Source: Microcystis aeruginosa NIES-843
GTDB lineage: Bacteria; Cyanobacteriota; Cyanobacteriia; Cyanobacteriales; Microcystaceae
Length of the DNA stretch: 32,000 bases
Reading direction: 5' to 3'
Assembly: GCF_000010625.1 (NCBI RefSeq)
Contig: NC_010296.1
Location: 3,990,001-4,022,000 of the forward strand
Every line of letters begins with the position of its first letter. Position 1 is the first letter of the stretch. The notes below the pieces were generated by a model. That model worked only from the letters and a program-made list of their open reading frames with translations, did not search any database and was not told the DNA's origin. Position numbers and translations under genes: made by a program. Below are positions 1 through 32,000 of the stretch, in pieces.

Positions 1-62
1 GGAACCCTGATTCTGTCGTTTTTAGTTGCACATCGCGTTAAATTAACCTAATTCTATAGTTA

Positions 63-1313
63 CTAATTCTGTACGCAAATATTGCATCTAGAATTAGCTT
101 TGTACGCTTTGACCCGTACTGGGTTAACTACGAACCTCTCTATCGGATTCCCGCTAAAGGCGGCCTCTCCGACTACCTTTCTTCCAATATTTAAGGAACC
201 ATTAATATCTGCTCCATAGAAATAACCCGACGAGCTTCTGAATAGTCCTCTTTTAATTCTCTTGCCTAAATAGCTTTTTTGCTTTTGAATAGACTCTAAG
301 TCCAAGAAACTACATTTAGAGGTATAGCTTTCATTAGTTGTTTTGACCTCTATTCCTACTAAATTTGCTTTATAGGTAAGTTGTTCGATCAACCTTGAAT
401 GAGGAATATTTACGAATGACTGGTTATTTCTATCTCCAATATTAATGTTTTGTTTCCAGCCTTGATTATGACCAATAACTAAAAGGTTAATTTGATGAGC
501 TAGTAATTTATCAATAATATATTTACTAGCGGTGTGGAGGTAATAATCCACCTGGCAATTACGCTTTAAAGTTAAACCTTGTATTCTTTTACTGGTCTTC
601 TGTAGACTGGGTAATTCCGATTTGAGTTTAGCTAGTGTCTTGTTGTACTTTTGATTGCAGGATTTTAAGGCTTTTCCACATACTAAAGTTGGCTGAAATT
701 CGGGAATATTAGAGGTAACAGCAGCTAGGTTATTTAAGCCTAAATCGATAAAAGCATATCTTTCTCCCTCTTGACTTGATGAGGATGGTTGTTCATAGAC
801 AATCTCTAAACAATAAGCACCCAATTTAGGAATAATCCTGACCTCTAAGACTTTCTTTAAATTAGTTTTAAATTCTCAATTAGTCCCTGATAGCTTGATT
901 AAACCTTGCTTCAACGCTTTTTGAGAAATGGCTTGATAGTTATAAGTTAAAACGTTTCTACCTTTTTCCTTGTCTTTGTATCTTGGCAACTTAGGCTCTC
1001 CTGTAAATTTATCTGGCGATTTTTTGGATTGTTCTTTCGCTTTTTGGTAGGATTTAAAGGTTTTTTCTACTTGCTTTAATACTAACTGACTTACTTTGGC
1101 GGGTAAGGCTTGATAATCTGGACTCATTTTTAAGGCATGATGTAACTCAGTCATTGTTAAAAATGGTTGATGTGAAAAGAAAACTTGACGGTTTAAATAA
1201 ACAGCACAATTATACAGATTCTTCGATAAAAATCCTAATTTATCAATTACTGAATAATTTTTGTGATTAAATTTAATTAGATGTTTTTGAACTAATTTCA
1301 TCATTCTCCTCAA
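63..1313 (-). pseudogene. tnpB: IS607-type TnpB (RNA-guided endonuclease family) split by a single in-frame TGA at 876-878
   Basis: ORFs 876-1313 and 63-824 are in the same frame (the offset of 813 is divisible by 3). Reading through gives ...IKLSGTN*EFKTNLKKVLEVRIIPKLGAYCLEIVYEQ..., about 416 codons in total. The C-terminal part has TnpB RuvC-like blocks FIDLGLNNLAA, NESYTSKC and GADINGSLNIGRK. Confidence 0.8.
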
Positions 1314-1866
1314 GGCATTTAATTAAACATTCTGTCTTTCTATTTCGTTGTCTTAATGAGTATAATCGAGCGCAAAATGAGGTAATTATGCTCACGAAGT
1401 CTTGCCTTAAATCGTCTTTTCTTTCTTCTGCTAGATTAACGACCTCTATATCTCTATTTGTTTGAGTTAAAAGAACTTTCAGATAATTAAACCCTACTCT
1501 GCTTAAACGATCTTTATGTTCTACGACAATCAAATTATAATCAGTTTGTTCTAGAAGTTTTAATAATAGCTTTCGATGATCATTGACTCCACTTCCTACT
1601 TCTTTAACTACTCGAACAATTTGATAGCCTTTCGCAATACAATAAGCTTCCAATCTTTTTGCCTGAGTCTCTAAGTCAGATTTATTTTCTGAACTAGAAA
1701 CTCGCGCATAAATAGCTACTTTATTTTCACCGCAAGAACGGTCATCTTCAAAAATAATAATTGTTCCTGTAGGAAGACGTTCTCCTTGTAACTGCCCTCG
1801 ATTCCACATTCTCCAAGCAGTGTCATAACTGATCCCTTTTTTCTTAGCATAATCTGATAGTTTCAT
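1273..1866 (-). CDS. tnpA: IS607-family serine recombinase transposase TnpA (MerR-like HTH + resolvase catalytic domain)
   Basis: 197 aa. The N-terminus MKLSDYAKKKGISYDTAWRMWNRGQL is HTH-like. It is followed by VAIYARVSSSENKSDLETQ, a serine-recombinase active-site block, and then VVEHKDRLSRVGF. Confidence 0.9.
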   Translation of the reverse strand: MKLSDYAKKKGISYDTAWRMWNRGQLQGERLPTGTIIIFEDDRSCGENKVAIYARVSSSENKSDLETQAKRLEAYCIAKGYQIVRVVKEVGSGVNDHRKLLLKLLEQTDYNLIVVEHKDRLSRVGFNYLKVLLTQTNRDIEVVNLAEERKDDLRQDFVSIITSFCARLYSLRQRNRKTECLIKCLEENDEISSKTSN

Positions 1867-1991
1867 GTGAACTGCAATGTAAACTTGTACTAACCATATT
1901 AGCAGTTGTTTGCAGTCATTTGCATATATTTTTTACAAAACTTTACAATACTCTCTCGCAAGAGTACAAGAGCGACTATCTCAACAATCTG

Positions 1992-2948
1992 TTATTTTTC
2001 GTGCTGTTCGTAAGCTGAGACAATTTTTTGTACTAAGGGATGACGCACCACATCGGCCCGGGATAGGTAACAAAAAGCGATCCCTTCTACTGATTTGAGG
2101 ATTTTTTGAGCGGCAATTAACCCCGATTCCTGTTGTTGCGGTAAATCGGTTTGGGTGACATCTCCAGTTACTACCATGCGCGAACCGAATCCCAAGCGAG
2201 TTAAGACCATTTTTAACTGTGCTGGGGTGGTATTTTGGGCCTCATCAACGATCACAAAAGCATTAGCTAGGGTTCGTCCCCGCATATAAGCTAAGGGTGC
2301 GATTTCGATTTTACCCCGTTCCATCAGGTCGGGAATTTTGGCCGCTTCGATAAATTCGTATAAAGCATCGTAGAGGGGACGCAAAAAAGGATCGACTTTT
2401 TGCTGTAAATCCCCCGGGAGAAAGCCTAATTTTTCCCCCGCTTCCACGGCCGGTCGGGTGAGGATAATCCGTTCTACTTTATCTTCTAATAGAGCCTGTA
2501 CGGCCAAAACGGCGGCTAAAAAAGTTTTACCCGTGCCGGCAGGTCCAATACAAAAGGTGATATCGTGACTTTGAATCGCTTGGATATATTGACGCTGACG
2601 GAAGGTTTTTGCCCGAATTAGCTCCCCGCGACGGGTACGAGCGAGAATATCCTGCTGTAGTTCTTTATACTCGCTAGAACGCCCCGTATCGAGGGCATGG
2701 ATAGCGGTCATAATATCGGCTTCGGCGATTAACTTGGCCTCTTGCCATAAAATACTTAAGGAGCGCACAATCGCTGTGGCACGCTCCACCGGGGTCGGTT
2801 GCCCCGCAATCCGCAATTCCAGGCCTCTGAGGACTAAATTCGCCCCAGTTTGCCTGGCTATCAATTTGAGGTTAGCTTCTTGATGACCCGCTAAAGCGAT
2901 CGCACTTTCTGAACTGGGGAATTGAATCGTTTGCCAAGTTTCCGTCAT
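1992..2948 (-). CDS. phoH: PhoH-family ATPase
   Basis: 318 aa with Walker A GPAGTGKTFLA and Walker B FVIVDEAQN, plus the typical PhoH C-terminus VVTGDVTQTDLP...SRADVVRHPLV. Confidence 0.9.
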   Translation of the reverse strand: MTETWQTIQFPSSESAIALAGHQEANLKLIARQTGANLVLRGLELRIAGQPTPVERATAIVRSLSILWQEAKLIAEADIMTAIHALDTGRSSEYKELQQDILARTRRGELIRAKTFRQRQYIQAIQSHDITFCIGPAGTGKTFLAAVLAVQALLEDKVERIILTRPAVEAGEKLGFLPGDLQQKVDPFLRPLYDALYEFIEAAKIPDLMERGKIEIAPLAYMRGRTLANAFVIVDEAQNTTPAQLKMVLTRLGFGSRMVVTGDVTQTDLPQQQESGLIAAQKILKSVEGIAFCYLSRADVVRHPLVQKIVSAYEQHEK

Positions 2949-2961
2949 GCTTGGGGCTAAA

Positions 2962-3309
2962 TTATCCTTTGGCTGTTTCTACCACTTTAGCAAAAGCGAC
3001 GGGATCGAGGACAGCTAATTGGGCTAACATTTTCCGATTGAGGAGGATATTAGCTTTCTTTAATTGTCCAGTCAGTTGGCTGTAACTGATGCCCTGTTGA
3101 CGGGCAGCCGCGTTAATGCGGGTAATCCAAAGACGACGAAAATCGCGTTTACGTTTGCGACGGTCTCTATAGGCATTCCGCAAGGCCTTCATTACCTGTT
3201 GGTTAGCGGTACGGAATAAGCGCGAGTGAGAACCGCGAAAACCTTTGGCTAATTTGAGAACTTTTTTGCGTCGCTTGCGGGCGACATTCCCCCGTTTTAC
3301 TCTAGACAT
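2962..3309 (-). CDS. rplT: 50S ribosomal protein L20
   Basis: 115 aa. [43 protein letters not shown] is the canonical L20 N-terminus. Confidence 0.97.
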
Positions 3310-3340
3310 GATAATCCTTTAGACAATTTTTCTGGAAAAT

Positions 3341-3544
3341 TTACAAATAGGGCAACATTAAGCGCACTTCCTTCTCGTCGCGCTCGTGTACCAGGGTAAT
3401 CTGGGACAAACGACGGCGCTTGCGTTCGGCACTTTTATGATCGAGTAGATGATTTTTGAAGGCTTTGCGACGTTTGATTTTTTTGCCGCTTCCCGTGGCC
3501 TCGAATCGTTTGGCCGCCGCCTTTCGCGTTTTTAGCTTGGGCAT
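3341..3544 (-). CDS. rpmI: 50S ribosomal protein L35
   Basis: [34 protein letters not shown] is canonical L35. The start was moved to the internal ATG (residue 10 of the 76-aa track ORF), giving 67 aa. The gene lies immediately upstream of rplT. Confidence 0.92.
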
Positions 3545-3753
3545 AAACTCCCTTTTATTAAATCGACACAATCACTAATACTATCACAAACAAAGGACTT
3601 TGGGCAAGGAGTGGCCAAAAGATTCCCCGGCTTATCCCCACTTTGGCAAGGTCTGTGGGTGGGAATTAAATCAATCGGGAATTTTCCCTTTCCTCTCGAT
3701 CGAATCGCTAAGATCCAGATAAAGTCTTGCGTTAACACGCATCTGGAGAAGTT

Positions 3754-4929
3754 ATGGCTAAAACCCTACTAGAACAATTACGCCAATTTACAGTGGTTGT
3801 TGCTGATACTGGCGATATCCAAGCGATCGAAGCTTTTACACCCCAAGATACCACCACTAACCCCTCCCTGATTACGGCCGCGGCCCAAATGCCCCCATAT
3901 CGGCCGATTGTCGATCAAACCCTGCAAGCGGCCAGAAAAGAATTGGGAAAGCAGGCCACCCCGGAAGATGTGGCCAAATTAGCTTTTGATCGCCTAGCGA
4001 TCGGTTTTGGTCTGCAAATCCTGCAAATCGTCCCCGGCCGCGTCTCGACCGAAGTAGATGCTCGTCTTTCCTACGATACCCAAGCTACCATCCACAAGGC
4101 CCGTTATCTCATTTCCCAGTATGAAAAAGCGGGTATCTCTAGAGAAAGAGTCTTAATTAAAATTGCCTCGACTTGGGAAGGGATTAAAGCCGCAGAAGTC
4201 CTCGAAAAAGAGGGAATTCACTGTAATTTAACCCTATTATTCGGTTTCCATCAGGCGATCGCCTGTGCGGAAGCGGGAGTAACCTTAATTTCTCCCTTTG
4301 TCGGTCGGATTCTCGATTGGTATAAAAAAGAAACTGGTAAAGACTACGTTGGCGCTGAAGATCCCGGGGTCCAATCCGTTACCCAGATCTATAACTACTA
4401 TAAAAAGTTTGGTTATAAAACCGAAGTTATGGGGGCAAGTTTCCGCAATATCGGTGAAATTTGCGAGTTAGCTGGTTGTGATCTTTTAACCATTTCCCCG
4501 AAACTTCTCGAACAATTGCAAGAGACAGAAGCCGATTTACCCCGTAAGCTCGATCCAGCACAGGCCGCAACCCTTGATATTGTCAAAATTGCCATGGATC
4601 AAGCGACTTTTGAGAAAATGCACGCCGAAGATGCCATGGCTTCCGAAAAACTAACGGAAGGTATTCAAGGTTTTACCAAAGCTTTAGAATTATTAGAACA
4701 ATTGCTGATTCAACGTTTAACCCAGTTGGAAGGTCAGTCAACCCTAGAACACGCCGCCGAAGATATTTTTCGAGTCTATGATCATGATGGGGATGGTTTC
4801 ATCACCCGGGAAGAATGGGCGGGAACCGATGCGGTATTTGATGCGATCGATATTAACCATGATGGCAGAATTTCTCCCGATGAGATCGCTGTCGGTTTGG
4901 GTGCGGCTTTTCGTTTAGTGGAAGCTTGA
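3754..4929 (+). CDS. tal: Transaldolase with a C-terminal EF-hand pair
   Basis: 391 aa. Transaldolase blocks present: [40 protein letters not shown]. The last ~50 aa carry two canonical Ca-binding loops, [12 protein letters not shown] and [12 protein letters not shown]. Confidence 0.93.
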
Positions 4930-4933
4930 CTCT

Positions 4934-4968
4934 CCCCCGCTAAACCGCTCGCGCGGTTTAGCGAGGGA
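4934..4968. other. Perfect 11-bp-stem hairpin (CGCTAAACCGC tcgc GCGGTTTAGCG). Probably the right-end/omega-RNA terminal stem of the TnpB relic, and possibly also a tal transcript 3' structure
   Basis: The arms at 4938-4948 and 4953-4963 are exact reverse complements, flanked by CCC/GGG. The hairpin starts 5-9 nt after the tal stop and ends just before the relic tnpB stop (4977-4979). There is no T-tract on the plus strand. Confidence 0.5.
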
Positions 4969-5237
4969 TTCTTGGTTCATCGGCTCTTGACTAGATCAAA
5001 CAGGTTTAACTGAACGACCCCCAACCGACCGCCTCCGCAAGCGTTTTCTAACACGGTCAGTCCGACCGCGTTTTTTCCTCGGTTCTCGATTATCTTCGCT
5101 GATGCCGTATCTCTCGGTTCAATGTGGCCGCAAGAATCACACCGGTGGACTCTTTCCGATAACGCTTTTTTGCCGGTAATCGCACCACAATTAGGACAAT
5201 CCTGGGAAGTTCCGTTTTTATCGACTTTAAGATAATA

Positions 5238-5353
5238 AGTAGGTAGGCGTTAAAAGTTATCAGATCCCCCCACCTATCGGCACCCCCCTTATCAAGGGGG
5301 GCAGGGGGGATCGAACCTAAAATTCATTTTTAATTTAATTATAACCAGCTACT
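5238..5353. mobile_element. MITE (116 bp) with AGTAG-type terminal inverted repeats, flanked by TA
   Basis: Ends are AGTAGGTAGG... and ...CCAGCTACT, with a TA dinucleotide on both sides (5236-37 and 5354-55). Removing the element plus one TA restores the TnpB frame (WKRGK-YYLKVD). Confidence 0.65.
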
Positions 5354-5630
5354 TATTTTCCCCGTTTCCAAACAACAAACGGTAGTATCTCGTTAATAAA
5401 ACTACCGATGCCCGAATCTAGAGATTGTTTTCTAACGATCCCTCTAGACCAGGAAACGAAGTTAATATCTTCAACGAAGATATTATCGGCAATATCACAA
5501 AGATAATGAGCTAGTTTAAAGTGCCAATCTCTACGAGTATTAGACACCTTTTCATGTAATCTTGCTATCTTCTCTTGGAGTTTTAACCAATTGTTTGAGC
5601 CTTTGACTTGATGTTTCAAGCGTCTTTGTA

Positions 5631-5748
5631 AGTAGGGAGGCACAATTATTTGTAGGATGGGTTAGCGGTAGCGTAACCCATGCGGGCGTTGGGTTTCATA
5701 CTTCAACCCAACCTACGTTCATCTTATATTTAATTCCACCCACCTACT
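5631..5748. mobile_element. MITE (118 bp) of the same TIR family, flanked by TA, with a different internal sequence
   Basis: Ends are AGTAGGGAGG... and ...CCACCTACT, with TA at 5629-30 and 5749-50. Excision restores KLKLL-QRRLKHQV. The interior contains hairpins GGGTTA..TAACCC and GTTGGGTT..AACCCAAC, and about 90 bp recurs inverted at 30762-30852. Confidence 0.7.
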
Positions 5749-6139
5749 TAGCAATTTAAGCTTACTCTGTACTTTCAACAAAAATCGAGGGGCTTTGATT
5801 AAATCTCCTCGTGAAGTAGCGACAAAACTCTCAATCCCCGCGTCAATTCCTAAACAGGTCTTCCCTACTGTCATATCGGGAACTAATTCCGTAGATTGGA
5901 AGGAAACCGAAACGTAAAATCCCGACGCTTTTTGGATAATTCGAGCTTGTTTAGGCTCGAACCCAGACGGGTATTCTCTAGATGGCCGGATTCTAATTTT
6001 TCCTAATTGTGGAAAATTTAAGTATTCGTCACCTAAGAAGTTTATTGTAGGGGGTCTAAGTGGGTTTTAGCCTAACTGCCCAATCAAACAACAATCTTAA
6101 GCTTTATCTCCTCAGTCCTCAACAGTGGTACAATTGCCG

Positions 6140-7625
<1,486 letters not shown>

Positions 7626-7711
7626 AGGGGAGTTATGGGAAGGGCTGCTTGATTTCAGCCCTATTCCTAACATAGAAGTCAAAATTCTGGGAATAGCCGC
7701 CGATTTTTTGA

Positions 7712-8251
7712 CTAATTGACCCGTTTTTCTAGATATTGACCGATCATCAATTCTTGACCGGCGCGAGAGATAATAGTTTGTCGGGTGCGATATTGTTGAC
7801 CGATGAGTTTAATTTCTTCTTCAAAGACAGAACCGGCGTATTCTGTTCTCAGACAGAGAGTAGAGGGGTTAGGAAAGGTATAAATAGCACTAACGGGTTT
7901 ATCCGTCGCAAATCCCCGATCGCGATAGAGAATATTATCTAAAATACCGAATATAGTCGAACCGTTGGAGGGTTTTTTACTCTGGGGACGCAGATAATTA
8001 CTTTGCCAAGTGACTTCCGTACCACCTAATAAGGCTGTATCTTCCAGATTATGTAAACGGGCAAGTTGAATTAATGGTTCGCTGCCTTGGGGTAAATATT
8101 TAATCTCGATGGCGCTGATAACTTCTTGGGGTTCCGTTTCTTGGGTGAGGGTGTAATAACGTCTCTGGGATTGCCAGCGTCCTTCTGTCTGCTTAAAAAA
8201 GGCTAAAGCCGAGGTTTCCAGCGATAATTGGGCGGTTTGAATTAATGTCAT
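7712..8251 (-). CDS. Phycobiliprotein (chromophore) lyase, CpcS/CpeS family
   Basis: The N-terminal FFKQTEGRWQSQRRYY matches the FFxxSxGxWxSxR signature of CpcS/CpcU-type lyases, and the size fits (~180 aa). The start was placed at the ATG preceded by AGGAAAGG (residue 19 of the track ORF). Confidence 0.65.
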   Translation of the reverse strand: MTLIQTAQLSLETSALAFFKQTEGRWQSQRRYYTLTQETEPQEVISAIEIKYLPQGSEPLIQLARLHNLEDTALLGGTEVTWQSNYLRPQSKKPSNGSTIFGILDNILYRDRGFATDKPVSAIYTFPNPSTLCLRTEYAGSVFEEEIKLIGQQYRTRQTIISRAGQELMIGQYLEKRVN

Positions 8252-8437
8252 AGAAATAAAACCTTTCCTGTTTTTTGGGAGAGCAGATTTGTTATCCTTT
8301 GTCAAGAGTTTGCCAGAGAACTGTTACACATCTTAATACAATTATAAGCTGTTAAGTATTTAAATTGCCAGTTGAGATGAGGCACTCTTGCAAGAGGCAA
8401 GAGGCAGGAGATAGGGTGGTCACTGCGTGCGCGTTGC

Positions 8438-8471
8438 GGGGGGTTTTGGGGTTTTGGGGTTTTAGGGTTTT
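8438..8471 (+). repeat. Tandem GGGGTTTT repeat (4 units), followed by C-tracts at 8482-8508
   Basis: GGGGGGTTTTGGGGTTTTGGGGTTTTAGGGTTTT was read directly. It is followed by CCCCCACTTCCCCATCCCCCAACCCCC. Confidence 0.9.
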
Positions 8472-8590
8472 AGTTGAAATTCCCCCACTTCCCCATCCCC
8501 CAACCCCCTTTTTAGCTGTTACTTTTCACCCGATCTGCCCAGTCTTGCTATTGTTAAAAATATAGAACCTCCGAACAAGGTCTCAACTCC

Positions 8591-9511
8591 GTGCAGTTAA
8601 AACAAGTAATCATCGCCCACAAGGCCAACCATCCCCAAAGTAAAGCATGGGCGGAAAAATGCGCTAAACAGTTAGAAGCCCGTCAGTGTAAAGTTTTAAT
8701 GGGACCCAGTGGCTTTAAAGATAATCCCTATCCAGTATTTTTAGCCTCAGCATCGGAAAAAATCGACCTCGCCATTGTTTTGGGCGGAGATGGAACCATT
8801 TTAGCCGCCGCTCGCTATTTAGCTCAGCAAGACATTCCAATTTTAGCGGTGAATGTCGGCGGCCATCTGGGATTTTTAACGGAACCTTTTGAGATTTTCC
8901 AAGATACGGAGACGGTCTGGGAGCGTTTACAATCCGATCACTACGCGGTACAACAACGAATGATGTTAACGGCCAGAATCTATGAAGGGGATAAAATAAA
9001 CCCCCAGGCAGTGAGCGAGGCATTTTATGCCCTGAATGAGATGTGTGTGAAACCCGCTAGTATCGATAGGATGCCCACCTCGATCCTGGAAATCGAAGTG
9101 GACGGGGAAGTAGTAGATCAGTACCAAGGGGACGGCCTATTAGTGGCTACTCCCACGGGGTCCACCTGTTACACCGCTTCCGCTAATGGCCCGATTATAC
9201 ACCCCGGCATGGAAGCGATCGCTGTCACCCCGATTTGTCCCTTGAGTCTCTCCAGTCGGCCGATTGTCATTCCCCCGGCATCTCTGGTCAGTATTTGGCC
9301 TCTGGGAGACTACGAATTGAACACTAAACTCTGGATGGATGGCGCTTTAGCCACTTCTATTTGGCCTGGGCAATGGGTGGGAGTTACCAAAGCTGAAAAA
9401 TTCGCCCAATTTATTATCCTGCGGGAAAGCTATTCTTTTTATCAGACTCTACAGGAAAAATTACAATGGGCCGGGGCGAGAATTCATTATGATGGCAATC
9501 GTCATAATTAG
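8591..9511 (+). CDS. nadK: NAD+ kinase
   Basis: 306 aa with a GTG start. Contains the GGDGT motif (VLGGDGTILAAAR), NEM...GDGLLVATPTGSTCY and ANGPIIHP. Confidence 0.92.
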   Translation: MQLKQVIIAHKANHPQSKAWAEKCAKQLEARQCKVLMGPSGFKDNPYPVFLASASEKIDLAIVLGGDGTILAAARYLAQQDIPILAVNVGGHLGFLTEPFEIFQDTETVWERLQSDHYAVQQRMMLTARIYEGDKINPQAVSEAFYALNEMCVKPASIDRMPTSILEIEVDGEVVDQYQGDGLLVATPTGSTCYTASANGPIIHPGMEAIAVTPICPLSLSSRPIVIPPASLVSIWPLGDYELNTKLWMDGALATSIWPGQWVGVTKAEKFAQFIILRESYSFYQTLQEKLQWAGARIHYDGNRHN

Positions 9512-9512
9512 G

Positions 9513-9681
9513 GTTTGCGGCAAAAAGTTTTTCGTGGGTGTAGGGTGTAGGGTGTAGGGTTTTACCGATTTTCAGGGGGTCAATTACCTAATTTTCAGGG
9601 AAAAAGTGCCTAAATTTCCCCCCCGATCACTCCCATGGCTGGCACTTTTTGATTTACAAAAACTCTAAAAGTCTTAACCAA
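9513..9681 (+). repeat. Dispersed ~170-bp repeat, copy A (paralogue at 29943-30112)
   Basis: Shared blocks: GTTTGCGGCAAAAAGTTTTTC, a G-tract heptamer section (GGGTGTA x3), an identical 29-nt core GTCAATTACCTAATTTTCAGGGAAAAAGT (9579-9607), then C-tract..CACTCCCA..GGCACT.TTTGAT. Confidence 0.8.
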
Positions 9682-9876
9682 CAAGGGTTTTACCATTATT
9701 CAGCCAGCCCTACTTATAATTACCGAGATGCCAGTAGGGATCGTTAAAGGTTGAGCGGGGTCGAAGGAGCAAAAGGCCCCTTGCACCCCAGCGAATAGAG
9801 GGTCAAAAGTTGTCAAAATATTTGACAAAATTGCCACTTTATGGTAAGGAATTGGGTTATTCTTGTCCCGTAAATT

Positions 9877-10756
9877 TTAAATTTCATCCCATCCAGTTAA
9901 GCCAGAAGACATAACATAACTGGTAACGGTTGCTTCAAAAAAGTTAGCTTTGGTGTGGCCTTCTTTTTTGGTATCGGAGAAGCGTTCCAGATGATTATAG
10001 GGACTTTTGTTATACTTTTCTTCCCTGTATAAAGGCTCAAGTCCGATCGCTTTCAGTCGAATATTAGCGAGGTATTTGGTGTACTGTTCGGTACTGTATT
10101 CGGTAATACCTAAAATGTCGTTGCCAACAATGTGATTTGTCCAGCGACATTCGTGTTTAACGGCCGTATCGAACATCTCATAAATCTGTTCAACGGAATG
10201 GGAAAAAGTTGCCATGGCTTCGGGAATAAGTTTCTGATACAAACGGACGTGACTTAATTCGTCCCGGTTGATCATTTTGAAAACGTCAGCACTACCGGAC
10301 ATTAGCTGTCGAGAAGCGAGATTATAGAAAAAGATAAAGCCGTTGTAAAAATACAAACTCTCTAGCAAATAATCGGCGACAAGGGCGATAAAATAGCTTT
10401 CAGTAGTTTGTTTATCGATGTATTGCTGGTAGAGACTAGCGATAAATTGACAGCGATCCTTGAGAACTTTATCGGTGCGCCAAAAGTCATAAACTTCGCC
10501 TCGGCGCTCGGAGGGAATAATGGTTTCAATTAAGTATTGATAACTTTGATTGTGCATGGCTTCTTGGGAAATTTGTTCCGCCATACAAAGACTAATTTCT
10601 GGCGCAGTGACGCTACCTTTTAGGTGGGGAATATTACAGGTTTGTACGGAATCAAGAAAAGTTAGATAGGACAAAATACCATCATAAGCATATCTTTCTT
10701 CATCGGTAAGATGCCCGTATTCAGTCACGTCTTGAGTGATATCTAAGCGTTGTGGT
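9877..10756 (-). CDS. nrdB: Ribonucleotide reductase class Ia beta subunit, exon 2
   Basis: ...PQRLDITQDVTEYGHLTDEERYAYDGILSYLTFLDSVQ...EAMHNQSYQY...NRDELSHV...TSYVMSSGLTGWDEI carries typical R2 ferritin-like iron-ligand blocks. Joined to exon 1 it gives 1068 nt, or 355 aa, in frame. Confidence 0.85.
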
Positions 10757-11553
10757 CATTTATGTTCAATTAGGTTCGCTACCCCTAACCCGCTTTATTC
10801 AAGCTGCCATCTGTCACCAAATGGATCGGACTATATCATCATCCTTTGCTTATGCAAAGGAGTCCCCCGCTTCGACAGTCAATCGCTTACTGCCTACTTT
10901 ACTTAGTCAGATATGATCTGCTGTTCATTAGTCTCTACACCTTCTGCTTTTTTTCTAGCAGCTTGGCACGGTATTGTCTGTGGTGCAAAATCCTGTGACA
11001 GTTGGAACACAAGAGAATACACTTATCTAATTCCTTGAACACCTTTTCTTTCTTCAACATCAACATATCTGATGGGGTATATTCCTTCTCAGAGGGTTCG
11101 ATGTGATGAAAATCAAAGGCCGCAATAGTGTCTTCCGTTGCAGCAAATCCACATTCGGAACAGTACCCTCCTTTATAGAGGCAAAACTCAAGTTTTTTTT
11201 GGTTTTTAAACTGAGCATCTCTGTACTTCTGAGAATACTGTTTACTGTAAGTGGATCTTTTTTCTTTATTTCGCTCAATGTAGGCTTTTATTTTTGCGTT
11301 TCCTTCGCTTGATGCGTAATACTGTCGCTTGTATTCACAAGTACAGCTTTTACACCTTGCTACTGTCCCGCTTTTTAGCCTTTTATCTTTGTGAAATTCA
11401 GAAATCGGTTTTGTGGTATGACACTTAGCGCAAGTCTTGCTTTCCATTTGTTTTGTTGTGCGATACATATTACGCACTATAACAAATTTTCTTGCAAGAT
11501 AGATCACAGAGTTTCACCGTTTTCAGGGGATTTAGTCTGGACTACCTTATTTA
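10757..11553 (-). ncRNA. Group I intron interrupting nrdB (797 nt, ORF-containing)
   Basis: The exon ends CUGGAU, and an internal guide GUCCAG lies 11 nt into the intron. This gives a 6-bp P1 with U.G at the splice site. The adjacent GGU can pair with the 3'-exon ACC (P10). An R-like element GAGACUAAUG and an S-like element GAUAUAGUCCG provide the GACUA/UAGUC P7 pair. The intron ends in G, and the splice restores NFWI-PQRLDITQD. Boundaries are inferred, not demonstrated. Confidence 0.75.
10935..11468 (-). CDS. Intron-encoded HNH-family homing endonuclease (Zn-knuckle N-terminal region)
   Basis: The C-terminal FDFHHIEPSEK...LDKCILLCSNCHRILHH is an HNH motif. Upstream are CxxC pairs (CAKCH...CKSCTC, CSECG). 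The ORF lies wholly inside the intron and its stop overlaps the R element. The start is ambiguous: ATG at 11468 or 11447, while the track uses GTG at 11507. Confidence 0.8.
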   Translation of the reverse strand: MYRTTKQMESKTCAKCHTTKPISEFHKDKRLKSGTVARCKSCTCEYKRQYYASSEGNAKIKAYIERNKEKRSTYSKQYSQKYRDAQFKNQKKLEFCLYKGGYCSECGFAATEDTIAAFDFHHIEPSEKEYTPSDMLMLKKEKVFKELDKCILLCSNCHRILHHRQYRAKLLEKKQKV

Positions 11554-11741
11554 ATCCAGAAATTTTCGCGCATTTGTTGATATAAACCCACCGCCCAGGT
11601 GTAGCGGACATCGTTTAACTGCATCAGGTTGGTGGTGTTACCAAACCAGATCGAACGGTTTTCGATCGCATCATCTCCCGCTGGATTGAAGATCGGGGAA
11701 ATGGGCATCGAATGGCAAGAATTAACTAAATGTAAGGACAT
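11554..11741 (-). CDS. nrdB: Ribonucleotide reductase class Ia beta subunit, exon 1
   Basis: MSLHLVNSCHSMPISPIFNPAGDDAIENRSIWFGNTTNLMQLNDVRYTWAVGLYQQMRENFWI is an R2 N-terminal region ending in the conserved NFW block. The track ORF terminates 2 codons into the intron. Confidence 0.85.
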
Positions 11742-11794
11742 GATTACTTGGATATTATGGCACTTTTAGGTTATAGTAGGTTTTCGGTAAAAAG

Positions 11795-12247
11795 TCAAAT
11801 GTTTTGATTTTGATTAGGAATAAATGCAAAATCTAGGGCTTCTGCCAAAGTAAATGGGCAATCCTTCGGGAATTTCTCTAGGTTTATCCCTGTTTCAATA
11901 GCGGCTTTTTTTCTGGCCTTATTATAGCATTTTTTTAAATTGTCTTCTGTTAAAAAACTCTTAAGACTAGGGCTATTTTCTAAATCTTCTTCGATTCTTT
12001 CTCGCTGCTCAAAAAGGGTTAATGCCCAGCTTCTGGTTTGTTTTTCTGGCTCTTGTAAGTATTTTAGTAAATGCCATAAAATCACGATCAGATTGCTTTT
12101 AAGGGCTTTCTGTTGACTGATAGACATAGATTTTATTTCGTCAATTAAATTCTCTAAATCTAAATCAGAAAATTGATGATTTTCTAGTAAATATATGGTT
12201 TTCTCTAGCCAGAGATAGTAGTCCTTTTCGTATAATTTCTTTTCCAT
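11795..12247 (-). CDS. DUF29 family protein, copy 5 (most divergent)
   Basis: MEKKLYEKDYYLWLEKTIYLLENHQFSDLDLENLIDEIKSM... The start was placed at the ATG that follows GGGGGTAATT (residue 5 of the track ORF). Confidence 0.85.
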   Translation of the reverse strand: MEKKLYEKDYYLWLEKTIYLLENHQFSDLDLENLIDEIKSMSISQQKALKSNLIVILWHLLKYLQEPEKQTRSWALTLFEQRERIEEDLENSPSLKSFLTEDNLKKCYNKARKKAAIETGINLEKFPKDCPFTLAEALDFAFIPNQNQNI

Positions 12248-12258
12248 AATTACCCCCA

Positions 12259-12711
12259 TTATTTTGATATTTCAGGAAACCAATCCTCATTTAAAGCCTG
12301 TTCTATAGTGCAAATTGGAGCTAAACCGACCAAATTTTCAGCCATTCCAGATAATTCGATCAAAGAAATACGAGCTTCTTGAAAAGAGTTGTTAAAAATT
12401 TCAATTAGATAAGGCTGTAGACTAGGACTATCGGCAATAATTCTTTTTATGGCACGACGGAAATTCCTAATTTCATTTTTCCATCCTCTTTGATTATATT
12501 CTAATTCCGATTCCCAGTAAGCTAGTTTCAGCAAATGTTCTAATAACCGAGTTAAATAACTTTCTAAACTTCGTTTCTCACTTTTACCCATGCTACTAAT
12601 TTCGTCAATTAAATTCTCTAAATCTAAATCAGAAAACCGATGATTTTCTAGTAAAGATATGGTTTTTTCTAACCAGAGATAGTAGTCTTTTTCGTATAAG
12701 TTCTTTTCCAT
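12259..12711 (-). CDS. DUF29 family protein, copy 4
   Basis: MEKNLYEKDYYLWLEKTISLLENHRFSDLDLENLIDEISSMGKSEKRSLESYLTRLLEHLLKLAYWESE... The last 31 aa are identical to copy 3. Confidence 0.87.
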   Translation of the reverse strand: MEKNLYEKDYYLWLEKTISLLENHRFSDLDLENLIDEISSMGKSEKRSLESYLTRLLEHLLKLAYWESELEYNQRGWKNEIRNFRRAIKRIIADSPSLQPYLIEIFNNSFQEARISLIELSGMAENLVGLAPICTIEQALNEDWFPEISK

Positions 12712-12723
12712 AATTATCCCCCA

Positions 12724-13176
12724 TTATTTTGATATTTCAGGAAACCAATCCTCATTTAAAGCCTGTTCTATAGTGCAAATTGGAGCTAAACCGACCAAAT
12801 TTTCAGCCATTCCAGATAAATCCAGAAACAATTTACGGGCATTTTGATAACAGGACGAGAAAATTTCCGATAGATAGGGCTTTAAACTGGGACTGTCTTC
12901 AATAATTTGTTGAATTCCTAGGCGAAAGTTACGAATTTCATTTTTCCATCCTCTTTGATTATATTCTAATTCCGACTGCCAGTAAACCAGTTTTAGCAAA
13001 TGTTCTAATAACCGAGTCAAATAACTCTTTAAACTTTGTCGTTGGCTTTTGCCCATGTCGCTAATCTCCTCGATGAGATTATCCAAATCTAAATCGGAAA
13101 ATTGATGATTTTCTAGTAAAGATATGGTTTTCTCTATCCAGAGATAATAATCTTTTTCGTATAAATCACTCTTCAT
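12724..13176 (-). CDS. DUF29 family protein, copy 3
   Basis: MKSDLYEKDYYLWIEKTISLLENHQFSDLDLDNLIEEISDMGKSQRQSLKSYLTRLLEHLLKLVYWQSE... Confidence 0.87.
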   Translation of the reverse strand: MKSDLYEKDYYLWIEKTISLLENHQFSDLDLDNLIEEISDMGKSQRQSLKSYLTRLLEHLLKLVYWQSELEYNQRGWKNEIRNFRLGIQQIIEDSPSLKPYLSEIFSSCYQNARKLFLDLSGMAENLVGLAPICTIEQALNEDWFPEISK

Positions 13177-13179
13177 TGC

Positions 13180-13656
13180 TTAATCCTCTCCGAGAAACTC
13201 AGGAAACCAATTTTCATCTAAAATTTGGTCGATTGCTCCCATAGGTGTAGCACTTAAAAGTCTTTTATCGATGCCATAACCTTCGACAAATAGATGGCAA
13301 GCATCCTCATAACATTGCTCAAGAATCTCGGTGAGGTAAGATGCTAAGTTTGTATTATAAGTTCCATCCTTTTTGTTGCTAATAATTCTTTTTATTTGAA
13401 TGCGAAAATTTAAAATCTCACGTCGCCACTTGTTTTTATTGTAATCGCGCTTAGATTGCCAATAAGTTAATTTAAGTAAATGTTCCAAGAGTTTAGTTAG
13501 TAAACTCTCTAACTTCTGACGTTCTCTTCTGGACATATCTTTGATTTCTTCAATTAAATTTTCTAAATCCAACTCAGAAAACTGGCGATTTTCTAGTAAA
13601 GATATGGTTTTCTCTAACCAAAGATAGTAATCCTGTTCGTATAAGTTCGTTTCCAT
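13180..13656 (-). CDS. DUF29 family protein, copy 2
   Basis: METNLYEQDYYLWLEKTISLLENRQFSELDLENLIEEIKDMSRRERQKLESLLTKLLEHLLKLTYWQSK... Confidence 0.87.
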   Translation of the reverse strand: METNLYEQDYYLWLEKTISLLENRQFSELDLENLIEEIKDMSRRERQKLESLLTKLLEHLLKLTYWQSKRDYNKNKWRREILNFRIQIKRIISNKKDGTYNTNLASYLTEILEQCYEDACHLFVEGYGIDKRLLSATPMGAIDQILDENWFPEFLGED

Positions 13657-13694
13657 AGTCCCTCACCTTAATTAACTATAATCCAACCAAATCA

Positions 13695-14156
13695 TCAGTT
13701 ATTATTATCCTCATATTCAGGAAACCAATCATCATCCAAAGCTTGGGCAAGAGTGAGAATTTTTTCCCTGGGCAAAGTATTGATTTTTACTCCCATTTTT
13801 CTAGCTAGGATACGAAGGGCTGACTGATAACATTTATCAAAACTATTCTCTAGATAGGACTTTAAACTTGGATTATCATCAAGAACTTCCCATAAATCAA
13901 TTCTAAAAATAGTAATTTCTCCTTTCCAGTGATTAGCATTATATTGGCTTTCCGATTGCCAATAAGCGAGTTGCAGCAAATGTTGGATTATTCTAGTCAA
14001 TAAACTTGTTAAGGTATGTTTTTCCTTGATACCCATACTTTTAATCTCCTCGATGAGATTATCTAAATCTAAATCGGAAAATTGATGATTTTCTAGTAAA
14101 GATATGGTTTTCTCTATCCAGAGATAGTAATCCTGTTCGTATAAAGTCTTATCCAT
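13695..14156 (-). CDS. DUF29 family protein, copy 1
   Basis: MDKTLYEQDYYLWIEKTISLLENHQFSDLDLDNLIEEIKSMGIKEKHTLTSLLTRIIQHLLQLAYWQSE... The start was set at residue 28 of the track ORF by homology to the other copies. The track extension reads through the nrdA terminator palindrome. Confidence 0.85.
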   Translation of the reverse strand: MDKTLYEQDYYLWIEKTISLLENHQFSDLDLDNLIEEIKSMGIKEKHTLTSLLTRIIQHLLQLAYWQSESQYNANHWKGEITIFRIDLWEVLDDNPSLKSYLENSFDKCYQSALRILARKMGVKINTLPREKILTLAQALDDDWFPEYEDNNN

Positions 14157-14207
14157 AGCTGTGATTAGGTGATCAATAAAACTCATTTTATCAGTCCTAA
14201 TCTTTGA

Positions 14208-14238
14208 TGTAAAAAAATTAAGGTGGGCATTGCCCACC
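14208..14238 (-). terminator. Intrinsic terminator immediately after nrdA
   Basis: The minus strand reads GGUGGGCAAUGCCCACC (perfect palindrome at 14222-14238, 7-8 bp GC-rich stem), followed directly by UUAAUUUUUUUAC. It begins 10 nt after the nrdA stop. Confidence 0.75.
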
Positions 14239-14248
14239 GAAGTTAACC

Positions 14249-16561
14249 TTAATTAGCGCAACTAGAACAACTATCGTCAGACTCTCGAAAATTGTCCTTT
14301 TGTACGGTACGGATATAATAAATCGCTTTACACCCCAATTCCCAGGCCATAACTAGGGTATCAAAGATATCTTTGGCAGTGAGACAACGGTTGGGTTCTT
14401 CGGGGAAATAAACCCCTTCATTGAGGTTGAATAATAACTCCATAGAAATCCCCGTATCGATCCATTCTTGCATAGTAGCGATCGCTTTCACCACTTGCTG
14501 CTGTTCGAGATTTTTGTTCTCTGAATAAAACCAGAAAGCTTCTTCAATAAAAGGTGGTGCGATGGGAACGGTTCCCTTTGCCCATTTATCGTAGAAAAAG
14601 CGACTATAAACCGGCAAAACACTAGCGGTACATCCCTGTACCAAACTAGAGGAAGTATTAGGAGCAATGGCGGTAATATGGGAATTACGGATGCCAAATC
14701 GTTGAATATCTGTTGCTAATTGTTGCCATCTTTGCGGTTGCACCGCATTATTTAAAAACCATGCCACTGGTTTTGCTCCGATTAATTTACCTTGACTCCA
14801 TTCACTACCCAAGAAAGCTTGATAAGCACCGCGTTCTTTGGCTAATTCCATCGAGGAATAGGTACACCAATAGCCAATTTCTTCAAATAAATTACTAATT
14901 TCTGACAGGTTATTGTAGGATAATTTCCGTTTAGCTAACCAGTCAGCCAATCCCATCGCCCCTACCCCAATAGTGCGATATTTATCGTTGTGGTTTTTAG
15001 CATTATCAAAGGGAGGATTAGTGATATCGATAGTATTGTCGAGAATCCTGACAGCGATTTGACAATTAGACTCGATTTCTTCCCTGTCGATATTGGCTAA
15101 ATTAAGGCTAACTAAATTACAGCAATGGGCAGTTTTATCGGGGGTGACATTCGAGAAACTCTCCGTGCATAAATTTACACCGGGGATATAGCCATCGTGC
15201 TTATTAGGATTAGCGCGATTGATGGTATCTTTGAAGGCAATGTAGGGCATTCCTGTTTCTACTTGGGAACGCATGATACTTTTAAATAAGTCTCGGGCAT
15301 TGATTTTTTTATAGAGGAGAATCTCTTGATCTAAATTAGCTTCTACTAAACGATAGGCCTCTTCAAATTCTTCCCCCCATAGTTCCGCTAATTCTATACC
15401 TAATTTATTGCGAACTTCGTAGGGATCTACTAATGTCCACTCGGCTTTATTTATCACCCGACGCATGAATTCATCGGTGATAACTAATTGGGGAAAAACA
15501 TCATAAGCTTTACGTCTTTGATCACCGTTTTCTGTCTGCATTTCCAGAAATTCTGGCACATCTAAATGCCAGATGTCAACACCGATAGTTACTGCCCCGG
15601 CGCGTCTTCCCCCCTGATTTACTGCAATAGCTGTATCGTTGAGTAATTTAATCCAAGGAATAATCCCCCCGGAAGCATTAGCTTTCCCCATTACCCAGCT
15701 ACCAGTGGCGCGAATTCTACTCACATTCACCCCGACACCGCCACCATTTTTTGAGATGCGGGCAGCATTAGTAATCTCGTCGAAAATGCTTTCTAAACTG
15801 TCGTCAATGGAGAGGATAAAACAACTGGTTAAGGAACCTTTGGGAGTGCGTAAATTGGCTAAAATTGGGGTGGCGAGAGAGATTTTTCTTTGAGCAATCG
15901 CTTGATAAAATTTCTTCGCCCAGGGGAGTCTATTAGCTGGTTCTTCCACAGTGGCAAGCAGCAAGGAACAGGTTAATAATGCCTCTTGGGGTAACTCATT
16001 TTTGAGTAAATAACGGCTAGTGATTAACAATGCCCCTGCGTAATCATAATCGATGTCCCAATCGGAATTAATCCAAGAACCAGCTTCTTTTAATTCTGCC
16101 TCGGAATAGATGAGAATCCTTTCGTCGTATAGCAACTTTTTAACTTGAGTTTTGACAGTTTTCTCGTAATTTCCGTACTGATAACCCCGGGCTACTAAGG
16201 TATCTTTCCAAAGACTCCAAATATGCAATCTTCCCGCCACATAGCGCCAATCCGGTTCCTCTGGACTACACATTTCTAGAGCGCAATTAATTAAATTATC
16301 CTGTATTTCCCTAGTGGTAATCCCATCCCGCAGGCGTGTGGTTAAACCCGCTTCTAAGGCGATTGAATTGACTTTTTTGCCCTCACAAGCCCACTCTACC
16401 ACGTCGCGAATTTTGCCGATATTTAAGCTTGTGGTGGAACCATCGCGCCGAATCACTCTAATTCCATGGCTGCCCATATTAGCTAAAGGGGTAGAACGAA
16501 AGGGTATTACTTCGTTATTTTTGTGAATGGAAACGGCAGTAGTCAAGGGCTTCGATTGCAT
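14249..16561 (-). CDS. nrdA: Ribonucleotide reductase class Ia alpha subunit (with N-terminal ATP-cone)
   Basis: 770 aa. Contains an ATP-cone-like IRVIRRDGSTTSLNIGKIRDVV, the catalytic blocks LTSCFIL, NGGGVGVN, NLCTE and PNTSSS, and the C-terminal redox pair CSSC. Confidence 0.95.
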   Translation of the reverse strand: MQSKPLTTAVSIHKNNEVIPFRSTPLANMGSHGIRVIRRDGSTTSLNIGKIRDVVEWACEGKKVNSIALEAGLTTRLRDGITTREIQDNLINCALEMCSPEEPDWRYVAGRLHIWSLWKDTLVARGYQYGNYEKTVKTQVKKLLYDERILIYSEAELKEAGSWINSDWDIDYDYAGALLITSRYLLKNELPQEALLTCSLLLATVEEPANRLPWAKKFYQAIAQRKISLATPILANLRTPKGSLTSCFILSIDDSLESIFDEITNAARISKNGGGVGVNVSRIRATGSWVMGKANASGGIIPWIKLLNDTAIAVNQGGRRAGAVTIGVDIWHLDVPEFLEMQTENGDQRRKAYDVFPQLVITDEFMRRVINKAEWTLVDPYEVRNKLGIELAELWGEEFEEAYRLVEANLDQEILLYKKINARDLFKSIMRSQVETGMPYIAFKDTINRANPNKHDGYIPGVNLCTESFSNVTPDKTAHCCNLVSLNLANIDREEIESNCQIAVRILDNTIDITNPPFDNAKNHNDKYRTIGVGAMGLADWLAKRKLSYNNLSEISNLFEEIGYWCTYSSMELAKERGAYQAFLGSEWSQGKLIGAKPVAWFLNNAVQPQRWQQLATDIQRFGIRNSHITAIAPNTSSSLVQGCTASVLPVYSRFFYDKWAKGTVPIAPPFIEEAFWFYSENKNLEQQQVVKAIATMQEWIDTGISMELLFNLNEGVYFPEEPNRCLTAKDIFDTLVMAWELGCKAIYYIRTVQKDNFRESDDSCSSCAN

Positions 16562-16587
16562 AATTGGAAAATTGCGGCGTTAAAAAA

Positions 16588-16616
16588 CTTGACAAATTAA
16601 TCTATTTGTACTAGAA
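16588..16616 (+). promoter_or_regulatory. Near-consensus sigma70-type promoter (TTGACA-17 nt-TAGAAT) firing away from nrdA
   Basis: TTGACA at 16588-16593, a 17-nt spacer AATTAATCTATTTGTAC, and TAGAAT at 16611-16616. It sits 27 nt from the nrdA start codon but on the opposite strand. Confidence 0.5.
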
Positions 16617-17157
16617 TATTCTATCAGATTTTCTGGGAAAACACAACATCTAGCGTGTTAAATAATCCTATCACTCTATATATGGTATAGCCAGGATTAT
16701 TTTGTTCCCTAAAAACAGTCTTTTGGATGACATTTTCTGGAAAAAATTCTTGATTTTTCCCAGAAAACAGTTCTTTTGTATGCTTGACAAAAGAACTATT
16801 CTTTGATAGGAAAAACAGATTGACAAAATCCTTTTGATCCGATTCTGCTTGACTGCTGAGGAGGTTGTGGTCAGACTTTAGCTAATGGCTGATAGCTTAT
16901 GGGTATAGTTTTGTTCTTAAGTACCTAAGCAAAATTAATTACACATCTAAACCGTCAGCCTTTTGCTGTGATCAGTACACAGTAATCACTGCTCAGTGAA
17001 AAGATAGTAGGAAACTTCTATTTATACTAAATCCAGTTATTAAAAACTGATTATGTATTCCCCCTTTTGCCTTTTGCCTCTTGCATGAGTGCCTGTCCTG
17101 ATATGTAGCCTATGCTCAACGGATTTAGTATTAATACTGCACACTTAAAACTCAAAT

Positions 17158-17206
17158 CTGATAACTGATAGCTGTCTGCTGTCTGCTGTCTCCCGTCTCC
17201 TGTCTC
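17158..17206 (+). repeat. Heptamer tandem repeat, 7 units (CTGATAA CTGATAG CTGTCTG CTGTCTG CTGTCTC CCGTCTC CTGTCTC)
   Basis: Read directly. STRR-like 7-nt periodicity. Confidence 0.9.
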
Positions 17207-17262
17207 CTTTTGCACGACTACTTAACTTTTCGATAATTTAAGACAAGAGTGGATTAAAAGTC

Positions 17263-17305
17263 AAATTTCCTCTGAGAACCTCTGAGAGAGGAAATTTTCT
17301 CTTTT
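17263..17305 (+). terminator. Hairpin with an 11-bp stem followed by a T-rich tract; candidate terminator or attenuator upstream of the DUF3854 gene
   Basis: AAATTTCCTCT (17263-17273) and AGAGGAAATTT (17287-17297) are exact complements with a 13-nt loop, followed by TCTCTTTTCGC. The stem is AT-rich, so terminator strength is uncertain. Confidence 0.4.
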
Positions 17306-17344
17306 CGCTATTTAGTGGCTTACCGCTAGAATAATAGGACAAAA

Positions 17345-17360
17345 ACGCTATATATAGCGT
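17345..17360. promoter_or_regulatory. Perfect 16-bp palindrome ACGCTATATATAGCGT; candidate operator
   Basis: Exact inverted repeat 20 nt upstream of the ATG at 17381 and just downstream of a TAGAAT -10-like hexamer (17327-17332). Confidence 0.4.
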
Positions 17361-17380
17361 CTAGCGAGTAGAGGACAAGG

Positions 17381-18045
17381 ATGAAATATTTAGAAGAATG
17401 GCGTGGTAGCGGGGTGGACGCGGAGTTAATCCATCTCAATGTCACCAGTTTAGCGGGGTTATCTCCCAGTGAATACCTACTCTACTCCCAAGAATTACCG
17501 CGACGCAATGATGGCAGGGTTAGGGATAGTATTCTCAAGCGTTATGAACATACCAGTCAAGGCGGTTGGTGGTGTTCAGGAATTGACTTATTAACTGGTA
17601 ATTATGACCTTTGGGGCTGTTTTAAGCCCGATTTTCCCCGTTTAAGCTTCGATAAGGCTAAACCGATTAAGTACGAACATCCCCCCCAAACCCCTACGGG
17701 AGTCTTTGCTTTGCGGGTTCCCCTGAAAATTTGGCAAAGGATAGCCCAGTCTATCAGTATTAATATTTTAACTGAAGAAGTGGATAATAAGCAAGAGGAT
17801 CTCGGTTTTTGGTCTTGGGTAATCAAACATCCAGAGATACCTATTTGTCTTACGGAAGGAGCGAAAAAAGCGGGGGCATTACTAACAGCAGGTTATGTGA
17901 CAATTGCCTTACCAGGGATTCACAATGGTTATCGTACTCCCAAGGACGAACTAGGTAGGAGAATCGGCAAATCTCATCTAATTCCGCAGCTGGAAAAATT
18001 AGCTAATTCCGGACGAAAGATTTATCTAGTTTTTGATCAAGAAAC
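17381..18045 (+). pseudogene. DUF3854 (Toprim-like) / CyRepA1-like replication protein gene, 5' part, interrupted by an IS30-family element
   Basis: MKYLEEWRGSGVDAELIHLN..., then IPICLTEGAKKAGALLTAGY (Toprim-like glutamate) and KIYLVFDQE- (acidic motif). The frame then runs into the IS. Confidence 0.8.
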
Positions 18046-19136
18046 GCCAATTCAAAAATGAAACGCATCAACCTCAAGAGTTGACAAAGAAAGGCTCATC
18101 AGGTACTGTCTGATCATTAACAAAAACAAATCAGACCCAAAAATGAGCCACCAACATCTTAACATAGAACAAAGAAACTTGCTCTACCAACTTAGTCAGG
18201 AGGGAAATTTATCTCAACGGCAAATGGCCGTCTGGCTCGGATGTCATCAAAGCACAATATCACGGGAATTAAAAAGGAATCAAAGTTCCCTTGGCTGCTA
18301 TCTACCTGACACAGCACAAGCTCAAAGCGAGACAAGGCGAAAAAATGCCAAACAACCCTTTAAAAATGTCAGCGAGTCAGCCTTAGAGTTGGTCAAAGAA
18401 GGATTGAAAGATTATCATAGTCCCGAACAAATAGCAGGTCGTCTGAAAAGAGCCAGTCAAGAATCTCTCAGTCACGAAACCATCTATCAAATGATCTATC
18501 AGAACTATCACGGATGTGGAGAGTACCAGAAATATTTACGCCGGGGGCTTTGTCAAAGAAAGAGTCGAGGCGGAGCAAAAAGTAAGCGTGGAGGGATTCC
18601 AGGGCGTGTAGATATCAGCGAGCGACCAGTAATTGCTGACCAGAAAACTGAAATCGGTCATTGGGAAAGTGACACAATGATTGGAGGCAATCATCTAGGA
18701 GTTCTCGTTACTCATGTAGACAAGGCCTCGAAATTTCTAGTAGCAGGATTAGCCAAAAACAAAACCGCATCGGAAATCAATAGAGTCACAGAAAAACTTT
18801 TTCAAGAGATTCACCCTGACAAAAGAAAAACCTTTACTTGTGACAACGGCAAAGAATTTTGTGGACATCAAGAGTTGAGTCAGAAATTGGGAGCAGATTT
18901 TTATTTTGCTACTCCTTATCATTCTTGGGAGAGGGGATTAAACGAGCATACTAATGGACTATTAAGACAATTTTTTCCCAAGGGAACGAATTTTAAAATT
19001 GTTAAGCCAGAGCAGGTGGAAATAGCCGTAAACTTGATTAACAATCGTCCTCGAAAATGTCTTGACTATCGTACCCCGAATGAGGTATTCTATAAAGGTA
19101 GATCAGACAGTGATGCAATTCAGACTTGAATTGGCC
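18046..19136 (+). mobile_element. IS30-family insertion sequence (~1.09 kb)
   Basis: The 24-bp imperfect terminal inverted repeats GCCAATTCAAAAATGAAACGCATC (18046-18069) and GATGCAATTCAGACTTGAATTGGC (19112-19135) match at 19/24 positions. AAAC occurs on both flanks (18042-45 and 19137-40). There is a single transposase ORF whose stop lies in the right IR. Confidence 0.88.
18143..19129 (+). CDS. IS30-family DDE transposase
   Basis: 328 aa. N-terminal HTH (LSQRQMAVWLGCHQSTISRELKRN) and the DDE blocks HWESDTM, TCDNGKEF and NEHTNGLLRQFFPKG. Confidence 0.93.
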   Translation: MSHQHLNIEQRNLLYQLSQEGNLSQRQMAVWLGCHQSTISRELKRNQSSLGCYLPDTAQAQSETRRKNAKQPFKNVSESALELVKEGLKDYHSPEQIAGRLKRASQESLSHETIYQMIYQNYHGCGEYQKYLRRGLCQRKSRGGAKSKRGGIPGRVDISERPVIADQKTEIGHWESDTMIGGNHLGVLVTHVDKASKFLVAGLAKNKTASEINRVTEKLFQEIHPDKRKTFTCDNGKEFCGHQELSQKLGADFYFATPYHSWERGLNEHTNGLLRQFFPKGTNFKIVKPEQVEIAVNLINNRPRKCLDYRTPNEVFYKGRSDSDAIQT

Positions 19137-19140
19137 AAAC

Positions 19141-21514
19141 TAAACCAAAAACCCAACAAGCGGTTAATTTAGCTTTACAGAGAATGGGTTATCTATTCAG
19201 TCAGGCTAACTGTGAGGTAAAGGTGGTTACTTGGGATGCTGCTGACGGTAAAGGGGTGGATGATTTACTAATCAATCGAGGGGAAGATTACTTCCAACAA
19301 GTCTATCAAAAAGCTACCTCTTGGGAAATTTGGAAGGCAGCGAGTTTAAATAGTTTAACTCTCCCACCTCATCTAGAGTTAAATAGCCGTTACTTGCCAG
19401 ATATTGCCATCCCTACATCAGCGCAGTTAATGGCGATTAAATCGGCTAAAGGTACGGGGAAAACTGAGTTTTTAGCCAAGATAGTTAAACAGGCTATTGC
19501 CAATCAACAAAAAGTTTTAGTTATCGGTCATCGGGTGAAACTGGTGGAGGAGTTATGTCAACGCTTTGGTTTAAACTATATCAGTCAAGTTAGGGACAAT
19601 CCTGCGGCACAAATTTACGGTTATGGTTTATGTATTGACTCTCTCCATCCCCAATCACAAGCTAAATTTCAAGCGGAAGATTGGCGAGAAGCTATCATTA
19701 TTATCGATGAGATCGAACAGGTTCTATGGCATGGGTTAAATGGGGATACTTGTAAAACTAATCGTGTGGCAATTTTAAGATCCCTAAAGTCCCTGCTGCA
19801 AACTGTGGTCAGCAGTGGGGGCAAAGTCCTAGTTGCCGATGCTGATTTAAGTGATATTTCCCTAGAATACTTAACTTCTCTAGCGGCTATTAAACTAGAA
19901 ACTTTCTTGATTAGTAACGAGTGGAAACCTAATTATCAGCAAGCTTGGCAAGTTTATAACTACTCTGATAATACTCCCCAACAGCTAGTTAAGGATTTAG
20001 TTGAACATATTAAAGAGGGAGGAAAACCTTTTGTTTGTCTATCGGCACAAAAATTAACCAGCAAATGGGGGACAATTACCCTAGAATCTTATCTAAGAAA
20101 GCAATTCCCTCAGAAGAAAATTCTGCGGATAGATTCAGAGTCATTGCCAGATTATGGTCACGCTGCCTATCAAGCGATTGGCAATTTAAATCAGTTGTTG
20201 CTTAACTATGATATAGTTCTAGCTAGTCCTGCGATCGAAACGGGAATTAGTATTGATATTCAGCAACACTTTACCTCGGTTTGGTGTTTAGCACAGGGAA
20301 TTCAAACTCCCACTTCTATCGCTCAATTTTTAGGGAGAATTAGAGAGAATATTCCTCGTTATATTTGGTCAGCAGTGTACGGATTTAATCAGGTGGGCAA
20401 TGGTTCCACTTCTATCCCCAAACTTCTCACCTCTGGACACCGACTAACGGAGGTTAATATTCGCTTATTACACCAGTCAGATTTAGAATCTCTGGAGGAT
20501 TTAGATACAACTTTTCAAGCGGAATCTCTCCTCTGCTGGGCAAAAATGGCTGTGCGAGTAAATGCTTATATGCTTAATTATCGTCAGTCAATTCTAGGTA
20601 TTTTACAAGCAGAAGGTCATAGAATTAAAGAACGGAATCAGGAAGAAGAACTAGAAATAAATAATCAGTTAACGGCAGCAATTGAAGAAATTAGGGAACA
20701 TAATTATCGTTCTGAATGCAAGGCCATTGCCAGCGCTTCTGAGATCACGGAATCAGAATATCGTTGGCTAAAAAAACAGTTAATTAAGTCAGTGAAAGAA
20801 AGGAGAATTATCAGGAAATATGACCTATACAAACGCTATGGAATCCCCGTCACACCGCAATTAGTGATTAAAGATGATCAAGGATGGTATCAAGAACTAC
20901 GCCTACATTACTTTTTGACAATTGGGCGACAATTTTTGTGCGATCGAGATGCTTTAATTGCGCGTAAACTGATAGAATCAGGTCACGGAAGTTTGTTTAT
21001 TCCCGATTTTAATGGTAGTCAATTAGGAGTGATCATCGGGACGTTAGAAGTGTTAGGAATTCCCGTATTATTAGCTAACCCTGAAAGAGAATTAACTAAT
21101 CATGATGCCGATTTACAAAAAATGGCCGAAATCGCCATTAAAAACCGCAACGAGATTAAAACTATCACCAAGATTAACCTCTCTAATACTTCCCGTCCTC
21201 TGACGATTATTCGTAATTGTTTGAACTTGTTAGGTTATGAATTAACCAGCAAGGGCAGCCAGAGAATTGCTAAAAAATCTCTAAAAGTTTATCAGATTGT
21301 TGCCCCTCATGATGGTAGAGAACAAGTGTTTAAACAATGGTTATTTAGAGATGAAAAATGTGCGGGAAGTTCTGAGATTTGGTATGAGGACTATCTCTTT
21401 TCTCTCACCCAGAAACCATCTCTAGGCGAACCAGAAAATGCTTATATTCAATTAAGTCTAGAATTTAGTCTAGCTATGGGGAAAATTGTCTATTTAAGCG
21501 ACTTTTTTGCCTAA
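19141..21514 (+). pseudogene. DUF3854 / CyRepA1-like gene, 3' part (rest of the Toprim-like domain + P-loop NTPase/helicase-like domain)
   Basis: After the IS the frame continues as -TKPKTQQAVNLALQRMGYLFSQANCEVKVVTWDAADGKGVDDLL. It has Walker A SAKGTGKTEF and Walker B IIIIDEIEQ. Joining 17381-18045 to 19141-21514 gives 3039 nt, or 1012 aa, in frame. Confidence 0.8.
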
Positions 21515-21985
21515 AATGACCACATCAGCCAGAAAATTGTCTAGATCGGCAATTTGAGGTAAATAACCCCATCGTTGAAAGCCGAATTTTTCAAAGAGAC
21601 GAATACTGGCTTGATTGTGGGCAAAAATAATACAGATAAGATTAGATATACCCAATTTGGGACAGCGATTCAGGGCATATTCTACTAATAATTTACCGAT
21701 TCCACGACCTTGATAATCGGGGGCAATATATAAACTAACCTCTGCCGTTTTTTGGTAAGCGACACGACCATAAAACATCTGTAAACTCAGCCAACCCACC
21801 ACCCGACCTTCGATCGCTATTACCCAGATGGGATACTGTTCAGGATTGTGCTTTTTAAACCATTCTCGCCGACTTTCGAGGGAAATAGGCTTTAAATCTG
21901 CGGTTGCCTTGCGAGTGGGAACAGCAGCATTATAAATCTCGATAATTGTTGGTAAATCTGTTTCTTTGGCCTCGCGAATAATCAT
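21494..21985 (-). CDS. GNAT-family N-acetyltransferase (phosphinothricin-acetyltransferase-like)
   Basis: 163 aa. MIIREAKETDLPTIIEIYN... with the acetyl-CoA motif QGRGIGKLL and the C-terminal block HNQASIRLFEKFGF. Confidence 0.85.
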   Translation of the reverse strand: MIIREAKETDLPTIIEIYNAAVPTRKATADLKPISLESRREWFKKHNPEQYPIWVIAIEGRVVGWLSLQMFYGRVAYQKTAEVSLYIAPDYQGRGIGKLLVEYALNRCPKLGISNLICIIFAHNQASIRLFEKFGFQRWGYLPQIADLDNFLADVVILGKKVA

Positions 21986-21994
21986 AGAATATCA

Positions 21995-22029
21995 AGTAAA
22001 AAGTCAAAAGTCAAAAGTCAAAAGATAAT
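21995..22029 (+). repeat. Heptamer tandem repeat AAGTCAA (3 exact units + 2 degenerate)
   Basis: AAGTAAA AAGTCAA AAGTCAA AAGTCAA AAGATAA, read directly. Confidence 0.85.
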
Positions 22030-22136
22030 ATTTCTTATTTTCTATCTACCTATCCGGTTGATTCTCAGGATAAAGTATAACCTAATTTTGCCTTGTCTCC
22101 TAACTTCTGAATTCTGCTATATCTCTCAATCTTACT

Positions 22137-25100
22137 TTAAAATTGAGTTTGATAGCGGACGGTAAACTCATTCAAATTGTAATCGTAGGAAAAGCGGATA
22201 AAAGACTGGGAATTGACTCGATAGACGGTTTCCAAATTGGGAAGAATATTAAAATCCGTTGCCCTGATCGCATTACTAACCGCATTCTCCACATCATACA
22301 CGACTCCTTGAGCTAAGAGGGGAATCGCCAACTGAACCACTCCAAATTGAATTAATTGTTCTGTATTTTTCCCCTGTAAACCATTAAAAACCGACAGCAA
22401 TTGTTCCCCCAAAAGTCGAACGATTTCCCCTTGGCTGCGGGGGGGAGTGCTGGTTAATTTAACTAGGGGAGTATTAAGCAATCCCTCATCTTCACCTCTA
22501 GCAAAAGCCACTGCTTGTAAACAATTAGCAGCTTTTTGTAATTCTGTATCTGTATAGTTTTCCTCTAGGGGAAAAGGTGGACTATCGGGACGAATTTGGC
22601 ACACTTCATTGATATTACGTCCTAAATTTGGTAGCAAGCGGTTTAATTCCCCTTCGACGCTGAGGGTGACATCGATCCTTTGAATGCGATTGAGGCTATC
22701 ATCGGGAATTTCATTGCTAGGAAAATCCCCCCCCGGACGGGAGATAGCAAAATCGCGAGATTGAGAAAATTCGCTGAGAATTGTTCGCAGTTGAATATCA
22801 ACAAAGGGATTAAAAAGTCCCAACCCGCGACTAGAATCGAAAACAATAACATTTTGATTGCGTCGGTTAAGAAGAAAACGAGTATCGATGTAACTAACCC
22901 GTCCTCGCTCGAGATTAATCACTCCATTAGTTTGTAATTTCTCCAGTGGAGTGAGCGGACCGTTCAAGGTTAAAGCACCACTAAAATCAAATTGATACAA
23001 AGGTTCTTGCTCGATTGATAATCCTGCTAAAGACACTTGGAAATTATTTAAAACTGGAGTAATATTTGTCGTCTGAGGAATGTTGAGAGGCTGCAGCCAG
23101 CGACTCACTGGTTTATCCGTTTCTTGATTAATTTCTGCGGTGCGAGGAAGAAAAACTTTACCCCTAGAAAGACGCACATTCCCCCCGATAATTGGTTGCT
23201 GAATTGTTCCCGTTACCATGGCATTCCCAGCAATTAATCCCCGATAAAGACCATTAATTGCTATATCTCCCTCTTGAATATTAACTGTTAAGGGATTAGG
23301 ATTATTTTTGATGGCTTTAAAGAAAGGTAAAACTCCCACCACAGAAATTTGTCTGTCAGCGATCGAGCCTTGTAATTCCTCTACTGTTAAGCTTTCAGGG
23401 GTTAAACCAATGCGGCCATTTACGGTTAAAATCTCTGGAAAAGCAACACTGCGGATAGCGGCATTATCGAGAGTAACTATACCATTTGCTTCTAAATCTT
23501 TGATTTTTAAGCCCTCTTTTATATCTAATCTTCCCGTCGCTGAAAGAACTACCTCTCCCTCACCGTTAACCCATTCGATGGTGTTTTGACTGATAGCTTC
23601 GATTAATTTGATTGCATCGGTTCCCAATTTTGCTTGGATTTTTAATTGATCATTACCCGGTAAGGGAGGATAGGGAATGCTGGCATAGATTTGGATTGAT
23701 TCGGAGGAGGTTGTCCGCAAATCAAAACGATACTGATTATAGGTAAATAAACCAATTATATCCTGATTAATATTTTGGGCATTAATTGCACCGTCAATAA
23801 AGGCAAAATTACCCTGAATACGAGGATTTAATAAGGTTCCTGCAATTTGTCCTTGAGTTTTTAGACTACCAGATACATCCAAGGGAAACTGCACAAAATT
23901 TCTCAAGAGATCCAGAGAAAGATTTTCCACGGCAAAAGTTCCCTCTACTTTGTTTAGGGAAAAATCACCCGCTAAAAATACGGAAGAATCTCGTGACTTT
24001 AATCTAATCGGTTCTATCCTGAGCAACTGACGATTTAAGTTAAGATTAATTGTTACTTCATCAATCGGAATTAATTGGGTATCGGTGGTGACAATTCCCA
24101 GAGAGTTAACAATATTTACCGTCGGTCTTTGGGGTCGCCATTCCCATCTATTGCCCTGAAATTGTACGGTAAGATCGGGATTTTTTAAAGTCCCAGTTAA
24201 GGCTATATTTGCTTGATAACGGCCGCGAAAATCTAGTTCAGAAGGTATCCCGACTACCCCTCTTTCCCTTGCTAATTGCTGGATTATTTCTTCAATTTTT
24301 GCCCGCAAATTTACCTGTTGTGCTAGGGAAGCTTCGGAGTCACCTACTCCTAGGGGACTAAGTTGAATAGCCTGGTTACTCTCGGAGGAGAAAAGGTTGA
24401 TTAAACTGGTTAAATCATAGATACTAGCAACTGATAATAAATCTTGAATATAACCTTGATCTACCCTGAGTTTAGCTTCTATTGCTTGGGTTTGCCAATT
24501 AAATAAACCTTGCAGATTATATTGACTTGCACCCGCTTGTAAACTACCTTCTTGCAGTTGAACTATAGAATCCCGATAAACCAAATTTGCCGTTAATTTT
24601 TCCCCGATTAAGTTACCTAAACTAGGTCGGTTAATCTCTAGTTGTCCCTGTCCCTGTAAGTTAAATAAATTGATGTCTAGATTAGCATTCACTTGTCCAG
24701 CAATAATCCCTGGAACATTGTAGGCTGCCGTGGGAGATATTTTCAGGATTTCTAGGGGAAAATCGGCAATCTGAACATTTAAATTTTCGCCGCTTCGTTT
24801 AGCTGTTGCTAAAAAAGGAGTTTTATTTCCAAAAGCTTGGCGAATATTTATCCCTAAGGGAAGATAGGGCAGCAGACAATTATTTTGTTGACAAGGATCG
24901 AAAGTTAGGTCAATAATGTCCTGATTTCCTCGCAGATTTAAACTAATATTTTGACCGATTCCTGCTTGCATACTTCCTTTTAAGATAGGTTCAAAGGGTC
25001 GATCATTAATGCTAAAATTCGCTAAATTTATATCTCCTTTGATTTGTATATTTCCCACTTTTTGCCAAGCAGTTAAGAGATTTTTTCCTGTGATTTGTCC

Positions 25101-28100
25101 TTGAAATTCTCCGCTCCCTGTCAGTGTCGATTCTCTGGGTTTCAAACGAGGATCGATCGGTAAAAGCGATATAATCTGAGTTAGCGGTACAGTAGCAAGG
25201 TCGGTTTTTGCCTGTAGATTTAAGTTAACCTCAGCGATATCGGGTTGACTGATAAGATTAGCTAAAAGAATATTTCCTCGCACATCAAAGCTATTTTCTC
25301 CCCACTGTGCCGAAAGATTATTAACCTGAATCGGTGTTACTCCCTGCCAAATTTCTTTAATGTTTCCCGCTAAATTGGCACTAAAATCTAATTTTGGAAT
25401 CGAGATTGATTTTATTGCTGGTAATTGTCTTAGTACGGCAGCGGGATCGAGATTAGCGGCAATAATATCACTTTGCCAGAAATTATTATTCAGTTGTGCC
25501 TTAGCTTTAATTTCTCCTTTAGCTAGATTAATACGAGAGTTAAAAACTGCTTTGATACTGCTTAAGTTGAGTCGTTTTTCTTGCAGGGAATCGAAAATAG
25601 TTTGGGCATTTCCTGCTGCTTGAAACCTGGTTTGGGAAATATGCAACGGTATGGGAATATTAGTCTGAAAATTCTCTAAGCTACCGAGAATATTAAAAAT
25701 ACCGTTGTTTAACTGAATATCAGTATTAATCGGATTATTATCCACTAACAACCGAGTATTTACCCTAGCATTGACGGTGGACAAATTAGGGATTTTTCCC
25801 GCTAACAATTCCTTGATTGCACCAGTGAAATTGACTTGGGTTTTTCCTAAACTAACAGGAATATTTATATTGGGTAAAAACGGATTTAAGTTAATGCCAG
25901 CCGTATTAACTATACCGCTTAAAATACCTTGTTCCAGTTGGGTTGTCGTTCTTAGGGATTGATTATTGACAAATAACTGTATATCTCCCTCTCCGCGCCA
26001 AGTTTGTAAATCCGTTAAAGTACCGCTAATCAGAGCATTTATTCTGCCAGCAAAGCTGATTTTTGCCCTGCCTAAACTAACGGGAACTGTTAAATTTTCC
26101 ACTAGAGGATTGAGACTAATTCCCCCAGTGTTGACTGTTCCTGTCAGAAAACCTCGATTCAGTCTGGCTGTGGCAATTAAAGGATTATTATCTACTAATA
26201 ACTCCATATTCCCTTGACCTTGCCAACTGCTGAAAATATTATTTTTATTATTTAGTAATTCTCCTAAATAACCTTGTAAATTAATTTGCGATCGCAGTAA
26301 CTCAACCTGAGTTGGTAAGTTAGGCAATAGGGAATTAATCGGCAATCCCGCTAGGACAGCTTTAGCCTGAAGATTTCCTTGCAATACTTGACTATTGACT
26401 GAAATTGTGCCTTGTTTACCGCTAATTCTTAAGTTAGTAATTCCGTTTAAGGTATTAACATTGATTTGGTCAATTTTGCCACTAATTTGAATATTAGCTG
26501 TCTCTAAATTTAAGGGTTCTAAGGTTTTTAGGTAGGGGCAAATACTATCCAAATATTGACAAACGATAGGCACAAAAGGAGTCAATAAAAAGTTATTACC
26601 CGTGATTTTTGCTTGGACTAATTTGCTAGTAAAATCACCATTACCATTAACCTGTAGTTTGCCGCCATTTGTTTTAATGACCGTATCGGTTAAATTTATT
26701 TTGTTGCCCCCTAAAAATACTTTACCCTCCCCAGCAACATTGATTAATCCTGACTGATTAACCCTGGGTATTTGCCAATTAATTAATAATTGTGGCAGTC
26801 CTAAACTACCCCTAGCTTTAATATTAGCTTGCAGATCGTTTATATTAATTTTAGCGGGAATTGTTGCCAGTTGAGATAAAATTTTTCTCGTGGGAAAATT
26901 AGCTTGTAAATTCAAATTAATTGGCATTTTTGTCCCGTCAAGAGGTTGATTTTTTTGCAGGGATTGCAGAATATTTAACTGCAATTTTCCTTCTCCTTTA
27001 ATTTCTCCACCTGCGACGGGTTTAATTTGAATTTTATCTAAATTAAGACGATTGAGATTTGTTTGAAAATTACTGGTTATTGATTGAATAGGAATTTGCT
27101 CAAAAATAATCGGTTTGCTGTTGCTAACGGTTCCTTTAATTAGAGGTTGATCTAGTTTTCCCGTCACTTGAAAAGTAGATCGTGCTTCTCCCCGTAAATC
27201 TAGAGGTGATTGCAGATAAATAATTCTTAAAAGTTGTTGTAAATCCACCGATTCTAGAGCGACCTTGAGATGATAACCAGTTTGCCAATTTACTTCTCCT
27301 CTCACCTCAGTTTTAATCTTGCCAATAGTTGCGGTCGCTTGTTCAACTAATACTTTGTCTCCCTGTAAATTTAACTTAGTTGTTAGCTTAATTGGATACT
27401 GGAAAGGTTGGAATTTTCCCGCTACTTCCGTCACCTGAAAATTGCCATTACCTTGACTTTGATTTAGCTTTGCCCAACTGGGAATATTGAGAGCAATATT
27501 AGCATTTACTTGTCCTTGATTTAATTGAAAATTGCGATTAGGAATTAAAGTTAATAGTTCACTTAAGTTTAAACGGTCGATCTGAAGATTAGTTAGGCTT
27601 TCACCCGTTTTTAACGCCGTTTCTCCTTGAATTTTTACTTGACTTTTGAGGATTTCTGCGCTGAAATCGTAGGTGAGATTTTGCTTTTGATTATCAATAA
27701 ATCTTCCTTGACCATCGGCCTTAATTTCTATCGGTTTTTTCAGGGCATAGGGTTGGATATTAATAGCTGCCTTCTCCACCTGAAAACCCAGATTTAACCT
27801 AATGGGTGCCTCCCGATCAAAGTTACTAGATATTTTATCTAAATTATCGAGCCATTGACCATTTTTATCCTGATCGAGATAAATACTGGGATTAATTAAC
27901 TTGACATCAACCGGCAGCGGCAGACCTAAAAGTAAGGGCAGTGGATTTAATCCCAATTCGATCGCATCAATAGATAAACTATCAGCAGAATTGGCCGTAG
28001 CTGGAATTTCCGATTTACCGATACGAATGCGATTAAAATAAAAGCCCTCTATCTTACCTACCCTGACAGGTCTGTGCAGCATTTCACTGAAGATATTGTC

Positions 28101-28274
28101 TAAAATTGGGGTTAGACGTTCATAAACTAAATAACGAGTCGTAAAATAGCCAAGGGAGGTAATTCCTAGGAGAGTAATTCCCCCGACAATTAAAGTAGAA
28201 GGCCGGCGGACAAATCGACCGATACTCAGAAAAAGATTAGGACGAGGAGAAGGATCGCCAGGGGAGTTACTCAT
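22137..28274 (-). CDS. TamB/AsmA-like translocation and assembly module protein (DUF490-type C-terminus)
   Basis: 2045 aa. It has an N-terminal membrane anchor (LIVGGITLLGITSLGYF) and a very long beta-rich, Asn/Gln/Gly-rich repetitive body. The C-terminus ...VNSQSFIRFSYDYNLNEFTVRYQTQF is typical of TamB-family proteins. Confidence 0.8.
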   Translation of the reverse strand: MSNSPGDPSPRPNLFLSIGRFVRRPSTLIVGGITLLGITSLGYFTTRYLVYERLTPILDNIFSEMLHRPVRVGKIEGFYFNRIRIGKSEIPATANSADSLSIDAIELGLNPLPLLLGLPLPVDVKLINPSIYLDQDKNGQWLDNLDKISSNFDREAPIRLNLGFQVEKAAINIQPYALKKPIEIKADGQGRFIDNQKQNLTYDFSAEILKSQVKIQGETALKTGESLTNLQIDRLNLSELLTLIPNRNFQLNQGQVNANIALNIPSWAKLNQSQGNGNFQVTEVAGKFQPFQYPIKLTTKLNLQGDKVLVEQATATIGKIKTEVRGEVNWQTGYHLKVALESVDLQQLLRIIYLQSPLDLRGEARSTFQVTGKLDQPLIKGTVSNSKPIIFEQIPIQSITSNFQTNLNRLNLDKIQIKPVAGGEIKGEGKLQLNILQSLQKNQPLDGTKMPINLNLQANFPTRKILSQLATIPAKININDLQANIKARGSLGLPQLLINWQIPRVNQSGLINVAGEGKVFLGGNKINLTDTVIKTNGGKLQVNGNGDFTSKLVQAKITGNNFLLTPFVPIVCQYLDSICPYLKTLEPLNLETANIQISGKIDQINVNTLNGITNLRISGKQGTISVNSQVLQGNLQAKAVLAGLPINSLLPNLPTQVELLRSQINLQGYLGELLNNKNNIFSSWQGQGNMELLVDNNPLIATARLNRGFLTGTVNTGGISLNPLVENLTVPVSLGRAKISFAGRINALISGTLTDLQTWRGEGDIQLFVNNQSLRTTTQLEQGILSGIVNTAGINLNPFLPNINIPVSLGKTQVNFTGAIKELLAGKIPNLSTVNARVNTRLLVDNNPINTDIQLNNGIFNILGSLENFQTNIPIPLHISQTRFQAAGNAQTIFDSLQEKRLNLSSIKAVFNSRINLAKGEIKAKAQLNNNFWQSDIIAANLDPAAVLRQLPAIKSISIPKLDFSANLAGNIKEIWQGVTPIQVNNLSAQWGENSFDVRGNILLANLISQPDIAEVNLNLQAKTDLATVPLTQIISLLPIDPRLKPRESTLTGSGEFQGQITGKNLLTAWQKVGNIQIKGDINLANFSINDRPFEPILKGSMQAGIGQNISLNLRGNQDIIDLTFDPCQQNNCLLPYLPLGINIRQAFGNKTPFLATAKRSGENLNVQIADFPLEILKISPTAAYNVPGIIAGQVNANLDINLFNLQGQGQLEINRPSLGNLIGEKLTANLVYRDSIVQLQEGSLQAGASQYNLQGLFNWQTQAIEAKLRVDQGYIQDLLSVASIYDLTSLINLFSSESNQAIQLSPLGVGDSEASLAQQVNLRAKIEEIIQQLARERGVVGIPSELDFRGRYQANIALTGTLKNPDLTVQFQGNRWEWRPQRPTVNIVNSLGIVTTDTQLIPIDEVTINLNLNRQLLRIEPIRLKSRDSSVFLAGDFSLNKVEGTFAVENLSLDLLRNFVQFPLDVSGSLKTQGQIAGTLLNPRIQGNFAFIDGAINAQNINQDIIGLFTYNQYRFDLRTTSSESIQIYASIPYPPLPGNDQLKIQAKLGTDAIKLIEAISQNTIEWVNGEGEVVLSATGRLDIKEGLKIKDLEANGIVTLDNAAIRSVAFPEILTVNGRIGLTPESLTVEELQGSIADRQISVVGVLPFFKAIKNNPNPLTVNIQEGDIAINGLYRGLIAGNAMVTGTIQQPIIGGNVRLSRGKVFLPRTAEINQETDKPVSRWLQPLNIPQTTNITPVLNNFQVSLAGLSIEQEPLYQFDFSGALTLNGPLTPLEKLQTNGVINLERGRVSYIDTRFLLNRRNQNVIVFDSSRGLGLFNPFVDIQLRTILSEFSQSRDFAISRPGGDFPSNEIPDDSLNRIQRIDVTLSVEGELNRLLPNLGRNINEVCQIRPDSPPFPLEENYTDTELQKAANCLQAVAFARGEDEGLLNTPLVKLTSTPPRSQGEIVRLLGEQLLSVFNGLQGKNTEQLIQFGVVQLAIPLLAQGVVYDVENAVSNAIRATDFNILPNLETVYRVNSQSFIRFSYDYNLNEFTVRYQTQF

Positions 28275-28732
28275 AATTGTTTACCTCACACACACCAAAG
28301 AAAGGGCAATGGCTCACCAGAGCTAATGAACTATGATAATTCACCGCGGCACTGATAGCCCTCAATCGATTAATTGCCATTTTTTAGGCAATTATTGGGC
28401 TTAAATCCTGTGAGGAAGTCAAGGGCTGCGGCCAATTAAAAGCCTCTCTCCCCATCTTAGCCTAAGACTCGAATGGCTGGCTAAAATTTTCAACAATTCG
28501 CCAAAATCTCCCCAGTTTCAACAGCTAACCGAATTAATATTGATCAACCCACCAGTTCCATCAGAATATTGCCAGGATAAATAGGTTCGGAAATTGAAGA
28601 TTGAGAGAAAACTTGTGCGGACAGACAACAATCCGGCGCAGTCTGGAACAACGACCGGAAGCATTCAGTCATAGAATATTGGGATTAGCACGTCTATTTT
28701 TACTGCAAAAATCGTCTTATAGATTAAAGATT

Positions 28733-29923
28733 ATGAAAGCCAGATTATCGATCGCCCTAACCGCCCTAATGACCTTGGGCATAACTGCCACACCAGCGGC
28801 CAACTTTGACGAACAGGACATCGAGCAGACCCAGGTAGTAGCGATCGCTCGTCCCTACGGAGGTAATAAATTTGACCTGCTAGTCTTGGAACAAATCCAG
28901 GGAAAACAGAAGTGTTGGAGCGAAAGCGGCTCAAATCCCGTCATGATCGACCCTCTACTCCTCAACTTTGACTTTACCGGCATTTGTCGCCGCGCCACCG
29001 ATAGTAATGGTTATTCTATCCGTCTGGATGGCCGGGATTTTGGGCTAGATTACATCCTGCGTATTGTGGAACGCAATGGCGAATTATACTTAGTGGGAAC
29101 CCCCCGGGATGCCCGCCGACCGGAATTAGTGGTGGGAAGAACCCGAGGAATGCAAACAGGATTTATGAAAATTATCCTCGAACCGGGTTGGAGATTTAGC
29201 CGTCGTACTTTCCAAGGCAAAAGTTTAGGCCACTTCTACTTTAGCGGCAAAGAAGCGGAAGTTCTCGCAGCCACCGGGAGACCGCCCATCAACGAAACCA
29301 CTCCTCCCCCCAGTTCTGGGGCTAGTTTTCAGGATATTAGCGGCGATATCTATAAAACTGAGATTGAAAAAGCGATCGCACTTGGGGTAGTGGCCGGTTT
29401 TAAAGAAGATAACACCTTCCGCCCCGAAAATCCCGTCACCAGGGAACAATTCGTCTCGATGATTATTGAAGGGATGGGAACTGTCACCAAAATTAACCTA
29501 GAAGATATTCCCCCCGGCAGCGGCAGTTTTAACGACGTAGAAGCGACGCGCTGGAGTGCCAAAAAAATCCAATGGGCCCGGGCCAATGGTATTGTTGCCG
29601 GCAAAGCTAACGGCGAATTCCGTCCCACCGACCCCATCACCCGGGCCGAATTGATGGCGATTCTCAAACAGGCCGCCACCTACCTGAAAACTCAGCAAAA
29701 ACAAGCCCCCGATTTAGCCCAAACTAAAACCCCCACCAATTTTTCCGATACTTCTGGTCATTGGGCCGCCAGTTTAATTACCCAGATGTCGGGATTTTGC
29801 GGTGTGGCCTCTCCCTTGAACGAGCAGGGTAGTGCTTTTGTACCAAATGATCCCGCCCGTCGTAACTACGCAGCAGCCGCCATCGTCCGTACCCTCGATT
29901 GTGTTAAAACCGCCAAAAAATAA
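28733..29923 (+). CDS. Secreted DUF3747-like N-terminal domain protein with three C-terminal SLH domains
   Basis: The start was set at MKARLSIALTALMTLGITATPAANF, a signal peptide (residue 45 of the track ORF). The conserved block is WSESGSNPVMIDPLLLNFDFTGICRRATDSNGYSIRLDG. Three SLH-like repeats begin FQDISGD, FNDVEATRW and FSDTSGHW. Confidence 0.78.
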   Translation: MKARLSIALTALMTLGITATPAANFDEQDIEQTQVVAIARPYGGNKFDLLVLEQIQGKQKCWSESGSNPVMIDPLLLNFDFTGICRRATDSNGYSIRLDGRDFGLDYILRIVERNGELYLVGTPRDARRPELVVGRTRGMQTGFMKIILEPGWRFSRRTFQGKSLGHFYFSGKEAEVLAATGRPPINETTPPPSSGASFQDISGDIYKTEIEKAIALGVVAGFKEDNTFRPENPVTREQFVSMIIEGMGTVTKINLEDIPPGSGSFNDVEATRWSAKKIQWARANGIVAGKANGEFRPTDPITRAELMAILKQAATYLKTQQKQAPDLAQTKTPTNFSDTSGHWAASLITQMSGFCGVASPLNEQGSAFVPNDPARRNYAAAAIVRTLDCVKTAKK

Positions 29924-29942
29924 CGGCCTCTCCTCCATCAGA

Positions 29943-30112
29943 GTTTGCGGCAAAAAGTTTTTCCTAGGGGTAGGATGTGGGGTGTGGGGTTTTATCCATT
30001 TTTAGGAAGTCAATTACCTAATTTTCAGGGAAAAAGTCCCCCCAATTTTCCCCCCGCTCACTCCCAGGCCCGGCACTGTTTGATCTCAAAAAGGCCTAAA
30101 GATATTATCCAA
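29943..30112 (+). repeat. Dispersed ~170-bp repeat, copy B (paralogue of 9513-9681)
   Basis: Same block order as copy A. The identical 29-nt core lies at 30009-30037. It starts 20 nt after the stop of the SLH gene. Confidence 0.8.
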
Positions 30113-30114
30113 TT

Positions 30115-30191
30115 ACCGATGACTGATGACTGATTACTGATCACTGATTACTGATTACTGATTACTGATTACTGATTACTGATTACTGATT
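30115..30191 (+). repeat. Heptamer tandem repeat ACTGATN, 11 units (7 exact ACTGATT)
   Basis: ACCGATG ACTGATG ACTGATT ACTGATC, then ACTGATT x7, read directly. Confidence 0.92.
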
Positions 30192-30287
30192 GTGGTTGTT
30201 AATTTTTACCTTAAATGTCGGTTTGAAGGAACCCTCGGTTTCACTGACGAGATGAAAAACCGACCAGCATAAAACAGCGAAGCACAG

Positions 30288-30644
30288 CTAATATTCATGG
30301 GAGTCTTGATTCTCGACATATTTCTTAAGTTGGTCTATTGTGACACCGCCACAACTAGCCACAAAATATACCCCTGTCCACAAAATTCTCTTATCTTGAC
30401 CATATATCTCTTTCAAGTGGTCTGAAAAGTTATCCCACATCAGCTGGCAAGAAGTTGATTTTAAGTTAGCGATTAGACTACTTAACAGCTTATGGGGTGG
30501 GTAAGTTAAAAGAATGTGAACATGGTCTGATTCTCCGTTAATCTCTATTACCTTCGCCTCCCATTTCTCAGCTATGTTTTGAAAAACTATTCTCAAAAAC
30601 TCTAAATGCTTTTTCTGGAATACTTTCCGATGATATTTTGTCAC
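30288..30644 (-). CDS. tnpA: IS200/IS605 Y1 (HUH) transposase TnpA; the conserved N-terminal strand lies upstream with no canonical start, so the gene is possibly defective
   Basis: HUH motif SDHVHILLTYPP and the catalytic-Tyr region GVYFVASCGGVTIDQLKKYVENQ. The frame stays open upstream (IKTNYFKTCRATFNLTVHIVLV-TKYHRKVF) up to 30707, where ATA sits in the position an ATG would be expected. Confidence 0.8.
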   Translation of the reverse strand: MTKYHRKVFQKKHLEFLRIVFQNIAEKWEAKVIEINGESDHVHILLTYPPHKLLSSLIANLKSTSCQLMWDNFSDHLKEIYGQDKRILWTGVYFVASCGGVTIDQLKKYVENQDSHEY

Positions 30645-30761
30645 AAGAACTATATGTACGGTGAGATTAAAAGTGGCTCTACAAGTCTTAAAATAATTAG
30701 TTTTTATGCTCTTGAAATTTTGTACTACGAATTGCTATAATCATGGTATAACACATTGAGA

Positions 30762-30852
30762 TGAACGTAGGTTGGGTTGAAGCATGAAACCCAACGCCTG
30801 CTCATGTTACGCTACCGCTAACCCATCCTACAAATAATTGTGCCTCCCTACT
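30762..30852. repeat. Partial (one-ended) copy of the 5631-5748 MITE in the tnpA-tnpB spacer, bracketed by a 13-bp direct repeat
   Basis: The reverse complement of 30762-30852 aligns almost base for base with 5631-5722 (AGTAGGGAGGCACAATTATTTGTAGGATGGGTTAGCGGTAGCGTAAC...GGCGTTGGGTTTCAT.CTTCAACCCAACCTACGTTCA). TAACACATTGAGA occurs at 30749-30761 and at 30853-30865. Confidence 0.75.
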
Positions 30853-30875
30853 TAACACATTGAGAGGTCGAATCG

Positions 30876-32000
30876 ATGCGAGTCATAGAGTTTAAGTTAA
30901 AAGTCAATCCTTCCCAAAAGATAGCCATTCAAGAGGCTATCAGGGTGGGACAGTTTATTCGGAACAAATGTCTAAGATTTTGGATGGACTCTACTAAAGA
31001 AGATCAGGTTAACTATGCTACTTTGTGTAGGCTAACTACCGAATTATCTAATATTCCTGAATTTTCTTTTGTTGGTAAACTCAACTCTATGGCTCGTCAA
31101 GCAAGTGCCGAAAGAGCTTGGTTTTCTATATCCCGTTTCTACGACAATTGTCAAAGGGGTTTGGCAAAAAAAGGCTATCCTAAATTCAAAAAATTTTCAA
31201 GGTCTGTCGAGTACAAAACTTCTGGTTGGAAACTAACAGAAGACAAAAAGTTTATCCACATCACGGATAAAACAGGGATAGGAAAATTAAACCTAATCGG
31301 TACTTTTAACCGTGAGATTCTCGATAAATCCACTATCAAAAGAATCAGGCTTATTAAACGAGCCGATGGCTTTTATTGTCAATTTGTCTTAGACATTGAG
31401 AGAGTAGAAACCTTTGACTCTACAGGAAAAGAAGTAGGGATTGATTTAGGTTTAAACCATTTCTTAACTGACTCTAATGGGGATAAAATTGATAACCCAC
31501 GGTTTCTTCGTAAGTCGGAAAAAAGACTAAAAAAGGCTCAACGTAAACTCTCAAAGAAGAAAAAGGGAAGCCAAAAAAGATTAAAACAGAAATCTAAAGT
31601 AGCTCGCCTTCATCTAAAAGTTTCTAGACAGCGTAAAGATTTTGCCGTTAAGACAGCAAAAGCGTTAATCCAATCTAACGATTTGGTAGTCTATGAGGAC
31701 TTGAAGGTATCTAATATGGTGAAAAATCCTAAGCTTGCTAAATCTATTCAAGATGCGAGTTGGTCAATGTTCACCGATTGGTTAGACTACTTTGGGAAAA
31801 TACACGGGAAGTTTGTGGTAGCGGTGAACCCACAATATACTAGCCAACAATGTTCTAGTTGTGGTAATATTGTCAAGAAAACATTATCTGTAAGAACTCA
31901 TGTTTGTTCTTGTGGGTGTGTCTTGGATAGAGACGAAAACGCCGCTATAAACATTCTCGCACGGGCAAATACTGTCGGGCGGACAGAAATTCAAGCCCTC
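30876..32000 (+). CDS. tnpB: IS605-type TnpB RNA-guided endonuclease (3' end beyond the window)
   Basis: I translated this manually because it is absent from the ORF track: ATG at 30876, open through 32000 (375 codons). MRVIEFKLKVNPSQKIAIQEAIRVGQFIRNKCLRFW...GIDLGLNHFLTDS...VVYEDLKVSNM...QYTSQQCSSCG...CSCGCVLDRDENAAINIL. The RuvC D/E/D motifs and the CxxC..CxC zinc finger are all present. Confidence 0.9.
   Translation, partial: MRVIEFKLKVNPSQKIAIQEAIRVGQFIRNKCLRFWMDSTKEDQVNYATLCRLTTELSNIPEFSFVGKLNSMARQASAERAWFSISRFYDNCQRGLAKKGYPKFKKFSRSVEYKTSGWKLTEDKKFIHITDKTGIGKLNLIGTFNREILDKSTIKRIRLIKRADGFYCQFVLDIERVETFDSTGKEVGIDLGLNHFLTDSNGDKIDNPRFLRKSEKRLKKAQRKLSKKKKGSQKRLKQKSKVARLHLKVSRQRKDFAVKTAKALIQSNDLVVYEDLKVSNMVKNPKLAKSIQDASWSMFTDWLDYFGKIHGKFVVAVNPQYTSQQCSSCGNIVKKTLSVRTHVCSCGCVLDRDENAAINILARANTVGRTEIQAL

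Follow-up and report, generated by a model that had tools for sequence, protein, structure and literature searches.

Is nrdB broken at this locus of Microcystis, or is it interrupted by an element that its RNA can shed? ORF callers split the nrdB region of the window (the whole 32,000 nt stretch of DNA that was analysed) into three separate ORFs. An earlier note on this DNA had claimed that a group I intron splits nrdB and that this intron bears an ORF for an HNH homing endonuclease. All features that it listed were present in the sequence; they lie on the minus strand, which it had left unstated. Positions given here are those of the window, and every feature is on the minus strand.

The R2 frame is broken and resumes after 797 nt as claimed, with an insert of exactly that length (11553–10757). 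Exon 1 (11554–11741) comprises codons 1–62 and the first two bases of Ile63, ending in ...MRENFW plus AT. Exon 2 (9877–10756) runs from the third base of Ile63 to the stop codon and begins with A CCA CAA CGC (I/PQR; a slash marks the junction or insertion point here and below). The insert interrupts codon 63 of nrdB after its second base. The join is precise and in frame: 188 + 880 nt give 355 aa and a stop. The predicted ligated junction is TTCTGGAT/ACCACAACG, in RNA form UGGAU/ACC.

The joined NrdB was 99% identical to an uninterrupted Microcystis NrdB, with zero gaps. It was also gapless against 10 uninterrupted cyanobacterial NrdBs, and in this alignment N60, F61, W62 and P64 were invariant and I63 nearly so. 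Against the equivalog model NCBIfam NF007184, it scored 341.9 bits (cutoff 310), and its residues 14–347 were collinear with model positions 7–340. Residues 1–63, from exon 1, showed 100% identity in tblastn. The dN/dS of exon 2 was 0.03 with respect to the intron-less allele, and exon values against intron-less and intron-bearing alleles were 0.03–0.06. To judge from these low values, the host gene is a live one. Its partner nrdA lies 2.5 kb away and is intact (770 aa), and no second nrdB was found within the 32-kb window. It is reasonable to infer that nrdB, presumably an essential gene, relies on splicing.

The pre-mRNA is able to form P1 and a P3–P9 core with a putative P3/P7 pseudoknot, and its intron ends in a G. 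We checked this fold in a sequence-based MAFFT alignment of 13 homologous ORF-deleted copies, covering 78 proposed pairs. The pairs were formed in 94.3% of alignment cells compared with 36–41% when the partners were shifted, a difference that is inflated because the fold was drawn from the window sequence itself. Both-side (compensatory) changes were found at 38 of the 78 pairs, compared with 4–17 in the shifted controls. Because the copies are related to one another, cells do not count as independent events. None of 500 column shuffles matched the observed pairing or covariation.

The 6-bp P1 with a U.G at the 5' splice site held in every copy: it was 100% paired, the U.G occurred in 13 of 13 copies and covariation was present. 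Its 5' strand, CUGGAU (11554–11559), consists of the last six exon bases, with the final U in the U.G, and its 3' strand is the internal guide sequence GUCCAG (11537–11542). The fifth pair was A-U in 10 copies, G-C in two and C-G in one, and this variation tracked the Ile, Val or Leu codon of the exon. In Limnoraphis the exon base is G instead of A; in the window, its partner in the guide is the U at 11541. An in-frame UAA (11547–11549) ends exon-1 translation two codons into the intron, and the corresponding ORF (11547–11741) ends with ...FWIK and this stop. In the intron copies read, an in-frame stop was found 2–4 codons past the 5' splice site. A possible P10 had also been proposed. In the window, the candidate 5' strand GGU (11544–11546) can pair with ACC of the 3' exon (10754–10756), but the third pair was broken in five of the 13 copies and zero covariation was seen. 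As covariation was absent across the 13 copies, P10 was dropped as a defining feature and is kept as a possibility.

The 5' strands of P3 (11530–11524), P4 (11520–11515) and P5 (11510–11505) occupy positions 11505–11530. Across the 13 copies, P3 and P4 were 100% paired, with three pairs and one pair altered on both sides, respectively; P5 was 83% paired, with two such pairs. The stretch at 10939–10982 contains P5' (10982–10977), P4' (10973–10968) and the P6/P6a hairpin (10967–10939), and it overlaps the codons for a conserved peptide, HHRQYRAK. P6 and P6a were 100% paired, with two both-side-changed pairs each. The proposed P7 pair is formed by GACUA (10929–10933, within the 'R' element) and UAGUC (10829–10833, from the 'S' element GAUAUAGUC) and fits the Rfam consensus AGACUA...GAUAUAGUC. 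It sits in the topology for the P3 pseudoknot. Both strands were invariant in 13 of 13 copies, so covariation is uninformative for this helix.

Two peripheral hairpins typical of subgroup IA, P7.1 (10920–10908) and P7.2 (10894–10874), lie at 10874–10920. P7.2 was 100% paired with four both-side-changed pairs; P7.1 was present in the 13 copies, only 73% paired and poorly aligned by MAFFT. P3' (10869–10863) and the P8 hairpin (10861–10842) follow at 10842–10869. P8 differed in length among copies and was 81% paired, with five pairs changed on both sides. At 10768–10824 lie P9 (10824–10807, GUGA loop), P9.1 (10804–10792) and P9.2 (10790–10768). In P9 and P9.2, six of seven pairs each were altered on both sides, and pairing was 98–99%. 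The terminal G (omega-G, 10757) marks the 3' splice site as proposed, and a G likewise closes the intron ahead of ACC in every copy. In the window copy, the core helices are all intact.

The assignment of this element (10757–11553, 797 nt, internal ORF) as a phage IA2-like group I intron draws on Rfam, covariation, nhmmer and an empty allele. The Rfam check that the earlier note had suggested (Intron_gpI, RF00028) gave a match in local mode (E=4.8e-6, 31.8 bits), but this was under the gathering score of 50. At the gathering threshold, RF00028 had zero matches in the window and in eight related loci. The proven T4 td and T4 nrdB introns, run in the same mode as positive controls, also fell short (40.3 and 35.7 bits), so the cutoff does not discriminate here. 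A Microcystis intron without an ORF, located elsewhere in nrdB at codon 203, reached 65.5 bits and passed. Together with the T4 controls, this means that the threshold penalises ORF-bearing introns.

Homology of the 3' domain was tested with an nhmmer profile instead of a covariance model. Its matches included the introns of T4 td (9e-15) and T4 nrdB (1e-11), the td intron of a Bacillus phage (6.5e-25) and, at 2.3e-24, the split RNAP2 gene of phage JWDelta. In blastn, identity to phage introns was 74–81%. Comparative structure, homology to phage introns and the empty-site allele together uphold the core claim; on these comparative grounds, the insert was confirmed as a group I intron with a predicted HNH homing-endonuclease ORF. 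Subgroup IA is supported by P7.1 and P7.2 between P7 and P3'. The finer label is worded as IA2-like, as it reflects likeness to T4-type introns and not a full subgroup key. Other kinds of insert were considered as well. An intein was ruled out because 797 nt is not a multiple of three and an in-frame UAA occurs two codons in. A group II intron was ruled out as the Rfam group II families were unmatched even at E≤10 and the ORF is without an RT domain. An IS insertion was considered and rejected.

The HNH homing-endonuclease ORF (10935–11447) lies in the P5 loop and encodes 170 aa from a conserved ATG (MESK...). Alternative upstream starts are an ATG at 11468 and a GTG at 11507. Within its last ~16 codons lie P5', P4' and P6/P6a. 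Its stop is at the R element, as the earlier note had it: the UAG (10937–10935) is two bases 5' of GACUA. The HNH motif was recovered too. The ORF matched PHROG 2255, 'HNH endonuclease' (6e-30), and has the invariant Cys pairs together with FDFHH and CSNCHR..H. Numbered on the 177-aa query beginning MYRT, the family-invariant residues are C103/C106, F118-D-F-H-H122, C154-S-N-C157 and H162, and H158 is nearly invariant (at least 90%). The window ORF has kept every one of the Cys, His and Asn residues that are invariant in the family. The fold of its AlphaFold model (pLDDT 81.9) matched phage HNH endonucleases in BFVD (best 2.8e-11, 98 matches at E≤0.001). Its dN/dS of 0.05–0.16 corresponds to purifying selection.

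Pfam PF01844 (HNH) did not match the ORF even at E≤1, and neither Pfam nor NCBIfam assigned it to a family; for a few distant homologs, PF01844 is given as a precomputed annotation. A sequence search of the PDB gave a marginal match to the McrA motif alone (E=0.026), and a fold search of the PDB gave zero matches at E≤0.001. The HNH assignment therefore comes from PHROGs, BFVD and the motifs, not from Pfam, NCBIfam or the PDB. A frameshift in an A-run sets the C-terminal tail of the window ORF (A7) apart from that of the near-identical copy L091 (A8). A copy with a degenerate ORF also exists (L020, 451 nt).

A syntenic Microcystis allele (L179) is without the intron, which provides the comparison with an intron-less nrdB of a related strain that had been suggested. 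The empty site reads TGGATT/CCG in the context ...GAAAATTTCTGGATTCCGCAACGC..., and two of 25 exon differences lie ≤4 nt from the insertion site. The +1 A of the 3' exon is also found in intron-less alleles (ATA CCG). As this A is not intron-specific, the argument for co-conversion is weaker. In a metagenome scan for the ligated junction (ATA CCN codons), two sequences matched, both long contigs of genomic DNA: these are alleles that lack the intron, not spliced transcripts. The intron is polymorphic within Microcystis.

The intron was 97.6% identical between the window and L091/L173, whereas exon 2 was only 73.5% identical, which argues for a recent lateral transfer. Contig L173 carries phage structural genes. 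At only 8 kb, it may instead represent a prophage, or a piece of chromosome that was misclassified. Its exon 2 and flank were unmatched among sequenced phages in blastn, and its NrdB was just 44.8% identical to the Ma-LMM01-type phage NrdB; the phage behind it, if it is a phage, would thus be an unsequenced one. The comparison points to a recent move of the intron, with a phage-like genome and the Microcystis chromosome as the two partners, or to a common pool from which both acquired it. The phage origin that the earlier note had raised as a possibility gains support from the homology of the 3' domain to phage introns and from the 97.6%-identical copy in the phage-like contig, which is recorded as IMGVR_UViG_3300016263_001390. 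In about nine cyanobacterial genomes with intact exons, codon 63 is occupied by the same intron. The same codon was also occupied in NrdBs only ~37% identical to the window NrdB, and these divergent nrdB genes are probably viral.

With high confidence, we read the insert from its sequence as a mobile phage-IA2-type group I intron in codon 63 of a chromosomal class Ia nrdB, predicted both to splice and to home. Splicing would follow the standard two-step guanosine-initiated transesterification and restore the nrdB mRNA. The in-frame UAA two codons into the intron would free the ribosomes ahead of the ribozyme. The 170-aa HNH endonuclease would be made from the P5 loop. Because the last ~16 codons of the ORF are at the same time P5', P4' and P6, translation and ribozyme folding should exclude each other on a given RNA. 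The HNH enzyme would cut or nick intron-less nrdB near TGGATT/CCG, and repair from the intron-bearing copy would then spread the element (homing).

It is unlikely, with the ribozyme active, that the ORF is something other than a homing endonuclease, namely an inactive passenger, a maturase-like helper or a nuclease with another purpose. The unmatched Pfam HNH model, the A7/A8 frameshift in the C-terminal tail between window and L091 and the decayed ORF of L020 would fit such a role, and T4 I-TevIII is itself annotated as defective. However, the ORF is under strong purifying selection, and the invariant Cys, His and Asn are retained in the window. Moreover, the discrepancy between intron and exon identity (97.6% vs 73.5%) is the expected footprint of endonuclease-driven spread, and occupation of the same site in ~37%-identical NrdBs is likewise expected of site-specific spread.

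That the intron splices poorly or not at all, leaving this nrdB as an incipient pseudogene while another RNR supplies the deoxynucleotides, seems very improbable. The view is limited to 32 kb of the genome, and some cyanobacteria use a class II RNR, which would give this reading room. Against it, both exons are intact with a dN/dS of 0.03–0.06, the nrdA partner and all core helices of the window are intact, the same intron is kept in about nine genomes with intact exons and the window is without a second nrdB. Least credible of all is a free-standing endonuclease gene that splits nrdB with no splicing, so that two polypeptides (64 aa and ~283 aa) assemble, as described for the nrdA of Aeromonas phage Aeh1, split by mobE. 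In its favour, three separate ORFs are called, an in-frame GTG at 10728 could begin the 283-aa fragment and cases of split RNR genes functioning with no splicing are on record (PMC3045599, summarised in PMC3653736). Against it, the RNA on either side of the ORF has a conserved fold with 38 compensatory pairs, the junction-adjacent exon base covaries with the guide (sensible only if P1 forms), a terminal G is found in all copies, the ribozyme part shares homology with proven T4 introns and the GTG is nine codons into exon 2, so that the conserved PQRLDITQD would be lost.

A comparable case to the predicted self-splicing intron is nrdF-IVS6 of the Bacillus cereus group, an IA2 intron that resides in chromosomal nrdF together with a homing endonuclease gene (Tourasse and Kolsto 2008, PMC2504315). 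Both sit in a chromosomal, non-prophage RNR small-subunit gene, and nrdF-IVS6 is likewise an IA2 intron, usually with an endonuclease gene. A patchy distribution among strains, exon changes beside the site and a resemblance in sequence to phage introns are shared as well. The two differ in host and gene (class Ib nrdF in Firmicutes, class Ia nrdB in cyanobacteria), and in vivo splicing was demonstrated for nrdF-IVS6, whereas that of the Microcystis element is predicted from sequence.

The earlier note had drawn a parallel to T4 nrdB and I-TevIII, which holds as an analogy only. The T4/RB3 nrdB intron likewise belongs to group IA, has an ORF of the HNH class and sits in a class Ia nrdB. The 3' domains are homologous (nhmmer 1e-11), and the Rfam scores are close (35.7 vs 31.8 bits). 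However, the T4 intron is inserted after about residue 220 (...RFYVSFA) and the Microcystis intron after residue 63, a site that maps to FFW/RPEE in T4 NrdB (about residue 48). The ORF showed no specific similarity in BLASTP to the I-TevIII remnant (E=0.20) or to MobE (E=4.3). The T4 nrdB intron ORF is in the P6a loop, in contrast to the Microcystis ORF, which is in the P5 loop and overlaps P5'–P6. Among the introns tested, those of T4 td and Bacillus phage td (for example vB_BceH_LY2) gave the best matches to the 3' domain (P7.2/P3'/P8/P7'/P9). They differ in the host gene, thymidylate synthase, and the T4 endonuclease, I-TevI, is of the GIY-YIG type.

In cyanobacteria, group I introns of RNR large-subunit or class II genes are cited for Nostoc punctiforme RIR and for Arthrospira in PMC3984707 and PMC12702839. 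These are likened to the Microcystis intron by description and reside in another RNR gene, not the small subunit. Going by the title of a 2007 report by Meng et al., the Nostoc RIR intron is said to carry an IS element and not an HNH endonuclease. An IA2 intron with an HNH endonuclease in a cyanobacterial virus, also likened by description, has the same combination of intron and enzyme. It also offers a precedent for HNH intron enzymes making a nick instead of a double-strand break, but it differs in gene and resides in a phage rather than a chromosome.

Group I introns in protein genes of bacterial chromosomes are rare, and the reviews consulted list flagellin, recA, Bacillus nrdE/nrdF and a few cyanobacterial RNR large-subunit genes (PMC3984707, PMC12702839, PMC2504315). 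A literature search turned up no description of a group I intron in cyanobacterial nrdB. The selfish element is of a known kind; its host gene and site are new. For annotation, this means that nrdB looks broken, with three 'hypothetical' ORFs, and that the Rfam threshold misses the intron. If splicing is confirmed, the dNTP supply of intron-bearing Microcystis would depend on a ribozyme, and the strain-level polymorphism would allow the fitness cost of an intron to be tested in a bloom-former. The locus would then also offer a clear example of an intron exchanged recently by a phage-like genome and the chromosome of its probable host, and the ORF would be a new HNH endonuclease with a defined conserved target of ~20–30 bp.

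A more speculative reading, to which we give little credence, is that the intron is now shuttling between cyanophage nrdB and Microcystis nrdB (~27% diverged), with the HNH enzyme serving as a weapon where phage competes with host or with another phage. If this were true, a partner with the intron could attack the other's intron-less nrdB by cutting it, in the style of marker exclusion, and presence/absence polymorphism in blooms would be a selected trait and not neutral parasitism. The RNR operon of Microcystis would be an arena of rival homing elements, counting two further elements alongside the one at codon 63. These two, a second nrdB intron at codon 203 and an nrdA intein, were seen in other strains.

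On the minus strand, an ORF starting at 11741 encoded MSLHLVNS...YQQMRENFWI, followed by two further codons and a UAA stop (11549-11547). A second ORF in a different frame carried on as ...PQRLDITQDVTEYGH... until the stop at 9877. Taking out 797 nt (11553-10757) joined two exons (11741-11554 and 10756-9877) of 188 + 880 nt in frame to a 355-aa protein, as proposed in an earlier note on this DNA. The coordinates proposed there (10757-11553) were exact; the strand was not stated there and is the minus strand.

The joined protein scored 341.9 bits against the NCBIfam NrdB equivalog NF007184 (cutoff 310) and matched Pfam Ribonuc_red_sm (1.5e-66). Residues 14-347 aligned to positions 7-340 of NF007184, meaning that there is no indel at the exon join. 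The protein was 99% identical over its full length to the uninterrupted 355-aa NrdB of Microcystis sp. M090S1, and ENFW-I-PQR at the join was invariant or nearly so in 10 uninterrupted cyanobacterial NrdBs. As the joined NrdB passes the family models and matches uninterrupted NrdBs, the split gene is real, and its host belongs with the Microcystis-type cyanobacteria. Exon dN/dS was 0.03-0.06 with respect to intron-less as well as intron-bearing alleles. The partner gene nrdA (14249-16561, minus strand) was intact (770 aa, no intein), and no second nrdB was found in the 32-kb window. Judged from its sequence, the nrdB carrying the intron is functional. An in-frame UAA directly inside the intron was found in every copy read. 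Work on T4 introns has shown that ribosomes need to be kept out of a folding ribozyme, and the UAA fits such a role.

The earlier note had suggested a search with Rfam Intron_gpI. The window did not reach the gathering score; permissive filters returned a hit of 31.8 bits (local E=4.8e-6). Its alignment was convincing from AGACUA through P8, GAUAUAGUC and P9, and the 5' half was forced onto coding sequence. Two ORF-bearing introns proven by experiment, T4 td and T4 nrdB, served as positive controls and reached 40.3 and 35.7 bits in the same permissive mode. The annotated phage introns of two comparison loci (L171 and L172, the latter Achromobacter phage JWDelta) also gave no Rfam match at gathering. 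An ORF-less intron at codons 203/204 of other Microcystis nrdB genes passed with 65.5 bits, above gathering. Since proven ORF-bearing introns also stay below the threshold, the low score of the window does not refute a group I intron. Phage-type introns that carry an ORF normally score below the threshold.

Other cyanobacteria encode close homologs (62-95% identity) of the internal ORF: Synechocystis, Lyngbya, Limnoraphis robusta, a Coleofasciculaceae MAG, several cyanobacterial MAGs and another Microcystis. All of those located sat in nrdB split at the same codon (63). ORF homologs at 43-52% identity shared this site, in NrdBs only ~37% identical to the NrdB of the window. A secondary structure (P1, P3-P6a, P7, P7.1, P7.2, P8, P9, P9.1 and P9.2) was derived by hand from the window and compared with a MAFFT alignment of 13 copies, in which a GAAA linker stood in for each ORF body and the exons were trimmed to 8 nt each. 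The structure was drawn from one of the aligned sequences and the copies are related, so that cell counts are not independent events; with this proviso, standard pairs occupied 94.3% of cells, compared with 36-41% when the 3' partners were slid by 1-3 columns. Changes on both sides occurred in 38 of 78 pairs (4-17 in the slid controls), and none of 500 shuffles attained any of the observed values. P1, P3, P4, P6, P6a and P7.2 were 100% paired, and compensatory changes affected six of seven pairs in P9 and likewise in P9.2. P7 was invariant and hence carried no covariation information; P7.1 aligned poorly.

Most telling was the 6-bp P1 claimed earlier, which was borne out by covariation between exon and guide. 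The exon reads CUGGAU and the guide GUCCAG in most copies, CUGGGU (Val for Ile) and GCCCAG in Lyngbya and Limnoraphis, and CUGGCU (Leu) and GGCCAG in a further locus (L176). A coding change of the host gene matched by a change of the intron guide only makes sense if P1 forms, and the covariation fixes the 5' splice site. The terminal G also held: every copy ends in G, directly followed by ACC. The claimed P10 (GGU/ACC) was present in the window and unsupported in the family, with one pair broken in 5 of the 13 copies.

The final 90-150 nt of the intron were 74-81% identical to phage sequences in blastn. In two of the matches the gene is visibly split around an ORF of endonuclease type: the thymidylate synthase gene of Bacillus phage vB_BceH_LY2 and the RNAP2 gene of phage JWDelta. 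An nhmmer profile of the ribozyme 3' domain, based on sequence only, found both at ~1e-24; the E-values for the T4 introns were 9e-15 (td) and 1e-11 (nrdB). The extra P7.1 and P7.2 hairpins and the homology to phage introns assign the ribozyme to the phage IA (IA2-like) group. The comparison with the phage nrdB insertion site suggested in the earlier note showed a difference: the T4 intron lies after about residue 220 (...RFYVSFA), whereas the Microcystis intron lies after residue 63, corresponding to T4 FFW|RPEE. Strictly speaking, the Microcystis intron therefore does not belong to the lineage of the T4 nrdB intron.

Between the RNAP2 fragments of JWDelta lies JJJA_0016 (L172 886-1446, 'hypothetical protein'), closely followed by a ribozyme 3' domain that is homologous to the one in the Microcystis nrdB intron. 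It has an N-terminal CxxC zinc-finger region in common with the window ORF (BLASTP 9e-6). These two features point to a group I intron in the JWDelta RNA polymerase gene that the annotation lacks.

The ORF (170 aa, minus strand) runs from a conserved ATG at 11447 to UAG at 10937-10935, and its start M-E/D-S-K is common to the homologs. Its N-terminal part contains two CxxC pairs; the C-terminal module reads CxxC...FDFHH...CSNCHRILH, with residues that were invariant or nearly so in 22 homologs. Pfam and NCBIfam recognised no family; PHROG 2255 'HNH endonuclease' matched at 6e-30. The AlphaFold model (mean pLDDT 81.9) matched predicted structures of phage HNH endonucleases (best 2.8e-11; 98 matches at E<=0.001). 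Fold matches in the PDB were weak and mostly HNH domains (Cap5, Cas9 HNH, T4 endonuclease VII). Where informative, dN/dS between copies was 0.05-0.16; the ORF protein is therefore maintained by selection.

The ORF is located in the P5 loop, and its last ~16 codons (...HHRQYRAKLLEKKQKV) double as P5', J5/4, P4', P6 and P6a. This overlap with the ribozyme core probably explains the strong conservation of HHRQYRAK. We infer that a ribosome translating to the end of the ORF would disrupt the folded catalytic core and that endonuclease translation and splicing would therefore compete on any one RNA. An A-run in the P6a loop (10949-10955, minus strand) is A7 in the window and A8 in a 97.6%-identical copy, which shifts the C-terminal tail from …KKQKV* to …KKAEGVETNEQQIISD*. 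Each tail type recurs across the ORF family, and the tail seems dispensable.

The comparison with an intron-less nrdB of a related strain, also proposed earlier, yielded a syntenic allele. In Microcystis M090S1 (L179) the genes are arranged as in the window (nrdA, five DUF29 genes, nrdB, NAD kinase, CpeS, ThiC), the flanks are 97-99% identical and nrdB is uninterrupted. The intron is thus polymorphic at a single locus, present in the window and absent from L179; the sequence is TGGATT|CCG at the empty site and TGGAT|...|ACC at occupied sites. Two of the 25 exon differences between window and L179, both synonymous, lie within 4 nt of the insertion site. This is a hint of a short co-conversion tract, and a weak one, since ATA CCG is found in further alleles that lack the intron.

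The 97.6%-identical intron lies on an 8-kb IMG/VR contig (L091/L173), where nrdB exon 2 is only 73.5% identical to that of the window. In PHROG, the neighbouring genes hit virion structural, head decoration and tail fibre families, and one of the encoded proteins shares 40% identity with a protein from Microcystis phage Mvi-JY20. The suspected phage link was thereby strengthened: the pattern indicates a recent lateral transfer of the intron that would involve a phage or prophage, in either direction. In another locus (L020), the version is 451 nt long and its ORF is recognisable only at residues 133-177; this short copy corresponds to the decay stage expected in a homing cycle. Close ORF relatives occurred in only ~9 of 185,579 species genomes scanned, within the limits of the scan's peptide patterns, and all were cyanobacteria.

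Group I introns in bacterial chromosomal protein genes are described for flagellin, recA and Bacillus nrdE/nrdF (PMC3984707, PMC12702839, PMC2504315), and for a few cyanobacterial RNR large-subunit genes (Nostoc punctiforme, Arthrospira; PMC3984707, PMC12702839). A full-text literature search with incomplete coverage found no report of a cyanobacterial nrdB group I intron, and the reviews do not name nrdB among the cyanobacterial cases. The closest described analogue is an IA2 intron with an endonuclease gene in the chromosomal nrdF of the B. cereus group (PMC2504315). Fold covariation, phage-intron homology and the empty-site allele support the central claim of the earlier note, a group I intron with an HNH homing-endonuclease ORF in nrdB. 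The element would thus be a mobile phage-type intron in an RNR gene, a kind that is well known; host, gene and site are new for it. Splicing of the intron and cleavage by the HNH protein are predicted. What stands out is the covariation of P1 with the exon, the overlap of ORF and core, the polymorphism between strains of a bloom-forming cyanobacterium and the almost identical intron copy in a phage-like genome.

Further elements were seen in and around RNR genes. Two loci, L182 (VYLO01000063.1, ~417-746 minus) and likewise L181 (VYLR01000151.1), carry Microcystis-type nrdB (96-97% aa identity) without the codon-63 intron and with the ORF-less group I intron of ~318 nt at codons 203/204 (FYNG|FIFF), about two codons or less from the T4 nrdB intron position. 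Different Microcystis strains thus have at least two distinct introns in nrdB. The nrdB of an uncultured cyanobacterial MAG (L015) has the codon-63 intron and a ~770-nt insertion near residue 134 (977-1744). The 3' end of this insertion matches the 3'-domain profile (nhmmer 2.4e-15), and it is probably a second intron of related type. Lyngbya sp. (L018) has an extra ribozyme-like match (454-619, nhmmer 6e-24) that probably lies within nrdA, ~1.8 kb upstream of nrdB, and an additional ~120-nt insertion between P9.1 and P9.2 of its nrdB intron (~3150-3280). On a 105-kb metagenome contig (L174), nrdB holds a divergent relative of the codon-63 intron. The nrdA of this contig is split too (513-1244), and a weak NUMOD3 match of the ORF between the parts suggests another endonuclease insertion. 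The M090S1 nrdA (L179 1-493; 1119 aa) has Pfam intein and LAGLIDADG matches and that of the window is intein-free, meaning that the RNR operons of the two strains carry different selfish elements.

Between nrdA and nrdB, the window has a tandem array of five DUF29 genes (150-180 aa each; 11795-14237, minus strand), which L179 shares. A TPP riboswitch (RF00059, 66.7 bits; 6138-6234, plus strand) lies immediately upstream of thiC (6243-7625), an ordinary arrangement.

Follow-up and report, generated by a model that had tools for sequence, protein, structure and literature searches.

Between nrdA and nrdB, the genes of the class Ia ribonucleotide reductase (RNR), Microcystis aeruginosa NIES-843 carries five co-oriented full-length ORFs of the DUF29 family, which fill the spacer on the minus strand. 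The favored interpretation, held with moderate confidence, is a recombination-driven array of stand-alone accessory genes located in a hotspot downstream of nrdA, within the RNR gene pair. The analyzed window is the whole 32,000-nucleotide stretch of the chromosome; all features described below lie on its minus strand.

Array layout and the RNR gene pair

Counted from nrdA toward nrdB, copy 1 (13695-14156) encodes 153 aa from its ATG (Pfam E-value 8.9e-47), copy 2 (13180-13656) encodes 158 aa and has a 6-residue insertion (3.4e-41), and copy 3 (12724-13176) encodes 150 aa (2.8e-48). Copy 4 (12259-12711, 150 aa) is 79% identical to copy 3. The anchor copy 5 (11795-12247, 150 aa, 1.5e-46) adjoins nrdB. 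The spacers between consecutive copies are 38, 3, 12, and 11 nt; 92 nt separate the nrdA stop (14249) from the copy 1 ATG, and 53 nt separate the copy 5 stop from the nrdB ATG (11741). These coordinates and spacers agree with the five tandem ORFs described in an earlier note made from the letters alone. The corrected start of copy 1 also stands, as a longer ORF from the GTG at 14237 would cross a terminator-like hairpin at 14222-14238. The array is AT-rich, with a GC content of 0.32-0.34 compared to 0.42 in nrdA, and neither an integrase nor att-like repeats were found flanking it.

The family assignment was correct: all five proteins match positions 1-138 of the DUF29 model PF01724 with 141-164 bits (the gathering cut-off is 22.5 bits), and five tandem matches with E-values of 1e-41 to 1e-48 are far beyond chance. 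A common N-terminal block followed by diverging tails is visible in the protein alignment of the five copies. Copy 5 lacks the LLEHLLKLxYWQS block, as previously noted, and has ILWHLLK---YLQEPE in its place.

The large subunit gene nrdA (14249-16561, 770 aa) lacks an intein in this strain. Its product is 97-98% identical to other Microcystis NrdA proteins, and NrdA in relatives has the ATP-cone, Ribonuc_red_lgN, and Ribonuc_red_lgC domains. The nrdB gene begins with exon 1 (11547-11741). A group I intron follows (10729-11546; RF00028 at 10807-11080 with 31.8 bits and E-value 5e-6, below the gathering score), containing an HNH endonuclease ORF (10935-11507; phrog_2255, E-value 3.9e-30). Exon 2 (9877-10728) matches Ribonuc_red_sm with E-value 9.5e-55. 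The intron is missing in three of the compared Microcystis loci (L002, L003, and L016). Inteins and introns in the RNR genes differ between strains and include an nrdA intein and two alternative intron positions in nrdB.

Several candidate transcription signals surround the array. The hairpin just 3' of the nrdA stop is GC-rich (GGTGGGCAATGCCCACC), is followed by a T-run, and has a folding energy of -13.6 kcal/mol (z -4.0). It is kept in the window and in L002, L005, L006, and L016; L001, L003, and L004 have a deletion here. A promoter-like site 5' of copy 1 (14185-14213; TTTACA, 17 nt, TAAAAT, with an extended TG) is a consensus match only. The spacer between copy 5 and nrdB (11742-11794) is nearly invariant in all Microcystis loci; here, TTGACT and TATAAC separated by 17 nt overlap the copy 5 stop and form a possible nrdB promoter. 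Because the genes share one orientation with little space between them, and a scan of the minus strand revealed no terminator-like site between 14222 and nrdB, the array is probably transcribed into nrdB. From this geometry, DUF29 would be expressed when RNR is. With a hairpin behind nrdA and promoter-like sequences ahead of both copy 1 and nrdB, the transcription units could also be arranged differently.

Two DUF29 lineages and strain variation

The five genes are not simple paralogs of one another, as had been assumed. In a rough neighbor-joining tree, copy 5 clusters with nrdA-linked DUF29 proteins of Chroococcus, Synechocystis, Snowella, and Crocosphaera, and copies 1-4 form a distant clade. 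Copy 5 is 49-57% identical to the nrdA-linked copies of those genera and 45-47% identical to copies 1-4; its nrdA-linked relatives are present in at least four genera beyond Microcystis. A copy-5-type gene is found in all eight Microcystis loci examined, which are the window and seven species-representative loci (L001-L006 and L016). Judged by these similarities, the array is not a set of five recent duplicates. Copy 5 would be an old resident, inherited since before the split of Microcystis, Chroococcus, Snowella, the Synechocystis-like lineage, and Crocosphaera. Copies 1-4 would represent a second lineage that, at the nrdA-nrdB locus, is confined to Microcystis.

Comparison of the nrdA-nrdB interval shows that the array is not an invariant five-gene block, because copy number varies from one to five between relatives. 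The seven representative loci contain 1, 2, 2, 3, 3, 3, and, in one case, 3 copies plus a fragment plus 1 copy; five copies are present in the window, in further genomes, and in metagenome contigs. The body of copy 1 is absent from the seven representative loci. CP191409.1 and metagenome contigs encode the exact copy 1 protein, in five-copy arrays that have the gene order of the window. Orthologs of copy 2 are L001_1, L002_1, L003_1, and L004_1, each with a copy-1-type 5' end. Other alleles are chimeras of the window copies: L005_1 has the structure 1|4|3, L006_1 has 1|3|4, and L004_2 has 3|4|3. In L002, a truncated DUF29 gene lies at a rearrangement junction, and no decayed DUF29 remnants were found in empty spacers.

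Mosaicism is also evident within the window. Copies 3 and 4 are identical in register over 102 nt (12718-12819 and 12253-12354), a gene-conversion or duplication tract that takes in the tail, the stop codon, and the beginning of the TAATGGGGG junction; the mosaic tract reported earlier is real and its length of 96 nt is to be corrected. Synonymous divergence (pS) between copies 3 and 4 is 0.15 in this tail compared to 0.56-0.63 elsewhere in both genes. Similarly, the shared N-terminal block of copies 1 and 3 exists, with the best 95-nt window containing four mismatches instead of two; an 85-nt tract has one mismatch (14042-14126 in copy 1, 13062-13146 in copy 3), and pS over codons 5-40 is 0.21. 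Outside the conversion tracts, synonymous sites of the paralogs are saturated. At the nucleotide level, the copies have 77-89% identity in the head and 50-68% immediately downstream, with the exception of the closely related copies 3 and 4 (0.81 and 0.83).

Copy number from one to five together with patchwork alleles indicates unequal crossover and gene conversion, and the identical tracts and chimeric strain alleles bear out the mosaicism proposed earlier. The array would thus grow, shrink, and be reshuffled by these two processes acting among the copies. Homology for these exchanges would come from the first ~120 nt of the genes, which are strongly similar, and from the repeated junction, yielding one to five copies and chimeric alleles.

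The combination of a conserved head and a variable tail had been taken as a sign of a specificity cassette, and this reading is not sustained. As judged from the alignments, the common head is made of family-wide conserved residues plus partial homogenization within the array. Between strains, a crude pairwise method gives whole-gene dN/dS of 0.21-0.34 for all types of copies, indicating purifying selection. The tails have dN/dS of 0.29-0.67 and the heads 0.14-0.23, so that in these comparisons dN/dS is below 1 in every region, the variable tails included, with no sign of diversifying selection. For annotation, a common head with variable tails is by itself no proof of a specificity cassette.

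The position downstream of nrdA in relatives

In relatives, the sequence that immediately follows nrdA forms an accessory islet of variable content. Of 70 related nrdA loci, 17 have DUF29 genes at this place and the remaining 53, having the same class Ia RNR, contain none; the reduced genomes of diatom endosymbionts have neither DUF29 at the nrdA locus nor its remnant. Within 5 kb downstream of nrdA we counted 33 DUF29 genes in 304 kb, compared to two in 804 kb of other flanking sequence. The density of DUF29 genes right after nrdA is approximately 40-90 times that of the remaining sampled flanks.

In relatives, the same position is also occupied by AbiJ/Abi_C with IS200 and DUF4926, by an AAA_15/AAA_21 ATPase that we read as OLD-like, by PIN with DUF4325, by a Schlafen AlbA_2 gene, by DUF6173 with IS200, by DUF4365, or by DUF6883. 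In Crocosphaera, Abi, IS, or PIN genes separate the array from nrdA, and nrdB is located elsewhere. Taken with the RNR inteins and introns, this gene content agrees with the suggestion in the earlier note that the nrdA-nrdB spacer is a landing site for accessory and selfish genes.

The surroundings of DUF29 genes at other loci are heterogeneous. Among the 123 nearest neighbors of 77 other DUF29 loci, which match 191 different Pfam families, no partner gene recurs, and nrd genes are not recurrent either. The lack of a toxin or enzyme partner noted for the window extends to these loci. The closest relatives of copies 1-4 outside Microcystis adjoin ftsY and the atp operon, or Uma2. Solitary DUF29 genes are carried on plasmids of 5-7 kb and, as ORF11, on the inovirus RSS1. 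The Ralstonia phage RSS1/RSS0 ORF11 and the genes of the Rahnella plasmids pHW104 and pHW4594 belong to the same family and share 34-40% identity with copy 5 across 93% of its length. These, too, are accessory genes, but, unlike the array, occur as single copies on proteobacterial mobile elements without a link to RNR.

Known systems provide partial parallels. One is mobE of T-even phages, which lies between nrdA and nrdB and encodes a free-standing homing endonuclease. Both mobE and the DUF29 array are optional genes located between class Ia RNR subunit genes near other selfish elements; however, mobE encodes a recognized endonuclease domain and DUF29 has none detectable, and purifying selection acts on the DUF29 anchor copy, which is old. 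Defence islands and hotspots similarly have variable gene content between the same core genes and atypical base composition, and the Abi, OLD-like ATPase, PIN, and Schlafen-like genes of relatives fit this pattern. In contrast, DUF29 is not a recognized defence gene, and the hotspot considered here is enclosed by the two genes of an essential pair. Tandem arrays in concerted evolution, such as those of orphan immunity genes, share with the DUF29 array the polymorphic copy number, chimeric alleles, homogenized 5' segments, and repeated junctions, but the DUF29 array lacks a cognate toxin and shows no sign of positive selection.

Function of DUF29 and competing explanations

DUF29 is a large family (7,798 clusters at 50% identity), expanded in cyanobacteria. 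To our knowledge, it is among the oldest Pfam families still without an assigned function; a full-text literature search found it in one paper, where it is mentioned in passing. Positions conserved family-wide, derived from 111-128 diverse members, are Y6, D9, W13, D30, E37, H59, W77, R85, and Y110 in copy 3 numbering, and most of the invariant residues fall in the N-terminal head. D9, W13, D30, E37, H59, W77, and R85 are identical in all five aligned copies, and with Y6 they make up the invariant polar residues kept in every copy. K62 is retained in four of the five, and Q62 in copy 1 and D36 in copies 4 and 5 are minor conservative changes.

The predicted fold is all-helical, with four long helices in the AF2 model of copy 3 (pLDDT 95.8). 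The family profile aligns end to end with PDB 3FCN (E-value 6.9e-12), the only solved DUF29 structure, titled "an alpha-helical protein of unknown function". A Foldseek search of the model against PDB and BFVD gave no significant match; the best was the translin-like NeC3PO (E-value about 1, TM 0.38, probability 0.63-0.80), and 3FCN was absent from the matches. The array proteins have no significant match in PADLOC or NCBIfam, and neither fold nor sequence searches tie DUF29 to any characterized family. Because the genes are intact and under purifying selection and keep the invariant polar residues, every copy probably encodes a working four-helix protein.

One competing explanation is that DUF29 proteins are RNR-linked accessory factors, co-expressed with NrdA and NrdB and modulating reductase activity, the metal cofactor, or dNTP pools, for instance under stress or when phages attack. 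Such a role would account for the strong enrichment downstream of nrdA, for the persistence of the copy-5 lineage between nrdA and nrdB in several genera, for the tight same-strand layout with no internal terminator-like site, for purifying selection, and for the conserved clustering of acidic, His, Lys, and Arg residues, which would suit a metal or nucleotide site. However, most of the sampled loci with the same RNR have no DUF29 there, and it is absent from the reduced genomes of diatom endosymbionts; copy number changes from one to five within a single genus; in Crocosphaera the array is split from nrdA, and nrdB lies elsewhere. Moreover, relatives of copies 1-4 reside beside ftsY/atp or Uma2, other members occur on small plasmids and an inovirus that have no RNR, and nrd genes are not recurrent neighbors elsewhere. 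Pfam, NCBIfam, PDB-sequence, and Foldseek comparisons revealed no likeness to NrdI, NrdH, YfaE, NrdR, MazG, or dimeric dUTPase. A direct role in RNR function, one option of the earlier note, is therefore unlikely, and we give the RNR-factor explanation as a whole a low probability. On the other hand, copy 5 has long stayed at this exact site in several genera while under purifying selection, which could point to a genuine functional link with RNR expression.

It is also improbable that these genes are selfish free-standing elements of the homing-endonuclease type, comparable to mobE in T4, that invade intergenic sites and shelter in an essential gene pair. The richness of the RNR locus in strain-variable selfish elements (the intein, two intron positions, and the HNH ORF) fits such elements, as do the patchy presence of DUF29 between syntenic core genes (nrdA and nrdB, ftsY and atp), its solitary occurrence, carriage on plasmids and phage, the conserved acidic and His cluster, the weak but repeated Foldseek likeness to the helical nuclease C3PO, and the truncated gene at the L002 rearrangement junction. 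Nevertheless, no GIY-YIG, HNH, LAGLIDADG, or PD-(D/E)xK nuclease domain was detected: Pfam returns DUF29 only and Foldseek nothing significant. The genes have been under steady purifying selection and have kept their orthology at one site over long times, unlike the cycle of gain, decay, and loss typical of homing genes; empty spacers hold no decayed copies; and homologous recombination alone explains growth of the array.

A more specific proposal, which we consider doubtful, is that DUF29 is a novel conflict factor encoded by a single gene. The protein would have four helices and a buried acidic/His/Arg site and act on nucleic acids or nucleotides; its placement in the RNR operon of Microcystaceae would couple its expression to DNA-precursor synthesis, and the recombining array would vary its function between strains. 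A new type of helical nuclease or a nucleotide-binding sponge would be examples of such an activity; DNA-precursor synthesis is a step on which phages depend.

The least plausible explanation is a bank of immunity or antitoxin genes, whose variable C-terminal halves would neutralize different toxins of competitors or phages as in orphan immunity arrays of polymorphic toxin systems: although the tandem diverged paralogs share one head and differ in faster-evolving tails, two DUF29 genes flank a ShlB/TpsB transporter beside a TPS-domain protein in one metagenomic locus, a SUKH-4 immunity-type gene lies two genes past nrdB in another, and some other DUF29 genes sit among toxin-antitoxin genes, the window contains no toxin gene and none recurs beside DUF29 elsewhere, the paralog divergence is old instead of rapid with dN/dS below 1 throughout, DUF29 is not in PADLOC, and many charged residues are near-invariant across the family clusters, indicating a conserved site and not fast-changing binding surfaces.

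Under the favored reading of a recombination-driven accessory array, DUF29 probably acts alone, with no partner gene. Speculatively, it could be a metal- or ligand-binding factor in genetic conflict and not in nucleotide reduction, serving defence, anti-defence, or selfish maintenance, and several diverged copies would widen this activity. The case for a conflict role comes mainly from position, because defence genes are only a few, a modest share, among the 123 neighbors of DUF29 genes elsewhere.

In summary, the nrdA-nrdB locus offers a natural strain series with one to five DUF29 copies at one defined site beside essential, well-studied genes. The RNR pair of the bloom-forming Microcystis is a meeting point of an intein, introns, an HNH gene, and DUF29 arrays, to which relatives add Abi, OLD-like, and PIN genes. 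Should DUF29 be no more than a passenger, the locus would remain a clear example of concerted evolution within an essential operon. If it is a conflict gene, the array would mark strain differences in resistance to phages or competitors in an organism that causes harmful blooms.

Organization and transcription of the DUF29 array

As the earlier note had proposed, the interval of the window that separates nrdA (14249-16561, minus strand) from nrdB, whose first exon is at 11547-11741 on the same strand, contains five minus-strand ORFs. These are copy 1 (13695-14156, 153 aa after start correction), copy 2 (13180-13656, 158 aa), and copies 3 (12724-13176), 4 (12259-12711), and 5 (11795-12247), of 150 aa each. 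Copy 1 is nearest to nrdA and copy 5 adjoins nrdB, and the successive spacers from copy 1 to copy 5 are 38, 3, 12, and 11 nt long. The family assignment also stands, with all five copies matching the Pfam DUF29 model (PF01724) across its whole length with E-values from 1e-41 to 1e-48; a DUF29 scan found no further member of the family within the 32-kb window. The array is AT-rich, with GC content of 0.32-0.34 and GC3 of 0.25-0.32 versus 0.42 and 0.40, respectively, for nrdA.

The ATG previously chosen as the start of copy 1 is right, because extension of the ORF to the GTG would take in a stable GC hairpin with a T-run after it (14222-14238, minus strand; -13.6 kcal/mol, z-score -4.0). This terminator-like hairpin is followed by a promoter-like site (14185-14213), and the scan of the minus strand from the hairpin to nrdB revealed no terminator-like sites. 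The 53 nt that separate copy 5 from nrdB hardly vary among Microcystis loci and include TTGACT and TATAAC, 17 nt apart. From these sequence features we infer that transcription of the array probably reads through into nrdB, which may have its own promoter as well. The hairpin is present in the window and in four other Microcystis loci and is cleanly missing in three of the seven others, where the spacer between nrdA and DUF29 is 38 nt. Thus, coupling of the array to nrdA may differ among strains.

Copy number, two lineages, and recombination

The NrdA protein of the window is 97-98% identical to Microcystis proteins. For comparison, 80 related nrdA loci were scanned with the DUF29 profile and NrdB. 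The comparison of the nrdA-nrdB interval across relatives, suggested in the earlier note, demonstrated that the number of DUF29 copies varies from one to five within Microcystis. Among the seven species-representative loci (L001-L006 and L016), one copy is present in L016, two in L005 and L006, and three in L001, L003, and L004, while L002 has three copies, a fragment, a 4.8-kb insert, and one more copy. Five copies are found in the window, in further genomes, and in metagenome contigs. Crocosphaera, Chroococcus, Snowella, a Synechocystis-like MAG, and other Microcystaceae also have DUF29 genes just 3' of nrdA. No DUF29 gene occupies this position in Moorena, Xenococcus, Pleurocapsa-like genomes, or diatom endosymbionts, whose nrdA-nrdB gap is 30-900 bp; a search for DUF29 remnants in the long DUF29-free spacers, endosymbionts included, found none. 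Within 5 kb downstream of nrdA we observed 33 DUF29 genes in a total of 304 kb, versus 2 in the remaining 804 kb of sampled flanks, a density approximately 40-90-fold higher that stems from 17 of 70 loci, all in one part of Chroococcales.

In a neighbour-joining tree that included 123 diverse representatives of the family, the cluster of copy 5 includes, from each Microcystis locus, the last copy, together with the genes linked to nrdA in other genera; copies 1-4 form a distant clade. Identity of copy 5 to these nrdA-linked genes from other genera is 49-57%, and to copies 1-4 no more than 45-47%. Every protein with 66% or higher identity to copy 3 for which the context was looked up is nrdA-linked and belongs to a Microcystis-like genome. 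In other genera, the nearest relatives of copies 1-4 are located away from nrdA; one is a tandem pair in Crocosphaera subtropica, beside genes of the Uma2 and NACHT-like types, and one is a lone gene flanked by ftsY and the atp operon. A scan of IMG/VR with the alignment of copies 1-4 found no relatives. The copies are old, since synonymous sites between the window paralogues are saturated (pS 0.5-0.9), local tracts excepted.

These tracts testify to the DNA mosaicism already described for the array. Copies 3 and 4 have 102 identical nucleotides in common and identical 3' junctions, AAATAATGGGGG(A/T)AATTATGGAAAAG, and an 85-nt stretch of the heads (the shared N-terminal blocks) differs at one position between copies 1 and 3. 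In a sliding comparison, the alleles of other strains are patchworks of the window copies. Written as segments resembling these copies, the first gene of L005 is 1|4|3, the first gene of L006 is 1|3|4, and the second genes of L001 and L004 are 3|4 and 3|4|3, respectively; the first gene of L001 has the body of copy 2 with the start of copy 1. Therefore, arrays of two or three copies arose by deletion through unequal crossover between copies, and segments are shuffled by gene conversion. In L002 (M. ichthyoblabe FBCC-A1114, 13792-18900), the array is interrupted by glnA and an inverted thiC-cpeS block, which in the window is placed beyond nrdB (6073-8347). The DUF29 gene at the insert junction is truncated, being intact to profile position 28 only; thus the array can be, and seems to serve as, a breakpoint of larger rearrangements. 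In the window, an ordinary TPP riboswitch (66.7 bits) lies directly 5' of thiC (6138-7625, plus strand).

The earlier note read the combination of a conserved head and a divergent C-terminal tail as a possible specificity cassette, an interpretation that is not supported by our analysis. Over the first 120 nt, pairwise identity among the five genes is 77-89%, also where the old copy 5 is compared with copies 1-4; over the following 66 nt it is 50-68%, with the exception of copies 3 and 4, which are closely related. The head contains many near-invariant residues of the family (Y6, D9, W13, D30, N33, E36, E37, H59, and K62). A family-wide property as the only cause was rejected, because, by our reading of the alignments, all five copies have the same residue at approximately half of the head positions that vary in the family, and copy 5 has diverged less from copies 1-4 at synonymous sites of the head (0.31-0.53 for codons 5-40) than at those just beyond it (0.8-1.0 for codons 41-62). 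The shared head thus has two causes, the near-invariant residues and partial homogenization within the array. The between-strain dN/dS ratio is 0.21-0.34 per copy type, 0.14-0.23 for heads, and 0.29-0.67 for tails. Purifying selection acts on all copy types and regions, and this crude measure provides no evidence of diversifying selection. An immunity bank, another explanation of an array with this head/tail pattern, is possible with a lower probability.

Variable genes, inteins, and introns of the ribonucleotide reductase locus

The zone just 3' of nrdA carries an accessory gene set that changes among related genomes. In Crocosphaera watsonii (loci L097 and L098, 3973-7368) the DUF29 array is preceded by AbiJ/Abi_C, IS200, and DUF4926 genes, and in another Crocosphaera locus (L020, 12577-16176) PIN and DUF4325 genes precede three DUF29 genes; in all these loci the array is still downstream of nrdA, and nrdB is not adjacent. 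In an uncultured cyanobacterium (L031, 12401-14473), DUF29 is replaced, exactly between nrdA and nrdB, by a gene for a 690-aa AAA_15/AAA_21 ATPase. Its Pfam matches are AAA_15, AAA_21, and SMC_N only, and we read its sequence as OLD-like. Other genes found just downstream of nrdA in relatives are DUF6173 with IS200, a Schlafen AlbA_2 gene, DUF6883, and DUF4365.

Both reductase genes are themselves interrupted in some genomes. The nrdA gene of some Microcystis-like strains and related genera has a LAGLIDADG intein, giving a gene product of approximately 1115 aa (L105, 1104-4463; L091, 1815-5159; L097, 518-3865), whereas the 770-aa NrdA of the window is without an intein. In the window, a group I intron (10729-11546, minus strand; Rfam score 31.8 bits, E 5e-6, below the gathering score) with an HNH endonuclease ORF inside (10935-11507, minus strand) interrupts nrdB. 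The same intron and HNH gene are present in L005 and lacking in L002, L003, and L016; in L004 and L006 another intron follows residue 131 of exon 2. Next to these elements, DUF29 itself could be a homing endonuclease, a less probable explanation.

Elsewhere in the window, a DUF3854/ResIII helicase-like gene (17381-21514, plus strand) is divided into parts at 17381-18061 and 19184-21514 by an IS30-like element (HTH_38 and rve, 18143-19129); two other loci, L099 and L105, have an uninterrupted version of the gene (997-1006 aa). An IS607-like pair of serine recombinase and TnpB/OrfB_IS605 genes (63-1866, minus strand) and an IS200-type Y1 transposase gene (30288-30644, minus strand) make the window rich in insertion sequences.

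The DUF29 family and its possible roles

The family comprises 7,798 clusters at 50% identity. In the searchable literature, no function is assigned to DUF29, PF01724, or IPR002636, and mention of the family is limited to yeast two-hybrid self-activation. ORF11 of the Ralstonia inovirus RSS1 is a DUF29 gene, and neither for it nor for the DUF29 gene of pHW104 do the papers on these replicons give a function. A lone DUF29 gene is carried by 5-7 kb Rahnella plasmids as well as by plasmids of Piscirickettsia, Citrobacter, and cyanobacteria. The observed fusions are tandem DUF29 domains, or DUF29 with a TnpB HTH or RTX repeats (probable gene-call artefacts), and were uninformative.

Two or more DUF29 copies are present in 8 of 77 metagenomic DUF29 loci. 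The 123 nearest neighbours in these loci match 191 Pfam families and include no conserved partner gene and only a few defence genes. Uma2 is the sole recurrent non-TPR neighbour (5 of 123), pointing to what may be a loose association of the two families. Uma2 (DUF820) is a putative restriction-endonuclease-like family also expanded in cyanobacteria. In Crocosphaera subtropica (L081, 8001-9469) a Uma2 gene starts 11 nt after a DUF29 pair, and Uma2 also occurs in several of loci L107-L186. Among the contexts seen, one alone is reminiscent of a secreted-toxin locus, namely a metagenomic contig (L093, 3446-6450) with a ShlB/TpsB transporter gene flanked by two DUF29 genes, next to genes for a TPS-domain protein and RTX proteases.

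The AF2 model of DUF29 copy 3 (pLDDT 95.8, pTM 0.85) has four long helices and a short C-terminal helix. Conserved polar residues form stripes along helices 1-3, as judged by helical periodicity, which suggests a possible shared site. Foldseek searches of PDB and BFVD with this model returned no match at E below 1, and 3FCN was not returned. The best match, the translin-like nuclease NeC3PO, is recurrent (E about 1, TM 0.38) and provides only a lead. PADLOC and NCBIfam gave no usable match, and PHROGs only the unnamed family phrog_11797. The EEIxxMGxSE motif and the reductase context made us consider a MazG or dimeric dUTPase-like NTP pyrophosphatase; two Foldseek PDB and PDB profile searches yielded no such match. 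HEPN was rejected too, as one HEPN structure alone was among the matches, at TM 0.23 and probability 0.05, and the Rx4-6H motif is absent. A direct action of DUF29 in ribonucleotide reduction, consistent with the location of the array, is likewise conceivable at lower probability.

The best-supported account concerns the locus. In it, the tandem array lies in a hotspot inside the ribonucleotide reductase gene pair and combines a DUF29 anchor gene of old standing with a second DUF29 lineage that is specific to Microcystis. The array evolves by unequal crossover and gene conversion, with selection keeping every copy functional. The family itself is already known, and public records label these genes as DUF29; the conserved link to nrdA, the two-lineage composition, and the recombining copy-number series were not found in the searchable literature. 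For the DUF29 family, the position of the array and carriage by mobile replicons suggest a possible defence, anti-defence, or selfish role.
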